Part shown: in pieces, positions 1 to 64,000 of the stretch
How positions within the stretch are numbered: the first letter of the stretch is position 1
Layout: every line of letters starts with the position of its first letter
Assembly (NCBI GenBank): GCA_016292255.1
Contig: JAEEZZ010000139.1
Coordinates: forward strand, 171-64,170
Direction: 5' to 3'
Source of the DNA: Oscillospiraceae bacterium
GTDB taxonomy: Bacteria > Bacillota > Clostridia > Oscillospirales > Oscillospiraceae
Length of the DNA stretch: 64,000 nt
The notes under the pieces: model-generated
The model's database searches: none
What the model saw: only the letters and a program-made list of their open reading frames with translations
Told to the model about the DNA's origin: nothing
Translations under genes and position numbers: made by a program

Positions 1-9
1 TTGGTATGA

Positions 10-1725
10 CTATGCCGTGGGAGTTTTCGGGACGTATTCGACGGATACGCCTCGACGGGTGTCGGATCTCACGTTCTGCTTGTGCTTCGGCAGTTCCGGG
101 AGTTCAATGTACCCGACGAAGCGGTAGTAGATCGCGACGCGCTGCGTGCGGTTTTTGCCGACGCCTTCCGTCTCGAACACGTCAATATGATCGATCAGCT
201 CCTGGAGCAGCGGACGGGAAAGCGTCTGCACCTGAAGGAAGCGACGAACCGCATTCACAAACGACTGCTGGCCGAGTTTGAGCGCGTCTGCCTGGGAAAG
301 CTGCCTGCGGAGCTGACTGATTTTGTTCTTCAGTTCCAGCCGCTCTGCCTCGTATTTCTGCGACATGTGCATGAACCACTCTTCTGAAACCTTGTTCTCC
401 GCGTAATCCTCATAGAGCCTTTCGTACAAGCCGGAGACTCGCTCGTTTCTGGCAGCAGCCTTGTTGATCTCATCCTGCAAATACTTCTGCTCCTTGAGAA
501 TATCGCCGTTCGTCTTTTTCGTCAGAATCTCAATGAAGGCGTCCTCGTCGTCCTGCAAAAAAGCGGCCAGGCGGCGCAGCTCCAGCATCACGACCTGCTC
601 CATGGCGTCAGCTCGGACGTAGTGTCTTGTCGGGCAGGTGCCGCGATAGTCCGAGGCGTAATTGGAACACGCAAAATAGTGAATCTCCTTGTTGATCGTG
701 TTCGTGTGATACCAGAGCTTTTCGTGGCAGTCACCGCAGAACAGAAAACCGGAAAGCAGGTGCTTTTCGCCGTCGTCGTTCTTTGGCGCGCGGCGTTTGG
801 ATTGGGCTTTGATCTCCTGCACTCGTTCAAAAACCTCGCGTTCGATGATCGGCTCATGAACGTCTTTGAAAATCACCCAGTTTTCGGGATCGTTGGCAAT
901 CCTTTTCTTATTGCGAAAGTTCTTGGAGTAGGTCTTGAAGTTGATAATATCGCCACAGTACGCTTGGTTTTGCAGGATGGCCCAGACCGAAACACCTTTC
1001 CACTTGCACGGGTCGCTCGGCGGCTTTTTCCCGCCGCGTCCGCTCCCACGCTCCCGCCAGTATGACGTTGGATTTACAATCTTGCGCTCTGACAGAATCC
1101 GTGCGATTTTCTCGTTTCCGTTTCCTTCCATACACAGCTTGAAGATCTCGCGCACGACCTCCGCTGCGCCGGGCTCAATGATCCACTTTTTCTTGTTCAG
1201 CGGGTCCTTGATATACCCATAGGGCGGCTGACTGAGCGGCTCTCCGCAGTTCCCGCGAATACGATGTGCCGAGCGTACCTTCTTGCTGATGTCGCGGGCG
1301 TACATCTCGTTCATGACGTTTTTGAACGGAGCAATTTCGTTTTCACCGTCATTGCTGTCAACCATGTCGTTTACAGCGATAAAGCGGACGTCGTGTTCGG
1401 GGAAGTAGTTGTCCATGTACATTCCGACGGTCGGCGCGTATCTGCCGAGACGGGACAGGTCTTTCACCATCACGGTTGTGATATAGCCCGCCTCTATGTC
1501 GTCCAGCATTTGCTGAAAACCGGGACGGTTGAAGTTGGTGCCGGTATATCCGTCGTCCACATAGCACCGTGTATTGCTCAGCCCGTACTCCTTTGCTTTC
1601 TTTTCGAGCATCCGTTTTTGATTGGCAATGGAGTTGCTTTCCACCTCAGCGCCGTCGTCACGGGACAGACGGCAGTAGAGCGCGGTTGTACCAGCGATTT
1701 TATTCAGTTTTGATTTCGACTGCAT
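10..1725 (-). CDS. Large serine recombinase (resolvase/invertase catalytic domain plus recombinase and zinc-ribbon-like regions)
   Basis: 571-aa ORF. The N-terminus ALYCRLSRDD...NQ...GYTGTNFNRPGF...VKDLSRLGR is typical of the resolvase catalytic domain of TnpX/TndX/Ccr-type large serine recombinases. The C-terminal half contains Cys pairs (FCGDCHEKL...FACSNY...GTCP) and a coiled coil. GGAGG lies upstream of the ATG. Confidence 0.9.
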   Translation of the reverse strand: MQSKSKLNKIAGTTALYCRLSRDDGAEVESNSIANQKRMLEKKAKEYGLSNTRCYVDDGYTGTNFNRPGFQQMLDDIEAGYITTVMVKDLSRLGRYAPTVGMYMDNYFPEHDVRFIAVNDMVDSNDGENEIAPFKNVMNEMYARDISKKVRSAHRIRGNCGEPLSQPPYGYIKDPLNKKKWIIEPGAAEVVREIFKLCMEGNGNEKIARILSERKIVNPTSYWRERGSGRGGKKPPSDPCKWKGVSVWAILQNQAYCGDIINFKTYSKNFRNKKRIANDPENWVIFKDVHEPIIEREVFERVQEIKAQSKRRAPKNDDGEKHLLSGFLFCGDCHEKLWYHTNTINKEIHYFACSNYASDYRGTCPTRHYVRADAMEQVVMLELRRLAAFLQDDEDAFIEILTKKTNGDILKEQKYLQDEINKAAARNERVSGLYERLYEDYAENKVSEEWFMHMSQKYEAERLELKNKISQLRRQLSQADALKLGQQSFVNAVRRFLQVQTLSRPLLQELIDHIDVFETEGVGKNRTQRVAIYYRFVGYIELPELPKHKQNVRSDTRRGVSVEYVPKTPTA

Positions 1726-1958
1726 GCGTCCTCCTTCCCGGCAGCCGAACGTACATATTCAGTGTCAATTATATCCGGGCTTGGTTCTGCTGTCAAATCT
1801 GCAAAGTCACTTCCAATAAAGGATTTCATTTTGTCTGCGAGCGTCTGTCGGTGCTTGCTTCCCGGCTCTGCAAAGTGAGACGTTACGATATACGTTACGC
1901 TTCCAATCTGATATGAGTGTTCTCCCGCACCGAGACCGATGATCCAGTTTCCTCCCAT
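1704..1958 (-). CDS. Small transposon-associated protein, TnpW-like
   Basis: 84-aa ORF immediately upstream of the recombinase, overlapping it by 22 nt. The motif IGSVTYIVTSHFAE...QTLADKMKSFI resembles the IGxTTYxVxxHFS...K(E)TLxDK core that I recall for the TnpW family. GAGGT lies upstream of the ATG. Confidence 0.5.
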   Translation of the reverse strand: MGGNWIIGLGAGEHSYQIGSVTYIVTSHFAEPGSKHRQTLADKMKSFIGSDFADLTAEPSPDIIDTEYVRSAAGKEDACSRNQN

Positions 1959-1963
1959 CCTGC

Positions 1964-2989
1964 TTACCTCGCATTCATATCACGTTGACGTTCTTTCCTT
2001 TGGAGCTCCTGCTGTTTTTGCTTTTCGAGGGCTCCAAGGATAGCTTTGATGATCTGCTCCGGCGTGTAGGACGGCGGGAAGTACTTTGTCAGATCCTCCC
2101 GCCGGATCGACACCTTTTCGATCTGATTCGGCTTCTGCTCGTCCATGATTGCCGCAACGTCATCGTAAGAAATACTGCCGTCTTTTGCGACGATCTCACG
2201 GATGCGGCGCGTCTGCGCGTGGGACGGAAAGATCGTCTTGCCGCTGTCGTCGATTCGGTCAACGATACAGCGCTGGGTTTCTTCGTCGAGATAAGACATC
2301 TCGACGGCGGGGCGCATCCCGATCTTGCCCTCGTCAACGAACTGCAAAAGCTCGGAGACAAGATAGGTCAGACGAATATAGCGGTCAATCTGCGCTCTGC
2401 TCTCCCCAGCTTCTTTGGCGATGATTTCGCTCGAACGTTTTTGTGTCTCCACTGGAGACACATTTTCAGCGGGTTTTCTGCCGGGCATTCTTTTGATCGC
2501 GTCCATCTTCATTTTGTACGCAAACGCTTTCTCGGACGGGAGCAACTCGGTGCGCTGGCAGTTGGAGTCCACCATCATCACGGTTGCGGCGTCGCGGTCG
2601 ACGTAGTGGACGGTACACGGCACTTTCTTCATGCCGAGCTTCTGCGCGGCAAAGAAGCGCCGATGCCCGGAAATGATCTCATACCTGCCATCCTTGCTTT
2701 CCAGCGGACGGACAAGCAGCGGGTTCAAAATCCCGTGAACGCGGATGCTGTCGATCAGCTCGGTCATGCTGTCGTTCTCGATCACCTTGTACGGATGTTC
2801 CTTGAACGGCTCCAAATCCTCCAGCTTGATGATCAGCGACTTTGCTTTCGGCGCGGCAGCCTCCGGCTTTGCTTCGGCGACGTTGACCTTGATTTCGGTA
2901 TCGGTCACGGTAGCGTCTTTCTTGTCAATTACAACGCTGTCCTTCTTCTTTGCGGCCTTTTTGGCCGCTTCTTTGGTTTCCATCTTCAT
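1964..2989 (-). CDS. ParB/Srx-like nuclease-domain protein
   Basis: 341-aa ORF. LEDLEPFKEHPYKV...LIDSIRVHGILNPLLVRP...YEIISGHRRFFAAQKLG is a classic ParB N-terminal box. GGAGG lies 8 nt upstream of the ATG. This gene type is common in Clostridial mobilizable elements. Confidence 0.8.
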   Translation of the reverse strand: MKMETKEAAKKAAKKKDSVVIDKKDATVTDTEIKVNVAEAKPEAAAPKAKSLIIKLEDLEPFKEHPYKVIENDSMTELIDSIRVHGILNPLLVRPLESKDGRYEIISGHRRFFAAQKLGMKKVPCTVHYVDRDAATVMMVDSNCQRTELLPSEKAFAYKMKMDAIKRMPGRKPAENVSPVETQKRSSEIIAKEAGESRAQIDRYIRLTYLVSELLQFVDEGKIGMRPAVEMSYLDEETQRCIVDRIDDSGKTIFPSHAQTRRIREIVAKDGSISYDDVAAIMDEQKPNQIEKVSIRREDLTKYFPPSYTPEQIIKAILGALEKQKQQELQRKERQRDMNAR

Positions 2990-3083
2990 GGGAAAACCTC
3001 CTTCAAAACATATTTTTGCTGTTTTTACAGAGGTGCAGAAAAATATATGTCAGGCCAACAGCGGGCCGTAATTGTCACGTTGA

Positions 3084-4748
3084 TTATCGTTCAATGTCTT
3101 CTCTGTGCTTGATTAAAGTTGGTTGCCTGGATTTTTGCTTCGGGAATACGATCTGCGCGTCTGCTTCTTCGCCCAAAAGTGCCGCGGCGTTTTTCTGGCT
3201 GGCTTGGAGGCAATCCATATCGCAGATCCAGTGTTGCTTTTCAATGACGTCATACGCTTCCGCGTATTTCTCCGGGCGCAGCCGCAAGCGCTCGTTGCGC
3301 AGCTTCTCTTGATCGAGGGAAGCTGCCTCTTTTTCCTTTGCCTTGAAGGTTTCAACGGCTTCGTCGATTGCGTCGTCAAGCTGTTTGCTCAATGCTTCCA
3401 GTTGTCCCAAGCGCTCCTCCGCCGTTTTGATTCGCTGTTGTGCAAATGCAACGGAGCTGCCGGCAAGCTGGCTCAAACGGTCGTGTTCCGTCATCCACTC
3501 GGAAATCTCTTCTGTCAGGCCGAAAAGCTGTGTTTCAATTGCCTTACGCCGTTTCTTGAATAGGCCGGGCGTGTGTTGCAGTTCTTTTTCAAGGGCTGCC
3601 TTTTCGTTCTGCTTTTGGGCGAGCGTATCAATGGTCGGCTGGATATACGGAAGGGCTTTCTTCATTTTGGCGATCTCGTCCCGCTGCTCGTCTATTCTGA
3701 CCTTGTTGTATTTCCAGTCGTACAGGAGAACAAGCAGCCGCACACGAATTGTCTCCAACACGTTTGCGATTACGGGGATCAGAAGTACGACGGCTTTTGT
3801 CAGCAAGACGACCGTTTCCGCCCAATACGCCAGGGCGCTGTTGTCCTTGAAGATCCTGCGGTTCAGCTCGCAACGGTCAGACCGCCTGCCCTTGCGCTCC
3901 ATACGGATTGCAAATACGCCCTCATGGATCGTCGGCTGACGGTCAATTTCCTGATCCTTGAAGCTGCGGTGATCCACGCGAACGTCGAACCCGGCCAGCT
4001 CCAAATGCTTGTTGATCGCCTCCGCCCACGTTTTGCGCCAGACGGTCAATTGCTCCGGGCTGTTCCAGCGCCGGGAGATCGGATTCTGCCTGCCGCGTGG
4101 CGTGCTTTTGGGGTGCTTGGATAAGCGTTCGTATCCTGCGGCCTGCGAGGGCGGCAGATACCGACGCAGACCGCCGACGCGGTAAAGATACTGCTTTTCC
4201 CATCCGTCCTTTTGCACGGAGCGGTATTCTGCCGCGGTGAAGCCCTGTTCAATTCCGTCCTTCACACACAGGTATTCCTTTTCGGTCTTGGCCTGCCAGC
4301 TTCCGTTTTGGTTCAGCGGGCGGATCGTGAGAAGAATATGTGCGTGCGGATTATGGCTGTCACCGTCGTGAATACAGACGTCGGCACACATTCCGTCGGA
4401 GACGAACTGCGCTTGCACGTATTCTTCAAGCAGTCGGACGTTCTGCGAAAGGGTCAGTTCCATCGGAAGCGCCACAATGATCTCGCGGGCAAGGCGGCTG
4501 TCCCTGGTTTTCTCGGCTGCCTCGACGACGTTCCACAGTACCGCGCGATCCTTCCACGCGGGCGGCGCGTGCGCCGGGAGAAAGACGCGCTCGTATTTCA
4601 AGCCGCGCTTGCGAGAATAATCGTGCGGAAGGCCGTCATAGTCGTTGTAGATAAAAGAACAACTGATATAGGCTGCTGCCGCCACAACAGAGCGGCCTTC
4701 TCCTCTTGTGACAGGTTTTGCTTCTAAATGAAATATCGCGATAAACAT
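3084..4748 (-). CDS. MobA/MobL-family (MOBQ) conjugative relaxase
   Basis: 554-aa ORF. The N-terminus (A)IFHLEAKPVTRGEGRSVVAAAAYIS...REIIVALPMEL...NPHAHILLTIRP carries the catalytic Tyr region and the HxH histidine triad of MobA/MobL relaxases. The C-terminus is coiled-coil. Confidence 0.9.
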   Translation of the reverse strand: MFIAIFHLEAKPVTRGEGRSVVAAAAYISCSFIYNDYDGLPHDYSRKRGLKYERVFLPAHAPPAWKDRAVLWNVVEAAEKTRDSRLAREIIVALPMELTLSQNVRLLEEYVQAQFVSDGMCADVCIHDGDSHNPHAHILLTIRPLNQNGSWQAKTEKEYLCVKDGIEQGFTAAEYRSVQKDGWEKQYLYRVGGLRRYLPPSQAAGYERLSKHPKSTPRGRQNPISRRWNSPEQLTVWRKTWAEAINKHLELAGFDVRVDHRSFKDQEIDRQPTIHEGVFAIRMERKGRRSDRCELNRRIFKDNSALAYWAETVVLLTKAVVLLIPVIANVLETIRVRLLVLLYDWKYNKVRIDEQRDEIAKMKKALPYIQPTIDTLAQKQNEKAALEKELQHTPGLFKKRRKAIETQLFGLTEEISEWMTEHDRLSQLAGSSVAFAQQRIKTAEERLGQLEALSKQLDDAIDEAVETFKAKEKEAASLDQEKLRNERLRLRPEKYAEAYDVIEKQHWICDMDCLQASQKNAAALLGEEADAQIVFPKQKSRQPTLIKHREDIER

Positions 4749-4796
4749 TACCTCCGTTCGGGATCGCGATCATTGTTCCGGCTCTCCGCAGGAGCG

Positions 4797-4834
4797 CACG
4801 ACCGCCGCTTCGCGGTGGTGAGTAAGTGCGCCCT
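4797..4834 (+). other. Candidate oriT: imperfect inverted repeat followed by a MOBQ nic-core sequence
   Basis: Inverted repeat CACGACCGC (4797-4805) / GCGGTGGTG (4812-4820), 8 of 9 bases complementary. It is immediately followed by AGTAAGTGCGCCCT (4821-4834). TAAGTGCGCCCT is the conserved nic-region core of MOBQ oriTs (RSF1010/R1162 type and pIP501 type), recalled from the literature. It sits in the 100-bp gap between the DUF3847 gene and the relaxase gene. Confidence 0.7.
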
Positions 4835-4849
4835 TCGGGAAAAGCCTCG

Positions 4850-5065
4850 TCAGTCCTGCGTCGTTCTTCTGGAAATGGCGAACAGCTTTGCCTCCAGCTC
4901 CGCGAGATTATCCAGGCCTGCCGCCCAGGGAAAGACCTTCTCCAGGATGGCTCCCTCCTGGATCAGCCGCCGCGTCCGCGCCTTGTGTTCCTTCGAGCGA
5001 TTCCGCATCTGTGCTTCTTCCAACCTGTGTTTTGCCTGCAAGAGCTTCTTTTCTTCGTCTGTCAT
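4850..5065 (-). CDS. DUF3847-like small coiled-coil protein (relaxase accessory candidate)
   Basis: 71-aa ORF. MTDEEKKLL...KEHKARTRRLIQEGAILEKVFP matches the ...R(K)ERTRRLIERGAILE signature I recall for DUF3847, which is usually found directly upstream of MobA/MobL genes in Clostridia. AGGAGG lies 8 nt upstream of the ATG. Confidence 0.7.
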   Translation of the reverse strand: MTDEEKKLLQAKHRLEEAQMRNRSKEHKARTRRLIQEGAILEKVFPWAAGLDNLAELEAKLFAISRRTTQD

Positions 5066-5127
5066 TTCAGATTCCTCCTTTCTGCCTTTCGGCGTTTTTC
5101 AACATTCGGATCGGCCTGCAAAAAAGA

Positions 5128-5427
5128 TCCCCTCATAAGGTAGCCAGCGAAAAAGACCAAAAATCACCCGTTTTCCGAAATGTTTACAAAAAATTTACTT
5201 TTACCGATAAAAAGGAATCAGTCGAGAACGGCCACAACTAAGCTGTGAGAAAAAGTCTCCTCATAAGGTAGGCAGCGAGAATGGCTCATAATTAACCTTT
5301 TTCGTAATTGTTTTCAAAAAGTTTACATTTCTCAAAAAGATTTCTCTATAATGTAGCAATCGAAGAAGGGGAAAAAGGGCAACCTCAAAATAAAAATTGA
5401 AAACACTCCCTCAAAAGGTAGCCAGCA
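5128..5427 (+). repeat. Three dispersed imperfect direct repeats (about 22-bp box, each followed by a similar A/T-rich tract)
   Basis: TCCCCTCATAAGGTAGCCAGCGA (5128-5150), TCTCCTCATAAGGTAGGCAGCGA (5256-5278) and CTCCCTCAAAAGGTAGCCAGCA (5406-5427). Each is followed about 35-45 nt later by a related tract (TTCCGAAATGTTTACAAAAAATTTAC / TAATTGTTTTCAAAAAGTTTACAT / TTTCCAAAAACGTCAAAAAGTTATTC). Spacing is 128 and 150 bp. Confidence 0.7.
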
Positions 5428-5638
5428 CAAAAGGCAAAAAAGTATCATCTTTCCAAAAACGTCAAAAAGTTATTCGTCGCTTTATAGCAGAAAAGCCTCC
5501 CAATTATTCGGGAGGCAATGAGATATTTCGTCGCATTTCTGCAATTAAGAATTATCCTGCGTTGTCGATGATGGAAAACACTAAATAATGCATATTTGTC
5601 AGCTTTCGCTCCCGCTTGCAATTCGCACGAGCCAATTA

Positions 5639-6610
5639 TTAACGTTGCTTCTTAAGCGAACTCTTTGCAAATAATAATAAAGCAAATTTGATCAGCAGCC
5701 ACAGCAGAAGAATATTTGAAAGGGTTAAAATGCACTGCCAAGCACAGAGCTTTCGCTCTGCGAGGCGGGCGGCCTGCTCCCAGGGTGGGAAGGGCGGCGT
5801 CGCTTCCGGCGGTGCTTGAAAGAAGGACTTTGCTTTCTTCCATAGGCGGGACAGACGGAAGCGGCCCGTAGAGCTCGTGACAACCTGCCCCGTTGCGTTT
5901 TGGAGGCGCTGCGCGGCGTAGCCGCCGTAATACTCCGGCAGCACGGCTTCATAGAAGCTCACCTCTGCGTCCTCCGTAATCGGTAGATAGATTCGCGGCG
6001 TATTGCCGAAAGCGGATTTATTTGCCGCGTCGTCCGGCTCCTTCAGTACGGCGATCACGCGCCGCCCGGCATCGTTGATTTGCACGTACTCTCCAAGACA
6101 GTGAAAGGAGCCGAAGAGCGCATAGGCCGCCGCCTCGTTCAGGATTGCCTCGGTACCGTCGGAAGCGAAGCTCGCGGCGCCTCCCTCCGTCATGGGGAAG
6201 GAGTGCAGCGTAAAAAAATCCTTTGATACGTACCACAGCTCCGTCTCCGCTGTACGACGCTCGTAGGCGGCGAGACCGGAGCTTTTTGTACCCCAGGCTG
6301 TGACAAAGGGCGGGATTTCTTCCGTTGGGAAGGCAGCGCGGAGTTCAGTTGTCAACGTTTCTGCCTGGGAGACGTCCATTTCGCCCTCGTTCCAGAAGAC
6401 GGAAACCTGAGAATAGGTCTGCTCCGACGCCCCCCGCCAACGTTCTGCCTCGTATTGGAGCGTCTGGCTTGATAGGATGGCGTGAATGGAACGGATGGAG
6501 AAAAGGAGTACGACTGCGAGCAACAGCGTAACGACAATGCTTATTCTCTGCATCCCTGCGGCCGGTTCCTTGGGCGGGCGGCCGACCGCCCCTACAGTAC
6601 TGCTGCGCAT
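5639..6610 (-). CDS. MacB/FtsX-type ABC permease-like protein (N-terminal TM plus periplasmic core domain plus a single further TM). Apparently truncated.
   Basis: 323-aa ORF whose ATG is 3 nt after the HlyD stop. It has an N-terminal TM (ISIVVTLLLAVVLLF) and a MacB_PCD-like region (AILNEAAAYALFGSFHCLGEYVQINDAGRRVIAVLKEP...RIYLPI). Only one more TM follows, and the usual FtsX TM2-4 bundle is missing. The last 30 or so codons lie in AT-rich DNA continuous with the mobile-element tail. Confidence 0.6.
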   Translation of the reverse strand: MRSSTVGAVGRPPKEPAAGMQRISIVVTLLLAVVLLFSIRSIHAILSSQTLQYEAERWRGASEQTYSQVSVFWNEGEMDVSQAETLTTELRAAFPTEEIPPFVTAWGTKSSGLAAYERRTAETELWYVSKDFFTLHSFPMTEGGAASFASDGTEAILNEAAAYALFGSFHCLGEYVQINDAGRRVIAVLKEPDDAANKSAFGNTPRIYLPITEDAEVSFYEAVLPEYYGGYAAQRLQNATGQVVTSSTGRFRLSRLWKKAKSFFQAPPEATPPFPPWEQAARLAERKLCAWQCILTLSNILLLWLLIKFALLLFAKSSLKKQR

Positions 6611-6613
6611 GAC

Positions 6614-8227
6614 TCAATCTCCGAAGCGCACGGCCTGGCCGTCGGACAGCGGCACGCTGGACAGGATCACAACGTAGTCCCGTGCGGTCAACTCCCCGCT
6701 GATAGCGCTATAGCTGTCATCCTGCCGTATGAGCTCCACGTCCACGCGGCGTACCTTAGATCTGGAGCCGAGCGGCGTAGTTTTTGTTTCCACTGCGTAG
6801 ACGAATGACCCGATGGAATCCTTGTAGAGCGCTGCATTGGGGACGACCAGATCGTGCTTGGTGGTTTTCAGCGCCACAGTTAACGTCAGATACTGTCCCG
6901 GTGCCGCGTTTGACCCGGTGATCGCAAAACAGAGGGTCTTCCGATTCGCGGGATCCGTTTGATCCGCCTCAATCGCGGTCAAAACAGCCTTGCTTCCGCC
7001 GCCGGATTGGTTCGTGATCCGAGCCTCATCACCAACCGTCAGCAGCGCGGCGTCCACGAGCGGAACGGAGCAGCGCAGGGTGAAGGCCTCCGTGCTTTGC
7101 AGACAGGCGAGCGTTTCGCCTGCCTCAAACGAATCCGATTCAAGCAGACTGCCAATGATTCCGTCAGACGCAACGCATACGTCCGTTTCCCCGAGCTTCG
7201 CCTCCAGTTCGGCAAGCTCCTGCCGCGTCTTCCCGATCCGCGTTTCCAACTCCGCAAGCCGCGCTGCTGTCAGCTCATCCTGTATCGCCGCGTTCTGCTG
7301 CCGTTCATAATAGGCGGCAAGGGCGCTTTTAGCGGACAGCACCGCGTTCTCGCAGGCTGTTTCATCGGTACAGCCGACGTATTCCATTTCCAGCGCCGAA
7401 ATCTGCGCGTTCAAGGACTCCGCGTCCTGCTGCGCCGCGTCCAGCGCAGGCTTATGCTGTGATACGAGTTCTTGCAGAAGGGTATCCGCTTCGTAGCAAC
7501 GGTTCTGGGAGGCCAAGACCGCTGCGTTTGCGGCGTCCAGGGCTGCCCTTGCATCGGCGCAGGCCTCCGATTCTGGATTCACGGAAGCTTGATAGTTGTA
7601 ATTTGCCTGTGCGTTTTCCTGTTTCCGCTGTGCGGCAAGCAAATCCTCGCGTGCAGTATCAGCCTCCGCCGCAGCAGCATCCACGGCTGCGTGATAGGCG
7701 TCCTGCGCTTGCAACAGCGAATCATTCGCCGCGGAAAGCTGCTCGTTGAGCGCGTTCCGCTTTTCCGTGTATTCCTCGCAGCGAGCCTGCCGCTGCTTCG
7801 CGTCCTCCAGATTGTTCCGCATGATCTGATACTCCGTCCATGCGGAGGCGTCGGAGGTAAGAGACGCGTTCAGCACGGCCTCGGCATAGGCTTTTTCCTG
7901 CTGCTCCAGCTCGGCCTGCTTTGCTGCCAGGCTGCCGTCGTCCCGGTATTCCAGCTTCAGAATCACGTTCCCTGCTTTGACCGCTTCACCCGGCGCGGCA
8001 AATCGCGCAAGCACGGTGCCTTTGTGCTGTGCTGTTAATTCTGTCATGGCTCCGGCCTCCGTCAGACCGGCTCCGCTCACCACTGGGGTGATGGCGCCGG
8101 CGGTAACGGGCTTGGTCGTGACCTGCGGCAGGGTCCAATTTCGGATCGTGCCGGAAAAGAAGGTCAGGAGCAGCATCATGGCGAAAAACACAACGGCTGC
8201 TTTTTTCACCCAGGTTCGTTGTTTCAT
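6614..8227 (-). CDS. HlyD-family periplasmic adaptor / membrane-fusion protein with a very long coiled coil
   Basis: I used the internal start MKQRTWVKKAAVVFFAMMLLL (ATG at 8227), which forms an ATGA overlap with the upstream permease stop. The protein has an N-terminal TM, a lipoyl-like hairpin (VLARFAAPGEAVKAGNVILKLE), a roughly 280-aa Ala/Gln/Glu-rich coiled coil and a C-terminal beta-barrel-like region (DLVVPNAALYKD...). The 93-aa N-terminal extension in the track overlaps the permease gene and I rejected it. Confidence 0.8.
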   Translation of the reverse strand: MKQRTWVKKAAVVFFAMMLLLTFFSGTIRNWTLPQVTTKPVTAGAITPVVSGAGLTEAGAMTELTAQHKGTVLARFAAPGEAVKAGNVILKLEYRDDGSLAAKQAELEQQEKAYAEAVLNASLTSDASAWTEYQIMRNNLEDAKQRQARCEEYTEKRNALNEQLSAANDSLLQAQDAYHAAVDAAAAEADTAREDLLAAQRKQENAQANYNYQASVNPESEACADARAALDAANAAVLASQNRCYEADTLLQELVSQHKPALDAAQQDAESLNAQISALEMEYVGCTDETACENAVLSAKSALAAYYERQQNAAIQDELTAARLAELETRIGKTRQELAELEAKLGETDVCVASDGIIGSLLESDSFEAGETLACLQSTEAFTLRCSVPLVDAALLTVGDEARITNQSGGGSKAVLTAIEADQTDPANRKTLCFAITGSNAAPGQYLTLTVALKTTKHDLVVPNAALYKDSIGSFVYAVETKTTPLGSRSKVRRVDVELIRQDDSYSAISGELTARDYVVILSSVPLSDGQAVRFGD

Positions 8228-9084
8228 TTGACGCCTCCCGTTACGATCCCCTCTTCCAGGTGTTTTTCGCCATTGGCAAAGAGCAGCAGGCAGGGAATCA
8301 TGTAAATCGCAGCTGCGGCAAAGGCCAGTCCCAGCTCGCCTTGGTTGATTTTGCTCAGATAGAGGGAGAGGGGCTGCAAATCCTCGCTTTCCAGGAGCAC
8401 CATTGGCTGCTCGACCATGTTCCAGTAGTCGAAGAAAATCAGCATCCCCACAGCAAACAAGGCGCTTTTGCACTGGGGCAGGAAGATTCTGCGGAAGATT
8501 TGCCATTCATTGGCTCCGTCCAGCTGCGCAGCCTCCAGATATGCCTTTGGGATTCGCTGCATGTACTTCGTCAGTAGAAAAACGGCAAAGGGAGAGAAAA
8601 TGCCCGGCAACAGGATCGCCCAGATCGTATCATAGGTTTTCAGCCACTTGCTGCCCAGGTAATTCGGCACAAGGGTCACCTGATAGGGCATCAGGGTCAG
8701 CACCAAATACCCGAAGAAGATCGTCCGCCGCAGCCGGGATGGTTTTCGGCAAAAGCCGTAGGCCGCCAATGCGGAAATCAGCGTTTGCAGCACAGTGATG
8801 GGAACCGTGTACAGCACGGAATTCCAGAACTTTTGCAGGTACTCCGGGCTTTGCAGCAGGAAGGTCTTGTACTGCTCCCCTGTGACGATATCGGGCACCA
8901 GCTTCAGGATGATCCGCTCCTTCATGTACCCGCCGCTGCCCAGAGCGGCTCCGTAGCTGCGCTCGATCTCCGCGGCGGAAAGGAAGGAATTGACGACGGT
9001 CAGCACCGTCGGAAGGACGAACAGAATTGCAAGTATGACAAGCGCCAGCCAGAGGCAGCCGTCTTTCAATCGTTGTTTTTTCAT
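8224..9084 (-). CDS. Carbohydrate-type ABC transporter permease (MalG-like, BPD_transp_1)
   Basis: 286-aa ORF with six predicted TMs and an EAA-like loop EAAQLDGANEWQIFRRIFLPQ. Confidence 0.9.
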   Translation of the reverse strand: MKKQRLKDGCLWLALVILAILFVLPTVLTVVNSFLSAAEIERSYGAALGSGGYMKERIILKLVPDIVTGEQYKTFLLQSPEYLQKFWNSVLYTVPITVLQTLISALAAYGFCRKPSRLRRTIFFGYLVLTLMPYQVTLVPNYLGSKWLKTYDTIWAILLPGIFSPFAVFLLTKYMQRIPKAYLEAAQLDGANEWQIFRRIFLPQCKSALFAVGMLIFFDYWNMVEQPMVLLESEDLQPLSLYLSKINQGELGLAFAAAAIYMIPCLLLFANGEKHLEEGIVTGGVK

Positions 9085-9086
9085 GC

Positions 9087-9947
9087 TTATTCGTTTTCGG
9101 TGTCGCGGTCGAGCCGGGATTCCACGCCCAGCAGGACGGAGATCCCCGCACCCATGACGACGGCCAGCAGCAATGCAGCGGCGCTGAGCTTCTGGTAGTC
9201 CATGGCGCGGTAGGTGTTGTTCATAAAGTGCTGAAGCAGGTAGAGGGTCTCGTAGGGATAGGAGCCCGTCAGGAGCCAGACCTCCCGGAAGAGTTTCATG
9301 GAGGCAATCAGGCTCATCAGAACCACGAAAAAGATCGTCGGCGCGAGAAAATGGAGCTTGATCGCAAAGAACTGCCTGCTTCGACCCGCACCGTCCAAAT
9401 TTGCCATATCAATATACGCTTTTGGGATGGCCGCCAGCGCAGCCGTAAACAGGATCGTATGGTAGCCGACGTTCTTCCAAAGGAAAAGCAGCAGCACCAT
9501 GAGAATACTCCAGGGGGAATGGAACCAATTCAAACGGGTTCCTAAATAGGCGTTGAGGGTTCCGTTCTGATGAAACAGCACCTGCCAGACCAGAATGACG
9601 GAAGCGACGGGCACCAGCATGGGACTGAGAAAGGCCGTGCGAAGATGGCTTTTCATCGGGATCGCCCGTTCCAGCCAGAGCGCCAATCTCAAAGGCAGCA
9701 GCACCGCCAGAGGTACCGAGAGGCCGATCAGGATCGTGGTGTTCTTTGCGCCAAGCAGAAAAGCTCTGTTTTGCAGCAGGCTTTTGAAGTTTTGCAGCCC
9801 CACAAATTCCCCGTTCACAGGCCGGTTCACCAGGCTGTAATAAAGCACCATCCCAAAGGGCAGGACGAAGAAAAGCGCCACACCAAGAAGACTTGGAAGC
9901 AGGAAGAAGAATGTATGCGGTTTTTTTGCTGACAAACGCTTCTTCAT
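9087..9947 (-). CDS. Carbohydrate-type ABC transporter permease (MalF-like, BPD_transp_1)
   Basis: I used the internal start MKKRLSAKKPHTFFFLLPSLLG (ATG at 9947, 1 nt after the upstream stop). The EAA-like loop is DMANLDGAGRSRQFFAIKLHFLAP. Confidence 0.9.
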   Translation of the reverse strand: MKKRLSAKKPHTFFFLLPSLLGVALFFVLPFGMVLYYSLVNRPVNGEFVGLQNFKSLLQNRAFLLGAKNTTILIGLSVPLAVLLPLRLALWLERAIPMKSHLRTAFLSPMLVPVASVILVWQVLFHQNGTLNAYLGTRLNWFHSPWSILMVLLLFLWKNVGYHTILFTAALAAIPKAYIDMANLDGAGRSRQFFAIKLHFLAPTIFFVVLMSLIASMKLFREVWLLTGSYPYETLYLLQHFMNNTYRAMDYQKLSAAALLLAVVMGAGISVLLGVESRLDRDTENE

Positions 9948-9948
9948 A

Positions 9949-12015
9949 TCAACCTCGTTCAGCCAGATAGATCTCCACTCGGTTCTGGATACGCCGGGCA
10001 GCCTCCTCAGCGGTACAGTCGCCGTTAAAGAAAGCCTGGGCTTCCGAATAAACAAAATCCAAAGAAGTGCTCACGTTTAGGAATCGATTTGTTTCTTTTA
10101 GAAGGCAATCTACTGTCTCCATGGAAGCGAGAAAAATCACCTCAGCCTCCGGCACGATTACGGAACTGGACAGGTACTCCTCCGTTCGTTGTGTCTGGTC
10201 GGCTTCGGTCCATTCTCGATTGAGAAACACGGATTCAATTGCGTTTGAAAAGCTTGATTGCGTCCTAATGTATCGGTGCCATCCCTCGTCAAACAAAACC
10301 GTCTCCATAACAGCACGGACGGCACCCCCATCCGTATCCGCTGCGGCTGCCAGATAGAAGAATGCATCCAGGCGTATAGTGCTCAATTCTGGGAAAGGTA
10401 AACTAAAATACTGATAGTTGAAGGCTGCAGCATAAGAATACCGCAGTTGATGGTCAAGCTGAAAAAGAGTGTTTTCTGCTTCTGAATCCGATCCGTTTTT
10501 TTGAAAAGCCGAAGCTTCCTCCGGGGTCTGTGCACACTGGTTGCAGAATCGAAGCAACGCAATGAATTCCGAACTGTCAAAACAGGCAGTATGATTATCA
10601 AAATCGATCCAATGCTGTAAGGATGCCTCAAACCACCTGCTGAACATTGCTTCTTTTGTTGTCTCTCGAAGTGCCTCGGGTTCCTTCTCTTCCAAAAATA
10701 CAGTCAGAGCAGATAAACTATTAAATGTATCTGATTCGACGCAGTAACGGGAGGGCATCAAACTGACACATGGAACCAAAAGTCCTGGCAGACAATATAG
10801 CTTCCCATCTGTCTGAAGCCCATTGATCATATTCTGGTAAAGAGAATCGGACTGGATCATTTCAGGGGCTGAAATCGTATAATCCTGCAATAATCCCTTT
10901 TCCCCATAATTGTTCAGAAGCAGCAGGTCAGAGTCGCCAACGAAATCGATTTCACCGGTCAGGAGGCCGCGATTCAGCGCCTCAGCATCTGTATACACTT
11001 TTTTGTCAAACTTCCATTCCGTGTGGGTTCGGTTGAAATAGGAAATAAATTCCGAAAAGGTCGGGTATTCGCCGATTGTTCCAATCAGTAGTGTCTTCGA
11101 CTCCACCGGGTCGTGTTGCCCGGTTTCCGCTGCCTGTTCGCGGGAATCCAGCACCAAAAGGCTCCGCTTTTCCAGACAGAGGATCGTACTGAAGTCTGGC
11201 ATCAGCACCCGCAGAAGGTTGGCAGAATTCACACCGCAATGGTTCAAATCGGCCACAGGGGAAAAACAGTCGCCCGATAGACGCCACAGCTTCCCTGCTG
11301 AAACAATTAAACCGGTTTCTGGAGGGCAGCAGGATTTTGCATCCAAAAGTTCCGCAGGTAAGGCGAGTCCGTGCTCCGGAGTCAGAGATGTTTCCGTCCC
11401 ATCAAGGAGTAAAAGAACGCCAGAAATCGGTTTATAGCTCGCTGCATCTAAACGGCTTAGGCAAGCAAAAAGGCCGTCTTGTGTTTCAATCAGAGCACGG
11501 GCTTCCCAGTAGTAATCTGCGTCTCTCGGAAGTTCGAGCACGACCCCATTTCGATATAACGCGCTCCCATCGCAAAGCCAGATGGAGTTTGCTACTTGGA
11601 TGAGCTGGATTGGAGCTGATCCGATTCTTGATTTCACTGGAAAGATCGTGCCGTCTTTGGCCCGGATTTCATAGCCATCTTCACCGTCGACGATTTGAAG
11701 CCGTCCGTCTTTTCGGAGGGAAATCACGTATATTTGTTCCATATCGGACACATCAGTCCGGTGAAAGCTGTTGTCTATCCTGTATACGCCATACGATGTG
11801 CTTAGCAGGTATCCGTCGCCTTCCGGCCATATTTCATACAGGCTATCAGCGTCATAGCTGCACGTCTGCCCGTAATAGTCAGGAGTTTCTACAGACGCAA
11901 CGTGGAGAGTCTCTTCCACGGATTTAGAGGGCACAGTCTCATTCTTGCAGGCAGCAAGAAGCACAGCAAGAAAAACTGCCACGCAGAACAGCGTTGAATG
12001 AATGGCAGACTTCAT
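9949..12015 (-). CDS. Lipoprotein: unknown beta-rich N-terminal domain of about 290 aa fused to an ABC solute-binding-protein-like C-terminal half
   Basis: I used the start MKSAIHSTLFCVAVFLAVLLAACKN, which has a lipobox (LAAC). The C-terminal half (LLIGTIGEYPTFSEF...FDKKVYTDAEALNRGLLTGEIDFVGD...) resembles family-1 extracellular solute-binding proteins. The gene is visibly lower in GC than the permease genes to which it is translationally coupled. Confidence 0.65.
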   Translation of the reverse strand: MKSAIHSTLFCVAVFLAVLLAACKNETVPSKSVEETLHVASVETPDYYGQTCSYDADSLYEIWPEGDGYLLSTSYGVYRIDNSFHRTDVSDMEQIYVISLRKDGRLQIVDGEDGYEIRAKDGTIFPVKSRIGSAPIQLIQVANSIWLCDGSALYRNGVVLELPRDADYYWEARALIETQDGLFACLSRLDAASYKPISGVLLLLDGTETSLTPEHGLALPAELLDAKSCCPPETGLIVSAGKLWRLSGDCFSPVADLNHCGVNSANLLRVLMPDFSTILCLEKRSLLVLDSREQAAETGQHDPVESKTLLIGTIGEYPTFSEFISYFNRTHTEWKFDKKVYTDAEALNRGLLTGEIDFVGDSDLLLLNNYGEKGLLQDYTISAPEMIQSDSLYQNMINGLQTDGKLYCLPGLLVPCVSLMPSRYCVESDTFNSLSALTVFLEEKEPEALRETTKEAMFSRWFEASLQHWIDFDNHTACFDSSEFIALLRFCNQCAQTPEEASAFQKNGSDSEAENTLFQLDHQLRYSYAAAFNYQYFSLPFPELSTIRLDAFFYLAAAADTDGGAVRAVMETVLFDEGWHRYIRTQSSFSNAIESVFLNREWTEADQTQRTEEYLSSSVIVPEAEVIFLASMETVDCLLKETNRFLNVSTSLDFVYSEAQAFFNGDCTAEEAARRIQNRVEIYLAERG

Positions 12016-12115
12016 ATGGAACCTCCAGTCAAAACGCACCAATACCGGTTTTACAACAGAGGGACACCAGCTCATTTCTAAGAAACCGAGCAGTTGCCCC
12101 TCTGTTTTTACTTAC

Positions 12116-12604
12116 TCATGAGACATCTGCGCGAGTAACATACCCAGCTCCTCCATAATTACTCGAAGAAGCAATTTGCGCATATACTCGTGTGCCGCCA
12201 CCACTATATCCAGGAATGTACAGATATGTACCATAACTTAAACTATAGTTATAGCTACTGCCTGTCAGATTTGTGTAAAGGTAGGTGGACGATACTGTTA
12301 CATTATAACAATCATAAGTAGGACAAACATAGTTTGAAAGAACATACCCATAAGTTGATCCATAGTATACATAGATTGCAGTAGGATTTCCAAAAGTCCA
12401 TGTGCCTGAACTATAGGTAACCTTAGTGCCTGGAGAAAGAGTCGCAATAGGATTACCGCCTGAGTCAAAAAGATTAGTCGAGCGGCATACAGTATACCTA
12501 GCAGCAGGGCGCTCGCCGCCGGGCTCTTTGTCTTCCTTGCTTGTCGTTGCTTCAACCATTGGCATCATCTGAAAGAGTAAAAACACTACAAGAACAAGAG
12601 CCAT
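12116..12604 (-). CDS. Secreted Tyr/Ser/Gly-rich protein with two SH3b-like repeats (tentative)
   Basis: 162-aa ORF with a hydrophobic N-terminus ending VEA. Two repeats have the pattern Y(T/N)V...(T/S)xL(F/Y)...G..V...GYV(L/T). AAGGAGG sits 23 nt upstream of the ATG and at ideal spacing to an in-frame ATC, which would add IIKKA to the signal peptide, so the true start is uncertain. Confidence 0.45.
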   Translation of the reverse strand: MALVLVVFLLFQMMPMVEATTSKEDKEPGGERPAARYTVCRSTNLFDSGGNPIATLSPGTKVTYSSGTWTFGNPTAIYVYYGSTYGYVLSNYVCPTYDCYNVTVSSTYLYTNLTGSSYNYSLSYGTYLYIPGYSGGGTRVYAQIASSSNYGGAGYVTRADVS

Positions 12605-12809
12605 TGCTTTTTTTATGATACAAGATACCTCCTTTATGCGTGTATTGTTTTGCAGCCTGCGCTTCGCGATGCGTAGGCCAAACTACCGAATGACATCCCG
12701 GATGTCCTTGATTATTTTAGCACAATTTAATATATATGTCAATCCAATATATTGATTTTTTGTTTATATGTGATATAACTATAAATGAAAAAAGTTAGGA
12801 GGTGCAGCA

Positions 12810-13160
12810 GTGGTAGAGGCAAGCCATTCTTTTTCAGCATACTATAAGCGTGCGGTTAGTCCGCTGCTTGTACTGGCCATGCTGCGGGAGCGACCAATGT
12901 ATGGGTACGAGATTTCTTCCAGAATCTCGGCACAGAGCGGCGGGGCGCTGGCTCTGTCCGTTCTCTATCCGGTGTTGTTCCGGCTTCAGGAGCAGGAATT
13001 CATTGCGGAGGATTCCTGCGTCATTGTGGACGGAAGAGCGCGAAGCTATTATCGGATTACGGAAAGCGGCACGGAATACCTGAAAAAAACCTTGCGGGAA
13101 TACCGAGAGCTTGACCGATTGTTTTCAGACATTACGGGGGAACAAGACCATGAAAAATGA
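12810..13160 (+). CDS. PadR-family transcriptional regulator
   Basis: 116-aa ORF with a GTG start 7 nt after AGGAGG. LLVLAMLRERPMYGYEISSRI...VLYPVLFRLQEQEFI...RSYYRITESGTEYL is a canonical PadR winged helix. Confidence 0.9.
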   Translation: MVEASHSFSAYYKRAVSPLLVLAMLRERPMYGYEISSRISAQSGGALALSVLYPVLFRLQEQEFIAEDSCVIVDGRARSYYRITESGTEYLKKTLREYRELDRLFSDITGEQDHEK

Positions 13161-13563
13161 CAAGATTGTGCACTATTGCAAGCAAGTTGGACAGCGAATA
13201 CTATGCGGCAAAGAACACAGGAAAGCACTGCTTGCTGGGTTGAAGGACGAGTTGCTCGAGCGGGAATTGCCAGACACAATCTCCATGAAGGGGTTGTATG
13301 AGCAAATAGGCACCCCTGAAGTTGTCGCGGCGCAACTCCAGGCTTCCCTGGAGCCTGGAGAAATCCGAACTGAACAGAAGCGAAGAAAACGCAGACATGT
13401 GGTTGCTGCGGCAATCACGTTTGCAGTTCTTTGTGTTGCTTTTGCCCTTGCCGTTCATTTTATCAACTCCCATGAGCCGAAGTTTGTTAAGACTTATATT
13501 ATTTATGGAGATGATTATGATGACCCGAATACTACTTGGTATTCAACAGAACAAAAACCGTAG
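13150..13563 (+). CDS. Membrane protein downstream of PadR (DUF1700/HAAS-like position)
   Basis: I used the start MKNDKIVHYCKQVG (ATG at 13150, overlapping the PadR stop). It has a soluble helical N-terminus, a KRRKRR stop-transfer and one TM (VVAAAITFAVLCVAFALAV). The family assignment rests on position and architecture only. Confidence 0.55.
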   Translation: MKNDKIVHYCKQVGQRILCGKEHRKALLAGLKDELLERELPDTISMKGLYEQIGTPEVVAAQLQASLEPGEIRTEQKRRKRRHVVAAAITFAVLCVAFALAVHFINSHEPKFVKTYIIYGDDYDDPNTTWYSTEQKP

Positions 13564-13576
13564 GAGGATGCAAAAA

Positions 13577-14032
13577 ATGAAACGAATGTTGATTATCTTG
13601 GTTTGTATTAACTTGATTGTCAGTCTTTTCCCGACAAGCGTGAACGCAGAGACGCCGACTAATTCGGAAAGTGTTGCAATTACCTACTTTGAGGACGGGA
13701 GCTACTGTATTACAACGATTACTGTTGTGCAGCACATTTTGGACAGGGCGACAATTACTGGAACCAAAACAAATCAATACTACGATTCTAATGATGTAGC
13801 GCAATTTTCTGTCTCAGTTAAGGGAACATTCACTTATGACGGTACTACCGCAACAGCGACAACCGCTTACTACAGTTATCAAGTGTTCAATAGTTTTTGG
13901 CCTTTTGTATCAGGCAATGCTTCCTGCTCTGGTAATACAGCAACAGCATCCTGCACATTTGCTCTTTTGGGTGTCCTGAATCGGACGCTTTCTGTCTCTC
14001 TAACCTGCTCTCCAACAGGTGTTTTGAGCTGA
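13577..14032 (+). CDS. Small secreted Thr/Ser-rich beta protein of unknown function
   Basis: I used the start MKRMLIILVCINLIVSLFPTSVNA (ATG at 13577, 9 nt after AGGAGG). It has a clear signal peptide and Cys residues in the mature part. I recognise no family. Confidence 0.6.
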   Translation: MKRMLIILVCINLIVSLFPTSVNAETPTNSESVAITYFEDGSYCITTITVVQHILDRATITGTKTNQYYDSNDVAQFSVSVKGTFTYDGTTATATTAYYSYQVFNSFWPFVSGNASCSGNTATASCTFALLGVLNRTLSVSLTCSPTGVLS

Positions 14033-14058
14033 TTCAACTGCGGAACAATAAATAATAT

Positions 14059-14098
14059 GTTAGCGTCGGGTGAAAGGTTAGAATCACCCGACGCTAAC
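14059..14098. terminator. Strong hairpin between convergent genes (likely a bidirectional terminator)
   Basis: Perfect 15-bp stem GTTAGCGTCGGGTGA (14059-14073) / TCACCCGACGCTAAC (14084-14098). An A/T-rich tract on the left gives a U-run for minus-strand transcripts. Confidence 0.6.
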
Positions 14099-14152
14099 AG
14101 TACGGATCATTTACCGTTTACTCGTTGGGTTTTCACTTCATTTTATCTGTGT

Positions 14153-14452
14153 TTACGCGTTTACGAAATCACTCAAAACAAATTCTTCGACGCGGTTGCG
14201 GATAGAATTCATGCGGCGCGTCCATTCGAGGTTATCTGCTGCTTTGAGCGCTTCTGTGACGCCCTCGATCTCTGCGTACTGACGGACAAGCATCTCATAG
14301 CTTTCCTGCGCGTCGCGGTCAAGATCAGTCAGATACTGTTCCAGCGTTCCCTTTATTCGCATGACGTTGATAACAGCGGGGCTGTGCTTCTTCAGATAAT
14401 TGTAATGGCGCTGTCCCCAAACGCCGATCTTGCTGATGAATTCGTCTTTCAT
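14153..14452 (-). CDS. TnpV-family transposon-associated protein
   Basis: 99-aa ORF. IGVWGQRHYNYLKKHSP...GTLEQYLTDLDRDAQ...AEIEGVTEALKAADNLEWTRRMNSIRNRVEEFVL matches the TnpV pattern I recall (...GVTEALKAADQMxWVxxMNNIRxRAEE...). Confidence 0.8.
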   Translation of the reverse strand: MKDEFISKIGVWGQRHYNYLKKHSPAVINVMRIKGTLEQYLTDLDRDAQESYEMLVRQYAEIEGVTEALKAADNLEWTRRMNSIRNRVEEFVLSDFVNA

Positions 14453-14643
14453 TTTGAACCCTCCATAACCTTGATTTTCTTGGTCGGCGCTTCAATGAGC
14501 TTGAGCAGGATCTCATTGATGAAATCCACATATCCGCCCTCGTCGATGACCAACTTGCGGTATTCGTTGATCACGTTGACCAACTCTTTCCATTCGTAGT
14601 AGTCCAGAGCAAGGTACCGTTTTTCTTGCTTCTTGTATCTCAT
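14449..14643 (-). CDS. Small hypothetical protein upstream of TnpV
   Basis: 64 aa from the internal ATG at 14643, preceded by GGGAGG. It overlaps the tnpV start by 4 nt. The longer 120-aa version in the track has a Cys/His-rich, non-protein-like N-terminus. Confidence 0.5.
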   Translation of the reverse strand: MRYKKQEKRYLALDYYEWKELVNVINEYRKLVIDEGGYVDFINEILLKLIEAPTKKIKVMEGSK

Positions 14644-14876
14644 AGCGTCTCCGCCTCCCTTCGCCGTTACTGTATAACAGAACGGCGGAAAACAAAAATG
14701 TGCGTTTTGGCAGCAATGGTGCGATGAATATGTACATTCAGCTCCGTTAAAACAACGATTTATCAAGTCCGTTATCAATATTCGCACCACGTCGGAAGAA
14801 TGCTGCTCCATTCCGTTTCCGCAGATTCCTTACAGAACTGCGAAAACTCCATATCCGCAGCATCCCTCCTCCTTCT

Positions 14877-14922
14877 CCCCACGCGACCCGCTCCGCTGGG
14901 CTCGCGTGGGGTCCCCTTTTTC
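14877..14922 (+). terminator. Orphan terminator-like hairpin (plus orientation)
   Basis: CCCCACGCGA (14877-14886) / TCGCGTGGGG (14902-14911), followed by TCCCCTTTTTCC. No plus-strand gene ends just upstream. Confidence 0.4.
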
Positions 14923-15073
14923 CTGCGCTGACAGTTGGCAGCTTTTTCCACAACCTGTGCATATCGGGTATCCATGCTCAATGATATTTTTCCCGAAGAA
15001 ATAGCCTGCATTTTCCGGAAGATTTTGTAAAATAGAAAACGTCGCGCATTGAAGCTTACACTTTTTTCGGTGA

Positions 15074-15245
15074 GGAAATCACTGCGTGATCTCCAAGGAA
15101 TTTGAATGGGCTCTGTTCTTCGACCGGAACCAGGGCAGCTTTGGCCTGATTCCCTACAACACTGCGGATTACGACGACCTCAGATTCTCCTTCTGGCAGC
15201 CCAAGCCCTTTACCAACATCTACTTCACGGAGCTTCCCGAATGAG
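15074..15245 (+). pseudogene. GC-rich orphan 3-prime gene fragment (about 56 codons, no convincing start)
   Basis: The open frame ...VISKEFEWALFFDRNQGSFGLIPYNTADYDDLRFSFWQPKPFTNIYFTELPE ends at TGA (15243-15245). Its chromosome-like GC contrasts with the AT-rich DNA to its left. A stop lies in frame at 15071-15073. A canonical terminator follows about 40 bp downstream. Confidence 0.3.
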
Positions 15246-15283
15246 ACGGAATCGGGAATAAATTTCTATGCTATGCAAATAAA

Positions 15284-15320
15284 AGAAAATCGCCGGAAAC
15301 GGCGATTTTCTTTTATTTTC
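15284..15320 (+). terminator. Rho-independent terminator
   Basis: AGAAAATCGCCG (15284-15295), GAAA loop, CGGCGATTTTCT (15300-15311), then TTTTATTTTC. Confidence 0.65.
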
Positions 15321-15392
15321 TTCTTGAAAAAGCTTTGCTTTTGCATTTTTTTGTTATATAATAACAGAAGGATCATGATGGGAGGCAATTTC

Positions 15393-16049
15393 ATGGACTA
15401 CAAGCAGAGTGTGACGATGAATCCCTCCGGCTTTGTGGTGCTGGCGGATTTTGTGCCCAGCATCGTGCAGGAGATCCGTTATCATTCTTCCTACAATTTC
15501 ATCGGAGAGCGCATCGACGGCTACGAGGAACCCGTCGCGCTGCTGACGAAGGAGGCGGCCCGGGCGCTCAAATCCGTGGCCGGGGAGCTGATCGTCCAGG
15601 GCTACCGGCTCAAGGTGTTCGACGCCTACCGCCCGGCCTGCGCGGTGAAGCACTTCGTCCTCTGGGGCATCGAGGACCAGGACGTCCGCATGAAGCCCTA
15701 CTTCTATCCGGAGCTGGAGAAGCAGGAGCTGTTTGCAAAGGGCTATATCGCCAAGCAGTCCAGCCACAGCCGCGGCAGCGCGGTGGATCTGACGCTGCTG
15801 GATATGAAAACCGGCAAGGAAGTGGACATGGGCAGCCCCTTCGACCTGTTCAGCGAGGCCTCCCACCCGGATTACAGAGGCATCACCGACGAACAGTACG
15901 AGAACCGGATGCGCCTGCAGCGGGTGATGCTCCGCAACGGCTTTCAGCCCATCGATTGCGAGTGGTGGCACTTCGCCCTGGCCGACGAGCCCTACCCGGA
16001 CACCTACTTTGCCTTCCCGGTGTCCTCAGGATACCTTCGCAGATCCTGA
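15393..16049 (+). CDS. D-alanyl-D-alanine dipeptidase (VanX/DdpX family, peptidase M15D)
   Basis: I used the start MDYKQSV (ATG at 15393, after GGGAGG). The zinc-site motifs SSHSRGSAVDLTL and EWWHF are present, and the length is typical of VanX. Confidence 0.9.
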   Translation: MDYKQSVTMNPSGFVVLADFVPSIVQEIRYHSSYNFIGERIDGYEEPVALLTKEAARALKSVAGELIVQGYRLKVFDAYRPACAVKHFVLWGIEDQDVRMKPYFYPELEKQELFAKGYIAKQSSHSRGSAVDLTLLDMKTGKEVDMGSPFDLFSEASHPDYRGITDEQYENRMRLQRVMLRNGFQPIDCEWWHFALADEPYPDTYFAFPVSSGYLRRS

Positions 16050-16104
16050 ACAAGTGAAACAGATTCCGAGAAACAGAAAATACATTCAGAAGTGAGGAAA
16101 AGCT

Positions 16105-16404
16105 ATGCTGAACATCAACAAAACCGTGGAAAACAATACCGCCGCCGTTTCTCTGGAGGGACGGCTGGACACCGTCACCGCGCCGGAGCTGGAGAAGGCT
16201 CTGATGGAGCTCATACCCGATCTGACGGAGCTGAAGCTGGATTTTACCGACCTGGACTACATCTCCTCGGCCGGCCTGCGGGTGCTGCTGGCTGCCCAGA
16301 AGGCGATGAACAAGCAGGGCAGCATGACGCTGACCCATGTCAATGAGGCTGTGATGGAGATCCTGGAGGTCACCGGCTTTACCGACATTCTGACGATCCG
16401 ATGA
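16105..16404 (+). CDS. STAS-domain anti-sigma-factor antagonist (SpoIIAA/RsbV-like)
   Basis: 99-aa ORF. LDFTDLDYISSAGLRVLL carries the conserved phosphorylatable Ser context, and the C-terminus is EILEVTGFTDIL. Confidence 0.9.
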   Translation: MLNINKTVENNTAAVSLEGRLDTVTAPELEKALMELIPDLTELKLDFTDLDYISSAGLRVLLAAQKAMNKQGSMTLTHVNEAVMEILEVTGFTDILTIR

Positions 16405-18563
16405 AGATCATAAAGGGGATCAAGATCGGGGGCCTGCAGCAGAAGATATTCAATCTCATGCTGTTCTTCCTGATTGCGCTGATCGGCGCGTTCCTGGCCA
16501 TTTCCGCCTACCAGCAGAAGAATCTGACCCGCACGGTGCAGGACGCGAACGACAGGCAGCAGAAGTCCATCGAGGCTGTTTCCGAGGAGACGATGCTGGC
16601 GGTGCTGAACAGCACCATGACCCAGACCACCGAGCTGCAGGCCTATATCGCGGACGACCTGTTCTCCCAGGTCCGCTCCGATGTGCTGACGCTGCAGACC
16701 TTTGCCACGGAGCTGTTCACCCATTCGGAGAGCTTCAATGACCATCCCATCGAGCCTCCGTCGGCGCAAAACGACGGGACGCCCACAGCGCAGCTCATCC
16801 ATGAGCAGGGGGTGGATCCGTCCCAGTCTCAGACCCTGGGCCTGGTAGCCCATATGAGCGAGATCATGGTGGCCATGTATGAATCCACCAACACCATCAG
16901 CAGCGTCTACGTGGCCACTGCCGACGGGAACATGGTCCTTGTGAACGACCGCCCCGGCACCTTCATCGGGGACGACGGAGCGGTCCTGACGCTGGACATC
17001 CGTCATCGCCCCTGGTATACCCAGGCGGTGGAGGCCGGGGAGCTGATCTTCACAGGGGTGGAGATGGACGCCTATACCAGCACGCCCATGCTGGTCTGCG
17101 CTGCACCGGTCTATGACGGCGGGAAGCTTGTAGCTGTGGTCGCCGCGGATATCTACCTCACCTCGATCAACGATTACGTGGCCGGCAAGGCCTCCGAGGG
17201 CAGCTTCGTCTGCGTGATCAACGGCAGCGGGCAGATGCTGTTTTCTCCGAAGCAGGAGGGCAGCTTCCGCGTGGAGCTCGCCGCCGACGCCCCCGATCTG
17301 CGAGAGAGCAAAAACCAACAGCTTGCGGCCTTCGTCCGCTCTGCCATGGAGGCCAACACCGGGCTCCGCCTGGTGGAGGTGGACGGGGAATCCTATTATA
17401 TGTGCGGCGCGCCCATGAAGACAGTGGGCTGGACGGCCGTCTCGGTGGTGGATCGGGAGATCACCCGGCAGCCCACCACCGCGCTGCTGAGCAACTATGA
17501 CCGCATCAACGGGGAAGCCCTGTCCACGTTCGAGGACGGCGCGAAGAACTCGGTGCGGACGCTGGTGGTGCTGCTGTCCGTGATCTGCCTGCTGGCGATC
17601 GGCGCTGCGCTGCTGATCGCCTCCAAGGTGGTGCGGCCCATCGAGCATATGACGAAGCGCATCAACGCCCTGAGCGGCAGCGACGGGGTGTTTGAGATGG
17701 AGCCCATCTATCGCACGAAGGATGAGATCGAGGTGCTGGCCGAATCCTTTGCGACCCTGTCCAAGCGGACGAGGGACTACATCACCCAGATCACCCAGAT
17801 CACCGCCGAGAAGGAACGGATCAGCACGGAGCTTTCCCTGGCGACCAAGATCCAGGCGTCCATGCTGCCCAGCATATTCCCGCCCTATCCGGATCGCCCG
17901 GAGTTCGACCTCTTTGCCTCCATGGATCCTGCCAAGGAGGTGGGCGGCGACTTCTATGATTTCTTCCTGGTGGATGACGACCACCTCTGCGTCGTGATCG
18001 CCGACGTCTCCGGCAAGGGTGTTCCCGCGGCCCTGTTTATGATGGCCTCCAAGATCATCCTGCAGAGCTGCGCCATGCTGGGCCAGCAGCCGGCGGAGAT
18101 CCTGACGAAAACCAACGAGGCGATCTGCTCCAATAACCCGGAGAGTATGTTTGTGACGGCCTGGGTGGGCATTCTGGAGATCTCCACCGGCAAGCTGACT
18201 GCCGCCAACGCCGGCCACGAATACCCGATCCTCAAAGCGCCCAACGGCGATTTCGAGGTGTATAAAGACCGCCACGGCCTTGTGATCGGCGGCATGGCGG
18301 GGCTCAGATACCGCCAATATGAGCTGACCATGGAGCCGGGCTCCAAGCTCTTCCTCTACACGGACGGCGTCCCCGAGGCGACGGACGCAAAGCAGCAGCT
18401 TTTCGGCCTGGATCGAACCGTCGCAGCACTGAATGAAGCCAAAAACGAGACGCCCAGGCAGACGCTGAAAACAGTTCGCCGGAAGGTGGACGAGTTCGTG
18501 GAGGACGCCGAGCAGTTCGACGATCTCACCATGCTATGCCTGGAGTATAAGGGAAAGGAATAG
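16401..18563 (+). CDS. Membrane sensor PP2C phosphatase (TM, dCache-like domain, TM, HAMP, SpoIIE/RsbU-type PP2C)
   Basis: 720-aa ORF that overlaps the STAS stop by 4 nt. It has an extracytoplasmic Cache-like region (YVATADGNMVLVND...RPWYTQAVE...), a HAMP domain (VVRPIEHMTKRINALS...) and PP2C motifs (ELSLATKIQASMLP...VGGDFYDFF...VIADVSGKGVPAALFM...TDGVPEA). Confidence 0.9.
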   Translation: MKIIKGIKIGGLQQKIFNLMLFFLIALIGAFLAISAYQQKNLTRTVQDANDRQQKSIEAVSEETMLAVLNSTMTQTTELQAYIADDLFSQVRSDVLTLQTFATELFTHSESFNDHPIEPPSAQNDGTPTAQLIHEQGVDPSQSQTLGLVAHMSEIMVAMYESTNTISSVYVATADGNMVLVNDRPGTFIGDDGAVLTLDIRHRPWYTQAVEAGELIFTGVEMDAYTSTPMLVCAAPVYDGGKLVAVVAADIYLTSINDYVAGKASEGSFVCVINGSGQMLFSPKQEGSFRVELAADAPDLRESKNQQLAAFVRSAMEANTGLRLVEVDGESYYMCGAPMKTVGWTAVSVVDREITRQPTTALLSNYDRINGEALSTFEDGAKNSVRTLVVLLSVICLLAIGAALLIASKVVRPIEHMTKRINALSGSDGVFEMEPIYRTKDEIEVLAESFATLSKRTRDYITQITQITAEKERISTELSLATKIQASMLPSIFPPYPDRPEFDLFASMDPAKEVGGDFYDFFLVDDDHLCVVIADVSGKGVPAALFMMASKIILQSCAMLGQQPAEILTKTNEAICSNNPESMFVTAWVGILEISTGKLTAANAGHEYPILKAPNGDFEVYKDRHGLVIGGMAGLRYRQYELTMEPGSKLFLYTDGVPEATDAKQQLFGLDRTVAALNEAKNETPRQTLKTVRRKVDEFVEDAEQFDDLTMLCLEYKGKE

Positions 18564-18569
18564 AACGCT

Positions 18570-20117
18570 ATGACAGTTCAACTCAAGGGACGGATCGACT
18601 CCTCCAACGCGGCCCGGATGGAGCAGGAGCTCCTGCAGCAGGTGAACGGACAGAGCGAGGTCGTGCTGGACGCGGCGGAGCTCGCGTATATCTCCAGCGC
18701 CGGCCTGCGCGTCATTCTGCGGATCCGGAAGGATCACCCCACGCTGCGTATCGTCAACGTCAATGCCGACGTGTATGAGATCCTGGACATGACCGGCTTT
18801 ACCGACATGATGTCGGTGGAGAAGGCCTACCGGGTGGTCTCCGTAGAGGGCTGCGAGGAGATCGGCCACGGAGCCAACGGCACCATCTACCGCATCGACA
18901 GGGACAACGTGGTCAAGGTCTACAATAACCCCGAGGCGCTGGAGGATATCCAGCACGAGCGGGAGGTGGCCAAGCTGGCCCTGATCCTGGGGATCCCCAC
19001 GGCCATTTCCTACGACGTGGTCAAGGTGGGGGACAGCTACGGCTCCGTGTTTGAGCTGCTCAACGCCAGCTCCTTCGCCGAGATCCTGGCAAAGGAGCCG
19101 GAAAAGCTGGATTGGTGCGTGGCGGAATACGTGAAAATGCTCCGGCTGATCCACGATACGCCGGTTCCCGCCGGGAAGCTCCCGGACGTGAAGGAAACGG
19201 CGATGAGCTGGGTGACGTATTTGCAGAACTATTTGCCCCAGAGCGCCTGGGACAAGCTGGTGTCGCTGGTGGAGGCTGTGCCCCACGACGACCACATGAT
19301 CCACGGGGACTACCATACCAAGAACCTGGAGCTGCAAAACGGCGAGGTCCTGCTCATCGACATGGACACCCTTGCGGTGGGCAATCCCATCTTCGAGCTG
19401 GCGTCCATGTACAACTCCTTTGTGGGCTTCTATGAGATCGACCATGATGCCATCAAGCAATTCCAGGGCTATGACTGGGAGACCGGCCGGAGCTTCTGGC
19501 GCAAATCCCTTGCGGCCTATCTGGACACCCAATGCCAGGCAAAGATCAAAGAGGTGGAAGACAAGGCCCGCGTGCTGGGATATTCCCGTTTGCTCCGCCG
19601 CGCCATCCGCCTCGGCGGCCTGGACGACGAGAAGAAACGGGCAGAGATCGAGCTCTGGAGATCAGAGCTGCTGGAGCTGCTGGAAAAGACGGATACGCTG
19701 ATGTTCGACCGGAACGAGCTGGAGCTTGAGGCGGTCAAGGAGAATCTGGATGACGTGATCGCCTTTCTGGAGGAGCGGCTCGCAGGCACCAACTGTACCC
19801 CGAAGGCGCTGATGCAGATCAATCTGGCTGTGGAGGAGATCTTCGTCAACATTGCCAGCTACGCCTACAGGCCGGAGACCGGCAAGGCCACGGTGCGCTT
19901 CGAGGTCTCGGAGGAACCGGTCACAGTTACGATCACCTTCCTGGATCACGGGGTCCCCTATGACCCGCTGGCAAGGCAGGATCCGGACGTGACCCTCCCC
20001 GCGGAGGAGCGGGACATCGGCGGCCTGGGCATCTTCCTGACCAAGCAGATCATGGACGATGTGAGCTACGAATACTGCCGCGGGCAGAACATCCTGCGGA
20101 TCAAGAAAACCGTGTAA
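18570..20117 (+). CDS. Three-domain fusion: STAS domain, APH/choline-kinase-like phosphotransferase domain, and RsbW/SpoIIAB-like HATPase_c domain
   Basis: 515-aa ORF. The N-terminal STAS has AELAYISSAGLRVIL...YEILDMTGFTDMM. The middle has a kinase-fold Gly loop plus Lys (IGHGANGTIYRI...VVKVY) and a Brenner motif IHGDYHTKNL plus IDMD. The C-terminus has an N-box-like LAVEEIFVNIASYAY, a G1-like FLDHGVPYDP and a G2-like GGLGIFLTKQIMDDVSY. Confidence 0.85.
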   Translation: MTVQLKGRIDSSNAARMEQELLQQVNGQSEVVLDAAELAYISSAGLRVILRIRKDHPTLRIVNVNADVYEILDMTGFTDMMSVEKAYRVVSVEGCEEIGHGANGTIYRIDRDNVVKVYNNPEALEDIQHEREVAKLALILGIPTAISYDVVKVGDSYGSVFELLNASSFAEILAKEPEKLDWCVAEYVKMLRLIHDTPVPAGKLPDVKETAMSWVTYLQNYLPQSAWDKLVSLVEAVPHDDHMIHGDYHTKNLELQNGEVLLIDMDTLAVGNPIFELASMYNSFVGFYEIDHDAIKQFQGYDWETGRSFWRKSLAAYLDTQCQAKIKEVEDKARVLGYSRLLRRAIRLGGLDDEKKRAEIELWRSELLELLEKTDTLMFDRNELELEAVKENLDDVIAFLEERLAGTNCTPKALMQINLAVEEIFVNIASYAYRPETGKATVRFEVSEEPVTVTITFLDHGVPYDPLARQDPDVTLPAEERDIGGLGIFLTKQIMDDVSYEYCRGQNILRIKKTV

Positions 20118-20136
20118 TATCCGGGAGGCTGGGAGC

Positions 20137-21108
20137 ATGAAACACAAAACGCTGAAAACACTTCTTGTGGCGGGGATCATTTTGGCCTGGATGCTGAGCT
20201 TCGCCGCCTGCACGGACGCCAAAACAAGCGCCGAAACCACCAAGGCGACAAAGCACGAGGCATCGCCGTCGGAGACGGAAGCCCAGAAGCTCCAGGCGCA
20301 GCTTGCCCAGCTGGAGCGGGAGCTTTCCGACGTGAAGGCGGAGCGGGATACGCTCCAAACCCGGCTGCAGGAATGCGAGGGCAAGCTCACCCAGACCCAG
20401 AGCGACCTGGCGGAGGCCAATGCGGCCCTGGAGGAGCTGGCGGATACCGCCGTGACGATGGAGGAGCTGACCGCCGAATACAAGTGCTACAAGAACGTCA
20501 TTTCCCAGGAGGAGGTCAGGAAGACCCTGTTCGGCCAGCCCATCTCCGAGGAGCGCAGCGGCGAATACCGCATCGGCATCGAGACGGCCATCGACGGGGA
20601 TTTTCATGCCAAGCTGACGGTCTATCAGGCCCAGGGCGGCAAATACGTGGAGGTCTTCTCCTGCGATGCCGTGGTGGGCAAAAACGGCCCCGGCAAGCAG
20701 TCTGAGGGCGATACCAAAACGCCCCTCGGCACCTGGACGGTGGGCGAGGCCTATGGCATCAAGGAGGATCCGGGCAGCCTGCTGCCCTACACCCAGGTCA
20801 CCGACGATATGTACTGGTGCGCCACCGGCTCCAACGGCAAAAAGTATAATACCCTGATCTACAAGAGCGACGACCCGGACAACGACTACAGCGAGGACGA
20901 GCATCTGGCGGACTATACCGTTCCGTATGCCTACCTCCTGGATCTGGGATACAACGCTTCCTGCGCGCCGTACGCGGGCAACGCGATCTTCCTGCACTGC
21001 TGGAAGGGGCCGGACTACCCCACCGGCGGCTGTGTGGGTGTTTCCGAGGAAAGCATGATCAAGATCCTCCAGACCATCACTCCCGGCACCTCCGTGACGA
21101 TCTACTGA
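20137..21108 (+). CDS. Lipoprotein L,D-transpeptidase (YkuD/ErfK family) with an N-terminal coiled coil
   Basis: 323-aa ORF with a lipobox (LSFAAC). The coiled coil is roughly aa 45-110. The C-terminal catalytic region has GKNGPGKQSEGDTKTPLGTW...IFLHCWKGPDYPTGGCVGV (an H...GC motif). Confidence 0.8.
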   Translation: MKHKTLKTLLVAGIILAWMLSFAACTDAKTSAETTKATKHEASPSETEAQKLQAQLAQLERELSDVKAERDTLQTRLQECEGKLTQTQSDLAEANAALEELADTAVTMEELTAEYKCYKNVISQEEVRKTLFGQPISEERSGEYRIGIETAIDGDFHAKLTVYQAQGGKYVEVFSCDAVVGKNGPGKQSEGDTKTPLGTWTVGEAYGIKEDPGSLLPYTQVTDDMYWCATGSNGKKYNTLIYKSDDPDNDYSEDEHLADYTVPYAYLLDLGYNASCAPYAGNAIFLHCWKGPDYPTGGCVGVSEESMIKILQTITPGTSVTIY

Positions 21109-21137
21109 CGAGATAATACGAGATAAGAGGTAATACG

Positions 21138-22007
21138 GTGCGGATCCCGACTAAGATTGATTTGCATACCCATTCCACGGTCTCCGACGGCACCGATACG
21201 CCGGAGGCGCTGCTGCAGTGCGCCCGTGCGGCCGGGCTGGAGCTGTTTTCCCTCACCGACCATGACGCGATCAAGGGCTGTGAGCAGATCCAGGCGCTGC
21301 GGGGGGCGGACGATCCGCGCTTCCTCCCCGGCGTGGAGTTTTCCTGCAGGGATGAAGAAGGGAAATACCATATCCTCGGCTATGGGTATGACGCGAAAAC
21401 AGAGGCGATCCGATCCACGGTGGCCCACGGCCACAGCATCCGGATGCGTAAGCTCCGGATGCGGCTGGACTATCTGAAGACCCAGTTCGGCTTTGCCTTC
21501 CCGGAAGCGGAGCTGGAAGCGCTCCTGGCGCTGGACAATCCGGGCAAGCCCCACATCGGCAATCTGATGGTGAAGCACGGCTTTGCCCCCACGAAGGAGA
21601 TCGCCATCAAGGACTATCTGGATCAGCTTCGGATCCGTTCGGAGTACATCCGCCCCGAGGAGGCCATTGCCGGCATCCTGGGCAGCGGCGGTATCCCGGT
21701 GCTGGCCCACCCCTGCTACGGCAGCGGGGATGAGCTGATCCTCGGGCCGGCGCTGGAGGAGAGAGTCAAAAAGCTGATGGCCTTCGGCCTGCAGGGCGTG
21801 GAGGCGTTCTACTCCGGCTTTTCCGAAAAGCTCCGGGCGGAGCTGCTTGCCCTGGCGGAGCGCTGCGGGCTCTACGTCACCGCCGGCAGCGACTACCACG
21901 GCACGAATAAGCTCGTTCCCCTGGGCTTCACCGGCCTGGAACCGAAGATGGAGCTCGTAGACGGTATGCGCCGTTTTCTGGAGCGTGTGAGCGGCGCGCC
22001 GGGTTAG
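21138..22007 (+). CDS. PHP-domain metal-dependent phosphoesterase (TrpH/YciV-like)
   Basis: 289-aa ORF with a GTG start. IDLHTHSTVSDGTDTPEAL...LTDHDAIKG...GIPVLAHP...GSDYHG are PHP motifs. Confidence 0.85.
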   Translation: MRIPTKIDLHTHSTVSDGTDTPEALLQCARAAGLELFSLTDHDAIKGCEQIQALRGADDPRFLPGVEFSCRDEEGKYHILGYGYDAKTEAIRSTVAHGHSIRMRKLRMRLDYLKTQFGFAFPEAELEALLALDNPGKPHIGNLMVKHGFAPTKEIAIKDYLDQLRIRSEYIRPEEAIAGILGSGGIPVLAHPCYGSGDELILGPALEERVKKLMAFGLQGVEAFYSGFSEKLRAELLALAERCGLYVTAGSDYHGTNKLVPLGFTGLEPKMELVDGMRRFLERVSGAPG

Positions 22008-22074
22008 CCCTTCGCCGTCCCTCGCCGCTGCAGGCTTCCCCACGACACCGAACGACGCGCAGGAGGAGAGAACA

Positions 22075-23604
22075 ATGTTTGAAAGCATCTTGTCACGTTC
22101 CGATATGATCCGCTGTGTGCTCTGCCAGGACGCGCCCTGCAGCTCCGCCTGCACCCGGCTCGACCCTGCCGCGCTGCTGCGGGGCATCTGGTTTCGCAAT
22201 GACAAGACGGCGGCGCTCAGGCTCCCGGAGTCCGACTGCTGCCGGGGCTGTGACGCGCCCTGCGAGGCAGCCTGCGTCCGGCCCCATGAGGTTCCGATCC
22301 AAGGCTTGATGCTGCGGCTTCGGGAGGAACTGCGCCCCAGGCTGGAGCTGCCCCTTCCGGAGGACGAAGGTCTCCTTCGCACGGAGCTCTGCGGCGTTCC
22401 GCTGGAGAACCCCTTCCTGCTTTCCTCCTCGGTGGTTGCCAGCACCTACGATATGTGCGCCAGGGCCTTCGAGGCGGGCTGGGCAGGCGCTTGCTTCAAA
22501 ACCATTTGCTCCTTTGAGATCCATGAGGCTTCGCCGCGATTCTCCGCCATCACCGGGGACAACGGCAGCATCATCGGCTTCAAGAATATCGAGCAGCTCT
22601 CCGACCACAGCGTTGCGGAGAACATGATTATTTTCCGCCGTCTGAAGCAGAACTATCCCACCAAATTCATTCTGGCCTCCATTATGGGGCAGAACGACGC
22701 CGAGTGGGAGGAGCTGGCGCGCCAATGCGAACAAAGCGGCGCGGACGCCATTGAGCTGAACTTCTCCTGCCCCAATATGGCGGACGGGGGCCTGGGCTCG
22801 GATATCGGCCAGGTCCCGGAGCTGGTGGAGCGCTTCACCGCCGCAGCCCGGCGGGGGACAAAGCTGCCGATCCTTGCAAAGCTGACGCCAAACGTGGCCT
22901 CCATGCTCCCCGCAGGGGAGGCTGCCCGGCGCGGCGGCGCAGACGGGCTCGCGGCCATCAATACCATCAAAAGCATCACCGGGATCAATCCCCATACCTA
23001 CGTCTCCGCGCCTGCGGTGCACGGGATGTCAGCCGTGGGCGGCTACAGCGGAAACGCGGTGAAGCCCATTGCTCTGCGCTTTCTGGCGGAGCTGGGGCAG
23101 GATCCCGCCCTGGCCGGAATGCATATCAGCGGCATGGGCGGGGTGGAGACCTGGCGGGATGCCCTGGACTTCATTCTCCTGGGTGCGGGAAGCATCCAGG
23201 TCACCACGGCTGTCATGCAGTACGGCTACCGGATCATAGAGGATCTGAAGGCCGGCTTGAATTACTATCTGGCGGAGAAGGGCTTCCGAAGCGTAAAGGA
23301 GGCCGTGGGCCTGGCGCTGAGCACCGTCAGCGAGACGACGGACGTCCTGGAGCGGGATACCGTTGTTTTGCCGAAATTCCTGCGGGAAAAATGCGTCGGC
23401 TGCGGCCGCTGCGCCATCTCCTGCGCGGACGGCGGCCACCAGGCCATCCGTCTGAACGGGGAGCGGAGGCCGATGCTCAACGGCAAACGCTGCGTCGGCT
23501 GCCATCTGTGTGTGTTGGTGTGCCCCCAGAACGCGATCCGTCCCGGCAGAAAGCGGATCACAAAGCCGAAGACGGAAGAGAACTCTGACAGGGAAGTGAA
23601 CTGA
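22075..23604 (+). CDS. Dihydroorotate/dihydropyrimidine dehydrogenase-like flavoprotein (PreA-like) with a C-terminal 2x[4Fe-4S] ferredoxin domain and an extra N-terminal Cys-rich segment
   Basis: 509-aa ORF. It has a TIM-barrel core (LENPFLLSSSV...IELNFSCPNM...GGVETWRDALDFILLGA) and a C-terminal CxxCxxCxxxC motif twice (CVGCGRCAISC, CVGCHLCVLVCP). The N-terminus has CVLCQDAPCSSAC and CCRGCDAPCEAAC. Confidence 0.8.
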   Translation: MFESILSRSDMIRCVLCQDAPCSSACTRLDPAALLRGIWFRNDKTAALRLPESDCCRGCDAPCEAACVRPHEVPIQGLMLRLREELRPRLELPLPEDEGLLRTELCGVPLENPFLLSSSVVASTYDMCARAFEAGWAGACFKTICSFEIHEASPRFSAITGDNGSIIGFKNIEQLSDHSVAENMIIFRRLKQNYPTKFILASIMGQNDAEWEELARQCEQSGADAIELNFSCPNMADGGLGSDIGQVPELVERFTAAARRGTKLPILAKLTPNVASMLPAGEAARRGGADGLAAINTIKSITGINPHTYVSAPAVHGMSAVGGYSGNAVKPIALRFLAELGQDPALAGMHISGMGGVETWRDALDFILLGAGSIQVTTAVMQYGYRIIEDLKAGLNYYLAEKGFRSVKEAVGLALSTVSETTDVLERDTVVLPKFLREKCVGCGRCAISCADGGHQAIRLNGERRPMLNGKRCVGCHLCVLVCPQNAIRPGRKRITKPKTEENSDREVN

Positions 23605-23605
23605 G

Positions 23606-25360
23606 ATGATAAAAAAGCTGTTCCGGCAGATGCTGGTGACCCAGATCGTTTCCTCCATGACCGTGACCCTTTGTATGCTGATCGACAGTATCATGATCGG
23701 CCGCTTTCTCGGGGTGGATGCCATGAGCGCCTACGGGCTGGCAAGCCCGCTGCTGTTGGTCTTTGCCGCCTTCGGCAGTCTGATCTCCTCGGGCGTGCAG
23801 GTCATGTGCGGAAAGACCGTCGGCGCGGGGGACCGGGAGGCCACCGACGCCTGCTACACGGTGTCTGTGCTGCTGGCAGCCGGGATCTCCGCAGTGGGTC
23901 TGATCCTGGTGTTCCTGTTCCTGGGCCCGCTGACGAGCCTGCTGGGCGCGGGGGAGCCCGGCCCGAACAACCCGGTCTTCGGGCTGACCAAGGACTATAT
24001 CACCGGCTTTATCATCGGCGCGCCCGCATTCCTTTGCGCCCAGATCATGGTGCCCTATATGCAGCTGCTGGGCAGCCGTACCAGGCTTGTGGCGGCAGTG
24101 ATCGCCATGACCGCGGCGGACATCGCCCTGGATCTTCTGAACGTGTTCGTATTCGAGGGCGGGACGCTGGGCATGGGCCTGGCCTCCACCGTGAGCTATT
24201 ACATTGCCGTTGGGGTGGGCGCAGGCGTCTTCCTGCGTAAGGACTGTATGTTCCGCCTCCGGCCCCGGCTGTTTCAGCGGAAGGTATGTCGGGAGCTGGC
24301 CTCCTACGGCGTTCCCACGGTGGTGAATCAGATCAGCATGGTGTTCCTGGTATTCCTGCTGAACCGTCTGCTTCTGAGCGTGGAGGGGACGGTTGCGGTC
24401 GCCGCCTATTCCGTGATCTCCACAGTGGGCAATATCTGCTATTGCTTCGGCTCCGGCACGGGCTCGGTGGCCATGATGCTGGCGGCGATCTTCTATGCGG
24501 ATCGGGACAGAACCTCCATCCGGGAGCTGGTGCGGGTCATGACCCGCAGCGCCGTGGTGCTGGATGTGGCCGTTACGGTGGTGGGTCTGCTGGCCGCCAC
24601 GCCGCTGATCACCCTGTTCCTGGGCCAGGACGTGGGCGCGAAAGCCATCGCGGTCTTCGGTCTGCGGCTGTTTGTGCTGTCCATCCTGCCCTCCTCGCTG
24701 AACTCCACCTTCAAGAACTACTACCAGGGTGTCAACCGCCTGCGGCTCACGGAGCTGATTTCCGTCCTGCAGAACTTCGTCTACCCGGTGGCCTTTGCCT
24801 ATCTGCTCAGCCGTTTCCTCGGCGTGACCGGCATCTGGCTCGGCTTCGTCTGCGGCGAGACGGCCACGCTTCTCAGCTTCTCCGTCCTGGTCTGGCGGCA
24901 TCATGGCGGCTTCTCCCTGTCCGCCGATGCCTACAGTATGCTGGATCCGACCTTCGGCGCCGCGCCGGAGCAGTGCTTCGAGCGCACGATCCAGTCTGCG
25001 GAGGAGGCGGTAGAGGCCTCCGAGCAGATCTGCGCGTTCTGCAGATCCCGGGAGATCGACCGGAAAACCGCCATGCTGATCGGCCTGAGCGTGGAGGAAA
25101 TGACAGTCAACATCATTGAGCACGGCTTCACCAAGGACAGCCGGGAGCACAACGTAGACGTCCGCCTGGTGCTGGAGCAGGACAGCCGGGTCATCCGCAT
25201 CCGGGATAACTGCGTCAGCTTCGACCCGACCAAGTATCTGGAGCTGCATCATTCCGACGACCCTGCCGCCCACATCGGCCTGCGTATGGTGATGGGCATG
25301 ACGAAGGAAGCCTTTTATATCAACACCCTTGGCCTGAACAATCTGACGCTGACAATGTAA
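23606..25360 (+). CDS. MATE-family efflux transporter fused to a C-terminal RsbW/SpoIIAB-like HATPase_c domain (G1 box degenerate)
   Basis: 584-aa ORF whose ATG is 1 nt after the PreA-like stop. About 12 TMs with MATE-like repeats fill aa 1-435. The C-terminal 146 aa or so (24920-25357) has an N-box LSVEEMTVNIIEHGF, a G1 position reading IRDNCVSFDP (no Gly) and a G2-like HIGLRMVMGMTKEAFY. Confidence 0.8.
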   Translation: MIKKLFRQMLVTQIVSSMTVTLCMLIDSIMIGRFLGVDAMSAYGLASPLLLVFAAFGSLISSGVQVMCGKTVGAGDREATDACYTVSVLLAAGISAVGLILVFLFLGPLTSLLGAGEPGPNNPVFGLTKDYITGFIIGAPAFLCAQIMVPYMQLLGSRTRLVAAVIAMTAADIALDLLNVFVFEGGTLGMGLASTVSYYIAVGVGAGVFLRKDCMFRLRPRLFQRKVCRELASYGVPTVVNQISMVFLVFLLNRLLLSVEGTVAVAAYSVISTVGNICYCFGSGTGSVAMMLAAIFYADRDRTSIRELVRVMTRSAVVLDVAVTVVGLLAATPLITLFLGQDVGAKAIAVFGLRLFVLSILPSSLNSTFKNYYQGVNRLRLTELISVLQNFVYPVAFAYLLSRFLGVTGIWLGFVCGETATLLSFSVLVWRHHGGFSLSADAYSMLDPTFGAAPEQCFERTIQSAEEAVEASEQICAFCRSREIDRKTAMLIGLSVEEMTVNIIEHGFTKDSREHNVDVRLVLEQDSRVIRIRDNCVSFDPTKYLELHHSDDPAAHIGLRMVMGMTKEAFYINTLGLNNLTLTM

Positions 25361-25414
25361 GAAGCGGTCGGAACGCACCATCGAAAATAATCCGAAAGAA
25401 AGAGAGGGATCGGT

Positions 25415-27346
25415 ATGAAAGAGATCTATTTTCATATTTGCGCCATCCCTCTGTTCACTATGATCCTGATCGTCTGCTATTCCAGAAAGATGACCAAGGG
25501 AAACGCCAATCGCCTCTTCCTTGCGATGACCGTACTGTCGCTGATCAGCACTGTGGCGGATCTGATCATGGTGATTCTGTCCTATCAGCTGCCTTTGACC
25601 GACGCAGAGCGCTTGCTGGATGAGGTGCTGGGCTACGTCTACCTTTCCCTCCACAACCTTACAAACGTTGTAATCCTGCTGTTCCTTCTGTCTCTGACCC
25701 GCATGACCTCGCTGATCCAGAAAAAACGGATCAAGTTCGTCATCAGTCTGCCGTATGTTCTGATCGTCGCTTTTTTGATCCAGAACATCTTTACCCATAC
25801 CATTTTTTCCGTTACGTCTGAGGCAGGATATGCGCGGGGCGTGCTGATGCCGATGATCTACATCATGGCCGCGCTGTACGGCATCGGCGGCCTGGGCTAC
25901 TGCATCTATTCCAAGCGCTTTCTTGCGAAGAACAAGTGGGTTTCTCTGCTGTGTATGTATCTGCTGTCCTATTTCGCTGTTGCGGTCCAGTTTTTCAAGC
26001 CCAAGCTCCTGCTGGAAATGTTCTGCAACGGCCTTGGGATTATGGGCGTCATGCTGTCGGTGATGCGCCCGGAGGAGCGCATGGACAGCATGGTGGGCAT
26101 GGAAAGCTGGAAATCCTACCGGGAGGATCTCCGCAATATCCTTCGCTCCGGCGAGCAGGTGGCCATCGTCGTCATTCGGCTGCCGAATTCCCGGGAGATC
26201 CTCAGCTTCCTGGGGGAGCACAAGTACAACGATTATGTGTCCGAGATCGGAAATGCGCTGCGCGCCCTTCCCTGGAATCACCCGAACCACGTGGAGCTCT
26301 ACTTCGAACGTCCGGGCACGATCTATCTGATCGTGGACAAGGACGAGAAGGAGATGGAGTCGATCGGAGACCGCCTGTATGCGGAGCTTGGGATCCGGCT
26401 GCAGGAATACGCGGCCAACGGCGTTCGCTTCGAGCCGCAGGTGTGCCTGATCCGCTGCCCGGATGATCTGAAGAAGGCGGAGGACATCATCAGCCTGGGC
26501 CATATGTTCTATACCTTCGACAGCGGCAGGGAGAACACCTTCCAGGCAAAGGAGCTCGTTTCCTCCCGGGTCTTTGCCATCCGCTCGCACATGGAGGAGA
26601 TCCTCAAACGCGCCATCCAGGAACAGAATATCGTGATGCACTACCAGCCGATCTACGACGTCCGTACGGGCTGCTTCCACTCTGCGGAGGCCCTGGCCCG
26701 CATTGTGGATCCGGAATTCGGTCTGATCTCTCCCGGCATCTTTATTCCCGCGTCGGAGGAGCTGGGCCTGATCGTCCACATCGGCGACGAGGTGCTGGAG
26801 CAGGTGTTCCGCTTTATTTCCGAGCATGACCTGGAGGCCCTGGGGCTGGAATACATAGAGATCAACCTGTCCGTGGCCCAGTGTATGCAGAGCGTGCTTC
26901 CGGAAAAGATCCGTCATTTGCAGCAAAAATACAACGTAGATCCGCGCCATGTCAATCTGGAGATCACCGAAACGACCTTTGAGAACATCAGCGAGGTGGT
27001 GATGGAGAATGTCCATGAGCTGATCCGCATGGGCTATACCTTCGCGCTGGACGATTATGGCATTGGATATTCCAGCATCCAGCGGGTCAATCATTTCCCG
27101 CTGAAGCTGATCAAAATCGATAAGAGTATGCTGGACGAGGTCTCCTCCAGAAACGGGCGGATGATCCTGGAGCATACGGTGCATATGATGCGGAGCATTG
27201 AGAAGCAGCTCGTGGTGGAGGGCGCGGAGACCCGTGTCGCCGTGGATCTGCTGAAGAAAATGGACTGCGATTATATCCAGGGCTACTATTTCTCCCGGCC
27301 GCTTCCCGCAGAGGACTTTGTCCGCTTCCTGGAAGAACACAAATAA
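25415..27346 (+). CDS. Membrane EAL-domain protein (polytopic N-terminus, degenerate GGDEF-like linker domain, EAL c-di-GMP phosphodiesterase)
   Basis: 643-aa ORF with about 7 TMs at the N-terminus. EAL motifs are YQPIYD...SAEALARI...EITET...ALDDYGIGYSS...KIDKS...VVEGAETR...QGYYFSRP. No GGDEF signature occurs in the middle domain. Confidence 0.85.
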   Translation: MKEIYFHICAIPLFTMILIVCYSRKMTKGNANRLFLAMTVLSLISTVADLIMVILSYQLPLTDAERLLDEVLGYVYLSLHNLTNVVILLFLLSLTRMTSLIQKKRIKFVISLPYVLIVAFLIQNIFTHTIFSVTSEAGYARGVLMPMIYIMAALYGIGGLGYCIYSKRFLAKNKWVSLLCMYLLSYFAVAVQFFKPKLLLEMFCNGLGIMGVMLSVMRPEERMDSMVGMESWKSYREDLRNILRSGEQVAIVVIRLPNSREILSFLGEHKYNDYVSEIGNALRALPWNHPNHVELYFERPGTIYLIVDKDEKEMESIGDRLYAELGIRLQEYAANGVRFEPQVCLIRCPDDLKKAEDIISLGHMFYTFDSGRENTFQAKELVSSRVFAIRSHMEEILKRAIQEQNIVMHYQPIYDVRTGCFHSAEALARIVDPEFGLISPGIFIPASEELGLIVHIGDEVLEQVFRFISEHDLEALGLEYIEINLSVAQCMQSVLPEKIRHLQQKYNVDPRHVNLEITETTFENISEVVMENVHELIRMGYTFALDDYGIGYSSIQRVNHFPLKLIKIDKSMLDEVSSRNGRMILEHTVHMMRSIEKQLVVEGAETRVAVDLLKKMDCDYIQGYYFSRPLPAEDFVRFLEEHK

Positions 27347-27361
27347 GCGTCAAAGGGGCGC

Positions 27362-27399
27362 AAAAAACGGAGTCTGCGGCAGGCAGACTCCGTTTTCTT
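27362..27399. terminator. Bidirectional rho-independent terminator between convergent genes
   Basis: AAAAAACGGAGTCTGC ... GCAGACTCCGTTTTCTTG. An 11-bp stem (27367-27377 / 27383-27393) is flanked by an A-run and a T-run. Confidence 0.75.
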
Positions 27400-27424
27400 G
27401 CGCTTGTTCGCTGTTTCTTGTCGG

Positions 27425-28594
27425 TCAGATCCTGGCCACGCCGCTCTCCACGGCGGCCCGCTTCACGGCCTCGGCCACGGCAGGGCCCACACGGGGATCG
27501 AAGGCGGCCGGGATGATGTGCTCCGCGTCCAGCTCCCCGTCGGAGATCAGTCCGGCCAGGGCGTAGGAGGCGGCCTGCTTCATGGCCTCGTTGATCCGGC
27601 TGGCCCGCACGTCCAGAGCGCCGCGGAACAGGCCGGGGAAGACCAGCACATTGTTGATCTGGTTCGGCTGGTCGCTGCGTCCGGTCCCCACCACGGCAGC
27701 GCCCGCAGCCCGGGCAAGCTCCGGGGTGATCTCCGGAACGGGATTTGCCATGGGGAAGACCACGGGATCCTTGGCCATGGAGCGGATCATCTCCTGGGAG
27801 ACGACCCCCGGCGCGCTGACGCCGACGAACACGTCCGCGTCCCGCATGGCGTCCGCCAGCGTACCGCTCAGATGCTCAGGATTGGTCCTCTCGGCCATTT
27901 CCGCCTGGGCGGGGTTCATATCCGTGCCCTCGCAGAGGATGCCGCAGCGGTCCACCAGCTTCAAATGCCGCACGCCCAGGTTCAGCAGGTGCTTGCCGAT
28001 GGCAATGCCCGCGGAGCCTGCGCCGTTGATGACCACGTGTACCTGCTCCATCTGCTTGCCGACCACCTTCAGCGCGTTGATCAGCGCCGCGCCCACCACC
28101 ACGGCGGTGCCGTGCTGGTCGTCGTGGAAGATGGGAATATCGCAGAGCTCCTGGAGCTTCCGCTCGATCTCAAAGCAGCGGGGGGCGGCAATGTCCTCTA
28201 AGTTGACGCCGCCGAAGGAGCCGGAGAGCAGCCAGATCGTCCGCACGATCTCGTCCACGTCCTTGCTGCGGACGCAGAGGGGGATGGCGTCCACCCCGCC
28301 GAAGGCCTTGAAGAGGACGCATTTGCCCTCCATCACCGGCATACCTGCCTCGGGGCCGATGTCGCCCAGGCCCAGGATCGCGGTGCCGTCGGTGACCACG
28401 GCCACGGTGTTCCAGCGCCGGGTGAGCTCATAGCTCTTTTCCGGATGGCGCTGGATCTCCAGGCAGGGCTCCGCCACGCCGGGGGTGTAGGCCAGGCTGA
28501 GGGCCTCCTTGGAATCCACCTTCACCCGGGGGGTGATCTCCAGCTTTCCCCGCAGCTCCCCGTGCAGCCGCAGGGATTCTTTTGCATAGTCCAT
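27425..28594 (-). CDS. NAD(P)-dependent malic enzyme (short form, oxaloacetate-decarboxylating malate dehydrogenase)
   Basis: 389-aa ORF. LSLAYTPGVAEPC...VAVVTDGTAILGLGDIGPEAGMPVMEGKCVLFKAFGGVDA...INGAGSAG is a canonical malic enzyme. Confidence 0.9.
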   Translation of the reverse strand: MDYAKESLRLHGELRGKLEITPRVKVDSKEALSLAYTPGVAEPCLEIQRHPEKSYELTRRWNTVAVVTDGTAILGLGDIGPEAGMPVMEGKCVLFKAFGGVDAIPLCVRSKDVDEIVRTIWLLSGSFGGVNLEDIAAPRCFEIERKLQELCDIPIFHDDQHGTAVVVGAALINALKVVGKQMEQVHVVINGAGSAGIAIGKHLLNLGVRHLKLVDRCGILCEGTDMNPAQAEMAERTNPEHLSGTLADAMRDADVFVGVSAPGVVSQEMIRSMAKDPVVFPMANPVPEITPELARAAGAAVVGTGRSDQPNQINNVLVFPGLFRGALDVRASRINEAMKQAASYALAGLISDGELDAEHIIPAAFDPRVGPAVAEAVKRAAVESGVARI

Positions 28595-28699
28595 AGTGAT
28601 TCTCCTTTTCTGTCTATCTGTTCAGCAGTCCGTAGGGGCCGATGCCTACATCGGCCCTTTTGCCGTTTTTGGCCCGGAAGCTCCTTTTTGTTTCGAGAA

Positions 28700-30076
28700 T
28701 CATACCATCTGCTCCGGGCGGACGGCTTTGTCAAACTGCTCCGGGCTCAGAAAGCCCAGCGCGGCGCAGGCCTCCCGCAGGGAGATCCCCTGCGCCGAAG
28801 CAAGCTGTGCCACCCGTGCGGCGTTTTCGTATCCAATGTGGGGGGACAGGGCCGTTGCCAGCATCAGAGAGCGCTCCACGTTCTGCCCCATGCGGGCCCG
28901 ATCCGCCCGAATGCCGCTGACACAGCGTTCCGTAAAGGCCGCCATGGATTCCGCCAGCAGCCGGGCGGACTGCAGGAAGTTGTAGGCGCAGACCGGCAGG
29001 AAGGTGTTCAGCTCAAAATAGCCCTGGGAGGCCGCGAAGCCGATGGCCGCGTCGTTGCCCATGACCTGGACTGCCACCATCGTCACCTGCTCGCACTGGG
29101 TCGGATTGACCTTGCCCGGCATGATGGAGGAGCCGGGCTCGTTGTCCGGAATCGTGATCTCCCCCAGGCCGCAGCGGGGCCCGGAGGCCAGCAGGCGCAC
29201 GTCGTTGGCGATCTTCATCAGATCGGCTGCAAGGGCCTTCATGGCCCCGTGGGCGAACACCAGCTCGTCCAGGCTGGTCAGCGCGTGGAATTTGTTTGGC
29301 GCGGAGCTAAAGGCCATGCCGGTGAGCGCGGAGAGCTTCTCCGCCACCATGGCGTCAAAGCCTGCAGGCGCGTTCAGCCCGGTGCCCACGGCAGTGCCGC
29401 CCAGAGCAAGCTCCTTCAGCGGCGGCAGGGAAGCCGTCAGCATCCTGCGATCCTGCTCCAGGCTGGCCCGCCAGCCGGAGATCTCCTGGGAGAAGCGCAG
29501 CGGCGTGGCGTCCTGCAGATGGGTGCGGCCGATCTTGAGCACGTCCTCGTTTTCTGCCTCCAGGCGGCGCAGGGCGTCGATCAGTTCGTCCATAGCCGGG
29601 AGCAGCCTCTGCTCCACGGCCATCGCCGCCGCCACGTGCAGGGCGGTGGGGAAGGTGTCGTTGGAGGACTGGGAGCGGTTGACGTCGTCGTTGGGGTGCA
29701 GCAGCCGCTTGCCGGCCTGGGCGTTGCCCCGGTTGGCAATGACCTCGTTGACGTTCATGTTCGTCTGGGTGCCGGAGCCGGTCTGCCAGACCACCAACGG
29801 AAAATGCTCCGCCAGAGCGCCGTCCAGGATGGCGTCCGCCGCTTCGCAGATGGCGTCGCACTGCGCCTGGGTCATTTTTTCGGGCAGCAGGGCGCGGTTG
29901 GTTAGCGCGGCGGCCTTTTTGATCTGGGCAAAGGCGCGGATGATCTCAGTGGGCATCGTTTCCAGGCCGACGCCGATGGGGAAGTTGCGGCGGGAGCGCT
30001 CTGTCTGCGCCCCCCAGAGGGCCCAGGCGGGAACCTGCATCTCGCCCATGCTGTCGTGCTCGGTGCGGTAATCCAT
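28700..30076 (-). CDS. fumC: Class II fumarate hydratase
   Basis: 458-aa ORF. TEHDSMGEMQVP...LWGAQT...GSSIMPGKVNPTQCE signature. Confidence 0.95.
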   Translation of the reverse strand: MDYRTEHDSMGEMQVPAWALWGAQTERSRRNFPIGVGLETMPTEIIRAFAQIKKAAALTNRALLPEKMTQAQCDAICEAADAILDGALAEHFPLVVWQTGSGTQTNMNVNEVIANRGNAQAGKRLLHPNDDVNRSQSSNDTFPTALHVAAAMAVEQRLLPAMDELIDALRRLEAENEDVLKIGRTHLQDATPLRFSQEISGWRASLEQDRRMLTASLPPLKELALGGTAVGTGLNAPAGFDAMVAEKLSALTGMAFSSAPNKFHALTSLDELVFAHGAMKALAADLMKIANDVRLLASGPRCGLGEITIPDNEPGSSIMPGKVNPTQCEQVTMVAVQVMGNDAAIGFAASQGYFELNTFLPVCAYNFLQSARLLAESMAAFTERCVSGIRADRARMGQNVERSLMLATALSPHIGYENAARVAQLASAQGISLREACAALGFLSPEQFDKAVRPEQMV

Positions 30077-30089
30077 GCCTGCCGCCTCC

Positions 30090-31505
30090 CTACACGTTCA
30101 GCTCCGCGCTGCCGCCCTCTGCGGATTCAAAGACGCTGCGGTTGCGTGCCAGGAAGGCTTCCACCTGCTCCTTGCAGCGGCCGATATAGTTCTCCGGGGA
30201 GAGCAGCTCCAGCATTTCAGCCTCCGTCATGCCGAATTCACCGGTGGCTGCCAGGCGCTGGATCAGATCGGATGCTTCTCCGTTCTGCAGCTTCCGGGCG
30301 GCCTCCATGGAGCAGCGGCGGATGACTTCGTGGAGGGCCTGCCGGTCTCCGCCCCGCTTGACGGCCTCCATCATCAGATTTTCGGTGGCCAGGAAGGGAA
30401 GGTACTCCCGGATGGTCTTGTCCACGATGGCCTCGTTGACCCGCAGACCGTTCGTGATGTTTTGCGCCAGACGCAGGATCGCGTCGGCGCAGAGGAAGCC
30501 CTCCGGCATGGAGATCCGGCGGTTGGCCGAATCGTCCAGAGTGCGCTCCAGCCACTGGGTGGAGGCGGTCATGGGCGCGTTGGCGGCGTCCGCCATCAGA
30601 TAGCGGGCCAGGGAGCAAATGCGCTCGCTTCGCATGGGGTTGCGCTTATAGGGCATGGCGGAGGAGCCGATCTGGGTGCTCTCAAAGGGCTCCTGCAGCT
30701 GACGGTCATGCTGCAGCAGACGGATATCGTTGGCCATGCGGTAGCAGCTCTGGGCCACGGAGGACAGGGCGTTGAGGATCCGGCTGTCCAGCTTGCGGGG
30801 GTAGGTCTGGCCGCAGACGTCGAAGCAGCGGGTAAAGCCGAAGGCTGCCGCCAGCCGGCGGTTCAGCTCCTCCACCTTTTCCCCGTCTCCGTCGAACAGA
30901 TCCAGCAGGCTGGCCTCGGTGCCGGTGGCGCCCCGGCAGCCCAGGAAGCGGATGGCGTCGATGGCGAAATCCAGCTCCTCCACGTCGGAGATCAGATCCT
31001 GCATCCAAAGGGTGGCCCGCTTGCCCACGGTGGTGGGCTGGGCGGGCTGATAGTGGGTGTAGCCCAGGGTTGGGATGGCCTTGCAGCGTTCCGCAAAGTC
31101 TGCCAGATTGGAGATCACCTTCAGAAGCTCACCCCGCAGATAGCGCAGACCGTCCCGGTAGAGGATCAGGTCCGCGTTGTCGGTGACATAGCAGCTTGTA
31201 GCGCCCAGGTGGATGATGCCCGCGGCGCAGGGGGCCACCTGGCCGTAGGCGTACACATGGGCCATCACGTCGTGGCGCACCTTTTTCTCCTGGGCGGCCG
31301 CAACGTCAAAGTCGATGTCCGTGATATGCTCCCGCAGCGCCGTCACCTGCTCCTCGCTCACAGGCAGACCCAGGGCGTGCTCCGCCGCGGCCAGCTCTGT
31401 CCAAAGCTGCCGCCAGGTCTCGATGCGGGTCCGCTGGGAAAAGAGCCTCAGCATATAGTCGGACGCGTAGCGGGTGGATAAGGGGGATTCGTATTTGTCG
31501 TACAT
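30090..31505 (-). CDS. purB: Adenylosuccinate lyase
   Basis: 471-aa ORF. YESPLSTRYAS...MLRLFS... and SSAMPYKRNP signature. Confidence 0.95.
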   Translation of the reverse strand: MYDKYESPLSTRYASDYMLRLFSQRTRIETWRQLWTELAAAEHALGLPVSEEQVTALREHITDIDFDVAAAQEKKVRHDVMAHVYAYGQVAPCAAGIIHLGATSCYVTDNADLILYRDGLRYLRGELLKVISNLADFAERCKAIPTLGYTHYQPAQPTTVGKRATLWMQDLISDVEELDFAIDAIRFLGCRGATGTEASLLDLFDGDGEKVEELNRRLAAAFGFTRCFDVCGQTYPRKLDSRILNALSSVAQSCYRMANDIRLLQHDRQLQEPFESTQIGSSAMPYKRNPMRSERICSLARYLMADAANAPMTASTQWLERTLDDSANRRISMPEGFLCADAILRLAQNITNGLRVNEAIVDKTIREYLPFLATENLMMEAVKRGGDRQALHEVIRRCSMEAARKLQNGEASDLIQRLAATGEFGMTEAEMLELLSPENYIGRCKEQVEAFLARNRSVFESAEGGSAELNV

Positions 31506-31520
31506 GGTAGCCTCTCCTGT

Positions 31521-32963
31521 CTATTTTTCGTGGATGGGTCGTTCAAAGCGGGATTTGCTGCCGGGCTTCGGAATATCCGTGGGGTACTCCCCGCCGAAGC
31601 AGGCGGTGCAGAAGCCGCTGTCCTCGCCGGTCAGCAATCTGGCGTGGGTGAGGCTGAGGTAGCCCAGGGAGTCCGCGCCGATGTGCTTTGCGATCTCCGG
31701 TACGGTGTACTGATTGGCGATCAGGCCCTTTGCGCTGTCGATGTCGGTGCCGTAGTAGCACGGGGCAATGAAGGGGGGCGCGCTGATGCGCATATGGATC
31801 TCCTTTGCGCCGGCCCGCCGCAGCATCTCCACCGTGCGGCGGCAGGTGGTGCCCCGGACGATGGAGTCGTCGATCAGCACCACCCGCTTGCCCTCGATCA
31901 CGCTGCGGATGGGGTTGAGCTTGAGATTGACGCCCATTTCCCGCTCGCTCTGGGTGGGCGCAATGAAGGTGCGGCCGATGTATTTGTTCTTGGTCAGGCC
32001 GATGGCGTAGGGGATCCCGGAGGCGTGGGCGTAGCCGATGGCCGCGTCCAGCCCGGAGTCCGGCACGCCCACCACCACGTCGGCGTCCACGGGGTGCTCC
32101 TGGGCGAGGAACTCTCCCGCCCGCTGCCGGGCGAGGCAGACGCTTTTTCCGTCCAGCACCGAGTCCGGGCGGGCGAAATAGATGAATTCAAAGACGCACA
32201 TACTGCGCCGTACCTGGCCGCAGTGGCTCCGATCCGAATGCAGGCCGCGCTCGTCCACGGTCACCACCTCGCCGGGCTCCACGTCCCGCAGGAAGCTCGC
32301 GCCCACCGCGTCCAGCGCACAGCTTTCCGAGGCGGCCACGATGGAGCCGTCGGCCCGCTTGCCCAGGCAGAGCGGCCGGAAGCCGTGGGGATCCCGGGCC
32401 GCGATCAGCTTGGTGGGAGACCCGATCACCAGGGAATACGCGCCCTGGATCACGTCCATGGCGGCGGAGACGGCGGCCTCGATGCTGCCGCAGCGCAGCC
32501 GCTGCCCCACGATCACATAGGCGATGACCTCGGAGTCCGTGGTGGTGTGGAAGATAGAGCCCCGCTGCTCCAGCTCCGTGCGGAGCTCAAAGGCGTTGGT
32601 CAGGTTCCCGTTGTGGGCCAGGGCCATGCTGCCCTTGTGGTGGTTGATCAGCAGGGGCTGGACGTTGCGGAGCTTGTCCGCGCCGGTGGTGGCGTAGCGC
32701 ACGTGGGCCACTGCGATGTGGCCCTGCCCCAGAGCGTCCAGCTTTTCCCGGCTGAACACCTCGCTCACCAGACCCACGTCCCGGCAGGCCCGGAAGACGC
32801 CGTCGTTGTTCAGGGCGATCCCGGCGCTCTCCTGCCCCCGGTGCTGCAGGGCGTGCAGGCCGAAGCTGACCAGGGGCGCAAGATCCGCCAGGGCGGAGGA
32901 ATAGATCCCGAATACGCCGCATTCCTCGTGAATGCCGCGGTCTGTGACAGCCTTATTCATCAT
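31521..32963 (-). CDS. purF: Amidophosphoribosyltransferase
   Basis: I used the internal start MMNKAV.... ECGVFGIY is the N-terminal nucleophile Cys, a PRPP-binding loop [13 protein letters not shown] is present, and the C-terminus has Fe-S Cys residues. It overlaps the purC stop by about 11 nt. Confidence 0.95.
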
Positions 32964-33669
32964 GCTCACGCAGACGGCGCATGACCTCCGCGTAGGCATC
33001 CTCCACGCCGCCCAGGTCGCGGCGGAAGCGATCCTTGTCCAGCTTTTCCTTGGTCACGCTGTCCCAGAGGCGGCAGGTATCGGGGCTGATCTCGTCAGCC
33101 AGGATGATGGTGCCGTCGGCCAGCTTGCCGAATTCCAGCTTGAAGTCCACCAGGGTGATCCCGCAGGAGGCCCAGAATTCCCGCAGCAGCTCGTTGACCC
33201 GGAAGGCGTAGCGCCGGATGGTATCCAGCTCCTCCGCGGTGGCCAGATGCAGGGCCATGGCGTGGGTGGAATTGATCAGCGGATCGCCCAGCTCGTCGTT
33301 CTTGTAGGAAAATTCGATGGTGGGCTGGTCGAAGACGATGTCCTCCTCCACGCCGTAGCGCTTGGCGAAGGAGCCCGCGGAGATGTTTCGCACGATGACC
33401 TCCAGGGGGACGATCTTGACGCGCTTGACCAGGGTCTCCCGCTCGGAGAGCTCCTTGACGAAGTGGGTCGGCACGCCGCCCCGCGCCAGGCGCTGCATCA
33501 GGCGGTTGCTCATCTGGTTGTTGATGACGCCCTTGCCCACGATGGTTCCCTTTTTGACTCCGTTGAAGGCGGTGGCGTCGTCCTTGTAGTCCACGATCAG
33601 CAGCTCCGGATCGTCAGTGGCGTAGACCTTCTTCGCCTTGCCCTCGTACAGCATTTCCAGCTTTTCCAT
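32953..33669 (-). CDS. purC: SAICAR synthetase
   Basis: 238-aa [13 protein letters not shown]...[12 protein letters not shown]...PLEVIVRN...[14 protein letters not shown]. Confidence 0.95.
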
Positions 33670-33684
33670 GATAATACCTCCTGT

Positions 33685-34959
33685 TTATCGTTCGATGAAC
33701 GCGTTTCTTTCCGCGCCGACGGATACGTATTGAATGTGGCAGCCCACGGCCTGCTCGATGCGCAAAACGTAGGCCTTGGCCTGGGCGGGCAGCTCCTCCC
33801 AGCTGCGGACGGCTGAAATGTCACAGCCCCAGCCGTCCATGTATTCGATCACCGGCTTGGCGCTGCCCAGCGCAGCCGGGAATGGGAACTCGTCTGTCCG
33901 GACGCCGTCCAGCTCGTACTGAACGCACAGCGGGATCCGATCCAGATAGCTCAGCACGTCCAGCTTCGTCAGCGCAAGGGCGGTAGCGCCCTGCATCTGC
34001 ACGCCGTAGCGCGTGGCCACCAGGTCGATGGGCCCCACCCGGCGGGGACGTCCGGTCTTGGCGCCGTATTCGGCTCCTGCCTCCCGCAGGGCGTCCGCCT
34101 CCGGCCCAAACATCTCACAGGTGAAGGGGCCCTCGCCCACGCAGGTGGAATAGGCCTTGGCAATGCCCAGCACCTCGTCCACCTTCAGCCAGGGCGCGCC
34201 GGAGCCCACCGGTGCGTAGGCGGCCAGCGCGTGGGAGGAGGTGGTGAAGGGGTAGATGCCGCAGTCCAGATCCCGCAGCGCGCCCAGCTGGGCCTCAAAG
34301 AGGATGCGCTTGCCGGCGGCCTGGGCCTCCCGCAGCTCCACGGCTACGTTGCAGAGGTAGGGCTTGAGCTTCTCGCCGTAGTCCTCCAGCCAGCTCAAAA
34401 GGGACTCCCGGGTGAAGGGCTGCGCCCCATAGACGCCGGTGAGGATCAGATTCTTCCATTCCAGCAGCTCGTCCAGATGCTCCCGCAGATGGGCGGGGTA
34501 GCGCAGCTCCCCGGCGAGCAGGGTCTTCTTCTGGGCCTTGTCCGAGTAGAAGGGCGCGATGCCCTGCTTGGTGGAGCCGTATTTCTTGTCCTTGAGCCGG
34601 GCCTCCTCCAGGGCGTCCAGCTCCCGGTGCCAGGGCAGAAGGATCGAGGCACGCTCGCTGATCTTCAGATTCTGCGGCGTGATCTCCACCCCGGAGGCGC
34701 GCAGGGTCTCGATCTCGTTCCAAAGGTTTTCCAGATCCAGCGCCACGTCGTTGCCCAGGATGTTGACGACTCCGGCACGGAATACGCCGGACGGGAGCAG
34801 ATGCAGGGCAAATTTGCCCCGGTCGTTCACCACCGTGTGGCCGGCGTTGCCGCCGCCCTGATAGCGGACGACGTAATCATAGCGCTCGGTCAGCAGATCG
34901 ACCATGCGGCCCTTGCCCTCGTCGCCCCAGTTGATTCCTACGATTGCACAGCTTGCCAT
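33685..34959 (-). CDS. purA: Adenylosuccinate synthetase
   Basis: 424-aa ORF. INWGDEGKGRMVD...YQGGGNAGHTV...GTTKQGIAP-like motifs (GSTKQGIAPFY). Confidence 0.95.
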   Translation of the reverse strand: MASCAIVGINWGDEGKGRMVDLLTERYDYVVRYQGGGNAGHTVVNDRGKFALHLLPSGVFRAGVVNILGNDVALDLENLWNEIETLRASGVEITPQNLKISERASILLPWHRELDALEEARLKDKKYGSTKQGIAPFYSDKAQKKTLLAGELRYPAHLREHLDELLEWKNLILTGVYGAQPFTRESLLSWLEDYGEKLKPYLCNVAVELREAQAAGKRILFEAQLGALRDLDCGIYPFTTSSHALAAYAPVGSGAPWLKVDEVLGIAKAYSTCVGEGPFTCEMFGPEADALREAGAEYGAKTGRPRRVGPIDLVATRYGVQMQGATALALTKLDVLSYLDRIPLCVQYELDGVRTDEFPFPAALGSAKPVIEYMDGWGCDISAVRSWEELPAQAKAYVLRIEQAVGCHIQYVSVGAERNAFIER

Positions 34960-34981
34960 TTGATAACCCTCCAGATCCTGT

Positions 34982-36648
<1,667 letters not shown>

Positions 36649-36669
36649 ACGTCTTTGCTCAACGGGCAA

Positions 36670-36698
36670 ATCATACTACAAGATGCCTTGCTTGTCAA
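36670..36698 (-). promoter_or_regulatory. Sigma-A-type promoter for pyrG
   Basis: The minus strand reads TTGACA (36698-36693), a 17-nt spacer, then TATGAT (36675-36670). Confidence 0.6.
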
Positions 36699-36788
36699 TA
36701 GGACACAGCTATGTTTTCCGCAATTTTGCGTCATTTTTCCAGCCCTCCTTCTATGATCCTGCCCGGTTCTGTTCCTGCTCTGCCGCGC

Positions 36789-37973
36789 CTACGCGAAATA
36801 GGCGATCAGCCGCTCGGCCGCCTCGGCTGTGACCGCCGGGGTGCTGAAGCAGGAGAAGCGGAACCAGCCCTCTCCGCAGGCGCCGAAGCCGACGCCCGGG
36901 GTGCCTACCACGCCCGCGCGCTCCATCAGATCGTCAAAGAAGGCCCAGCTGTCCATGCCCTCGGGGCAGCGCAGCCAGAGATACGGCGCGTTCTGTCCGC
37001 CGAAATAGCGGACGCCGCAGCGATCCAGCGCGGCGGTGAGCAGCTCCGCGTTTTTCTGGTAGACGCCCAGGTTGGCCCGGCTCTGGCGCAGGCCCTCCTC
37101 CGTCAGGGCGGCTTCTCCCGCCCGCTGCAGCAGGTAGGACACGCCGTTGGTGCAGGTGCTCCGGTTACGCACCCACATCTGCTGCAGAGAGCGACCCTCC
37201 CGGATCAGCGCCTTCGGCACCACGGTATAGCCCAGACGGGTCCCGGTAAAGCCGGCGGATTTGGACAGGGAAAACATCTCAATGGCGCATTCCCGGGCGC
37301 CGGGCAGCTCATAGATGCTGTGGGGCACGTCGGGATCGGTGATAAAGGCCTCGTAGGCGGCGTCAAAGATAATGACCGCCTGCTGCTCGTTGGCCCAATC
37401 CACCCAGCGCTGCAGCTGGGCCTTGGAATAGGCCGCCCCGGTGGGGTTGTTCGGGGAGCAGAGATAGACCAGCTCCGCCTCCAGCTCCGGGGAGGGCAGG
37501 GGCAGGAAGCCGTTCTCCTCCGTGCCGGGGATCGGGACGATGGTCCGGCCGGACATGATATTTGTGTCGGCGTAGGCCGGATAGGCCGGCTCCACCACGG
37601 CCACCCGGTTTTCCCGGGCAAAGAGGCCGCCGATGGCCCCCAGGTCGTCTCCGATGCCGTAGCAGACAAAGACCTCCTCGGGATCCACCGTCACGCCGCG
37701 GCGGGCGTAGTTGGCAGCCGCGGCCTGCTTCATAAAGCCCATGCCAAGCTCCGGCATATAGCCGTGGAAGCTCTCCTGCCGCGCCTGCTCGTCCACGGCC
37801 TTGTGCAGCGCCTCGATCACCACGGGAGCCAGGGGCAGGGTCACGTCCCCGATGCCCAGCCGCAGCAGGCGGCGTTCGGGGTGGGCGGCCTCAAAGCGCT
37901 CGGCCCGCAGCTTGGTCTCGTAAAACAGATAGCTTTCCGTCAGCTTGGAATAATCGGAATTGATATGTGTCAC
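36789..37973 (-). CDS. dapL: LL-diaminopimelate aminotransferase
   Basis: 394-aa ORF with a GTG start in a GTGA overlap with the dapF stop. INSDYSKLTESYLFYE...LGIGDVTLPL... is the class I/II aminotransferase fold characteristic of DapL. It is adjacent to dapF. Confidence 0.85.
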   Translation of the reverse strand: MTHINSDYSKLTESYLFYETKLRAERFEAAHPERRLLRLGIGDVTLPLAPVVIEALHKAVDEQARQESFHGYMPELGMGFMKQAAAANYARRGVTVDPEEVFVCYGIGDDLGAIGGLFARENRVAVVEPAYPAYADTNIMSGRTIVPIPGTEENGFLPLPSPELEAELVYLCSPNNPTGAAYSKAQLQRWVDWANEQQAVIIFDAAYEAFITDPDVPHSIYELPGARECAIEMFSLSKSAGFTGTRLGYTVVPKALIREGRSLQQMWVRNRSTCTNGVSYLLQRAGEAALTEEGLRQSRANLGVYQKNAELLTAALDRCGVRYFGGQNAPYLWLRCPEGMDSWAFFDDLMERAGVVGTPGVGFGACGEGWFRFSCFSTPAVTAEAAERLIAYFA

Positions 37974-38728
37974 AGCTCGATCTCTCCCTCGAAAACCGTC
38001 TCGGCGGGGCCTTCCATATACAGCTCTCCCTGTTGGCCCACCGTGATCTGCAGCGCGCCGCCGTCCAGCAGCACCGTGATCGGCTCCATCGGCCGGCAGA
38101 GGCCGCGCCGGACTGCAGCGGCAGCCGAGGCGCAGGCGCCGGTGCCGCAGGCCAGGGTGATCCCGCTGCCCCGCTCCCAGACCCGCATCCGCAGGCGATC
38201 CGGGCCGAGCACCTGTACAAATTCCACGTTGATCCCCCCGGGAACAGAGGCGCAGAGCGCCGGGCCCAGGGTGCTCAAGGGCGCACCCTCCGCGTCGGAG
38301 ACGAAGCGTACCAGGTGGGGGTTGCCCACGTCCACAAGATCCCCCTCTGTGCCGGGGATCACCGCAGCGCGGCCCATCTCCGCCGTGACGGAGACAACCC
38401 TGCCGTTTTCGGGGCGGAGCCGGAGGCGGCGCAGACCTGCGCCGGTCTCGATCAGCAGCTCGGTTTTGTCGGTGAGGCCCCGGTCATAGACGTACTTGCC
38501 CACACAGCGGATGCCGTTGCCGCACATCTCCGCCTCGCTGCCGTCGGCGTTGAAGATCCGCATCCGGAAGTCCGCACAGTCGGAGGGAGAAATGAAGATG
38601 ATGCCGTCCGCGCCCGGCCCGAAGTGCCGGTCGGACAGGCGTCGGCTCAGCGCCGGAGCGTCCGCGGGAGCCTGCCCGTAGATATATAAATAATCGTTGC
38701 CGAGGCCCTGCATTTTCGTAAAGCGCAT
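37970..38728 (-). CDS. dapF: Diaminopimelate epimerase
   Basis: I used the start MRFTKMQGLGNDYLYIY (ATG at 38728, AGGAG upstream). The two catalytic Cys contexts are NADGSEAEMCGNG and ACGTGACA. Confidence 0.9.
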   Translation of the reverse strand: MRFTKMQGLGNDYLYIYGQAPADAPALSRRLSDRHFGPGADGIIFISPSDCADFRMRIFNADGSEAEMCGNGIRCVGKYVYDRGLTDKTELLIETGAGLRRLRLRPENGRVVSVTAEMGRAAVIPGTEGDLVDVGNPHLVRFVSDAEGAPLSTLGPALCASVPGGINVEFVQVLGPDRLRMRVWERGSGITLACGTGACASAAAAVRRGLCRPMEPITVLLDGGALQITVGQQGELYMEGPAETVFEGEIEL

Positions 38729-38755
38729 GGGAGCTCCTTTCCGCGATCGCAACGT

Positions 38756-38810
38756 AAAAAAGGCAACTTGGAGATGCGGGGGAATTGTCCCAAAGACTCC
38801 ATTGCCTTTT
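38756..38810. terminator. Long hairpin flanked by an A-run and a T-run between divergent dapF and glnA (terminator-like on both strands)
   Basis: AAAAAGGCAACTTGGAG (38756-38772) ... CTCCATTGCCTTTT (38797-38810). The stem is imperfect (one 2-nt bulge) with a 24-nt loop. It lies only about 27 nt upstream of the dapF ATG on the minus strand. Confidence 0.45.
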
Positions 38811-38852
38811 GACGACTTATTATATATAATGGAAAAAACAATGTCAACCCCC

Positions 38853-38881
38853 TTTTCAAATCTGTTGCGCTGGTGTATAAT
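38853..38881 (+). promoter_or_regulatory. Candidate promoter for glnA
   Basis: TTTTCA (38853-38858), a 17-nt spacer, then TATAAT (38876-38881) with GTG immediately upstream. This leaves a leader of about 20 nt before the SD GGAGGG. Confidence 0.4.
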
Positions 38882-38907
38882 ACGGAAAAATGATTGGAGG
38901 GACTTTT

Positions 38908-40116
38908 ATGCGCTACTCCTGGGAGGACGTTCAGACCTTTGTGCAGGAAGAAGACGTCCGATTCATCCATCTTGTGTTCTGCGACGTGTTCGGGCGGCAA
39001 AAGAATATCGCCATTCTGCCCGCCGAGCTCTCCCGGGCCGTCTCCTGCGGGATCGCCATCGACGCGTCCGCGATCTCCGGCTTCGGCGGCGCGGTGCATT
39101 CCGATCTGTTTCTGCATCCGATCCCGGACAGCCTCACCCTGCTGCCCTGGAGACCGGAGCAGGGCAAGCTGGTGGAGCTGCGCTGCTTTGTGACCTACCC
39201 GGACGGACGGCTGTTTGAAAATGACACCCGCTCCCTGCTGCGCGAGGCCGTTGCCAGAGCGGAGCAGGCCGGTCTGTCCTTCTCCTTCGGGCCGGAGCTG
39301 GAATTCTATCTCTTCCGGCTGGACGACGAGGGCGAGCCCACCCGGCGGCCCTATGACAACGCGTCCTATATGGACGCCGCCCCGGAGGACAAGGGGGAGG
39401 GGATCCGGCGGGAGATCTGCATGATGCTCCAGGCGCTGAACATCCAGCCCGAGGGGGCCCACCACGAGGAGGGCCCCGGCCAGAACGAGATCGACTTCCG
39501 CTACTCCGACGCCCTGACGGCTGCGGACAACGCGATGACCTTCCGCTCCGTGGTAAAGACCGTTGCCGCCCGGAACGGCCTGTACGCGGATTTCTCCCCC
39601 CGGCCCCTGAAGCACAGCCCTGGCAGCGGCCTGCATATCAACATTTCCGTCAAGGCGGAAAGCGGCGCGGATCTGCTGCCCCATGTGATCGCCGGCATCC
39701 TGGAGCACGTCCCCGAGATCACCGTGTTTCTCAACCCCACGGAGGGATCCTATGACCGTCTGGGCCGGGACAAGGCGCCCAGCTATGTCTCCTGGTCCAG
39801 CGAGAACCGCTCGCAGCTGGTGCGCGTGCCCGCTGCGGAGGGGGAGTTCCGCCGGGCGGAGCTGCGCTCTCCCGATCCCGGCGCGAATCCCTACCTGGCC
39901 TTCGCCCTGCTGATCCATGCCGCCCTGGACGGGATCGAGGCCGGGCTCTCTCTGCCCGAGCCTGCCGATCTGAACCTCTTCACCGCGGACGAGCAGACCC
40001 TGGCCCGGTTCAGACGGCTGCCCGCCAGCAGATCGGAGGCCGCGCGTCTGGCGCGGGACAGCGATTTTGTGCAAAAGCATCTGCCGCAAATGCTGATCGC
40101 CGCCTATTGCGGCTGA
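38908..40116 (+). CDS. glnA: Glutamine synthetase (short GlnA-family enzyme)
   Basis: I used the start MRYSWEDVQ (ATG at 38908). VRFIHLVFCDVFGRQK..., GPELEFYLF, HHEEGPGQNEIDF and NPYLAFA are GS catalytic motifs. Confidence 0.85.
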   Translation: MRYSWEDVQTFVQEEDVRFIHLVFCDVFGRQKNIAILPAELSRAVSCGIAIDASAISGFGGAVHSDLFLHPIPDSLTLLPWRPEQGKLVELRCFVTYPDGRLFENDTRSLLREAVARAEQAGLSFSFGPELEFYLFRLDDEGEPTRRPYDNASYMDAAPEDKGEGIRREICMMLQALNIQPEGAHHEEGPGQNEIDFRYSDALTAADNAMTFRSVVKTVAARNGLYADFSPRPLKHSPGSGLHINISVKAESGADLLPHVIAGILEHVPEITVFLNPTEGSYDRLGRDKAPSYVSWSSENRSQLVRVPAAEGEFRRAELRSPDPGANPYLAFALLIHAALDGIEAGLSLPEPADLNLFTADEQTLARFRRLPASRSEAARLARDSDFVQKHLPQMLIAAYCG

Positions 40117-40172
40117 GCAAGGCCACAGACAGCGGAAAACTGCTGCCGTAACGCGGAAAGGAGGGATGGCGC

Positions 40173-40778
40173 ATGGTCTTTTCCCAGCAATGCTTCAGCG
40201 TGCTGATCGTGTCGGACTCGGCCCGCTTCAACCAGGCGATCACCGAGCTGATGCCGGCCTCGGGCTATGCGCCCATCCGGATCGTTCCGTCCGTCAGCGC
40301 GGCCAAACGGGCCGCCCTGGAGCGGGTCTATGATTTCGTGGTGCTCAACACGCCCCTGCCCGACGACTTCGGCACGGCCTTCGCCGCGGCCCAGAGCGGC
40401 AATCGGCAGACCGTGGTGCTGATGCTTGTGCGGGCATCCCTGCAGGAGCAGATCCAGAGCCAGGTGACAGACCGGGGCGTCTTCACCCTGCCCAAGCCTA
40501 CCACCCGGCAGGCGCTGCAAACGGCCCTGCAATGGATGGGCGCGGCCCGGGAGCGGCTCCGCAGAATGGAGGAGGCCGACCGGAGCGTGGAGGACAGGAT
40601 GCGGGAGATCCATCGGATGAACCGGGCCAAATGGCTGCTGATCGAGCGTCGCGGCATGAGCGAGTCCGAGGCGCATCATTACCTGGAGCAGCAGGCCATG
40701 GCGCAGTGCGTCAGTAAGCGCGCCATCGTCGATGAGATCCTCTCCGGGCTGGAAGCCCTGCCGCCCACGGAGGGGTAA
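40173..40778 (+). CDS. ANTAR-domain RNA-binding antiterminator with a pseudo-receiver domain
   Basis: 201-aa ORF. The C-terminal ANTAR has REIHRMNRAKWLLIERRGMSESEAHHYLEQQAMAQCVSKRAIVDEIL. The N-terminal receiver-like fold lacks the acidic pocket (VLIVSDS) and has Asn where the phospho-Asp is expected (FVVLNTPLP). Confidence 0.85.
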   Translation: MVFSQQCFSVLIVSDSARFNQAITELMPASGYAPIRIVPSVSAAKRAALERVYDFVVLNTPLPDDFGTAFAAAQSGNRQTVVLMLVRASLQEQIQSQVTDRGVFTLPKPTTRQALQTALQWMGAARERLRRMEEADRSVEDRMREIHRMNRAKWLLIERRGMSESEAHHYLEQQAMAQCVSKRAIVDEILSGLEALPPTEG

Positions 40779-40852
40779 GCCCACCAAAGCCCCCGGAGCC
40801 CCCCAAAGCCCCCGGCGTTTGCCCGCCGTACAAGTGAAAAGGAACAGAAAAA

Positions 40853-40886
40853 CTCCCGGCATCGCAAGGATGCCGGGAGCTTTTTT
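40853..40886. terminator. Bidirectional rho-independent terminator
   Basis: AAAAACTCCCGGCATC-GCAAG-GATGCCGGGAGCTTTTTT, an 11-bp perfect stem between convergent genes. Confidence 0.8.
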
Positions 40887-40894
40887 GCATAAGA

Positions 40895-42217
40895 TCAGTC
40901 GATCACAGTGGTGTAGTAGGTGGTGGTCGTGCCGCCGGTGGTGGTCTGCTTCCAGAAGTACAGGCCGGTGGGAGCGGAGGAGTTCACCATGAAGTACTTG
41001 TTGGAGGAGAAGGCCAGGTAGGGATAGCGGCTGCTGGCGCTGTTGGCAGCGGTCACGTTGCTGCCGCTGATGGACAGGCTCCACTGGCAGTAGCTGGAGG
41101 AGTAGCTGGAGCGGCTGTAGAGGTAGCTGCTGTAGCTGCCCAGGTAGGTGTTGGTGGAGGCGTTCCGGATGCTGTACTTGGAGCCGGTGGAGGCCACGTT
41201 GAACACGTAGGCGTCGGTGGCGCCGGTCAGCACGTCGCCGGAGCAGGTCATGCCGGTGTTGGCAATGGCCACAGCGCCGCCCGCGGAAGCGGATTCATAC
41301 TTGGTGTTGCCGGACAGGCCCTTCAGCACGTACATACTGCCGGTGTTGGTGCCGTAGGTGATGACGTAGCTGCCGGTCCAGTCGGAGGGAGCGGAGCTCA
41401 GCTTCTGGTAGCCTGTGCCGCTGCTGCCGGAGGTGGAGGTGTAGGAGTACAGAGCCCGCAGCGTCACGTTGCCGGTGACCCGGTAGGAGCCGGTGAGGAT
41501 GTTGCCGGGCTGGGTGGTGGAGTTGTTCACCGCAGCGGTGACCCAACCCAGGAAGGTGTAGCCGGCGGGAGCCGCAGCGGTGGGCAGGGTGACGGTGCTG
41601 CCCGCAGTCACGGTCTGGCTGGCGGGAGCGGTGACGCCGTTGGGCACGGAGTAGCTCACCGTGTAGGTGGTCTCAGGCTCGGGGGTGGAGGCGCTGGGGC
41701 TGGTGGTGTAGTAGGTGGTGCCGGTGGCAGTCGCCTTCCACAGCCGGAGCACGTTGGCGTTGTTGGTGCTGGCGGACCAGAAGTACTTGTTGCTGGTGGA
41801 GAAGCCGAAGTAGGGGTAGCTGCCGTTGGCGTAGTTCTTCAGCTGAGCAGCGCCGCTGGAGTTGACCGCAGGCGTCCATCTGCAGTAGGAGGAGTTGTAG
41901 CTGGTGTAGCCGGCCAGGTAGGAGCTGGAGTTCATGCCCATGTAGACGCCGGTAGAAGCGCTCTGCAGGGTGTAGTAGCTGCCGGTGGCGGCCAGGGTGA
42001 AGACGTAAGCGTCGGAGACGTTGGACAGGGTGTTGTTGGACAGGCTCATGCCGGTGGAGGCGTAGGTGGAGGCATTGTTGCTGTTTTCAATCTGGCTGCC
42101 GTTGGAGCTGGGGGTGACGCCCTTCAGCACGTACATATTGGTGGAGTTGCCGTTGGTGATGACGTAGTTGCCGGCCCAGGTGGAGGGCGTGGAGCTCACC
42201 AGCTGGTAGACGTTCTC
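40895..42217 (-). repeat. Copy 1 of a direct repeat of about 1.3 kb shared by the two protease genes (3-prime stalk region)
   Basis: Long runs are identical by eye to 44352-45653, e.g. CAGGTAGGGATAGCGGCTGCTGGCGCTGTTGGC and GATGGACAGGCTCCACTGGCAGTAGCTGGAGGAGTAGCTGGAGCGGCTGTA. The encoded modules look roughly 85-90 percent identical by eye, which I have not computed. Confidence 0.8.
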
Positions 42218-44224
42218 GCCGCCGTTGCCCTCGGTGCGGGCGTAAACGGCGTACAGCGTGACGTTGCCGCTGGGGGTGTAGGAGCCGCTCAGAACAGCGG
42301 GACGGGTGGTGGTCTCGGCGACGGTGTTGGCAGCCCAGCCCACGAAGCTGTAGCCGCTCACAGCGGTGGCCGTGGTGGGCAGCGTCACAGATTCGCCCTG
42401 GTAGCAGCTCAGGGTGTTGTAGGTGGCGCCGTTGGCCTTCAGGGTCACGGTGTACTGGGTCTTGGCGGCGAAGTTGATGCGAACCGTGCAGTCAGAGGAG
42501 GGGTTCACCGTGAAGGTGTTGCCGTTCTGGGTGACGGTGGCGGTGCCGCTGGTGACGGTGTAGCCCGCCGCGTAGTAGCCGGTCTTCGGGCTGGCGGTGA
42601 TCACGTTGCCGCTGATGGAAACGGTGCCGTAGCCGGTGTTGTTGGAGACGGCGGTCACCGTGTAGGTGGGCGCGGGCGTGGAGTTGACCTTGATGCCGAA
42701 GTATCTGAGGCTGGAGCTGGCGCCGGAGGGAGGATTGTAGACGCCGTTCACGGGCTTGACGGTGATGGAGCCGCCGCCCTTGATGGAGCAGCTGGAGCCG
42801 GTGAAGACCACGGGAGCCAGCAGGTCGTAGGGGCTCTGAACGTCATGATACTTGCTGGGATCGTAGCCGTTCTGCACCTTGAAGCCGTAGATGCCGTTGT
42901 AGTCGCTCTGGGCCGCGTTGGCGGTGACAGCGATGCGGAAATCCCGAACCAGATCGGCGCAGCTCACGCCGGTGGCGTTGGTGATGGCGGAGACGTCGCT
43001 GGAGGAGAACTTGTTGGAGATCTGTCTGTAGATGGTGTTGCCGAATCTGGAGTACAGATACTGGGCGAAGAAGGAGACCTGGGAGTAGAGCGCCAGGATA
43101 TCGCTCAGGTTGTTGTTCCAGGCGTACATGGAGTAGCCGTTGTGCAGGTTGTAGCTGGACTGATACTTGAACTCGGAGGGAGGATTCAGCCAGTCGTTGT
43201 TGTCGGCGTAGTAGTAGTTTTCCCAGGACTGGATGCGGCTGACAAGGGAGCTGCCGGGATAGCAGATCTCCTCGGCCGCGGCGGAGAAGCACTCGTTGAG
43301 CCAGGTGCTCATGCCGCTGGTGTTGGAGTAGTTGATCAGGTGCTGATACTCATGGACCATGGTGTTGTAGGTGGTGTCCATGCTCTTGTATTCAGTGCCG
43401 CTGGAATTCTTGTAGTAGACGCCGGGGTAGGTGTCGATGTTCAGGATGGGCAGGCCGTTGTTGGAGATGTCCACCTGGTAGAAGAAGCCGGCGATGTAAC
43501 CCTGGCCGGGCTGCCAGCCGTCGTTGATGTTGTAGTACAGCATATGCAGCTTGCCGTCGCCGGAGGAGCCGTTGGTGTGGTTGCCGAAGGAGGACTGCAT
43601 CAGGCTGAACTTGGAGTCGAACTCATCGGCGGCCTTCTTGGCGAAGCTGGAGTCGATGGTATCCAGGGGGTAGGTGTTGTTGGCGGAAGAGCTGGGGGTC
43701 CAGATGTAGCAGTGCTGGCCCACGTACAGGCACTTGAACTGCACGCTGCCGCTGCCGGTGGGGGAGTAGGTGGAGTAGATGTTGAAGGTCTTGGTGGAGC
43801 CAACGTTATAGGAAGCTCTGGTGGGGACGGGCTCCTTGATGACCGCGGTCTTGGCTTCCTCAGCCATCAGCGGATCCACGTCGAGCTTGAAGGGACGGGC
43901 TTCGTCCCGGGCGGCCCGGAGGAGCTCGGCGTTGGCGTTTGCGTTGGTGTTGACGGTGGTCTCAATGAGGCCGGTCATGGTGCCGGTGGAGGCGGAGCTG
44001 CTGGAGCTGGTGGAGGGGTTGTAGATCACAACGTAGTCGCCCTCGTAGCCGCCGGCGGCGTCAGAGTCTACTACGATCCCGGAGTATACGGCGCGTACCT
44101 GGGAGCTGACGGCCTCGGCGCGTTCACCCGTCTGTGCGCCCACAGCGGGAACCATCAGGCTTCCCATCAAAGCGAGGATCAAAAACAGAGAGAGCAGATG
44201 ACGAAATGTATGGTGATGCAGCAT
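40895..44224 (-). CDS. Giant secreted HExxH zinc metalloprotease (possibly M30/hyicolysin-like head) with InlB-B-like and Listeria-Bacteroides repeats and two copies of an unknown module of about 160 aa
   Basis: I used the start MLHHHTFRHLLSLFLILALMGSLMVPAVGA (ATG at 44224, AAAGGAG 7 nt upstream; the track start is a TTG inside the SD). The zinc motif TMVHEYQHLINY is at 43340-43354. The stalk has YTVTAVSNNTGYGTVS..., two Flg_new-type repeats (...GYSFVGWA..., ...GYTFLGWV...) and two W.G.YVIT...LWK modules. There is no LPXTG, SLH or choline-binding tail. Confidence 0.8.
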   Translation of the reverse strand: MLHHHTFRHLLSLFLILALMGSLMVPAVGAQTGERAEAVSSQVRAVYSGIVVDSDAAGGYEGDYVVIYNPSTSSSSSASTGTMTGLIETTVNTNANANAELLRAARDEARPFKLDVDPLMAEEAKTAVIKEPVPTRASYNVGSTKTFNIYSTYSPTGSGSVQFKCLYVGQHCYIWTPSSSANNTYPLDTIDSSFAKKAADEFDSKFSLMQSSFGNHTNGSSGDGKLHMLYYNINDGWQPGQGYIAGFFYQVDISNNGLPILNIDTYPGVYYKNSSGTEYKSMDTTYNTMVHEYQHLINYSNTSGMSTWLNECFSAAAEEICYPGSSLVSRIQSWENYYYADNNDWLNPPSEFKYQSSYNLHNGYSMYAWNNNLSDILALYSQVSFFAQYLYSRFGNTIYRQISNKFSSSDVSAITNATGVSCADLVRDFRIAVTANAAQSDYNGIYGFKVQNGYDPSKYHDVQSPYDLLAPVVFTGSSCSIKGGGSITVKPVNGVYNPPSGASSSLRYFGIKVNSTPAPTYTVTAVSNNTGYGTVSISGNVITASPKTGYYAAGYTVTSGTATVTQNGNTFTVNPSSDCTVRINFAAKTQYTVTLKANGATYNTLSCYQGESVTLPTTATAVSGYSFVGWAANTVAETTTRPAVLSGSYTPSGNVTLYAVYARTEGNGGENVYQLVSSTPSTWAGNYVITNGNSTNMYVLKGVTPSSNGSQIENSNNASTYASTGMSLSNNTLSNVSDAYVFTLAATGSYYTLQSASTGVYMGMNSSSYLAGYTSYNSSYCRWTPAVNSSGAAQLKNYANGSYPYFGFSTSNKYFWSASTNNANVLRLWKATATGTTYYTTSPSASTPEPETTYTVSYSVPNGVTAPASQTVTAGSTVTLPTAAAPAGYTFLGWVTAAVNNSTTQPGNILTGSYRVTGNVTLRALYSYTSTSGSSGTGYQKLSSAPSDWTGSYVITYGTNTGSMYVLKGLSGNTKYESASAGGAVAIANTGMTCSGDVLTGATDAYVFNVASTGSKYSIRNASTNTYLGSYSSYLYSRSSYSSSYCQWSLSISGSNVTAANSASSRYPYLAFSSNKYFMVNSSAPTGLYFWKQTTTGGTTTTYYTTVID

Positions 44225-44303
44225 ATAGATACTCCTTTTCAAATTTCAGATTGGTTTTTCTATTGAATTGCGCTGCGTAGGACGTTTCGTTCGTCTGGGA
44301 AAG

Positions 44304-44335
44304 GGATGCCCACCATCTTGCGGTGGTGGGCATCC
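44304..44335 (-). terminator. Hairpin downstream of the C1 protease gene (weak T-tract)
   Basis: GGATGCCCACCA (44304-44315) / TGGTGGGCATCC (44324-44335), a 12-bp perfect stem. The minus-strand downstream sequence is CTTTCCC, so it may terminate only partially. Confidence 0.45.
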
Positions 44336-44351
44336 TGCGAGTGTCAGGGGA

Positions 44352-45653
44352 TCAGGTGGTGTAGTAGGTGGTGGAGCTGCCGCCGGTGGTCTGCTTCCAG
44401 AAGTACAGGCCGGTGGGCACAGAGGAGCTCACCATGAAGTAGTTGCTGGAGGCGAAGGCCAGGTAGGGATAGCGGCTGCTGGCGCTGTTGGCGGCGGTCA
44501 CGTTGCCGCTGCTGATGGACAGGCTCCACTGGCAGTAGCTGGAGGAGTAGCTGGAGCGGCTGTACAGGTAGGAGTTGTAGCTGCCCAGGTAGGTGCCGGT
44601 GGACTTGTTGCGGATGGTGTACTTGGAGCCGGTGGAGGCGATCTCGAACACGTAGGCGTCGGTGACGTCAGTGAGCTTGCCGTCGGCGTAGGTCATGCCG
44701 GTGTTGCTGTACAGGACAGCGCCGCCCGCGGAGGCGGACTCATACTTGGTGTTGCCGGACAGGCCCTTCAGCATATAGAGGCTGCTGGTGTTGGTGCCGT
44801 AGGTGATGACGTAGTTGCCGGCCCAATCGGTGGGCGCGGAATCCAGAAGCTCATAGGCGGTGCCTTCGCCGGAGGTGGAGGTGTAGGAATACAGAGCCCG
44901 CAGCGTCACGTTGCCGGTGACCTTGTAGGAGCCGGTGAGGATGTTGCCGGGCTGCGTGGTGGAGTTGTTCACCGCGGCGGTGACCCAGCCCAGGAAGGTG
45001 TAGCCGGCGGGAGCGGCGGCAGTGGGCAGGGTGATGTAGCTGTTGGCGGCAGCCGTCTGGCTGGCGGGAGCAGTGATACCGCTGGGAACGGAGAAGCTGA
45101 CGGTGTAGTTGGTTACGGGAGCGGCAGAGCCGATCTCGGTGGTGTAGTAGGTGGTGCCGCCGGCGGTCTGCTTCCACAGACGGAGCACGTTGGCGTTGTT
45201 GGTGCTGGCAGACCAGAAGTACTTGCTGCTGGTGTTGAAGCCGAAGTACGGATAGCTGCCGTTGGCGTAGTTCTTCAGCTGAGCAGCGCCGCTGGAGTTG
45301 ACAGCGGGGGTCCATCTGCAGTAGCTGGAGTTGTAGCTGGTGTAGCCGGCCAGGTAGGAGCTGGAGTTCATGCCCATGTAGGTGCCGGTGGCAGCGCTCT
45401 TCACGGTGTAGTAGCTGCCGGTGGCATCCAGGGTGAAGACGTAGGCGTCCGCCACGTTGGTCAGAGCGTTGTTGGACAGGCTCATGCCGGTGGAGGCGTA
45501 AGCGGTGGCATTGGAGCTGGCCTCGATCTCAGCGCCGTTGGAGCTGGGGGTCACGCCCGTCAGCACGTACATACTGGTGGAGTTGCCGTTGGTGATGACG
45601 TAGTTGCCGGCCCAGGAGGAAGGCGTGGAGCTCACCAGCTGGTAGGCGGAAGC
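44352..45653 (-). repeat. Copy 2 of the direct repeat of about 1.3 kb shared by the two protease genes
   Basis: See copy 1. The off-frame shadow ORFs of the two regions in the track are also near-identical (MEPVHQRQQRDRCQQRQQPLSLPG vs MEPVHQQRQRDRRQQRQQPLSLPG). Confidence 0.8.
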
Positions 45654-48600
45654 GCCGCCCTCGGTGTAGGAGTAGAGCGCCTTGAGGGTGATGTTGGCGG
45701 TGGGCTTGTAGGAGCCGGTCAGAACGGTGGGCAGGGTGGTGGCGTTGTTGACCGTGGTGCTGACCCAGCCCAGGAAGGTGTAACCCGCGGGAGCCGCGGC
45801 GGTGGGCAGGGTGACGGAGTTGCCGGAAGCCACAGTCTGGCTGGCGGGAGCGGTCACGCCCTCGGGCACGGAGAAGCTCACCGTGTAGTAGGTGGTAGCG
45901 CCGGTGGCGGGCAGGGTGGTGTGCTCGCGGCTCAGCTCGGCGTTGCAGCGGGTGCAGTAGACCACGGTGTCGTAGCCGCCGTCGGTGGTGGCAGTGGGAG
46001 CAACGTAGTTCTCCTGGACGGAGGCGCCGGGGTTGTGGCCAAGAGCGGCCACGGTCTTGTGGCTGCGGCTCATTTCCTCACCGCAGGTGGCGCAGTAGAC
46101 GACCTCGTCATAGCTGCCGGCAGCGGTGCAGGTGGGGGCGACCACGTTCTCCTGAACGGCGGCCGCGGCGGTGTGGGTGTGGGTCTGGGCGCTGGGGTTG
46201 GTGTTGTAGTAGACGGTGGAGGCGGTGGTCTGCTTCCACAGCTGGGTCTTGTTGGTGGTGTAGCCGGTGTTGACCACGAAGTACTTGTTGGAGCCGACGA
46301 CCAGGTAGGTGTACTGGGTGCTGCCCACGTTGGAGATCTTCATGCAGATGTTATAGGTATCATACTCGATATTCCAGTCGGAGTAGCTGGACTGATAGCT
46401 CTGCATGTTGTGCAGGTAGGTGCTCTGGGTGCCGATCCAGTAGTTGGTGGGGCTCTTGATGGTGTAGGTGGAGCCGTTCTTCGCGATGGTGAACACGTAG
46501 TTGGCGGGGACGTTCTTCAGAACGGTGCCGTCCAGGGTCATGCCGGTGCTGGCGTAGGCCACGGAGGCGCCGCAGGTCGAATTCTCCAGACGCTGGTCGG
46601 AGCTGACGCCCTTGAAGGCGATCAGGCTCGTGTCCTTGCCGCTGGTGATCACGTACTTGCCGGTCCAATCGGTGATGGGCTCGGCCACGATCTCGTAGAT
46701 GATCTCGCTGCTGCCCTCGGTGCGGGTGTACAGGGCGTAGAGGGTGGCGTTGGCGGTGACGGTGTACTCCGCGCCGGGCGCGTAGTAGCTGGGCTTGGTG
46801 GTGGTCTCAGCGACCTGGGAGGCAGCCCAACCCACGAAGCTGTAGCCGTTGACGGCGGTGGCAGTGGTGGGCAGGGTGATGGTGTCGTTGATATAGGCGG
46901 TCTGGCTGCCGGCGGAAGCGCCGCAGGCCATGAAGTTGACGGTCAGCTGGGGCTTCACCGCAAAGATGACCTTGACGGTGCAGTCGGAGGAAGGATTGAC
47001 CGTGATGATGTTGCCGTTGATGGAAACCGTGGCGGTGCCGGAGGTCACCTGGGCGTCGGAGACATAGTAGCCTGCCTTGGGCGTGGCGGTGATCTTGTTT
47101 CCGTTGACGGAAACCGTACCGTAGGAGGTGTTGTTGGAGACGGCGGTCACAGTGTAGCTGGCGTCGTCGGTGTAAGCCTTGATGCGGAAGTCGCCGTTGT
47201 TGGGCACGTCAGTCCAGGAGCCGTTGGCTTCCTTGTAGAAGGAAGTGTTGCCGCGGTTGGCGTGGGTCCACTTGCACCAGGAGATGCTGGCGGTGGCGTC
47301 GTAGGGGATGTGGACGTACTTGCCGTCGTCGGGATCGGCGGAGGGGGTGCTCAGGGTGAAGACCACGGCAAACTTATCGCCGGCGGAGAGGGCGACGGGG
47401 TTGTTCAGCTCGATGGTGTAGTAGCCGGCGTAGGGCATCGTGCCGGTCTGGCTGGTCATCAGCGTGCCGGAGCTGGGGTTGGTGGCGCTGGTGGGGTTCT
47501 TGTAGATGCTCAGGGTGTAGGAGGTCGCCTCGTCCCAGGGAGAGATGGCGACAGCCTTCAGCGTCTCGGAGCCGTTGGCGGTGAAGATGTTGGCAACCTG
47601 GCAGTTGTTGTTCATGGACTGGTAGCTGGCCAGGTTGGTGGTGCCGTCGTACTGATAGCAGTTGGCGTAGTTGCCAACGTTGCTCATCTTGTAGAAGTAG
47701 ACGGAGTCGTTGAGAGAAGCGGAGTCCTCGTAGGAGAGGTAGAAGTAACCGCTCTTGCCCCAGGAGGTGCCCCAGGAGTTCTTGATGATCCAGGCGCCGT
47801 TGCTGCTGGGTCCGTAGGAGGACTTGAAGTTGGACTTGGAGTAGTTGTCGTCCCAGCCGACGACGGTGACGGCATGGTTGCCGTACTGGTAGTTGTTGGA
47901 GCCGTAGGCAGCGCTCTGCTTGAAGCAGTAGCCGCCGGTGCTGGAATTATAATAGGAGTCGTTGTGGTAGTAGCTGATGGTGCCCGCGCCGTACTCCATG
48001 ATGGCTTCCTTGATCGCCTGCATATTGGAGACGGGGATCCACTCAACGCTTTCTACGTGAGCAACGTCATAGTCGTAAGCATATTGAGAGTTGAGGCCGG
48101 AGGTGGAAACATTGCTGTATTTCAGCGCGGAGGTCTTCTCGGAGGCGGGGCCTTCCCAGCGCATCAGCGTGTAGGTGGCCATGGCGCCGTTGCCGCCCAT
48201 ATCCAGGTAGGAGCTGGCGCCGGAAGCGGAGAGCACAGGGCTGGAGCTGTCGCCGGAGAGCATGCCCAGCTTATCGTAAGCATTGGTGTAGTTGAACCAA
48301 GCAAGATGAGATTCAGAAAGATCCATGCTGGTGGTGGCCGCAGCGCCGGTATCGTTGTTGATGATGCCGTGCTTGATCATGTAGGCCTCGACGGAGGCCA
48401 TGGTGCCGAAGGCCCAGCAGGTGCCGTAGGGGTTCTGGTTTTTGACGGAGGTGATGTAGTTGTAGTTGCGGGAGTCATAGCTGGAAGGGAGGGTCGCACG
48501 GGTGCCGTTGGTTTCGTCCGCACCGCTTAGATAGCGTTCTGTCAGGGCGCGGCTGCCGTGGTAGATCATGGGGATGTAACCGGAAATGATCTCTGCGGGT

Positions 48601-48713
48601 TCGTTTGCTTTGCCCTGACCGATCCCGACTGCGAATGCCGCTGTCGGAAGCAGGCCAATGATCAGGAGTACGGTCAAACAGATTGCGAGTAGCTTTTTGC
48701 CGGTTCGTCTCAT
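44352..48713 (-). CDS. Giant secreted papain-like (C1A) cysteine protease with the same repeat stalk, three copies of the unknown module of about 160 aa, and a duplicated Cys-rich insert
   Basis: I used the start MRRTGKKLLAICLTVLLIIGLLPTAAFA (ATG at 48713, GAGGAG upstream). Catalytic motifs are NQNPYGTCWAFG (Cys codon 48417-48419), NHAVTVVGWDD and NSWGTSWG. The stalk is as in the neighbouring gene, and the protein ends ...YFWKQTTGGSSTTYYTT with no recognisable anchor. Confidence 0.85.
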   Translation of the reverse strand: MRRTGKKLLAICLTVLLIIGLLPTAAFAVGIGQGKANEPAEIISGYIPMIYHGSRALTERYLSGADETNGTRATLPSSYDSRNYNYITSVKNQNPYGTCWAFGTMASVEAYMIKHGIINNDTGAAATTSMDLSESHLAWFNYTNAYDKLGMLSGDSSSPVLSASGASSYLDMGGNGAMATYTLMRWEGPASEKTSALKYSNVSTSGLNSQYAYDYDVAHVESVEWIPVSNMQAIKEAIMEYGAGTISYYHNDSYYNSSTGGYCFKQSAAYGSNNYQYGNHAVTVVGWDDNYSKSNFKSSYGPSSNGAWIIKNSWGTSWGKSGYFYLSYEDSASLNDSVYFYKMSNVGNYANCYQYDGTTNLASYQSMNNNCQVANIFTANGSETLKAVAISPWDEATSYTLSIYKNPTSATNPSSGTLMTSQTGTMPYAGYYTIELNNPVALSAGDKFAVVFTLSTPSADPDDGKYVHIPYDATASISWCKWTHANRGNTSFYKEANGSWTDVPNNGDFRIKAYTDDASYTVTAVSNNTSYGTVSVNGNKITATPKAGYYVSDAQVTSGTATVSINGNIITVNPSSDCTVKVIFAVKPQLTVNFMACGASAGSQTAYINDTITLPTTATAVNGYSFVGWAASQVAETTTKPSYYAPGAEYTVTANATLYALYTRTEGSSEIIYEIVAEPITDWTGKYVITSGKDTSLIAFKGVSSDQRLENSTCGASVAYASTGMTLDGTVLKNVPANYVFTIAKNGSTYTIKSPTNYWIGTQSTYLHNMQSYQSSYSDWNIEYDTYNICMKISNVGSTQYTYLVVGSNKYFVVNTGYTTNKTQLWKQTTASTVYYNTNPSAQTHTHTAAAAVQENVVAPTCTAAGSYDEVVYCATCGEEMSRSHKTVAALGHNPGASVQENYVAPTATTDGGYDTVVYCTRCNAELSREHTTLPATGATTYYTVSFSVPEGVTAPASQTVASGNSVTLPTAAAPAGYTFLGWVSTTVNNATTLPTVLTGSYKPTANITLKALYSYTEGGASAYQLVSSTPSSWAGNYVITNGNSTSMYVLTGVTPSSNGAEIEASSNATAYASTGMSLSNNALTNVADAYVFTLDATGSYYTVKSAATGTYMGMNSSSYLAGYTSYNSSYCRWTPAVNSSGAAQLKNYANGSYPYFGFNTSSKYFWSASTNNANVLRLWKQTAGGTTYYTTEIGSAAPVTNYTVSFSVPSGITAPASQTAAANSYITLPTAAAPAGYTFLGWVTAAVNNSTTQPGNILTGSYKVTGNVTLRALYSYTSTSGEGTAYELLDSAPTDWAGNYVITYGTNTSSLYMLKGLSGNTKYESASAGGAVLYSNTGMTYADGKLTDVTDAYVFEIASTGSKYTIRNKSTGTYLGSYNSYLYSRSSYSSSYCQWSLSISSGNVTAANSASSRYPYLAFASSNYFMVSSSVPTGLYFWKQTTGGSSTTYYTT

Positions 48714-49049
48714 GGGGTAGGTCTCCTCTTTCATAAAAATTTTTGCTGTGCGTCTTCCGGACGCCAGCGTAGCAATCATAGCACTAAGATCGAAAAAAGT
48801 CCACAGATTATACATAAATTTTCGTAAAATATTCAGTATTTTTTTGTTCAATATGCCGAATATTAAAAAACGGAGCAGAGTTTTAAAAATGTTTTAACGC
48901 TATGTGTTTTTGTTGTGGAGACAAGGAAAAAATGTGTTTTTTGTGTGAAGATTTCAGAGCTGCAAAAATGAATAGAAACAGGAAGCCGCAGCTTCCGAGG
49001 ATCCAAAAAATGAATACTGTTTTTTTGCCTGCGGAGCCCCCATGGCCGC

Positions 49050-49078
49050 TTGCATTTTTGCGGGCTTTCCTCTATAAT
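49050..49078 (+). promoter_or_regulatory. Sigma-A-type promoter for the MBL-fold gene
   Basis: TTGCAT (49050-49055), a 17-nt spacer, then TATAAT (49073-49078). Confidence 0.55.
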
Positions 49079-49136
49079 GGAGTGGTCAAACAGAAACACC
49101 GGCGGGAAGGCCGGCGTCAGATCGGAGGAGGATCGG

Positions 49137-49784
49137 ATGGAACGCAAAATCGACACGGAGCATTGGATCACAGTCAACAAGCACAGCAGCGTGTGCATCG
49201 CGGCGGAGGGGAAGCTGCTCTACGTGGATCCCTTTGAGCTGCCGGCGGACGCGGCGCCCGCGGACGTCATTTTTCTGACCCATTCCCATTTTGACCATTT
49301 TTCGCCCCAGGACATCGGGAAGATCTGCAAGCCGGATACCCTGTTTGTCCTGCCCGCGTCCATGGCCCGGGAGGCCGCTCAGACGACGGCAGGCCACCGG
49401 GTCGCGGCAGTCGCCCCCGGAGAGCGCGGGGAGGCCGCCGGGATCCCCTTTGAGGCGGTTCCGGCCTACAACCCCAACAAGCCCTTCCATCCCCGGGAGA
49501 ACAACTGGGTGGGCTACCTGCTGCAGGTGAACGGCCTGCGGGTCTATATCGCCGGCGACACCGACGCCACCCAGGAGGCCGCCGCAGTGCGCTGTGACAT
49601 CGCCATGCTGCCCATCGGCGGGAAATACACCATGGACGGGCCGGAGGCAGCCGCTCTGACGGATCGGATCCGGCCCCGGGTCGTCATTCCGATCCACTAC
49701 GGCTCCGTGGCGGGCAGCCCCCAGGACTTTGACCGCTTCGCAGCCAAGGTCGATCCGTCCGTCACGGTACGGCGGGTCATATAG
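49137..49784 (+). CDS. MBL-fold metallo-hydrolase
   Basis: I used the start MERKIDTEHW (ATG at 49137, GGAGGAGG upstream). The HxHxDH motif is FLTHSHFDHF, and later IAGDTD and PIHYG are present. Confidence 0.85.
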   Translation: MERKIDTEHWITVNKHSSVCIAAEGKLLYVDPFELPADAAPADVIFLTHSHFDHFSPQDIGKICKPDTLFVLPASMAREAAQTTAGHRVAAVAPGERGEAAGIPFEAVPAYNPNKPFHPRENNWVGYLLQVNGLRVYIAGDTDATQEAAAVRCDIAMLPIGGKYTMDGPEAAALTDRIRPRVVIPIHYGSVAGSPQDFDRFAAKVDPSVTVRRVI

Positions 49785-49788
49785 CAAC

Positions 49789-49830
49789 AAAAAAGGATGA
49801 CCGCGACAGGTTCGCGGTCATCCTTTTTTT
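49789..49830. terminator. Bidirectional rho-independent terminator
   Basis: AAAAAAGGATGACCGCGA-CAGGT-TCGCGGTCATCCTTTTTTT, a 14-bp perfect stem between convergent genes. Confidence 0.85.
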
Positions 49831-49837
49831 AACGGCA

Positions 49838-51472
49838 TCACACATTCAGAGGGAACTCCAGGGTGATGGAGGTCCCGCGCTCGGGGATGCTGTGGAGCGA
49901 AAGCTTCGCGTTGTGGAGCATCGCGCCGTGCTTGACGATGGAAAGCCCCAGGCCGGTGCCGCCCACGCGCTTGGAGTGGCTCTTGTCCACCCGGTAGAAA
50001 CGCTCGAAGATCTGATTCTGATCCGCGGCCGGGATGCCGATGCCGGTGTCCGCCACCGTGAGCTGCACGGCAGTCGGGAGCTTTTTCACGGTCACCGTGA
50101 CACTTCCGCCGGGACGGTTGTACTTGATGGCGTTGTCGCAGAGGTTGTAGACCATCTCATGCAGCAGCTGCCAGATGCCCATGATCTCCCCGCGCTCTCC
50201 CTCCAGGGAGAGATGCACGTCCTGCCGGGCGGCGATGGCGCTCAGACTGTCCAGCACGTCCCGGGAGACTGTGTACAGATCCACCGGCTCCTTTTCCGGC
50301 AGGCTGGCGTTTTCGTCCAGCTTGGAGAGCTTCAGAATATCCTCAATCAAGGCGATCAGACGCTGGGCCTCCCGGTGGATGTCGGAGGAGAACTCCCGCA
50401 CCTTGTCCGGCGGGACGCTGCCCTGGGCCATCAGCTCGGCAAAGCCGGAGATGGAGGTCAGGGGCGTTTTCAGCTCGTGAGAGACGTTGGCGGAGAACTC
50501 CTGCCGCAGCCGTTCCCGCTGGGTGCGTTCGGTGACGTCCATCCAGAGCAGCACCGCACCCACGATGGCGCCGCGGGATCGGACAGGGCTTGCGATCAGC
50601 TGCCAGCTGCGGCCGTTGATCTGCAGCTCCGTCTCCTTGTGGCTGCCGCTGAGGGCGGTCTCTGCGGCGGTCTTTGCCTGCTCGTCGGTGAGCTCCGCGT
50701 CGTCCTGGTCCAGATCCGGCAGCAGCTGCCTGGCGCAGGCGTTGGCGCTGAGCACCTTGCCGCTCTTGTCCATCAGCAGGAAGCCCTCGCTCATACTGTC
50801 GGTCAGAGCGGTGAATTCCTTTTGCTGCCGGTGCAGGGCCTCCATCTGCTCGTCGTTGGTCAGACGCAGCTCCTGCAGGCGGGAGACCAGGGGAGAGAGC
50901 TCCGAGTACACCGGCGTCTCCTCCGGGTGATCCAGGTTCAGCTGGTTGATGGGCTGGACAATCTGCTTCGCGGCCCGGGAGGACAGCAGACCGGCCATGG
51001 TCAGCACCAGCACGAAGACCCACAGCACAGGGGTCAGCGTCACCAGGGCTGTGTGGACTGCGCTGACGGGGGTGGACAGGCGCACCACGGAGCCGTCCTT
51101 TGCGCGCAGGGCGTAGAAGATGCTGGAGCCCGACTCTCCTTCGGATCTGCGGAGCACCTGGCCCTCTCCGTCCCGGAGGGCGGCCTGCACCTCCTCCAGA
51201 TCCTTCTGGTTGGGGAGATCTGCGTCCTGGGTGTCGTAGCGGACGTTCCCGTCCCCGTCGATCCAGGTGATACGCACGTCGGATTCCAGATTCTCGAAAT
51301 AATCGATCCCGCTTTGCTCCAGGCCGTGGGCGATCAGACGGGATTCCTGCTTCAGCGTGTCATAGGCGTCGTCCATGATCAGCCGGTATTGCAGCCCGAA
51401 GAACACGGCCGCGCAGAGCAGCAGCGCCAGCGCGCCCACGAGAAAGCAATAGTTGAATATCTTCTTTGTCAT
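49838..51472 (-). CDS. Sensor histidine kinase (PhoR-like: two TMs, extracytoplasmic loop, PAS, HisKA, HATPase_c)
   Basis: 544-aa ORF. The H-box is FSANVSHELKTPLTSI, the N-box is LCDNAIKYN, and the G-boxes are DTGIGIP and GGTGLGLSIV. It overlaps the response regulator stop by 4 nt. Confidence 0.9.
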   Translation of the reverse strand: MTKKIFNYCFLVGALALLLCAAVFFGLQYRLIMDDAYDTLKQESRLIAHGLEQSGIDYFENLESDVRITWIDGDGNVRYDTQDADLPNQKDLEEVQAALRDGEGQVLRRSEGESGSSIFYALRAKDGSVVRLSTPVSAVHTALVTLTPVLWVFVLVLTMAGLLSSRAAKQIVQPINQLNLDHPEETPVYSELSPLVSRLQELRLTNDEQMEALHRQQKEFTALTDSMSEGFLLMDKSGKVLSANACARQLLPDLDQDDAELTDEQAKTAAETALSGSHKETELQINGRSWQLIASPVRSRGAIVGAVLLWMDVTERTQRERLRQEFSANVSHELKTPLTSISGFAELMAQGSVPPDKVREFSSDIHREAQRLIALIEDILKLSKLDENASLPEKEPVDLYTVSRDVLDSLSAIAARQDVHLSLEGERGEIMGIWQLLHEMVYNLCDNAIKYNRPGGSVTVTVKKLPTAVQLTVADTGIGIPAADQNQIFERFYRVDKSHSKRVGGTGLGLSIVKHGAMLHNAKLSLHSIPERGTSITLEFPLNV

Positions 51473-52146
51473 GGCGTTTCCTCATGCAGGCGATATCCCA
51501 CGCCCCGGACGGTCTCCACCAGGCTGCCTGCGGTCCCGAGCTTGGCCCGGAGGGTACGGATGTGGACGTCCAGCGTCCGGTTCTCCCGCTCCGCCGTCTG
51601 ATCCCAGATCCGATCCATCAGGATCTCCCGGGTCAGCACCTTGCCCCGGGCCTCCAGCAGCATCCGAAGCAGCTCGTATTCCTTGAAGGTCAGGGGAACG
51701 GAGGAGCCGTCCACGCGAACCTCCCGCCGGGCGGGGAGCATCTGCAGATTCCCGATGCGGTATTCCGTCTCCCGGCTGGGCCGCTCGGCCCGGCGCAGGA
51801 CGGCCCGCACTCTGGCGGTGAGCTCCATCATGCCGAAGGGCTTTGTGATGTAGTCGTCCGCGCCCAGATCCAGCCCGTAGGCCTTGTCGTATTCCGTGTT
51901 CTTGGCGGTCAGCATCACCACGGGCAGATCGGCGGTCTGGTCATTCTTCCGGAGCTTGGAGAGGACGGAGAGCCCGTCCTCCTGGGGCAGCATGATATCC
52001 AGCACCACCAGATCCGGAATGGCGTGGCGCAGCGCGTCCCAGAATTCGGACGGCAGGGAGAAGCCCTCCGCCGTGTAGCCCTGGCTTTCCAGCGCGTAAA
52101 CGACCAGCTTGCGAATGCTGTCGTCGTCTTCCAGAATATAAATCAT
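51469..52146 (-). CDS. OmpR/PhoB-family response regulator
   Basis: 225-aa ORF. The receiver has YILEDDD...DLVVLDIMLP...LTAK, and a winged-helix C-terminus is present (LTFKEYELL...VHIRTLRAKL...VRGVGY). Confidence 0.9.
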   Translation of the reverse strand: MIYILEDDDSIRKLVVYALESQGYTAEGFSLPSEFWDALRHAIPDLVVLDIMLPQEDGLSVLSKLRKNDQTADLPVVMLTAKNTEYDKAYGLDLGADDYITKPFGMMELTARVRAVLRRAERPSRETEYRIGNLQMLPARREVRVDGSSVPLTFKEYELLRMLLEARGKVLTREILMDRIWDQTAERENRTLDVHIRTLRAKLGTAGSLVETVRGVGYRLHEETP

Positions 52147-52171
52147 CGAATCACCTCTGTTTGAGATTATT

Positions 52172-52199
52172 GTAACACATTTCTTACAGAAATGACAAC
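52172..52199. promoter_or_regulatory. Pho-box-like direct hexamer repeats at 11-bp phasing
   Basis: GTAACA (52172-52177), N5, CTTACA (52183-52188), N5, GACAAC (52194-52199). The Bacillus PhoP box is TT(A/T/C)ACA repeated with 5-nt spacers. The site lies in the divergent region between the response regulator gene and the Na/Pi cotransporter gene. Confidence 0.45.
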
Positions 52200-52292
52200 T
52201 GTTATCCGGAAAATTTTACGAAAATTTAATGCGTTTCTGGGCGCGGATTTAACCTTATTATGATATCGTTATTGCAGAGAGAGGTGGATTGA

Positions 52293-54044
52293 ATGGATAT
52301 CTCTGAGATCATTTCCCTTTTCAGCGGGATCGCGCTGTTTTTATTTGGTATGACCCTTATGGGCGATGGGCTCAAGCGCGTAGCCGGCAACCGGCTGGAG
52401 CTTGTGCTCTATCGTCTTTCCAGCACTACACTGCGCAGCGTCCTGCTGGGCACCGGCGTCACAGGCGTGATTCAGTCCTCCTGTGCCACCTCGGTGATGG
52501 TGGTCGGCTTTGTCAACGCAAACATGATGAAGCGCCGCCAGGCCATCGGCGTCATCCTGGGCGCCATTCTGGGCACCTCCGTCACCGGCTGGGTCGTCAG
52601 CCTGAGCTACCTGGAGGGCAGCGGCGATTGGCAGCAGCTGCTTTCCACCAACACGCTGACAGGCCTTGTGGCTGTGACCGGTGTCATCCTGCGGGTGTTC
52701 TCCAAGGATCAGACCAGGCATCACATCGGCGATATCCTCATGGGCTTTGCCGTGCTGATGTTCGGTATGCATACCATGAGCGGTGCTGTTTCCGGCCTGA
52801 AGGAGCAGCCCTGGTTCACAAAGGTCCTGTCCTCTCTTTCCAACCCGGTCCTGGGCATTCTGGTAGGCACCGTGTTCACCGCGATCCTCCAGTCCGCCTC
52901 TGCGGCTGTGGGTATCGTTCAGGCCCTGTCCGCCTCCGGCGCCATGGCCATGGAGACGGCGCTGCCGCTTTTGATGGGCGTTGCCATCGGCGCGTCCTTC
53001 CCGGTGCTGCTCTCTGCCCTGGGCGCGAACACCGACGGCAAGCGCACAGCGTGGATCTATCTGGTGGCCTCCACCATCGGCGTGCTGGTATGCGCGTCCA
53101 TCTTCTATCTGGCGGATACCATCTTCCGCTTTGAATTCCTGCTCAAAACCATGAACCCCTTCTCTCTGGCGCTGGTCAATTCCGTGCTGCGCCTTGTGAT
53201 GGTGCTGCTCCTGCTGCCCTTCATCGACGCGCTGGACGCGCTGGTGTGTATGATCGTGCGGGATGAAAGACCCGGCGAGGAGGATCCGGCCATGCGGCTG
53301 GAGGATCGCTTCCTGGCCCACCCGTCCCTGGCTGTGGAGCAGAGCCGTCTGACCGTCAACGATATGGCCGAGCGGGCCAGAGAGGCCATCTCCTCCGCGC
53401 TGGCGCTGACGGCGAACTTCAGCAAGGTGGGCTTTGAGGCGGTCAAGCGGATGGAAAACGACTGCGACCGCTATGAGGACGCCCTGGGAAGCTATCTGGT
53501 GAAGCTGACCGGCCGGGAAATGACCCGCCGCCAGAACGAAGACGTCTCCAAATATCTGCACACCATCTCAGATTTTGAGCGCATTTCGGATCACGCCCGG
53601 AATATCGCCGAGAGCGCCGCTGAGATCCACAATAAGAAAATGGACTTCTCCTTCGACGCCACCCGGGAGCTTGCCACCATCAGCGCTGCTGTCCGGGAGA
53701 TCGTCCGGCTGACGGTGGAGGCCTTTATCGAGAACGATCTGACGGAGGCCACCCGGGTGGAGCCCCTGGAGGAGGTCATCGACCGGCTCTGCGACGAGGC
53801 CAAGAGCCACCACGTAGAGCGCCTGCAGCACGGCCTTTGCACCATCCAGCAGGGCTTCGTGTTCAACGACCTGCTGACCGGCATGGAGCGCGTGGGCGAC
53901 CACTGCTCCAATATCGCTCTGGCGATGCTGGAGCTGGCGGAGGACGCCTTCGACACCCACGCCTCCCAGCACCGGATGACCAGCGAGCAGTCCCAGGACT
54001 TCCAGACGGCCTTCGAGGACTATTCCGCCCGCTTCGCACTTTGA
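52293..54044 (+). CDS. Na/Pi-cotransporter family protein with C-terminal PhoU-like repeats
   Basis: 583-aa ORF. LFLFGMTLMGDGLKR...GTGVTGVIQSSCATSVMVVGF is the Na_Pi_cotrans signature (duplicated). The C-terminal part is helical and PhoU-like (ERISDHARNIAE..., MERVGDHCSNIA). Confidence 0.9.
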   Translation: MDISEIISLFSGIALFLFGMTLMGDGLKRVAGNRLELVLYRLSSTTLRSVLLGTGVTGVIQSSCATSVMVVGFVNANMMKRRQAIGVILGAILGTSVTGWVVSLSYLEGSGDWQQLLSTNTLTGLVAVTGVILRVFSKDQTRHHIGDILMGFAVLMFGMHTMSGAVSGLKEQPWFTKVLSSLSNPVLGILVGTVFTAILQSASAAVGIVQALSASGAMAMETALPLLMGVAIGASFPVLLSALGANTDGKRTAWIYLVASTIGVLVCASIFYLADTIFRFEFLLKTMNPFSLALVNSVLRLVMVLLLLPFIDALDALVCMIVRDERPGEEDPAMRLEDRFLAHPSLAVEQSRLTVNDMAERAREAISSALALTANFSKVGFEAVKRMENDCDRYEDALGSYLVKLTGREMTRRQNEDVSKYLHTISDFERISDHARNIAESAAEIHNKKMDFSFDATRELATISAAVREIVRLTVEAFIENDLTEATRVEPLEEVIDRLCDEAKSHHVERLQHGLCTIQQGFVFNDLLTGMERVGDHCSNIALAMLELAEDAFDTHASQHRMTSEQSQDFQTAFEDYSARFAL

Positions 54045-54112
54045 TCCATACAGATACAGGAAACCCAGGCATCGCGGACAGCTTCCGCTTTGCCTGGGCT
54101 TTCCATTTTCGC

Positions 54113-55195
54113 TCAGCCGGCGATGGGGCTTTGGGAGATCCCGGGCTCCAGCGCCAGATCCGGATTCATCGCCCGAGCCAGCCAGCAGATGAAGACGCTG
54201 CGGGGCAGGGGATCGGAGGGACGGAACAGGAAATCGCTGCCCCGTTCCAGAATGCCCTTGGAGCAGCCCCAGTTGACAGCCTTGTAGTAATACTGATCGG
54301 GGCCGACGTCGGTATATGCCTGGGGCAGGCCCGTGGCGTCGCCCTTCATGGCCTTGAAGAGCACGGCGGCCACCTGGTCCCGGGTCATGGAATTGTTGGG
54401 ATTGAACAGGCCTTCCCCCGAGCCGGAGACAAGATGGATGCTGTAGGCCCAGAGGACAGCGGGATAGCAGCTGTCGGAGGCGGTAATATCCGTGAAGGGC
54501 ATTTCCGTCTGCAGGGGAGCCGGTCTGCCGAAGACCTTCCAAAGCAGCTCCATGACCTCGCCCCGGGTGAGGATCTGATCGCCGTTCAGCCGATCGCCGG
54601 ATATGACGCCGTTGGTGTAGGCCCAGAGGTACTCGTTGTAGCAGGGGTCGTCCTCGCTCACGTCCAGGAACGGATTGCCGGGGGCGGCCTCGGTGGCCGG
54701 GGCGGTAGGCGCTTCCGTGGCAGTGGCGACAGTCACAGGGGGCTGGGTAGCCGGTACGGTGGCGATGGTTTCCGGAGCGGTGGGCGCTTCCGTGGCATTG
54801 GCCGTGGCTGTGGTTGGCGCAGGCTCCTGCTTGTCGTTGAGGAAGCCGGGCCACACAAAGCAGGCCACAGCTCCCAGCCCGGCCAGAAGCAGAACGACCA
54901 GGCCTATGATCAGACCGGCCTTGCTCTTTTTCGGCGCCGGCTGCTGCCAGTTCTGATTCGGCTGCTTCCAGCCCTGATCCTGCTGCCAGCCCTGATCCTG
55001 CTGCTGCCAGCCTTGATCCTGCTGCTGCCAGCCTTGATCCTGCTGATAAGAATATTGGTTCTGGAATTGCTCCTGGGGAGCTTGGTACGCCTCATCCTGC
55101 GAGGCGGACTCCGTGTTGATCTCCTGCCCGCATTTCGGGCAGAATCTGCCGAAATCCGGAAGCGGATTGCCGCAGTTGGGACAGAAGCTTGCCAT
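54113..55195 (-). CDS. Zinc-ribbon, Gln/Trp-repeat, TM, Thr/Ala/Pro linker, 3x SLH-like domain protein
   Basis: I used the start MASFCPNCGNPLPDFGRFCPKCG (ATG at 55195, AAGGAGGG upstream). QDQGW repeats are followed by a TM (GLIIGLVVLLLAGLGAVACFVW) and three repeats of the type F.D(V/I)....(C)Y..(V)LWAY...(I/V)SG...F.P....TR.(E/Q)V..(L)(L/F)(W/K). Confidence 0.75.
   Translation of the reverse strand: MASFCPNCGNPLPDFGRFCPKCGQEINTESASQDEAYQAPQEQFQNQYSYQQDQGWQQQDQGWQQQDQGWQQDQGWKQPNQNWQQPAPKKSKAGLIIGLVVLLLAGLGAVACFVWPGFLNDKQEPAPTTATANATEAPTAPETIATVPATQPPVTVATATEAPTAPATEAAPGNPFLDVSEDDPCYNEYLWAYTNGVISGDRLNGDQILTRGEVMELLWKVFGRPAPLQTEMPFTDITASDSCYPAVLWAYSIHLVSGSGEGLFNPNNSMTRDQVAAVLFKAMKGDATGLPQAYTDVGPDQYYYKAVNWGCSKGILERGSDFLFRPSDPLPRSVFICWLARAMNPDLALEPGISQSPIAG
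54968..55045 (-). repeat. In-frame 18/21-nt tandem repeats (encode the QDQGWQQ(Q) units)
   Basis: On the plus strand: CCAGCCCTGATCCTGCTG / CCAGCCCTGATCCTGCTGCTG / CCAGCCTTGATCCTGCTGCTG / CCAGCCTTGATCCTGCTG. Confidence 0.85.
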
Positions 55196-55334
55196 GATGA
55201 CCCTCCTTATCGATTGATTTGCATTCATCATACTACAGATCCGTTCATTTCGCAAGACCATTTCCGTCAAACAGAGGATTTCTATTAAAAAATTATATTT
55301 ATGCAAAAAATAACTATACTTTTTCAGATAAATC

Positions 55335-55343
55335 TGATATAAT
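55335..55343 (+). promoter_or_regulatory. Extended -10 element upstream of the large SLH protein gene
   Basis: TGATATAAT matches TGnTATAAT. It lies about 45 nt upstream of the start codon in an AT-rich divergent intergenic region. Confidence 0.4.
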
Positions 55344-55389
55344 GAAACCGGGATTACTCGCGATGACAGGATAAAAAGGAGGTAAACTC

Positions 55390-58300
55390 GTGATGAAACG
55401 GAAGCTGATAACATTTCTGGTGATTCTTTGTATGCTGGCCTCACTGGTTCCTGCAATTCCTGCGGCGCAGGCGGCGGGGTCAAATATGATTCGTGTCTGC
55501 TATGACACCGGCTTTGGCTGTGTGTTCTGGTCAAAGGGCAACACGAATCCCACGGACAGCGCAGACGACTTTGCCTGCGACAACGAGCCGTTCTCTGTGA
55601 ACAGCACCACGCAGATCCGCCTGTGGATCGATCCCACCCGGGCAGTAGATCGCTGGCGCTGGGAGGAGGACAACGAGCTGGTGTTCATGGAGCCCATTTA
55701 TGCGGAGGATCGCAACATCTACGTCCGCGTGCGCTATCCCATGAGCAACGGCGACTGGTACGACGAATTGGTCGTGGATAAGGGCGTGGCCGTCAAAACC
55801 GGCTACACCTTCAAAAACAACATTCTGAGCTTCAAGGCGACGGAGGCCGACGGATCGGTGGACGTCGACATCTACTGGACGGATTCCGACTTTGCCTACA
55901 TGAGCTTCTGGCCCGAGGACGGCGAGATCATGGTAGACTACGGCTGGAACGGCGTGGAGCAACCGGTGCTGGCGGAGGAAGCCGCCGTGACCCGGGAGAT
56001 GTCCCAGCCGGATCGCTGCCGGCGTCGGGTGATCGTGCCCGCTTCCACCCAGAGCGTGAGCTTCAGCTGGAACAGCCATCTGCAGCGCATCTGGGGTGAC
56101 AACGTCAACCACGACGATCAGTGGGGCGATCTGACCCATCTTCCCGACAACGAGTTCACCCTCTACCTGGACGGCACCGACGGCGGGGAGCACCCCAGAA
56201 ACTGCTACAACATCGGCTTTGACTTTGCCCAGGACTGGAACTATCTCTTCTCCGTGGACTACGACATGAACGGCGGCCTGGTGTTCCAGACCGTGGGCGG
56301 CGGCACTCCCACTGCCACGGCGGACTGCTTCCTGCCCCGGCGGGGAGACGAGCGGGAGTCCTGGCCCTCTGAGCGCAGCTTTGCCGGCGCCGACGGAGCG
56401 GAGACCATCCGCCTGCTCTTTGACGAAACCAAGGCGATCGATTGGGAGGCCTGGGACAGAGAAGAGCCGGAGCTGCAATTCGTGGAGCCCTGGCACAACG
56501 ACGACCGGGTCATTTCCGTGATCGCCCGCTACAACGACGACGACGGCTGGAAAGAGGAAGCTCTGGTGGAGTATGGCGTGCCGGTGACAGGGGTCAGCTT
56601 TGCGGACAATGTCCTGAGCTATACCCCCGCAAGCGGCTTCGACGTGGAATTTTCCGTCTTCTGGACGCGGGACGACTATGAATTCTACCACTTCGTCGGC
56701 ACCGAGGAAAAGCCGGTGATGGTAGAGGTGAACTGGTGGGGAGACGGAGCCGTCAATCTGACGGACCCCATCGACCCGGCGGATACGATGATCCGCGACG
56801 GCCGTATGCGGATCCGGGTGGCGGAGGACGTGGAAAGCCTCACCTTCACCTGGAACGAGGACGACGAGCTGCGGCAAATCAATGTGGACGGCCTGGGCGA
56901 GGGCGGCCAGTGGCTCAGCATTATGCACCCCGAAGGCAACAGCTATACCCTGCAGCTGGACCAGACCTGGGACGACGGCCAACCGAAGGACTGGTACAAC
57001 ATCCAGTTCGAGTTTGAGGGCGGCGGCGAGTCCATGGCCATGGCCTTCTATGACCAGAACAAGGGCAGCATCTTCTGGGCGCTGGGGGACGATACCCCCG
57101 CGGCTGACGCCGCACACTACCTGAACTTCGGCTTTGACGGCGCGATCTGCTTCAAGCAGGACGGCCAGCTCCTGCCCATCCATCTGCTCTTTGACGGCAG
57201 CAAGGGCCTGGATTTTGACTACTACGATCAGCATAACGGCGCGATTCGCTTTGTGGATTCCACCGTGCCGGAGGAAGACCGGATCGTGGGCGTCTACGCG
57301 GTGAGCAGCTGGTGCGAGGGCCCTGTGTTCTGGGACGGCGAAGTCACCGAAAACGGCGCAGCGCAGGGAGTCAGCTATGAAAACGGCGTCCTGAGCTTCC
57401 AGCCCACAAACAGCAGCGACCTGATGCTCCACGTCTATTGGACCCAGGCGGACGCGGACTACGACGGCTTCCAGGGCACAGAGGAATGCCCGGTGATCGT
57501 GGAGTACCGCTGGTGGAACAACGGGGAGATCCCCATTCCCGAGGGCGTCTCTGAGGAGAATTATACCGCCTATTCGGGCGGCGGCATGGCCCGGGTCCGT
57601 GTGCCCCTGGAGCAGGAAAGCATCACCTTTACCTGGGCGGAGGAGTACGGCGTCCACCGGATCGGCTATTCCGTCCGCAGCGAGGAGGGGGAGGATTGGA
57701 TCGACTTTGAAGTGGATCAGTCCCAGCCCCACAGCTTCACCCTGGAGCTGAACCAGACGGAGATGTTCGACGGCCACGTGGAGCCCTGCACCTGGTACCA
57801 GGTGGAGTTTGAATTCTTTGAAGACAGCAGATACCAGCTCTGGATCAACTGGCGGGAGTCCGAGGGCAACGTCTACTTCGGCCTGAACGAGGCGCCTCCC
57901 CCGGTGGAGGACAGCGCCACCTACGATCTGGAGCGCTACTACGCCCACAGCAACGGCCAAGCCCCGATTTTTGCCACTCTGGATGAGAACGGCGACCCCG
58001 AGATCGGCAAGGTCTACCTGCGGCTGGATCCCACCCACAGCGTCAACTACTTCAACGATGCGCTCACCATGTACGATCTGGGCGCCTGGGAGGGCTACTC
58101 CCCCACGATCTATATGGAATACCCCCTGGAGGGAGCGCTGGGAGAATGGTTCGAGGGCCCCGTGGTGGTGGACGGCCGGGCCGTGTCCGACTTCGTCACC
58201 TTCGAAGACGACGTGCTTTCCTTCACCCCCATCAACGAGCAGCCGGTCATCATCCATATCCTCTGGAGCCATGAGGACGAGGCCTTCTGGGACTTCGATA

Positions 58301-59193
58301 CCACCCCGGAGAAGCCTGTGATGGTGGAGCTGATGCTGGGCGCTCGCGTCCCGGTGCAGCTTCCCGCGGATCTTCCCGCCGAGGACGTCCATATCTGGCA
58401 CGCGGCGGAGCACGACTACGTCCGGATCCGCGTCCCCGCCGACCGGGAGAGCGTGAAGATCACCTGGCCGAGAGTCGGCATCGTGGCCCTGATCGAGGAG
58501 GACGGCGCCGGAGAGAACGGCGAGCCCCTGCGTGTCAACTTCCCCACGGAGCGCGCCTATGAGATCCGCTTGAATCAGCAGAATTGGGACGGCAGCCCCC
58601 GGGAGTTCTACTCCGCCGTGTTCTGGGGCTATGGCTGGCAGGAGAATCCCTTCGAGGACGTAGCGGATAACGCGTGGTATCACGAGGCAGTCTGCTTCGC
58701 GGTGAGCATGGGCATCACCTCCGGCACCTCTCCCACGACCTTCTCGCCGGATAATACCCTGAAGCGCTGCGAGTTTATCACCTTCCTCTGGGCCGCCGCG
58801 GGCCGTCCGGAGCCGACCATTACCGAATGTCCCTTCGAGGACGTAGCGGACAACGCCTGGTATCGGAGGCCTGTCCTCTGGGCGCTGGAGAACCACATTA
58901 CCAGCGGCACCTCGGCCACCACCTTCGGCTCTGACGATCCCTGCACCCGCGCCCAGGTGATGATGCTTCTGTGGCGGGTCGGCGGCTCCCAGGAGCCCGA
59001 AAGCCAGGACTGCCCCTTTGACGACGTTAAGGACGGCATCTGGTACAGGAAGGCAGTCTGCTGGGCAGTGGAGCAGGGGATCACCGCCGGCACCACAGCC
59101 AACACCTTCAGCCCGGACGCCTCCTGCACCCGCGCCATGGCGGTGATGTTCCTCTTCCGTCAGACGCTGAACACCTGGCGCGACGGCGAATAA
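55390..59193 (+). CDS. Large acidic Trp-rich cell-wall protein: signal peptide, four tandem copies of an unknown module of about 265 aa, and three C-terminal SLH domains
   Basis: 1267-aa ORF. The start is GTG at 55390 or ATG at 55393, after AAGGAGG. The signal peptide is KLITFLVILCMLASLVPAIPAAQA. Modules are approximately 55486-56235, 56236-57027, 57028-57825 and 57826-58638. The SLH region (58645-59169) has three repeats of F(E/D)DV.D..WY...V.WA...GIT(S/A)GT....F.P. Confidence 0.85.
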   Translation: MMKRKLITFLVILCMLASLVPAIPAAQAAGSNMIRVCYDTGFGCVFWSKGNTNPTDSADDFACDNEPFSVNSTTQIRLWIDPTRAVDRWRWEEDNELVFMEPIYAEDRNIYVRVRYPMSNGDWYDELVVDKGVAVKTGYTFKNNILSFKATEADGSVDVDIYWTDSDFAYMSFWPEDGEIMVDYGWNGVEQPVLAEEAAVTREMSQPDRCRRRVIVPASTQSVSFSWNSHLQRIWGDNVNHDDQWGDLTHLPDNEFTLYLDGTDGGEHPRNCYNIGFDFAQDWNYLFSVDYDMNGGLVFQTVGGGTPTATADCFLPRRGDERESWPSERSFAGADGAETIRLLFDETKAIDWEAWDREEPELQFVEPWHNDDRVISVIARYNDDDGWKEEALVEYGVPVTGVSFADNVLSYTPASGFDVEFSVFWTRDDYEFYHFVGTEEKPVMVEVNWWGDGAVNLTDPIDPADTMIRDGRMRIRVAEDVESLTFTWNEDDELRQINVDGLGEGGQWLSIMHPEGNSYTLQLDQTWDDGQPKDWYNIQFEFEGGGESMAMAFYDQNKGSIFWALGDDTPAADAAHYLNFGFDGAICFKQDGQLLPIHLLFDGSKGLDFDYYDQHNGAIRFVDSTVPEEDRIVGVYAVSSWCEGPVFWDGEVTENGAAQGVSYENGVLSFQPTNSSDLMLHVYWTQADADYDGFQGTEECPVIVEYRWWNNGEIPIPEGVSEENYTAYSGGGMARVRVPLEQESITFTWAEEYGVHRIGYSVRSEEGEDWIDFEVDQSQPHSFTLELNQTEMFDGHVEPCTWYQVEFEFFEDSRYQLWINWRESEGNVYFGLNEAPPPVEDSATYDLERYYAHSNGQAPIFATLDENGDPEIGKVYLRLDPTHSVNYFNDALTMYDLGAWEGYSPTIYMEYPLEGALGEWFEGPVVVDGRAVSDFVTFEDDVLSFTPINEQPVIIHILWSHEDEAFWDFDTTPEKPVMVELMLGARVPVQLPADLPAEDVHIWHAAEHDYVRIRVPADRESVKITWPRVGIVALIEEDGAGENGEPLRVNFPTERAYEIRLNQQNWDGSPREFYSAVFWGYGWQENPFEDVADNAWYHEAVCFAVSMGITSGTSPTTFSPDNTLKRCEFITFLWAAAGRPEPTITECPFEDVADNAWYRRPVLWALENHITSGTSATTFGSDDPCTRAQVMMLLWRVGGSQEPESQDCPFDDVKDGIWYRKAVCWAVEQGITAGTTANTFSPDASCTRAMAVMFLFRQTLNTWRDGE

Positions 59194-59229
59194 ACGCCGC
59201 GCTGAAACGGCAGTAACTTGAAACCTAAC

Positions 59230-59267
59230 AAAACCCCCAAAAATCAGCTTTGATTTTTGGGGGTTTT
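59230..59267 (+). terminator. Rho-independent terminator
   Basis: AAAACCCCCAAAAATCA-GCTT-TGATTTTTGGGGGTTTT, a 17-bp perfect stem. Confidence 0.85.
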
Positions 59268-59344
59268 GAACATGGAAAAGCAATAAAAAATTTTGTATAA
59301 TCTTACTATTATCCTTGGAATACGGAACGAAAGGGGAGTGCGCC

Positions 59345-60703
59345 ATGTATATCCTTGCCAATGGCAGACTGATCACCCGGGATCCTGCGCTGGGCTATCT
59401 CAAGGACGGCGGCGTCGTCATCCGGGGCCGGAGCATTCTGGATCGGGGCACCACTACCGCGCTGCGAGCCAAATATCCCGAGGCGGAGTTCCTGGACGCC
59501 CGGGGCGGCGTCATCATGCCCGCCTTTATCAACGCTCACACCCATATCTATTCCGCCCTGGCCCGGGGCCTTTCCATCAAGGGCTGCAACGCTTCGAATT
59601 TCTATGAGGTGCTGGACGGCCTGTGGTGGGCCATCGACCGGAAGCTGACGCTGGAGGGCACGAAGGCCTCCGCCGACGCGCTGATGATCGACTGCATCAA
59701 GCAGGGCGTCACCACGATCTTTGATCACCACGCCTCCTACGGGGAGATCCCCGGCAGTCTGCATACCATCGCGGCGTCCGCCAGGCGCTTCGGCCTCCGG
59801 GCCTGCCTCTGCTATGAGGTCTCCGACCGGGACGGGGAGGAGAAAGCCCTCCAGGCGGTGCAGGAGAACGCCGACTTTATCAGCGAATGTGAGCGGGAGA
59901 AGGATCCCATGCTGGCTGCCATGTTCGGCGGCCACGCCCTGTTCACCATCTCCGATAAGACCTTCGACCGGATGGTGGCCGCCAACAACGGCAGGACCGG
60001 CTACCATATCCACGTCTCCGAGGGGATGAACGACGTGTACGACAGCCTGCAAAGCTATGGCCGCCGTCCGGTGCAGCGCCTCCACGACCACGGCATCCTG
60101 GGCCCCAAGACCATTCTGGGCCACTGCATCCACGTCAATTCCGCCGAGATCGAGCTGATCCAAAACACCGATACCATGGTGGTCAACAACCCCGAGTCCA
60201 ACATGGGCAACGCCGTGGGCACCTGCCCGGTGCTCCAGCTCTACAAAAACGGCGTGCTTCTGGGCCTGGGCACCGACGCCTATACCAACGATATGCTGGA
60301 GTCCGTCAAGGCTGCCCTCTGCGCCCAGCGGCAGAACGCCTGCCTGCCCAACGTGGGCTGGTGCGAGGTCACGGATATGCTCTTCCGCAACAACGCCAAA
60401 ATCGGGGCCAGGTATTTCCCGGACGAGCTGGGCGTGCTGAAGCCGGGGGCTGCCGCCGACGTGATCGTCATGGACTACAAGCCCTTCACCCCCTTCTCCG
60501 ACGCCAACATCGACGGCCACATCCTCTTCGGCATGACGGGCCGCCAGTGCCAGACCACCATTGCCGCAGGTCGGATCCTGATGAAGGACCGGGAGCTGGT
60601 AGGGATCGACGAGGAGGCCGAGAACGCCCATATCCTCGAAGCGTCCCGCAAGCTCTGGGGGGATCTGAACGGCTGCGCCTACAACGCGGAGGGCGAACGG
60701 TAG
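59345..60703 (+). CDS. ssnA: SsnA-type amidohydrolase (chlorohydrolase/aminohydrolase family)
   Basis: I used the start MYILANGRLITRD (ATG at 59345). PAFINAHTHIYSALARG...DGLWWAID...IFDHHAS...HVSEG...LGHCIH...LGTDA are motifs of the amidohydrolase superfamily. The gene is adjacent to ygfK, as in E. coli ygfK-ssnA. Confidence 0.8.
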   Translation: MYILANGRLITRDPALGYLKDGGVVIRGRSILDRGTTTALRAKYPEAEFLDARGGVIMPAFINAHTHIYSALARGLSIKGCNASNFYEVLDGLWWAIDRKLTLEGTKASADALMIDCIKQGVTTIFDHHASYGEIPGSLHTIAASARRFGLRACLCYEVSDRDGEEKALQAVQENADFISECEREKDPMLAAMFGGHALFTISDKTFDRMVAANNGRTGYHIHVSEGMNDVYDSLQSYGRRPVQRLHDHGILGPKTILGHCIHVNSAEIELIQNTDTMVVNNPESNMGNAVGTCPVLQLYKNGVLLGLGTDAYTNDMLESVKAALCAQRQNACLPNVGWCEVTDMLFRNNAKIGARYFPDELGVLKPGAAADVIVMDYKPFTPFSDANIDGHILFGMTGRQCQTTIAAGRILMKDRELVGIDEEAENAHILEASRKLWGDLNGCAYNAEGER

Positions 60704-60734
60704 GGGGCGGCGTCCCCGACGCCCCGTCTGTCAA

Positions 60735-60952
60735 AAAGTTGAAAGTTGAAACTGGAAAGTTGAAAGTGGAGGTATCGTTCAAATTGCGATTTGAACGATG
60801 AATGGATAAACGGATGATTTCAGAATACTTTTTCGTTGATTTGAAAATAGCTTGCCCATTCGCGTGAGCTTCTCCTATATCCGTCGTTTCATTTCTGTTT
60901 TTCAAATGGCAATTTGAAAAACTCCACCATTTTCAACTTTCAACTTTCAATT
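60735..60952. repeat. AT-rich palindromic insert (MITE-like or large structured element) between ssnA and ygfK
   Basis: The left arm is AAGTTGAAAGTTGAAACTGGAAAGTTGAAAGTGGAGGTATCGTTCAAATTGCGATTTGAACG. The reverse complement of the right arm is AATTGAAAGTTGAAAGTTGAAAATGGTGGAGTTTTTCAAATTGCCATTTGAAAA. Each arm carries its own perfect 9-bp hairpin (60776-60797 and 60899-20). The composition contrasts sharply with the flanking GC-rich genes. Confidence 0.55.
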
Positions 60953-61034
60953 ATCAATTCGATTGATTCCGCAGTCAGCGATGCGACTTTGCCGCACCCT
61001 TACTCCCCCAATCACATGGACAGGAGGAATCCCT

Positions 61035-64000
61035 ATGTCAGAAAAAATGTACCCCATTCCCTTTGACCGGCTCATGAACTGGGCCCTGGAGGAATATAAA
61101 CGGGAGGGAACTGTTTTCGGCGTCCGTCGCCATTACAGGGCCGACCCGGACAAGACGCTTCCCATCTTCGGCGAACGCATCGAGACCCCCTTCGGCCCCG
61201 CTGCCGGGCCGAACAGCCAGCTTGCCCAGAACCTCATCGCGGCCTACGTTGCCGGGGCGAGGTTCTTTGAGCTGAAGACTGTCCAGAAAATGGACGGCGA
61301 GGAGCTGGCCCGCTGCGTGCCCCGGCCCTGTATCCTGGCCGAGGACGAGGGCTACAATCAGGAATGGTCCACGGAGCTCACCGTGGAGCAGGCCCGGGAC
61401 GAGTATATCAAGGCCTGGTGCGCCCTCAAGGTCCTCTCGGGCCTCTGGGGCCTGGGGGATCCCAACGGCTTCGTTTTCAATATGTCCGTGGGCTACGACC
61501 TGGAGGGGATCCGGGGACCCAAGGTGGACGGCTTCATCGAGGCCATGAAGGATGCCTCTCATACGGCCCAGTTTGCGGAGTGCAGGCGGGTGCTGAAGGC
61601 CCTGCTTCCGGGGCATGAGAGCTGGATCGACGGCATTTCGCCCCGCGTTTCCCGCTCCGTCACCCTCTCCACCCTCCACGGCTGCCCGCCGGAGGAGATC
61701 GAGCGGATCGCAAGCTATCTGATCAACGAAAAGGGCCTGCACACCTTTGTCAAGTGCAACCCCACCATCTTAGGCTACCGCACCGCCCGGGATACCCTGG
61801 ATCAAATGGGCTACGACTACGTGGTCTTCGACGAGCACCACTTCAACGAGGACCTCCAATGGGCCGACGCAGTGCCCATGTTCGAGCGCCTGCGAAAGCT
61901 GGCAGGGGAGAAGGGCCTGGAATTCGGCCTCAAGCTCTCCAACACCTTCCCCGTGGACACCACCCGGGGGGAGCTGCCCAACGACGAGATGTATATGTCC
62001 GGCCGGGCCCTCTTCCCGCTGACCATCGAGATGTGCAGCCGCTTTTCCCGGCAGTTCGGCGGCAGCCTGCGGCTCTCCTACGCCGGGGGCGCGGACTGGT
62101 TCAACTGCGACAAGCTCTTCTCCGCCGGGATCTGGCCCATCACCGTGGCCACCACGATCCTCAAGCCCGGCGGCTACAACCGGCTGGCCCAGCTCTGCGA
62201 GAAGACGGAGGCCCTGCCCTTCGCCCCCTTCACCGGCACGGATACGGCGGCCATTGCGGCCCTCAGTGGGGCCTGCCGCTTCGATCCGCGCCACGTCAAG
62301 CCCGTCAAGCCTCTGCCCAGCCGGAAGTCCGAGGAGCCGGTGCCCTGGTTCAACTGCTTCTCCGCCCCCTGCGAGGGCGGCTGCCCCATCCGCCAGGATA
62401 TCCCCGAATACCTGGTCCTGTGTGAGCAGGGGCGCTATGAGGAGGCCCTGCGGCTGATCGTGGAGAAGAACCCCCTGCCCTTCATCACGGGCACGATCTG
62501 CGCCCACCGCTGCATGACCAAGTGCTCCCGCGGCTTCTACGAGGATCCGGTGCATATCCGGGCCGTGAAGCTGCTGGCCGCGGAGCGGGGCTGCGACGCC
62601 CTGCTGCGCTCCATTCGGCGCCCTGCCCCCGTCCCCGGGAAGCGGGTCGCCATCGTGGGTGGCGGCCCCACGGGCATGGCCGCGGCCTTCTTCCTGAGCC
62701 GGGCCGGGATCGCCTGCACCGTCTTTGAGCGGGAGGCCAAGCTGGGCGGCATCGTCCGCCAGGTCATACCCGGCTTCCGCATCCCGGAGGAGACCATCGA
62801 CAACGACGCGATCCTGATCGCCGCCTACGGCGCGGAGATCCGCACCAACACCGAGGCCCCCACCGTCGAGGCGTTGAAGGCGCAGGGCTACACCCACGTC
62901 TTCTACGCCGTGGGCGCCTGGAAGCCCGGCCGCCTGGAGCTGCCCGGAGCCGTCAAGCCGGTCATCCCCTGGATGAAGGCCCGGAAATCCGGCGCGGATC
63001 AGACAGTCCTGGGGAACGTGGCCGTGATCGGCGGCGGCAACACCGCCATGGACGCGGCGCGGCTTGCCGTCCGGGAGGGCGCAAGCTCCGTCACCCTGGT
63101 CTACCGCCGCACCAAGCGCTATATGCCTGCCGACGCCCGGGAGCTGGAGCTGGCCATGGCGGACGGCGTCTGCTTCCTGGAGCTGGCCGCCCCGGTGAAG
63201 CAAGAGGGCGGAACGCTGATCTGTGAGAGGATGCAGCTGGGCAGGCCGGACGCCTCCGGCCGCCGCAGCCCCGTTCCCACCGGAGAACTGCTGGAGATCC
63301 CCTGCGACCTGGTGATCTCCGCCGTGGGCGAGCAGGTGGATCCCGCCCCCTTTACCGCCTCCGGCATTGCGCTGGACGCCAAGGGCCGCCCCGCCTTCCG
63401 CACCAATCTGGAGAACGTCTACGCCGGCGGCGACGCCCTGCGGGGCCCTGCCACCGTGGTGGAGGGCATTGCCGATGCGGCCCGCTTTGCCGAGGCTGTG
63501 ATCGGGGAGTCCCACAGCTTCCGGCTGCCGGAAGCCGCCCGGATCACCTTGGGAGAGGCCGCAGCCCGGAAGGGCGTGCTGGCCCCGGCCGGAGGGGCTG
63601 AGCGGGAGGGCAGGCGCTGCCTGCACTGCAATACCCTCTGCGAAAACTGCGTGGACGTCTGCCCCAACCGGGCCAACGTACCCGTCACCCTGCCCGACGG
63701 CTCCGTCCAGATCCTGCACCTGGACGCCCTGTGCAACGAGTGCGGCAACTGCACCGCCTTCTGCCCCTATGCCTCTCAGCCCTGCAGGGACAAGCTGACC
63801 CTGTTCCATACGGCGGAGGCCTTCGCGGATTCCGCCAACTGCGGCTTCTGCTTCCTGCCGGAGGGCCGGGTCCGGGTCCGGCTGCAGGACGGCGTCCGGG
63901 ATCTGGACGCCTCGGGCCTGGCATCCCTGCCCGAGATGCTGGGGGAGATGATCGAAACTGTCCGCGACCGCTACCCCTGGCTCCGGACGGACACAACACT
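61035..64000 (+). CDS. ygfK: YgfK-type putative selenate-reductase / oxidoreductase subunit (DPD-like TIM barrel, Fe-S, GltD-like FAD/NAD domain, ferredoxin). 3-prime end is beyond the window.
   Basis: This ORF is not in the supplied track because it runs off the window end. I translated it by hand. The ATG at 61035 follows AGGAGG: MSEKMYPIPFDRLMNWALEEYKREGTVFGV...FGPAAGPNSQLAQN.... The same frame checks out at 61752 (KCNPTILGY...), 62340 (VPWFNCFSAPCEGGCPIRQDIPEY...VAIVGGGPTGMAAAFFL) and 63621 (LHCNTLCENCVDVCPNRA...CNECGNCTAFCP). Confidence 0.8.
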   Translation, partial: MSEKMYPIPFDRLMNWALEEYKREGTVFGVRRHYRADPDKTLPIFGERIETPFGPAAGPNSQLAQNLIAAYVAGARFFELKTVQKMDGEELARCVPRPCILAEDEGYNQEWSTELTVEQARDEYIKAWCALKVLSGLWGLGDPNGFVFNMSVGYDLEGIRGPKVDGFIEAMKDASHTAQFAECRRVLKALLPGHESWIDGISPRVSRSVTLSTLHGCPPEEIERIASYLINEKGLHTFVKCNPTILGYRTARDTLDQMGYDYVVFDEHHFNEDLQWADAVPMFERLRKLAGEKGLEFGLKLSNTFPVDTTRGELPNDEMYMSGRALFPLTIEMCSRFSRQFGGSLRLSYAGGADWFNCDKLFSAGIWPITVATTILKPGGYNRLAQLCEKTEALPFAPFTGTDTAAIAALSGACRFDPRHVKPVKPLPSRKSEEPVPWFNCFSAPCEGGCPIRQDIPEYLVLCEQGRYEEALRLIVEKNPLPFITGTICAHRCMTKCSRGFYEDPVHIRAVKLLAAERGCDALLRSIRRPAPVPGKRVAIVGGGPTGMAAAFFLSRAGIACTVFEREAKLGGIVRQVIPGFRIPEETIDNDAILIAAYGAEIRTNTEAPTVEALKAQGYTHVFYAVGAWKPGRLELPGAVKPVIPWMKARKSGADQTVLGNVAVIGGGNTAMDAARLAVREGASSVTLVYRRTKRYMPADARELELAMADGVCFLELAAPVKQEGGTLICERMQLGRPDASGRRSPVPTGELLEIPCDLVISAVGEQVDPAPFTASGIALDAKGRPAFRTNLENVYAGGDALRGPATVVEGIADAARFAEAVIGESHSFRLPEAARITLGEAAARKGVLAPAGGAEREGRRCLHCNTLCENCVDVCPNRANVPVTLPDGSVQILHLDALCNECGNCTAFCPYASQPCRDKLTLFHTAEAFADSANCGFCFLPEGRVRVRLQDGVRDLDASGLASLPEMLGEMIETVRDRYPWLRTDTT

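Follow-up and report, generated by a model that had tools for sequence, protein, structure and literature searches.

Why would a bacterium carry, side by side, two very large secreted proteases of different catalytic type on what looks like the same stalk? The question is raised by two adjacent genes, here called A and B, in a 64,000-nucleotide stretch of DNA (the window) from an Oscillospiraceae bacterium (contig JAEEZZ010000139.1). A first-pass annotation, made from the sequence, took the pair for a dedicated substrate-targeting system, directed perhaps at host glycoproteins or competitor cell surfaces. The matter reaches beyond one locus. Ruminal proteolysis governs how dietary nitrogen is divided between supply to the animal and loss as ammonia, and annotation is all but lacking for the extracellular proteases of Clostridia, the abundant uncultured Oscillospiraceae among them. 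A is a 'hypothetical protein' in public annotation, its relatives are named after their repeats ('InlB B-repeat-containing protein' at NCBI) and B is a 'C1A family cysteine protease' (JGI). The DNA is presumably of rumen origin, judging from its relatives and accession series.

The gene pair and its surroundings

48775..48803, minus: promoter-like site upstream of gene B (consensus scan, 9/12 matches plus TG extension)
44352..48713, minus: gene B, secreted Cwp84-like C1A cysteine protease with Flg_new/beta-trefoil stalk, 1453 aa from MRRTGKK (ORF, Pfam, PDB)
48630..48713, minus: putative signal peptide of B, aa 1-28, MRRTGKKLLAICLTVLLIIGLLPTAAFA (by eye: n-h-c regions, AFA cleavage motif)
44304..44335, minus: GC-rich 12-bp hairpin with a poor U-tract, 16 nt past the B stop codon (RNA fold)
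40895..44224, minus: gene A, secreted M30-like gluzincin metalloprotease with stalk as in B, 1109 aa from ATG, MLHHH (ORF, PDB)
44135..44224, minus: putative signal peptide of A, aa 1-30, ...LMVPAVGA/QT (by eye)
40848..40884, minus: intrinsic terminator-like hairpin 3' of gene A (16-bp stem, then T-run)

Both open reading frames are intact and co-directional on the minus strand, as first described, and all the motifs quoted at that time can be found: TMVHEYQHLINY at A288, GTCWAFG, NHAVTVVGWDD at B279, NSWG at B312, GY(S/T)F(V/L)GW, and YFWKQTT..TTYYTT, which forms the C-terminal end of both proteins. The size given for A (1109 aa) was right, that for B one residue too long (1454 instead of 1453 aa). 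The N-termini look Sec-like, in keeping with the signal peptides proposed for both. An assembly artefact or a pseudogene is excluded. The exact A protein occurs on 7 contigs from several assemblies, and clusters at 90% identity hold 12 members for A and 17 for B, mostly near full length. Neither gene is disrupted; disruption of one of them had been named in the first-pass annotation as fatal to its proposal.

The transcript signals call for caution. The site upstream of B is a pattern match only, with 1 site found where 1.7 are expected. The 127-nt spacer between B and A folds strongly (-35.2 kcal/mol, z = -3.84), and its hairpin, which was not called by the terminator scan, is possibly an attenuator or an mRNA stabiliser. 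The neighbouring genes have housekeeping functions (GlnA/ANTAR, MBL hydrolase, PhoPR, Na/Pi transporter), which excludes a dedicated operon with partner genes and offers no hint of what the pair does. Of the SLH proteins said to be encoded nearby, one gene was located, at 55390-59193 on the plus strand.

Two protease heads

47679..48530, minus: B papain-family catalytic domain, aa ~62-345, Gln93, Cys99, His280, Asn305/Asn312 (Pfam plus Cwp84 alignment)
47169..47657, minus: B lectin-like beta-sandwich, aa 353-515 (Lectin_like PF18560, 99 bits, E = 3.8e-28)
42680..44134, minus: A metalloprotease head, aa 31-515, HEYQH 291-295, NECFS Glu311, Tyr380 (alignment to lugdulysin)

The head of B is papain-like, as had been recognised (Peptidase_C1, 60 bits; curated cutoff 20.7). 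Its closest solved relative is Cwp84 of Clostridioides difficile (PDB 4ci7, E = 7e-32, B residues 62-488). B residues Gln93, Cys99, His280 and Asn305 align with Cwp84 Gln110, Cys116, His262 and Asn287, of which the last three are the catalytic triad and Gln110 is the oxyanion residue (PMC4089489). On this alignment the catalytic residues of B are intact. The likeness extends to the layout: in Cwp84 (4CI7/4D59) and in B a signal peptide precedes a papain domain with Gln/Cys/His/Asn, which is followed directly by a beta-sandwich of the PF18560 type, a lectin-like domain first described in Cwp84 (PMC4089489). Beyond this point the two differ. Cwp84 carries CWB2 repeats, a set of three being the hallmark of Cwp proteins in C. 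difficile, whereas B has no Pfam match to CW_binding_2. Instead, B continues with Flg_new_2, three units of Flg_new plus beta-trefoil and two Zn-ribbon-like repeats. Moreover, the two proteins are only distantly related, and the host of B is a rumen Oscillospiraceae-like MAG with no SlpA-type substrate known.

The HExxH head of A also withstands scrutiny. Its homolog is lugdulysin (7bb8), matched with E = 1.9e-14 across some 260 residues. HEYQH pairs with HEYQH, WLNE with WLNE, and the Tyr of LALY(380)SQ with the Tyr mutated in entry 7bb9, 'E242Q Y315F'. From this entry name and general knowledge of gluzincins we take these positions to be the zinc ligands and active-site residues of A, which would then have its catalytic residues intact. 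The lugdulysin segment itself passes Pfam Peptidase_M30 (PF10460). However, neither Pfam nor NCBIfam yields a significant match for the A head: PF10460 is absent even at E <= 10, and only Peptidase_MA_2 appears, at E = 0.3. A thus represents a clade related to M30 that the present model does not cover. In the literature searched, the MEROPS family of lugdulysin is nowhere stated directly, and the assignment used here is taken from Pfam. The staphylococcal enzymes lugdulysin and hyicolysin (M30, PDB 7BB8) share the catalytic domain of A but have nothing like its stalk of about 600 aa. The A head, in contrast, sits in a large Clostridia-specific clade, with more than 160 homologs in Clostridia MAGs, that is named only by its appended domains.

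The stalk and its beta-trefoil module

46953..47159, minus: B Flg_new_2, a divergent InlB B-repeat (PF18998; tblastn, 71% identity to the A copy)
46719..46949, minus: B Flg_new repeat 1 (Pfam PF09479)
46200..46712, minus: B module X1, predicted beta-trefoil, 'first-position' subtype (alignment, hmmsearch; 91% identity to L015_C1a.X1)
45900..46166, minus: B two Cys-rich Zn-ribbon-like repeats, aa ~850-935 (marginal Pfam, zf-BED 23.8 bits)
45660..45887, minus: B Flg_new repeat 2 (Pfam, tblastn)
45138..45659, minus: B module X2, predicted beta-trefoil, 'penultimate' subtype, 86% identity to A X1 (alignment, tblastn, hmmsearch)
44877..45107, minus: B Flg_new repeat 3 (Pfam, tblastn)
44355..44870, minus: B module X3, predicted beta-trefoil, 'terminal' subtype, C-terminal end ...YFWKQTTGGSSTTYYTT (alignment, hmmsearch)
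42458..42667, minus: A Flg_new_2 (PF18998, 30.6 bits)
42230..42457, minus: A Flg_new repeat 1 (Pfam, tblastn)
41702..42223, minus: A module X1, predicted beta-trefoil, the modelled copy (AlphaFold2, Foldseek)
41435..41668, minus: A Flg_new repeat 2 (Pfam, E = 1.2e-16)
40907..41425, minus: A module X2, predicted beta-trefoil, terminal subtype, C-terminal end ...YFWKQTTTGGTTTTYYTTVID (alignment, hmmsearch)

After the heads the proteins are indeed collinear. An alignment of A534-1106 with B887-1453 spans 588 aa at 70.6% identity (E = 0), far beyond what chance would give; for the stalk DNA, identity is 84.5% over 1493 nt. The order in both is Flg_new_2 and then repeated units of Flg_new plus a module of 170 aa, here module X. 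The repeats first called InlB-B-like and Listeria-Bacteroides-type are matched by Pfam Flg_new and Flg_new_2 (61 and 30.6 bits in A, 76.3 and 32.2 in B), and the Flg_new region matches InlB B-repeat structures (2y5p). The copies of X fall into positional subtypes that are 80-97% identical across heads and genomes and about 45% identical to one another. Their common signature is W-x-G-x-YVIT ... SSYCxW ... FWKQT..YYTT, always with Flg_new before it. The Cys-rich repeat of B is found in up to 14 copies in relatives (L020).

What is module X? It had been left as an unknown module, a label that no longer applies. As modelled, X adopts a beta-trefoil fold of the ricin-B/HA33/FGF type. The AlphaFold2 model of A X1 has a pLDDT of 89.3 and a pTM of 0.86. 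Foldseek returned 107 PDB matches at E <= 1e-3, and the top 50 are all beta-trefoils with a probability of 1.00, with TM-scores (TMq) to known trefoils of only about 0.6. The signal in sequence is faint. RicinB_lectin_2 scores 15.4 bits on A X1 and 14.7 on a second window copy against a cutoff of 25.6, B X1 receives no score from it, and all window copies are sub-threshold for every Pfam trefoil family. The weak hints that do exist point to RicinB_lectin_2, FGF and a designed trefoil; a PDB search with X alone gives only trefoil matches at noise level. Profile matches to HA17 and a ricin-B-like lectin are located in the X region, and some relatives of X do pass ricin-B models (a fragment, P0026, carries PF14200, and RicinB_lectin_2 reaches 3e-9 in 3/40 X-bearing proteins).

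X is a divergent cousin of known modules. It resembles ricin-type modules and CBM13 (botulinum HA33, the MTX lectin domains) in fold, in its tandem multivalency and in its fusion to secreted catalytic domains. However, it differs from them in that the window copies remain below the Pfam thresholds, in having its own signature with Flg_new before each copy, and in that the X alignment contains no (QxW)3 motif (the conserved W16, W116 and W162 lie outside lobe-spaced Q-x-W triplets). The structural matches include sugar binders, among them the mosquitocidal toxin lectin 2vse, HA33 with GalNAc, Gal or Neu5Ac, and the CCL2 lectin, and X may bind carbohydrate too. Beta-trefoils also act as cytokines, actin bundlers and protease inhibitors.

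The overall plan recalls internalin B of Listeria, which likewise joins a functional head to a B-repeat spacer of the Flg_new type and to repeated C-terminal modules for non-covalent binding. In internalin B, though, the head consists of LRRs and the modules are SH3-like GW modules, whereas A and B have enzymes for heads and beta-trefoils that alternate with the B-repeats. Is the stalk then a well-known anchoring or adhesin architecture, as the first-pass annotation allowed that it might prove to be? In part. Flg_new repeats and beta-trefoil lectin folds are of known kinds; their combination and the X family itself are unannotated. A literature search (lugdulysin, hyicolysin and M30, Flg_new/beta-trefoil, rumen Listeria-Bacteroides repeat) found no description of the architecture.

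A shared cassette and its possible roles

The pair does not have the stalk to itself. X occurs in about 400 protein clusters on many heads, including non-proteases, and the same genome encodes several paralogs with differing heads. Among the best 144 X-bearing clusters, 26 have C1 heads, 30 caspase-fold heads and 5 M30-like heads; M6, S8, endonuclease I, alpha-amylase and Cthe_2159 heads also occur. The caspase-fold head has no match in Pfam, nor in the PDB by single sequence or profile, and its fold is assigned by structure prediction and Foldseek alone, with low TM-scores. All 65 related loci (65/65) found by querying species-representative genomes with the 5 window X copies come from MAGs, most of which bear ruminant-gut source labels, and the explicit source labels are rumen, omasum or reticulum. 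A and B are no unique two-gene system; they exemplify a larger family of extracellular enzymes in which heads and stalks are mixed and matched. The outcome is three protease head families, two of them invisible to Pfam, and one unannotated beta-trefoil module that may serve in targeting.

The grammar is combinatorial, with heads of the same type on the beta-trefoil cassette, on dockerin or on SLH repeats. Elsewhere, M30-like and caspase-fold heads are combined with Big_2 plus dockerin or with three SLH repeats. The dockerin-bearing (cellulosomal) and SLH-bearing proteases of rumen and gut Clostridia thus share the logic of A and B, interchangeable heads on localisation modules, but A and B have neither dockerin nor SLH and carry what looks like a third, unannotated type of address. 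No SLH, CWB, dockerin or sortase signal was found in either protein by Pfam, in agreement with the earlier reading that the pair has no recognisable anchor. B as a sortase substrate is excluded, its sole LPXTG-like string (LPATG at 934) being internal; such strings in the pair all fall inside Flg_new repeats or linkers. In other proteins X coexists with true anchoring modules (SLH in 10 of the 40 sequences scanned with Pfam, choline-binding repeats or dockerin in others), which is the behaviour of a ligand binder and not of a wall anchor. Conversely, A and B end in X and are anchor-free, so X could itself tether them to the producer's wall.

What, then, does the cassette do? Our preferred reading, to which we give somewhat better than an even chance, is that A and B are glycan-targeted extracellular proteases of a combinatorial hydrolase family of rumen Clostridia. 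Each protein would be exported by its Sec signal peptide, with B presenting a Cwp84-like papain and lectin-like domain and A a lugdulysin/hyicolysin-like, M30-related zinc metalloprotease. The C-terminal cassette, Flg_new_2 followed by units of a Flg_new spacer and a divergent ricin-type beta-trefoil, would act as the address. Its multivalent trefoils may bind a glycan-bearing surface, in all likelihood that of particles of feed or plant matter or of other microbial cells in the rumen. Binding of this kind would keep two complementary protease chemistries on one substrate, so that they could degrade protein cooperatively and supply nitrogen. The cassette would stand in for the dockerin or SLH modules borne by related heads in other rumen Clostridia, and the tandem itself would have come about as paralogs duplicated and recombined their terminal two-unit cassette, in keeping with the high identity of X subtypes across heads and genomes and of the two stalks in their DNA.

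What if the target is the producer itself? B might process S-layer or surface proteins of the cell that makes it, helped by A in an accessory role, and the cassette might bind the cell's own secondary wall polymer in place of CWB2. The known substrate of Cwp84, the closest solved homolog of the B head, is SlpA; the cassette occupies the C-terminus, the usual place of non-covalent anchors in Gram-positive bacteria, on proteins with no other anchor; and the gene for a large SLH protein lies 6.7 kb away. Nevertheless, this is rather unlikely, given that the kinship of B with Cwp84 is only distant, that X so often sits beside true anchors and that paralogs with several different heads share a genome. 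Nuclease, amylase and carbohydrate-binding heads are not enzymes of surface maturation. These same heads argue against X as an intramolecular inhibitor or latency domain (Kunitz-STI or mycocypin-like) that holds the heads inactive until release, the reading to which we give the least credence. Beta-trefoil inhibitors of proteases are known (cocaprins reportedly inhibit cysteine and other proteases), and most cassette heads are proteases. However, the top structural matches of X are lectins and FGFs, with no Kunitz or mycocypin inhibitors, and X is present in 2 to 4 copies distant from the head, as well as in SLH giants.

The targets suggested in the first-pass annotation fare differently from each other. 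Attack on competitors or prey, with the stalk directed at glycans of rumen bacteria, fungi or protozoa and the proteases stripping or lysing them, agrees with the multivalent, lectin-like fold of the stalk, and a nuclease plus several protease classes on one cassette could dismantle foreign cells. Yet toxin, immunity and secretion-system genes are absent nearby, no peptidoglycan hydrolase (lytic) head is among those sampled, and the dockerins on relatives of the heads point to fibre-associated complexes. We hold this reading to be distinctly improbable. Degradation of host mucin or IgA has less still in its favour and is very improbable. The proteins are indeed secreted proteases with lectin-like modules, and trefoils of the HA33 type recognise Gal, GalNAc and sialic acid. 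However, the related loci are all from MAGs, those with explicit labels from the ruminant foregut, and the forestomach epithelium is non-glandular and secretes no mucin. Among the domains that Pfam finds in A and B there is none of a mucinase (M60, M98, O-glycoprotease) or of an IgA protease, and here too the dockerins borne by related heads elsewhere do not fit.

A bolder form of the preferred reading is tentative, and we would not expect it to hold in full. The cassette would be a new, CBM-like glycan-binding address system specific to rumen Clostridia, which organises a protein-degrading apparatus of many enzymes in parallel to the cellulosome and free of cohesin and dockerin. The C1 and M30 enzymes would be an obligate cooperating pair, and a caspase-fold (clan CD) peptidase family, the third and not recognised before, would be part of the toolkit. 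If X does bind a defined glycan, it would found a new family of carbohydrate-binding modules and account for the way in which rumen bacteria without cellulosomes place their proteases.

How firmly are the two heads linked? A and B do share a stalk and differ in protease chemistry, and the search of related genomes that had been recommended did find the head pair again. The C1-M30 tandem recurs in the same order in three other species-level MAGs (L009, L014 and L023), in two of which (L014 and L023) the flanking genes of the window are lacking. In a fourth species (L071) the two heads are fused in frame, and the M30 head has no signal peptide of its own. Conserved adjacency and fusion hint at obligate cooperation. 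However, the M30-like gene also occurs solo, at about 8 other loci and in a 76%-identical relative (P0039 contigs), so pairing with C1 is not obligatory for it. The functional link supposed at first thus has the recurring tandem and the fusion on its side and the solo genes against it. With the pair and the fusion, cooperative proteolysis becomes open to test.

A further candidate, a tandem of a caspase-fold and an M30-like gene in L003, was rejected. The left half of L003 shows synteny to what is a locus of its own in a related species (L010), and the two halves meet inside the repeated terminal X. The 3' ~470 nt of B X3 are identical to the matching part of the caspase-fold paralog in L003.

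Genes A and B and their protease heads

The two adjacent protease genes lie in the same direction and are separated by a 127-nt spacer in an ORF scan.

48713 down to 44352, minus strand: gene B, papain-like (C1) head, 1453 aa
44224 down to 40895, minus strand: gene A, HExxH metalloprotease head, 1109 aa

Both genes are intact and recurrent. A JGI contig (Ga0401708_1558887, L001) is identical to the window, the exact A protein is found on 7 contigs from several assemblies, and the 90%-identity clusters have 12 members for A and 17 for B, mostly near full length. The first-pass annotation described a two-gene pair with a shared stalk. This is confirmed by the intact ORFs, by the listed motifs, all of which are located in the A and B sequences, and by tails that are collinear from residue ~509 to the end. 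Residues 534-1106 of A and 887-1453 of B are 70.6% identical, and the matching stalk DNA is 84.5% identical across 1493 nt. From A590 and B941 to the ends, the DNA is a mosaic with 56% to 97% identity per 90-nt window. The plus strand of 40001-48000 has a strongly positive GC skew (0.16-0.26 versus about 0 elsewhere). This is due to the C-ending Ser/Thr/Ala/Tyr/Asn codons of A and B, and it leads to long spurious antisense ORFs such as 44268-48530 (plus strand, 1420 aa).

Domain layout of A and B (SP, signal peptide; X, ~172-aa stalk repeat)
A: SP(1-30) - HExxH head(31-515) - Flg_new_2 - (Flg_new - X) x2
B: SP(1-28) - C1(~62-345) - Lectin_like(353-515) - Flg_new_2 - (Flg_new - X) - 2 Cys-rich Zn-ribbon-like repeats - (Flg_new - X) x2

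The N-termini are predicted, by eye, to be typical Sec signal peptides. Pfam recognizes Flg_new_2 in both proteins, together with three Flg_new repeats in B and two in A, and B also matches Peptidase_C1 and Lectin_like (PF18560). No SLH, CWB, dockerin or sorting signal was found in either protein by Pfam and sequence inspection, in agreement with the earlier remark that they have no recognizable anchor. The window holds five copies of X, all within A and B. The string ...FWKQT..TTYYTT closes every internal copy as well as both proteins. It therefore belongs to X, and is ruled out as a terminal sorting signal. The two Cys-rich repeats of B (~40 aa each, PTCTxxG...YC.xCG...H; residues ~850-935, window 45900-46166, minus strand) have marginal zinc-ribbon Pfam matches only. 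A 4479-aa relative (L020:7088-20525) has this repeat in up to 14 tandem copies.

The closest solved relative of the B head is Cwp84 of C. difficile (4ci7, E = 7e-32 in a PDB sequence search). The alignment spans the papain and lectin-like domains of both proteins. It places Gln110, Cys116, His262 and Asn287 of Cwp84, residues with catalytic roles (PMC4089489), opposite Gln93, Cys99, His280 and Asn305 of B. Judged by this alignment, the B head is Cwp84-like. The A head has no Pfam match. However, it aligns with lugdulysin (PDB 7bb8, E = 1.9e-14), and the two are clearly homologous. The aligned positions include HEYQH, WLNE and a Tyr that the 7bb9 entry ('E242Q Y315F') carries as a mutation. In A, the Glu of HEYQH is residue 292 and the Tyr is residue 380. 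The lugdulysin segment itself passes Pfam Peptidase_M30 (32.9 bits versus a cutoff of 25.8). Therefore, the original guess that A is an M30 peptidase was right by transitive homology, and A falls in a Clostridia clade beyond the current Peptidase_M30 model. This clade is large (>160 matches at 50-80% identity), and its annotations name appendages only ('InlB B-repeat-containing', 'Ig-like domain-containing', 'dockerin type I repeat-containing').

Module X and the stalk cassette

Sequence searches with X give hints only (RicinB_lectin_2, E = 0.03; FGF, 0.12; designed trefoil, 0.8). A profile including X has weak matches to HA17 and a ricin-B-like lectin. RicinB_lectin_2 is reached by the X-bearing fragment P0026 and, in a Pfam sample of 40 proteins with X, by three (best E = 3e-9). 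The AlphaFold2 model of X, built with 30 homologs, is confident (pLDDT 89.3, pTM 0.86). Foldseek finds 107 PDB matches to it at E <= 1e-3, and the best 50 of the 107 are all beta-trefoils (TMq about 0.6, probability 1.00). These 50 include FGF1, FGF-family proteins, FRG1, the ricin-type lectin domains of mosquitocidal toxin, the CCL2 lectin and botulinum HA33 with Gal, GalNAc or Neu5Ac bound. The canonical (QxW)3 motif is absent from the X alignment. Our reading is that X is a divergent ricin-type trefoil, and it presumably binds sugar.

The stalk is not peculiar to the A-B pair. A profile search run exhaustively over 1.84 billion representative proteins found X in 402 clusters at E <= 1e-3 (89 at E <= 1e-30), and the same cassette (Flg_new_2 plus Flg_new-X units) is carried by many heads.

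Head classes of the best 144 X-bearing clusters, assigned by local module mapping
C1 + Lectin_like: 26
M30-like: 5
Third head, without Pfam match: 30
Other N-termini: 43
Fragments: 40

Pfam searches of samples from the 'other' class and the whole set identified Endonuclease_1, alpha-amylase (with a ubiquitin-like domain), Peptidase_M6, Peptidase_S8, Cthe_2159 and CBM26. In the Pfam samples X also stands beside known anchors: 10 of 40 proteins have SLH, while choline-binding repeats and dockerin were seen once each. That known anchors so often accompany X argues that it is a ligand-binding module rather than a wall anchor. Elsewhere, M30-like and third heads have Big_2 and dockerin, or three SLH repeats, in place of the cassette. 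In other words, these proteins are built combinatorially, pairing heads from one set with address modules from another.

X has first, penultimate and terminal positional subtypes. Each is 80-97% identical across different heads and related genomes (e.g., A.X1, B.X2, L003.X1 and L010.X1; A.X2, B.X3 and L009.X3), whereas identity between subtypes is only about 45%. Therefore, the whole two-unit cassette has been copied or converted between paralogs. Independent amplification of the repeats is ruled out by subtypes common to different heads.

In many relatives a ~300-aa C-terminal domain ending ...LLNA(M/L)L.Y.DAA.. stands where the terminal X would be (L071 ORF residues ~1570-1883; C-termini of P0180, P0184, P0187 and P0189). 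It has no Pfam match and could be another address or anchor module. Eight giants of 3000-3800 aa (P0162, P0169, P0176, P0188, P0195, P0203, P0221 and P0233) have SLH-like N-terminal motifs by eye (…F.DV….AWY..AV.YV…GWM.G) and Flg_new-X units near residues 1400-2000. P0161 (1075 aa) joins the adenylation and OB domains of an NAD-dependent DNA ligase, at its N-terminus, to a Flg_new-X stalk. Most likely the fusion was produced by gene calling or assembly and is not a real architecture.

Pairing of the heads and a third head

A scan of GTDB species representatives gave 65 related loci. In module mapping of these, the C1-M30 order of the window recurs in L014 (UBA3851), L023 (Tb.RUG.186) and L009. 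In L009 it is part of a longer stretch collinear with the window, which runs from the Na/Pi transporter across B to the first part of A. The window's flanking genes are absent from L014 and L023, so the adjacency persists in different contexts. In addition, one 1883-aa ORF (L071:6242-11893) reads SP-C1-Lectin_like-Flg_new_2-M30 head-Flg_new_2-Flg_new-X-Zn..., and its M30 head has no signal peptide of its own. This may be a Rosetta-stone-type fusion, although it comes from one MAG and sequencing read-through is the alternative. Other tandems are CD-C1-C1 (L015), CD-CD (L008) and C1-C1 (L041), where CD is the third head, with its predicted caspase fold. About 8 loci, as well as the contigs of cluster P0039, have the M30-like gene on its own, which argues against obligatory pairing.

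A promoter-like site lies upstream of B and a strong terminator is predicted downstream of A. The promoter scan found no such site in the A-B spacer, which contains a stable hairpin with a weak U-tract at 44304-44335 (z = -3.8, RNA fold). A has its own ribosome-binding site (AAAGGAG) in the intergenic sequence. Co-transcription with attenuation is plausible from these predicted signals.

The third head came from L003, a contig of a sister sample. There, the gene upstream of A is not B, and its 1018-aa product combines the shared stalk with another head.

L003:6817-9873: third-head gene; head at residues ~30-445

The head is also found in L008, L010, L015, L029, L039, L043-45, L050-54, L058-59 and L061. 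It comes attached either to this stalk or to dockerin or SLH modules. It has no Pfam match and no PDB sequence match, and a ...DSHG... and ...C.G... pair is invariant across 28 to 42 clusters. Its AlphaFold2 model (pLDDT 84.9) has mostly clan CD (caspase-fold) peptidases as best Foldseek matches (E 4e-4 to 0.1, TM-scores about 0.3), including SAVED-CHAT, separase, Craspase TPR-CHAT, caspases 9, 1, 11 and 7, and gingipain R. Together with the His-Gly...Cys order, this supports, with moderate confidence, a new clan-CD-like family.

The L003 contig probably arose as a chimera or by recombination. Synteny with L010, a related species in which no M30 gene follows the third-head gene, covers its left half, and the contig meets the window sequence inside the repeated terminal X, with the gene's 3' ~470 nt and the intergenic region identical. 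Chimera or not, the same population includes a paralog that has the third head and whose terminal cassette is nearly identical.

Setting and possible function

Every one of the 65 loci comes from a MAG, and the MAGs belong to Oscillospiraceae, other Clostridia, Lachnospiraceae, Erysipelotrichaceae and Christensenellales. Explicit source labels are all rumen, omasum or reticulum (buffalo, sheep, goat, cattle, roe deer), or the RUG/RGIG/Tb.RUG series. We infer that the window is a rumen MAG as well; the NCBI accessions for its sequence (JAEEGH/JAEEGI) share an accession block with Tb.RUG MAGs. The neighbours of A and B are housekeeping genes (GlnA with an ANTAR response regulator, an MBL-fold hydrolase, PhoR/PhoP, a Na/Pi-PhoU transporter, DapF and an aminotransferase), and no sortase or dedicated secretion partner is among them.

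38890-40778, plus strand: glutamine synthetase and ANTAR-domain response regulator, just past the 3' end of A, convergent
55390-59193, plus strand: SLH protein, 1267 aa, three C-terminal SLH repeats, ~1200 N-terminal residues without Pfam match

A nitrogen-regulation link between GlnA/ANTAR and the proteases is conceivable, but this flank is not kept in the L014 and L023 tandems.

The domain identities and evolutionary relationships above are directly supported; ligand, localisation and cooperation are inferred. We somewhat favour the view that A and B serve a rumen Clostridium as extracellular proteases targeted to glycans. The beta-trefoil cassette, being multivalent, would keep two complementary proteases on a glycan-bearing surface, perhaps feed or plant particles, or other microbes. 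In function it would correspond to the dockerin or SLH modules that such heads have elsewhere. An unlikely alternative, which the resemblance of B to Cwp84 brings to mind, is that the stalk anchors the enzymes to the cell's own wall for Cwp84-like maturation of surface proteins. The SLH protein, the one that bears out the earlier mention of SLH proteins nearby, is possibly an S-layer or surface protein and would be a candidate substrate; the company X keeps with known anchors speaks against the anchoring itself.

Glycan targeting would also serve an attack on other microbes, yet as the purpose of the pair this is improbable. Degradation of host mucin or IgA, for which the sugar-bound HA33 matches might be cited, is very improbable, the labelled sources being as they are. 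Least probable is X as an inhibitor; it recurs on nuclease and amylase proteins as well as on proteases.

Secreted enzymes of modular build, in which shuffled heads carry lectin or CBM tails, are already well known. What is new is a beta-trefoil family that lacks annotation and always accompanies Flg_new, two families of protease heads invisible to Pfam, and a C1-M30 pair that is recurrent and once putatively fused. No description of the A/B architecture was found in the literature searched.

At the other end of the window, positions 1-15000 have a lower GC content (0.44-0.55 versus ~0.62). By eye, the ORFs there include a large serine recombinase-like gene (10-1725, minus strand) and a MobA/relaxase-like gene (3084-4748, minus strand), and the region may be an integrated mobile element.

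Follow-up and report, generated by a model that had tools for sequence, protein, structure and literature searches.

Two adjoining protease genes and their repeated module

The window, by which is meant the whole stretch of 64,000 nucleotides of Oscillospiraceae DNA that was analysed, contains two adjoining genes on the minus strand, for the proteins denoted here as M and C, which together carry five copies (M1, M2, C1, C2 and C3) of one module, each copy preceded by a repeat of the Flg_new type. The features are as follows.

40895-44242, minus: ORF of protein M, 1115 aa
44135..44242, minus: probable Sec signal peptide of M (…LLSLFLILALMGSLMVPAVGA), translation read directly
42860..43648, minus: catalytic domain of M, an M30 (hyicolysin/lugdulysin-like) zinc metalloprotease with HEYQH ... 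WLNE, from phmmer against PDB 7bb8 (lugdulysin)
42227..42457, minus: Flg_new-type (InlB B-repeat) stalk repeat upstream of M1, Pfam Flg_new_2, aa 598-669, and alignment
41729-42217, minus: copy M1, subtype B, internal, aa 676-838; with the TYYTT tail strand 41702..42217, aa 676-847 (alignment, profile matches)
41423..41677, minus: Flg_new repeat upstream of M2, Pfam Flg_new, aa 860-930
40940-41416, minus: copy M2, subtype T, C-terminal, aa 943-1101; to the protein end 40898..41416, aa 943-1115 (alignment, two-domain AlphaFold model)
44352-48851, minus: ORF of protein C, 1499 aa, adjoining the gene of M
48630..48713, minus: probable start of C at Met47 of the ORF and probable Sec signal peptide (MRRTGKKLLAICLTVLLIIGLLPTAAFA), translation read directly
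47169..48527, minus: Cwp84-like papain-family protease domain and 'Lectin_like' domain of C (Pfam and PDB matches)
46713..46952, minus: Flg_new-type repeat upstream of C1, Pfam Flg_new_2, aa 636-701
46221-46706, minus: copy C1, subtype A, aa 716-877; with tail 46200..46706, aa 716-884 (alignment)
45660..45899, minus: Flg_new repeat upstream of C2, Pfam Flg_new, aa 989-1058
45165-45653, minus: copy C2, subtype B, aa 1067-1229; with tail 45138..45653, aa 1067-1238 (alignment; the copy that was modelled)
44871..45125, minus: Flg_new repeat upstream of C3, NCBIfam TIGR02543, aa 1282-1319, and alignment
44385-44864, minus: copy C3, subtype T, C-terminal, aa 1330-1489; with tail 44355..44864, aa 1330-1499 (alignment)

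Protein M is matched by phmmer in the PDB to lugdulysin (7bb8, E 2.5e-14) with the motifs aligned, and its catalytic domain gives no Pfam family at E<=1 in the Pfam scan. Protein C has Pfam matches to Peptidase_C1 (6.5e-16) and Lectin_like PF18560 (4e-28), and matches the Cwp84 structures PDB 4ci7/4d59 at E 5e-32. The lugdulysin and Cwp84 matches bear out the labels of metalloprotease and cysteine protease that an earlier note, made from the letters alone, had given to the two genes. After the protease and lectin-like core, protein C continues with two Flg_new_2 repeats and then with three units, each consisting of a Flg_new repeat and the module. The protein-level E-values of Flg_new are 1.2e-16 in M and 2.4e-21 in C, with the repeats abutting the module copies. 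Both proteins end in ...TYYTT(VID), the end of M being ...TTYYTTVID, and no hydrophobic or charged sorting tail was found at either C-terminus in the translation. Neither M and C nor the isolated modules give any SLH, CWB2, GW/SH3, LysM, choline-binding or LPXTG match in Pfam and NCBIfam, and neither protein has an exact-sequence match in the protein collection.

The five copies align over their full length, 38 columns of the alignment being invariant. Their places as read from the ORFs and the alignment agree to about 6 nt with those given in the earlier note, and the consensus pattern proposed there is essentially right. The module of about 160 aa that it described is present, but it ends about 10 residues later, with the 'T-x-YYTT' tail being a beta-strand in the two-domain model described below. 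Taking M1 as the reference, the identity is 45% for M2, 36% for C1, 86% for C2 and 42% for C3. Copy C1, regarded earlier as more divergent, indeed has the lowest identity, but it belongs to a conserved separate subtype and has not merely drifted: subtypes A, B and T all recur in other species, and subtype A is found at about aa 660-840 in other Cwp84-like proteases, the same position as C1. This conservation of three subtypes across species argues for differentiated function. The similarity of the five copies is not due to chance, because homologues in other organisms score 80-230 bits against the profile made from the five copies. Nor do the copies represent five independent events, because M and C have in common a Flg_new-module-Flg_new-module cassette, formed by the C-terminal 497 aa, with 78% protein identity and 81-92% DNA identity. 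As for composition, S/T/N/Y/G/A make up 65-69% of the residues in four of the five copies and 53% in C1, and each copy contains 15-19 Tyr; such a composition is typical of carbohydrate-binding surfaces, and we count it for glycan binding.

Predicted fold and relation to known families

Based on the AlphaFold models, the module is a very divergent beta-trefoil of about 170 aa that lies outside all curated families. The model of C2 (pLDDT 93.3, pTM 0.90) is all-beta with 15 strands, and a Foldseek search of the PDB with this model gives 74 matches at E<=1e-3, all of which are beta-trefoils with TM of 0.57-0.65, including FGF1, FRG1, the mosquitocidal-toxin ricin domains 2vse, botulinum HA33 and Symfoil. 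The best structural matches are FGF1, chain 8i0w_2, which we presume to be FRG1, and mouse FRG1 2yug. The viral library BFVD likewise gives only beta-trefoils with Foldseek, and the identity to known beta-trefoils is 12-20%. Beyond the trefoil core, the models have an extra N-terminal strand and the C-terminal 'TYYTT' strand, the latter at model residues 250-256 in the two-domain model of Flg_new plus module (pLDDT 90.6). Comparison by hhalign finds the beta and gamma lobes alike (P=0.002) and neither of them significantly like the alpha lobe, which carries a family-specific insertion of 15-17 residues with a conserved Glu, E44 (78%).

With a profile of 52 copies, the PDB sequences matched are fascin (2.4e-5, which is the sum over the four trefoils of fascin), HA-17 (5e-4) and the ricin-B-like lectin 4ion (3e-3), followed by designed trefoils and FGF1. 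For the module, no Pfam or NCBIfam family lies above threshold in scans of the whole proteins M and C and of the isolated copies, and the recurrent Pfam matches of the copies are sub-threshold and to trefoil families only. RicinB_lectin_2 (PF14200) reaches 22.6 bits in the best window copy, with the cut-off at 25.6, and gives sub-threshold matches in 11 of the 52 diverse copies (best E 1.5e-4); the HA-17 family PF05588 matches one of the 52 at 3e-4; for PF00652, Pfam reports no match in the 52 diverse copies or the window copies. A relationship in sequence to the trefoil families is detectable, its significance being marginal but consistent. The statement in the earlier note that the module could not be assigned to any family stands for the curated libraries, but the models and profiles do place it among the beta-trefoils. 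The comparison by Foldseek that was suggested there assigns the fold, and the confident match to a characterised family that the note named as its refutation exists at the fold or superfamily level and not at the family level. The module represents a coherent family of domains that is missing from curated libraries.

The QxW/Asp sugar-site signature of ricin is absent from the family alignment. At the QxW-equivalent positions there is YCxW in the beta lobe, LWK in the gamma lobe and nothing in the alpha lobe, and the alignment to agglutinin 4g9m has a gap where the 'LD' motif has its Asp. The residues conserved family-wide are nearly all core aromatics, plus W14, G16, G33, E44, G56 and K161, and they include no signature of a conserved polar pocket. 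Fascin and HA-17, the nearest trefoils by sequence profile, bind proteins rather than sugars, which we count against a glycan ligand. A trefoil of such divergence and without QxW offers material for studies on the evolution of lectins and of the fold.

Distribution, carriers and the Flg_new partner

The family is rare, with 282 clusters at 50% identity among 1.84 billion representatives in an exhaustive representative search; a word-indexed homologue search gave 26 matches, mostly fragments, and 3 with the broader profile. In a genome scan, all of the 65 loci lie in uncultured Bacillota MAGs, at least 35 of which are named as ruminant fore-stomach. It is noted that these loci were found with the five-copy alignment and are skewed towards close relatives, so that the restriction to rumen Bacillota holds for the close branch.

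The profile search that had been proposed for spread and partner domains shows the carriers to be mostly proteases and SLH giants. About a third of the full-length carriers are proteases. The catalytic partners are approximately 23 Cwp84-like and 6 M30-like proteases, S8, lipase_3 and alpha-amylase, and since they are unrelated to each other the module is accessory and not catalytic. Among 43 carriers scanned with Pfam, there are 14 with Peptidase_C1 and 8 with SLH, together with single instances of alpha-amylase, GH85_C, Cthe_2159 and Rha78A-Ig. Carbohydrate-active partners, by which a CBM is recognised in the style of CAZy, are thus rare among these 43, and both carriers in the window are proteases. 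SLH domains are also found in 38 of 93 full-length carriers (41%), and dockerins in 2. The carriers reach about 4300 aa in length and have one to six module units per protein; among them are giant ones of 3-4 kaa that consist solely of N-terminal SLH, Flg_new and the trefoil module, with the modules distal to SLH. Cluster P0028, the only one whose public names were looked up, is named by NCBI just 'InlB B-repeat-containing protein'. Another carrier, P0034, in which LigA adenylation and OB domains are fused to the cassette, was judged to be a probable chimeric gene call and set aside.

The earlier note held that the module always follows a Listeria-Bacteroides repeat. This is so for five of five copies in the window, and in carriers elsewhere a Flg_new segment lies before 135 of 142 copies, so that 'nearly always' is the proper wording; together with the unrelated catalytic partners, it upholds the view of an accessory module behind Flg_new repeats. 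Of its two suggestions, a novel CBM or a lectin, the former is the weaker, the carriers being mainly proteases and SLH giants and the ricin-type sugar-site signature missing. The two-domain model is confident for both domains, and the linker between them has pLDDT<50, with an overall pTM of 0.65, which points to a flexible joint between Flg_new and the trefoil. The label of stalk domain has been given to Flg_new in a fibrillar-adhesin-like protein (PMC9210967). The literature searched on Flg_new or the Listeria-Bacteroides repeat with a trefoil, on rumen trefoil CBMs and on lugdulysin does not describe the module or a regular 1:1 alternation of Flg_new and beta-trefoil.

Possible roles and comparison with known systems

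We lean, by a modest degree, towards the reading that trefoil and Flg_new form a stalk-plus-head binding unit placing secreted enzymes on a surface, with a glycan as the most likely ligand. The analysis establishes the repeats, the modelled fold, the order of the domains, their partners and the distribution; we infer that the module binds, and that it binds carbohydrate. A lectin-like adhesion head is plausible. The beta-trefoil head with its preceding Flg_new would be a flexible unit, present in uncultured Bacillota of the rumen on proteins that are secreted or anchored to the S-layer. The heads, being non-catalytic, would hold the attached enzyme, here the M30 metalloprotease or the Cwp84-like cysteine protease, on a surface bearing a putative glycan ligand, as on feed particles, other microbes or glycoproteins. 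Several differentiated heads per protein (A, B and T) may provide avidity and perhaps specificity for more than one ligand.

The surface could instead be the producer's own. The module, especially its C-terminal subtype T, would then hold the enzyme non-covalently on the envelope via a wall glycopolymer, replacing the three CWB2 repeats of Cwp84 or the SLH domains of other carriers, which we consider conceivable but doubtful. In protein C the Flg_new-trefoil units do fill the place of the CWB2 wall-binding repeats of C. difficile Cwp84 (PMC4089489), and M and C have no other anchor recognisable in Pfam. Moreover, every C-terminal copy with an assignable subtype is of subtype T, T copies being terminal in 26 of 39 cases versus 0 of 31 for A and B together (Fisher p=9e-10), and SLH occurs in 0 of 20 carriers with a terminal module versus 38 of 73 of the others. 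The last exclusion is, however, partly trivial and was given less weight: wherever SLH is C-terminal, the module is necessarily internal. The module is not simply a wall anchor, because genuine SLH is also present in the 41% of full-length carriers noted above, including the SLH/Flg_new/trefoil giants with their N-terminal SLH and distal modules; those carriers, and the two with dockerins, do not need it for anchoring. It also has no similarity in Pfam and NCBIfam to CWB2, SLH, GW, LysM or choline-binding repeats. That the trefoils are inert, stable beads which, with Flg_new, extend the enzyme from the cell and have no ligand would fit the conservation mainly of core residues, the lack of a conserved polar pocket signature and the alternation with a known stalk domain (135 of 142). 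We nevertheless regard such a structural spacer as quite unlikely, since each of three subtypes keeps its position in the protein from species to species, a spacer would serve no purpose at a C-terminus, and the alpha-lobe insertion carries the conserved E44; in addition, beta-trefoils are overwhelmingly ligand-binding.

Two further roles concern the enzymes themselves. The mycocypins are beta-trefoil inhibitors of C1 proteases, and with proteases making up about a third of the full-length carriers, the module might mask or tune the attached papain-like or metalloprotease domain in the manner of these or of Kunitz/STI inhibitors. But no inhibitor family is matched at E<=10 for the window copies or E<=0.01 for the 52 copies, inhibitors are absent from the top 50 PDB structural matches, the module also occurs with lipase, with amylase and in SLH giants having no recognised catalytic domain, and several stalk repeats lie between the copies and the catalytic domain, with copies at the far C-terminus, so that such regulation is hardly probable at all. 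Finally, the C-terminal trefoil of subtype T might serve for docking, in that C1, M30 and other enzymes ending in it would plug into the giant SLH-anchored Flg_new/trefoil proteins to form a multi-protease surface assembly. The contacts would be of trefoil with trefoil or with Flg_new, like those of HA-17 with HA33 in the botulinum complex. We hold this to be highly unlikely; if true, rumen Clostridia would have, for proteases, a counterpart of the cellulosome.

With the module recognised as a beta-trefoil head borne by a Flg_new stalk, it becomes possible to test how uncultured Oscillospiraceae, Lachnospiraceae and their relatives in the rumen place their giant surface proteins and the proteases that they secrete. 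In ruminants, the efficiency of nitrogen use is governed by rumen proteolysis.

No new kind of system is revealed here, as secreted bacterial enzymes are well known to carry beta-trefoils as accessory binding modules. The R-type lectins and CBM13 (PF14200, PF00652; for example C. botulinum HA33 and the MTX ricin domains) are alike in predicted fold (TM 0.57-0.65), with PF14200 being the best Pfam family, sub-threshold, for 11 of 52 module copies; both they and the module are non-catalytic, often repeated and accessory on secreted bacterial proteins. By contrast, the module has 12-20% identity to them and neither (QxW)3 nor the conserved sugar-site Asp, possesses the 15-17 residue alpha-lobe insertion and the extra N- and C-terminal strands, is coupled near-obligately to Flg_new, and resides mostly on proteases rather than on glycoside hydrolases or toxins. 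Fascin, FRG1 and FGF provide the best structural (FGF1, FRG1) and sequence-profile (fascin) matches, with the family thresholds not reached by the module; all are eukaryotic, either intracellular proteins or cytokines, and what they bind is actin, RNA-processing partners, or heparin and receptors, an unrelated context. Botulinum HA-17 (PF05588; profile E 5e-4) is a clostridial single beta-trefoil whose likeness to the module covers the beta and gamma lobes only. It is a stand-alone adaptor binding HA33 (trefoil proteins) and HA70 and not a module of a multidomain enzyme. With Clostridioides difficile Cwp84 (4ci7, 4d59), protein C has in common the cysteine-protease and 'lectin-like' core, after which Cwp84 continues with three CWB2 wall-binding repeats; the PF18560 'lectin-like' domain of both is distinct from the trefoil module. 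In fibrillar adhesins with Flg_new (InlB B-repeat) stalks, the stalk likewise projects a terminal or interspersed head, the head domains there having folds other than the beta-trefoil (PMC9210967).

Two adjoining carrier genes and their surroundings

The five copies of the module lie in two adjoining genes on the minus strand, coding for a metalloprotease (M) and a cysteine protease (C).

Features in and around the two protease genes
38890-40116, plus: glutamine synthetase gene, convergent to the metalloprotease gene
40173-40778, plus: ANTAR response regulator gene, convergent to the metalloprotease gene
40895-44242, minus: ORF of M, 1115 aa, with module copies M2 (40940-41416) and M1 (41729-42217)
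42860-43648, minus: lugdulysin-like catalytic domain of M (match to 7bb8)
42845-44266, plus: antisense Gly/Val/Ala-rich ORF, 473 aa, opposite a protease gene
44352-48851, minus: ORF of C, 1499 aa, likely start Met47 at 48713, with module copies C3 (44385-44864), C2 (45165-45653) and C1 (46221-46706)
44268-48530, plus: antisense Gly/Val/Ala-rich ORF, 1420 aa, opposite a protease gene

Sec signal peptides, typical in look, are read from the translations at both N-termini. For the N-terminal half of M, the Pfam scan gave no family at E<=1; this half matches lugdulysin (PDB 7bb8), an M30-type neutral metalloprotease of solved structure, with E 2.5e-14, the HEYQH and the downstream WLNE being aligned. 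There appears to be a rumen branch of M30-like metalloproteases outside current Pfam coverage. C has Peptidase_C1 and 'Lectin_like' PF18560 in Pfam and matches C. difficile Cwp84 (4ci7, 4d59; PMC4089489, PMC4356305) with E 5e-32 over both domains. The names metalloprotease and cysteine protease, proposed from the sequence in the earlier note, are thus borne out by these matches. Note also that between C1 and C2, at aa 893-985 of C (45897-46175, minus), there are two Cys/His motifs of ~45 aa, APTCTxxGxYDxVVYCxxCxxExSRxH, the first Cys being gone from the second motif. Their matches to zf-BED and zinc ribbons are weak (E 5e-5 to 1e-2), and the homologues P0007 and P0061 have motifs like them; this segment is possibly a small zinc-ribbon-like spacer outside the cell.

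Inspection of the neighbours gave no functional link between the flanking genes and the proteases: on one flank are the convergent ANTAR response regulator, glutamine synthetase and DAP epimerase genes, and on the other an MBL-fold hydrolase and a two-component system. It is noted that the secreted proteases adjoin nitrogen-metabolism genes (38890-40778, plus). The antisense ORFs do not look like genes: they seem to follow from the strong bias of M and C towards Ser/Thr/Tyr/Asn/Gly codons; the GC skew is +0.25 across 42-48 kb. At 10001-14000 the GC content falls to 0.44-0.49, compared with 0.60-0.65 over most of the window, and this stretch may be foreign or mobile DNA.

The module, its fold and its subtypes

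The five segments of ~160 aa align readily, with 38 invariant columns and a mean column identity of 65%, at positions within ~6 nt of those first noticed, and each of the five is, as was also claimed, directly preceded by a Listeria-Bacteroides repeat (Flg_new or Flg_new_2). The terminal 497 aa of M and C, arranged as Flg_new-module-Flg_new-module, share 78% protein identity and 81-92% DNA identity, and therefore the cassette has been duplicated or converted; judged by this similarity, the five copies did not all arise independently.

The model of C2, built with a 29-sequence alignment, is all-beta, with mean pLDDT 93.3 and pTM 0.90. The Foldseek search proposed in the earlier note, run on this model, gave 74 matches in the PDB at E<=1e-3, and all PDB matches listed are beta-trefoils (TM 0.57-0.65, identity 12-20%). 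They include human FGF1, rat FGF1, FGF18, the ricin-type domains of the mosquitocidal holotoxin 2vse, botulinum HA33, the designed Symfoil and, from the spliceosomal C complex, a chain of 169 residues that we take to be FRG1 because mouse FRG1 (2yug) stands at rank 10. In the viral structure library, only fascin-like, FGF and ricin-type trefoils are matched. Moreover, a profile of 52 diverse copies reaches fascin (2.4e-5), HA-17 (5e-4) and the ricin-B-like lectin 4ion (3e-3) among the PDB sequences, as well as designed trefoils and FGF1, while isolated copies give only sub-threshold matches to RicinB_lectin_2, Fascin, FGF, HA-17 and CCL2-like families. Based on the predicted structure and the profiles, the module can be placed firmly in the beta-trefoil superfamily. 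The statement that it could not be assigned to any family holds for curated families, the top window copy reaching 22.6 bits where the cut-off is 25.6, but not for the fold and superfamily. The beta and gamma lobes retain a weak similarity (P=0.002); the alpha lobe, without detectable similarity to the others, bears a family-specific insertion of 15-17 residues.

The residues conserved over 116 copies are mostly core aromatics and aliphatics (alignment positions Y18, V19, I20, F73, Y82, Y92, L101, W114, F146 and W160), together with W14, G16, G33, E44, G56 and K161. By contrast with the ricin-type lectins, the module has YCxW and LWK in place of QxW, and the sugar-binding Asp ('LD' motif) of agglutinin 4g9m lies opposite a gap. 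The canonical R-type site is therefore absent, and thus the ligand is not narrowed to one class.

A Flg_new-like segment also stands immediately upstream of 135 of 142 copies in carriers outside the window; Flg_new repeats are called stalk domains in a figure legend of a fibrillar adhesin paper (PMC9210967). When the C-terminal 260 aa of M, one Flg_new repeat and the module, were modelled, pLDDT was 90.6 but pTM only 0.65, and the linker had pLDDT<50, which indicates two well-folded domains with a flexible joint. The terminal TTYYTTVID of M is a strand in this model, so that the predicted module is ~10 residues longer than the ~160 aa proposed before.

When 128 full-length copies from other proteins were each scored against the five window copies, three subtypes emerged. 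Subtype A (C1-like) has six clear cases, one in a subtilase and five in further Cwp84-like proteases, where they lie around aa 660-840; C1, described before as much more divergent than the others, is indeed distinct, but since such copies recur it represents a conserved separate subtype. None of the 25 copies of subtype B (M1/C2-like) is C-terminal, whereas subtype T (M2/C3-like) is at the extreme C-terminus in 26 of 39, accounting for all 26 subtype-assignable C-terminal copies (Fisher p=9e-10 vs A+B; 9 more terminal copies have no assignable subtype).

Partner domains and distribution

Searches with single sequences over 93 full-length carriers found 21 Cwp84-like and 4 M30-like proteases (23 and 6 when the length filter is dropped); other Pfam partners are subtilase, lipase_3, alpha-amylase, Cthe_2159, GH85_C, dockerin (n=2) and choline-binding repeats. 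SLH domains occur in 38 of the 93, some of these carriers, of 3-4 kaa, having nothing but three SLH domains at the N-terminus, Flg_new repeats and the module. The module ends the protein in 20 of the 93, with SLH in 0 of these 20; since SLH often occupies the C-terminus itself, part of this contrast is trivial. In the giant carriers P0037 (3848 aa) and P0053 (3142 aa), which come from the representative search, the only domains found are three SLH domains at the N-terminus, numerous Flg_new repeats and 1-3 trefoil modules, with no recognised catalytic domain; by this architecture they are adhesin- or scaffold-like surface proteins. P0034 (1075 aa) joins NAD-dependent DNA ligase adenylation and OB domains to a trefoil-Flg_new-trefoil C-terminus, has no signal peptide, and most likely reflects a chimera made in assembly or gene calling.

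The family is rare: when 1.84 billion cluster representatives were searched exhaustively, 282 clusters reached E<=1e-3, of which 153 remain at a cut-off of E<=1e-10 and 80 at one of E<=1e-30. The sole carrier cluster whose NCBI name was looked up, P0028, is called only 'InlB B-repeat-containing protein'. A scan of 185,579 species genomes, using patterns of the five window copies and thus biased to close relatives, gave 65 loci, all in MAGs of uncultured Bacillota, which belong to Oscillospiraceae, Lachnospiraceae, Erysipelotrichaceae, Ruminococcaceae, Christensenellales and unclassified Clostridia. For at least 35 of them the name comes from a catalogue of the ruminant fore-stomach (RGIG with rumen/omasum/reticulum, RUG, Tb.RUG, ruminal_MAG). 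One locus, L001, is ~85% DNA-identical to the window, flanking genes included. Five loci (L003, L005, L006, L015, L042) have two adjoining module-carrying ORFs on the same strand, as in the window, and tandem arrays of carriers seem common.

The module as a putative binding head

We suggest that the module would be a binding head in proteases and surface proteins, because it is non-catalytic, occurs with unrelated enzymes, is repeated, has conserved subtypes and is stalk-mounted and extracellular. Residues S/T/N/Y/G/A make up 65-69% of four of the five window copies and 53% of C1, with 15-19 Tyr per copy, and the fold and composition favour a glycan as the putative ligand. The glycan is kept as putative because the module has lost the ricin site signature, because fascin and HA-17, its closest matches by profile, bind proteins, and because carbohydrate-active partners are few. 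Thus, of the earlier proposal of a binding module, candidate novel CBM or lectin, the binding behaviour behind Flg_new stands, while the lost signature and the scarce partners weaken the carbohydrate part. An inert spacer or a cis-inhibitor is a less likely role.

The main rival suggested by comparison with Cwp84 is that the module holds the protein non-covalently to the producer's own envelope. In place of the CWB2 repeats of Cwp84, C has Flg_new-trefoil units, which would be their counterpart, and subtype T stands at the C-terminus of proteins without any anchor, which is also consistent with this role. The five-copy observation is thus confirmed, and its earlier interpretation partly supported. 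The module represents a very divergent, hitherto uncurated family within the beta-trefoil superfamily, which deserves an entry of its own among domain families and binding studies in the context of rumen proteolysis, but it does not amount to a system of a new type.

Follow-up and report, generated by a model that had tools for sequence, protein, structure and literature searches.

An acidic, aromatic-rich didomain module repeated four times in a putative SLH-anchored surface protein of an uncultured Oscillospiraceae bacterium

Oscillospiraceae of the rumen are abundant and uncultured, and their cell envelopes are essentially unstudied. In the stretch of DNA analysed here (64,000 nucleotides, hereafter the window), one gene encodes a long protein in which a repetitive region is followed by SLH repeats, raising the questions of what the repeated unit is, whether it belongs to any recognised family, and what such an array might do at the cell surface. 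The unit is a new domain family within a familiar architecture: it is well bounded, confidently foldable and absent from Pfam and NCBIfam, its larger half has no PDB relative, and such modules would account for everything exposed in a wall-anchored protein of 141 kDa. The finding can be put to immediate use in family curation and structural genomics, and the module may help to mark these lineages. Should the modules self-assemble or bind fibre, they would bear on attachment to feed particles or on shielding; should they do neither, the protein would be one more beads-on-a-string surface protein, with no general question depending on the module.

Four adjoining modules and a triple SLH repeat

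The preliminary description of this DNA had placed four tandem copies of an acidic, Trp-rich module at positions 55486-58638 (aa 33-1083), and the self-comparison it proposed bears this out. When the ORF was cut into four pieces and these were compared with one another by BLASTP, every pair matched, with E values of 1e-30 (M1-M2), 6e-33 (M2-M3), 3e-21 (M2-M4), 9e-18 (M3-M4), 6e-13 (M1-M3) and 5e-8 (M1-M4), and with identities of 24.5-33.5% across 233-255 aligned columns. A four-copy HMM run on the ORF found exactly four full-length units (aa 31-283, 284-546, 547-813 and 814-1083; Table 1), which are 253, 263, 267 and 270 aa long and adjoin one another without linkers. The composition of the module region is likewise as described, with a pI of 4.1, 199 D+E against 65 K+R (only 15 of them Lys), 4.2% W and 14.3% F+W+Y. 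At the nucleotide level the matches between modules cover only 20-39 nt at 63-85% identity, in agreement with the stated lack of long nucleotide repeats between the copies. The landmark motifs that had been attributed to each copy are all present literally in M2, and in M3 with the exception of the FVEP-like segment (FVDS), but M1 and M4 carry them only in degenerate form. The proposed length of about 265 aa holds for the repeat unit but not for a single domain, as each module is in fact a didomain composed of domain A (~150 aa) and domain B (~110 aa). That A and B are themselves duplicates of each other can be dismissed (hhalign probability 2%).

Table 1. Features of the module gene and its surroundings, in window coordinates
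Feature	Position	Strand	Basis
Divergent neighbour: zinc-ribbon, Q/W-rich repeats, probable TM helix, PT-rich linker, SLH	54113..55195	-	Pfam Zn_Ribbon_1 + SLH
Segment (putative promoter + gene) missing in closest reference genome, L010	55257..59225	+	blastn, L010 vs window
Extended -10 element TGATATAAT (TGnTATAAT), AT-rich intergenic region	55335..55343	+	direct reading
RBS AAGGAGG, 7 nt before GTG 55390 and 10 nt before ATG 55393	55376..55382	+	sequence
Whole ORF, 1267 aa: signal peptide, four A-B modules, three SLH repeats	55390..59193	+	
Putative signal peptide, Sec-type, aa 1-28 (MMKRKLITFLVILCMLASLVPAIPAAQA / AG)	55390..55473	+	sequence features, judged by eye
Module 1, most distal unit (A1 55480-55911, B1 55912-56238)	55480..56238	+	HMM envelope
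Module 2, modelled unit (A2 56239-56697, B2 56698-57027)	56239..57027	+	HMM envelope
Module 3 (A3 57028-57474, B3 57475-57828)	57028..57828	+	HMM envelope
Module 4, anchor-proximal type (A4 57829-58299, B4 58300-58638)	57829..58638	+	HMM envelope
HAAEH (HxxEH) inside WHAAEHDY, B4-specific	58399..58413	+	
Three SLH repeats, aa ~1087-1145, 1147-1203, 1208-1259	58639..59190	+	Pfam PF00395, own HMM, 146-nt repeat family
Palindromic hairpin, 17-18 bp, G+C/A+T, 36 nt past stop codon	59229..59268	.	

At the N-terminus, a KRK basic stretch, a hydrophobic core and an AQA-A site, all judged by eye, suggest secretion and cleavage at that site; homologues begin with MKRKL or MMKRKL. The three C-terminal SLH domains noted at the outset are confirmed by the Pfam match to PF00395 (E 5e-25; 87.6 bits, the cut-off being 20.8; in three stretches), by our own HMM, which resolves three units, and by a 146-nt nucleotide family with 64-71% identity among the three. 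The ligand of SLH repeats is pyruvylated secondary wall polymer, and a role for their TRAE-type motif is known from the SpaA and Sap literature; SLH2 and SLH3 show TRAQ and TRAM, and SLH1 shows LKRCE. The ORF sequence has no LPXTG sorting signal and its C-terminus is SLH, and the secreted protein would be held non-covalently on the cell wall through these three repeats.

Sequence and fold relatives of the module

Matches in Pfam, NCBIfam and PDB sequence searches were confined to the SLH part, and a Pfam scan of 37 modules reached no family. Several faint signals were considered and set aside: fn3_PAP (PF17808) scored 15-22 bits against a gathering threshold of 33, in 3 of the 37 modules and over profile positions 65-110 only; sub-threshold matches to WIF and PA14 were not reproduced across modules; and a PDB profile match to 1vpv (E 0.74) is spurious, being an alignment to a His-tag. 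An HMMER search run exhaustively over 1.84 billion representatives yielded 72 clusters. All named members and loci of the module family come from assemblies of uncultured genomes, most of them Oscillospiraceae of ruminant and horse guts; the genomes nearest to the window are ruminant-gut MAGs, and the GTDB representatives L011 and L015 carry homologues. Among full-module proteins, SLH repeats, where present, are always C-terminal, and most proteins have them, the apparent exceptions being fragmentary or unscanned. Partner domains in relatives are all of surface-display types, namely BspA-type LRR, Big_2, Flg_new, YDG, Bmp substrate-binding domains and, in one distant relative, dockerin. A search of the literature on SLH proteins in Oscillospiraceae and on rumen metaproteomes yielded nothing on this module family.

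AlphaFold2 predicts M2 (A+B) to be all-beta, with a pLDDT of 95.1 and a pTM of 0.87, values by which the A-B orientation is taken as fixed, and predicts A2 alone to be all-beta as well (pLDDT 96.8, pTM 0.91). Foldseek searches with both models returned nothing at E <=1e-3 in PDB. Domain A has no neighbour there (best E 0.1, TM <=0.34), and the best PDB matches to the A-B model, 3gld (E 2e-3) and 7f7y (E 4e-3), are non-significant, with a TM of 0.22. The weak fold matches of the M2 model are only to multi-domain Ig/FN3/pilin arrays, and in the model domain B is apparently their source; in BFVD, the matches are generic bacterial surface repeat proteins. Because Foldseek is weak on beta-sandwiches, the absence of a relative here means none in PDB or BFVD at Foldseek sensitivity. 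With sequence profiles and fold searches thus returning no significant match to any characterised domain, the earlier statement that the module belongs to no recognised family stands.

The best, non-significant PDB matches align the module with two-domain Ig-like pilins (Spy0128, PitB) and CnaB stalks, and pilins are elongated fibre units of two sandwiches. The module reaches a TM of only 0.22 with these proteins and, unlike them, its carrier lacks LPXTG and has an SLH rather than a sortase-dependent anchor. Intramolecular isopeptide bonds are not expected because no Lys is conserved (the best column has Lys in 12 of 37 modules), and a reading of the protein as an isopeptide-bonded pilin was rejected on this ground together with the missing LPXTG. 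There is also a likeness to Big_2, the Flg_new/Listeria-Bacteroides repeat and BspA LRR, which co-occur with the module in relatives and characterise proteins matched in BFVD; unlike these repeats of 65-90 aa, the module is a 260-aa two-domain unit, and no module reaches those Pfam models.

Array variation and the genomic setting

Homologues carry arrays of 4, 5, 6, 8 or about 9 units. In most of them the order is conserved, with A1-B1 first, A4-B4 last and internal A2/A3-B2 units added, and the four module types remain recognisable at matching positions in homologues down to 33% identity; one homologue (P0004) carries the shuffled units A1+B2 and A2+B1. The old internal quadruplication that had been postulated is indeed old, given how far the positional types persist, but it is not frozen, since array length varies between 4 and ~9 units and A and B recombine. 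The A-B unit would serve as a building block for repeated use, its number and order altered by recombination. Against an 81%-identical orthologue, dN/dS is 0.32 overall, 0.16-0.47 over the eight module sub-domains and 0.53 in the SLH segment, and dS is a mosaic, at ~0.1-0.2 in B3-B4 versus 0.6-0.86 elsewhere. The gene is real and under purifying selection, with a recombining history. A trend for distal modules to evolve faster holds against P0002 and P0005 but fails against P0006 and P0013.

Upstream of the gene, TGATATAAT is a candidate promoter element, which a consensus promoter scan left uncalled because the -35 region is poor. Downstream, the hairpin is likely a bidirectional terminator, and the module gene looks monocistronic and stand-alone; no RNA family was identified by Rfam anywhere in the window. 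The closest reference genome, L010, aligns by blastn up to its position 12140 with the window up to 55256 and from 12201 with the window from 59226, and retains the hairpin at the empty site. The gene is dispensable, being cleanly absent from its syntenic slot in this one close relative. Its codon bias is ordinary (Nc 35, versus 33-38 in neighbours), while two neighbouring secreted proteins have an Nc of 29, and hyper-expression is probably not the case. Together, ordinary codon bias and absence from L010 argue mildly against the suggestion that this is a major surface protein, which thus lacks support. The divergently transcribed Zn-ribbon-SLH gene adjoins the module gene in L001, L006 and L008, but obligate pairing was rejected, as the neighbour persists in L010 despite loss of the module gene.

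The genes downstream code for an SsnA-like amidohydrolase and a YgfK-like oxidoreductase, which may belong to purine metabolism. They invite the idea that the modules act as an accessory to Bmp/PnrA-type substrate-binding proteins, concentrating nucleosides or related ligands at the wall. In two homologues (P0016, P0022) the modules and the SLH anchor are indeed separated by a Bmp domain, and the gene for a third (P0009) lies on the same strand as a Bmp-ABC transporter operon, 186 bp downstream of it. Yet the window protein itself lacks a Bmp domain, no transporter genes lie at the P0022 locus, and an operon with the amidohydrolase was rejected, as that gene has its own promoter-like site, is separated by the hairpin and persists where the module gene is lost. 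Homologue neighbourhoods are otherwise unrelated to each other, and we regard solute capture as highly improbable.

Possible roles of the array at the wall

The layout recalls S-layer proteins. Those of Bacillaceae combine N-terminal SLH repeats with 6-8 Ig-like domains arranged as beads on a string, a design that unrelated lineages reach convergently (PMC10624894). Like Sap, EA1, SbsB and SbsC, the window protein combines a triple SLH and an acidic array of beta-sandwich beads with a putative signal peptide and has no enzymatic domain (PMC10624894), and the combination of SLH with consecutive beta domains by which S-layer proteins are recognised is found here in the form of SLH plus eight predicted beta domains. 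It could then be an S-layer subunit, in which the eight beta domains self-assemble in a two-dimensional, SLH-tethered lattice that is possibly calcium-dependent, as in Sap, EA1 and SbsB. The acidic nature and size (~141 kDa) of the mature protein, the monocistronic gene with its strong RBS, extended -10 and hairpin, and the conserved acidic positions D62 and D146 and the YD and EDR motifs, which could bind Ca2+, are consistent with this proposal. Several features argue against it. The SLH repeats are C-terminal, whereas those of structurally characterised SLH S-layer proteins are N-terminal (PMC10624894). Unlike Sap, EA1, SbsB and SbsC, the protein is built of a repeating A-B didomain of variable copy number and shows no sequence or Foldseek similarity to them; Sap, EA1 and SbsB are missing from the top Foldseek matches listed. 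A range of 4-9 modules, with Bmp or LRR domains in some relatives, is awkward for a conserved lattice, as are deletion of the gene between intact flanks in L010 and a codon bias that does not exceed that of ordinary genes and is weaker than that of two secreted neighbours. The mature protein also contains 17 Cys, whereas S-layer proteins, to our knowledge, usually have few or none. An S-layer subunit is for these reasons unlikely.

A different comparison comes from the plant-fibre-degrading Clostridia. In OlpB, SdbA and Orf2p of Acetivibrio thermocellus, beta-sandwich modules of ~150 aa stand in tandem at the N-terminus and three SLH repeats follow at the C-terminus, and the window protein resembles them in this layout. 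Unlike cellulosomal scaffoldins, it has no Pfam match to cohesin (PF00963), and no cohesin appears among the Foldseek matches listed, though PDB holds many. The A-B unit might instead represent a new family of carbohydrate-binding modules (CBMs), arrayed for multivalent attachment to plant fibre or another rumen glycan. All-beta domains of 150 and 110 aa, the sizes predicted here, are typical of CBMs, the modules are very rich in aromatics, the bacterium is a member of the Oscillospiraceae from a ruminant gut, and one homologue adjoins SLH-anchored GH43 and GH115 xylan-debranching enzymes, another lies near a GH3, and the distant relative noted above has a dockerin. Exposed aromatics (e.g. YW141-142, WW197-198 and W252) lie beside core-facing ones and could form a glycan-binding platform. 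However, the invariant aromatics W142, W205, F152, Y253 and F257 alternate in the manner of core residues, a negative charge this extreme is atypical for binders of neutral plant glycans, and Pfam scans of 37 family proteins showed no glycoside hydrolase fused to the modules. Nor is there a sequence or fold match, the best being a spurious PDB profile match to 1cx1 (CBM4; E 1.1) and a Foldseek match to 2j43 (CBM41) at E 0.17. A CBM family is accordingly a doubtful prospect, and one we rate quite low.

The reading we prefer, and to which we give roughly an even chance, is that of a non-enzymatic, wall-anchored surface fibre, acting as an S-layer-associated spacer or as an adhesin. The exposed part would be a linker-less chain of eight beta domains, forming four A-B didomains and projecting as an extended, very acidic and aromatic-rich beta-rod from the wall of this ruminant-gut bacterium. 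Partner domains of surface-display type, variable arrays, weak pilin-like matches and the gut habitat look favourable to such a fibre. That it would lack enzymatic activity is suggested by the absence of a catalytic signature, as columns conserved in >=75% of 37 diverse modules are nearly all G, W, L, F, Y, V and P, with only D62, D146 and S200 besides.

It is tempting to go further and see in domain A a new beta fold, and in (A-B)n a lineage-specific envelope block of uncultured rumen Oscillospiraceae that constitutes either a new S-layer or coat subunit or a family of multivalent glycan- or cation-binding modules, with a metal site at the HxxEH motif of B4; this broader proposal seems rather improbable. 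An inverzincin (M16) metallopeptidase, a reading prompted solely by this motif, was rejected: in M16 enzymes HxxEH belongs to an alpha/beta fold and is followed downstream by a Glu ligand, whereas here the motif sits in a predicted all-beta B-type sub-domain, and there is no M16 Pfam match. Of the 16 closest family members, 15 carry the HxxEH motif, each of them once and ~255-262 aa before the C-terminal end.

Architecture and predicted fold of the module protein

The preliminary description proposed that a wall protein carries four tandem copies of a module, anchored by three C-terminal SLH (wall-anchor) repeats, and both parts of this proposal are borne out. Between the signal peptide and the SLH repeats, the predicted product holds nothing but four modules of about 260 aa each (M1–M4). 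Pairwise BLASTP comparison of the four pieces returned E values of 5e-8 to 6e-33 at 24.5–33.5% identity, and an HMM built from the four copies found exactly four full-length matches in the whole 64-kb window and none besides. The copies are also diverged, as had been claimed, with nucleotide matches between modules spanning only 20–39 nt. The landmark motifs listed for every copy fared unevenly: all occur literally in M2 and all except the FVEP-like segment in M3, and M1 and M4 carry them in degenerate form only. The module region is strongly acidic (pI 4.1; 199 Asp + Glu versus 65 Lys + Arg, with only 15 Lys) and rich in aromatic residues (Trp 4.2%; Phe + Trp + Tyr 14.3%). A long frame on the opposite strand was rejected as a gene; whereas the plus-strand product possesses a signal peptide, domains and homologues, this frame lacks all three, and it is a shadow ORF of the type common in high-GC3 (G+C-rich) genes.

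Features of the module gene, its product and its surroundings (nucleotide positions refer to the window)
Feature	Position	Strand	Remarks
Module gene	55390..59193	+	single ORF, 1267 aa
Signal peptide (Sec-type)	N-terminus	+	MMKRKL start, hydrophobic core, AQA/AG site (sequence features)
Modules M1, M2, M3, M4	aa 31-283, 284-546, 547-813, 814-1083	+	abutting; HMM from the four copies
SLH repeats	C-terminus	+	Pfam PF00395, E 5e-25, three stretches
HxxEH motif (HAAEH, within WHAAEHDY)	58399-58413 (aa 1004-1008)	+	in anchor-proximal domain B4
Shadow ORF	55531..59376	-	1281 aa, opposite the module gene
Extended -10 element	55335-55343	+	TGATATAAT; upstream of module gene
RBS	55376-55382	+	AAGGAGG, strong; upstream of module gene
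Palindromic hairpin	59229-59268		17-18 bp; 36 nt past the stop codon of module gene
Divergent neighbour	54113-55195	-	cytoplasmic zinc ribbon, Q/W-rich repeats (QQDQGWQQ...), probable TM helix, PT-rich linker, SLH
Two very large secreted proteins	40895-44242, 44352-48851	-	S/T/N/Y-rich

An AlphaFold2 model of M2, based on an alignment of 37 non-redundant family modules, is all-beta and confident (mean pLDDT 95.1, pTM 0.87), with its strands predicted in two blocks, the first (residues 1–152) with nine to ten strands plus two short helices and the second (residues 155–263) with eight strands. This strand pattern, together with separate HMM matches, is best read as a division of each module at about residue 153 into two domains, A and B. 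HMMs of the half-modules revealed a strict A–B alternation throughout the core family and, in distant proteins, B by itself or the C-terminal half of A by itself; no kinship between A and B was detectable by hhalign (probability 2%). The architecture is secure: eight beta domains follow one another in a secreted protein that SLH repeats anchor.

The earlier statement that the module belongs to no recognised family also stands, as none of the searches matched anything characterised. Pfam and NCBIfam recognised only the SLH part of the protein, and the 37 modules scanned one by one at E <= 1 yielded no consistent Pfam family. The candidate fn3_PAP was rejected, with hits to 3 of the 37 modules at <=16 bits, and 22 bits for a whole homologue (P0016), the cut-off being 33. 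Searching PDB sequences by profile gave noise only. By Foldseek, the A–B model had no PDB match at E <= 1e-3, the top entries, with TM about 0.2, being Ig-like pilins of two domains and receptor arrays of FN3/Ig type; against BFVD, two matches below 1e-3 were to repeat-rich phage proteins, again at TM about 0.2. Domain A modelled alone was more confident still (pLDDT 96.8, pTM 0.91) and returned a best PDB E value of 0.1 with no match above TM 0.34, so the weak Ig/FN3 signal of the A–B model seems to stem from B. As modelled, domain A is without a structural neighbour at Foldseek sensitivity, and may represent a new fold, a possibility rather than a result. The kind of protein, an SLH-anchored beads-on-a-string surface protein, is familiar. 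No description exists of the repeat family, and no structure related to its larger domain has been solved; the family is a good target for curation and structure determination.

A small family with variable arrays

The module family is very small. Searching 5.8 billion proteins by word index recovered 15 clusters, all with SLH except one truncated entry and with an Oscillospiraceae MAG as sole named member. When the module profile was run exhaustively by HMMER against 1.84 billion representatives clustered at 50% identity, 72 proteins matched at E <= 1e-3, 23 of them at E <= 1e-30. Named members are MAGs of Oscillospiraceae, with one distant relative in Lachnospiraceae. The closest reference genomes, located with the syntenic Na/Pi transporter gene as probe, are likewise uncultured-genome assemblies, which come from gut compartments of cattle, buffalo, goat and sheep where genome names tell; more distant genomes found with this probe derive from horse faeces and pig. 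Modules occur in only 2 of the 42 reference loci so recovered. RGIG8286 and Tb.RUG.182 are the two reference genomes with homologues. The family may inform on the envelope of uncultured rumen Oscillospiraceae, and the finding alone leaves open general questions unaddressed.

Arrays in homologues comprise 4, 5, 6 or 9 modules, and about 8 to 9 in two further genes that are broken in their assemblies, at L006 (5128-12209, interrupted by a run of N) and L009 (4876-11390, in overlapping frames). At L009 the gene caller placed an opposite-strand shadow ORF of 870 aa where the module gene belongs; mis-assembly and mis-calling of such repeat genes are systematic in MAGs. Module types are positional in most members, with A1–B1 first and A4–B4 last beside the SLH repeats, and arrays grow via internal A2/A3–B2 units. 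One homologue (P0004) holds A1+B2 and A2+B1 units, hence the sub-domains recombine.

Compared with the 81%-identical orthologue at L001, the eight sub-domains of the modules have dN/dS values of 0.16–0.47, and the SLH segment has 0.53; the module gene is real and under purifying selection. Between the two genes (55390-59193 in the window, 10001-13804 in L001), dS is mosaic, at 0.1–0.2 in B3–A4–B4 and about 0.6–0.86 in modules 1–2 and the SLH region, which indicates recent recombination inside the gene. In the homologue P0002, SLH repeats two and three are of a different sequence type, and the two observations together suggest recombination between lineages.

Locus, gene loss and possible function

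With its own -10 element, strong RBS and hairpin, and a separate promoter-like site for the next gene downstream, the module gene looks monocistronic. The window has in common with L001, L006 and L008 a block made up of the Zn-ribbon/SLH gene, the module gene, an SsnA-like amidohydrolase and a Fer4_20/Pyr_redox_2 gene; other homologues lie in unrelated neighbourhoods. The closest reference genome is L010, whose Na/Pi gene is 90% identical; there 242 bp separate the Zn-ribbon/SLH gene from the amidohydrolase gene, and homology with the window ends at 55256 and restarts at 59226, with promoter and gene cleanly missing. The hairpin persists at this empty site (CAAAACCTCCAAAAATCAGACCTGTTTTTTGGAGGTTTTG) and is therefore either a backbone element or a survivor of deletion. 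Since the slot is filled in more distant relatives, the absence represents loss, and at least one lineage can do without the gene. At Nc 35.0, the codon bias of the gene is the same as in ordinary neighbours (33.4–38.2) and weaker than in two nearby large secreted proteins (Nc about 29).

In the alignment of 37 modules, nearly every conserved column is Gly, Trp, Leu, Phe, Tyr, Val or Pro, the only polar ones being D62, D146 and S200, a signature of a scaffold and not of an active site. In relatives, modules are joined to BspA-type LRR, Big_2 and SLH (P0023), Bmp/PnrA substrate-binding domain and SLH (P0016, P0022), Flg_new and SLH (P0042), dockerin (P0036) or YDG (P0047), all of which are surface-display contexts. 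There is about an even chance that the protein works without enzymatic activity as a surface fibre, in the role of spacer or adhesin, which a reusable didomain unit would build and which would present a strongly acidic, aromatic-rich surface; this reading draws on the missing catalytic-type conservation, the variable copy number and shuffling, the surface-display partners, and a stand-alone, dispensable gene of ordinary codon bias. The main rival, a true S-layer subunit, is unlikely: Bacillaceae S-layer proteins are exactly of this build, SLH plus 6–8 Ig-like domains arranged like beads (PMC10624894), but here the anchor position is reversed, module number varies, the gene was lost in a close relative and codon bias is ordinary, none of which is decisive. 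Somewhat less probable again is a new carbohydrate-binding module, which habitat and aromatic content would fit but for which neither sequence nor fold offers support. A role tied to Bmp-type solute binding is very improbable; two fusions place Bmp/PnrA domains between modules and anchor (P0016 aa 2347-2660; P0022 aa 1052-1331) and another family member has a Bmp-ABC operon (L004 2859-7815) immediately upstream, but other loci do not support the link, which was not seen at the P0022 locus. A wall-tethered binding protein, as in these fusions, is itself unusual.

Other features of the window and related loci

The HxxEH motif of B4 is found in no other module type. Of the 16 closest family members, 15 have it, once per protein and at a constant distance of 255–262 aa before the C-terminus; it may represent a metal site or may contact the SLH/wall region. 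The divergent neighbour, given its probable TM helix and SLH, would be a membrane protein reaching the wall polymer. It is conserved beside the module gene at three loci (L001, L006, L008) and kept in L010 without that gene, and its relatives have a C-terminus 190 aa longer.

MBOAT genes lie near module genes at L009 (2210-4738), L053 (12141-14749) and L004 (17357-19828), in two unrelated loci with an AlgX/DHHW-type partner and in the third beside an unannotated 334-aa gene. In Bacillus, PatA/PatB O-acetylate the secondary wall polymer that SLH domains bind. The MBOAT and AlgX/DHHW-type pair resembles these systems, and may be related to SLH anchoring.

The two very large secreted proteins have internal repeats in common; one combines a papain-type C1 peptidase with Lectin_like and Flg_new repeats and the other carries Flg_new repeats. 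In their region (40895-48851) the plus strand is strongly skewed in GC (about +0.26), and codon bias is stronger than in the surroundings. Finally, positions 10001-16000 have a G+C content of 0.44–0.51, versus about 0.60–0.65 in most of the window, and may be acquired DNA.
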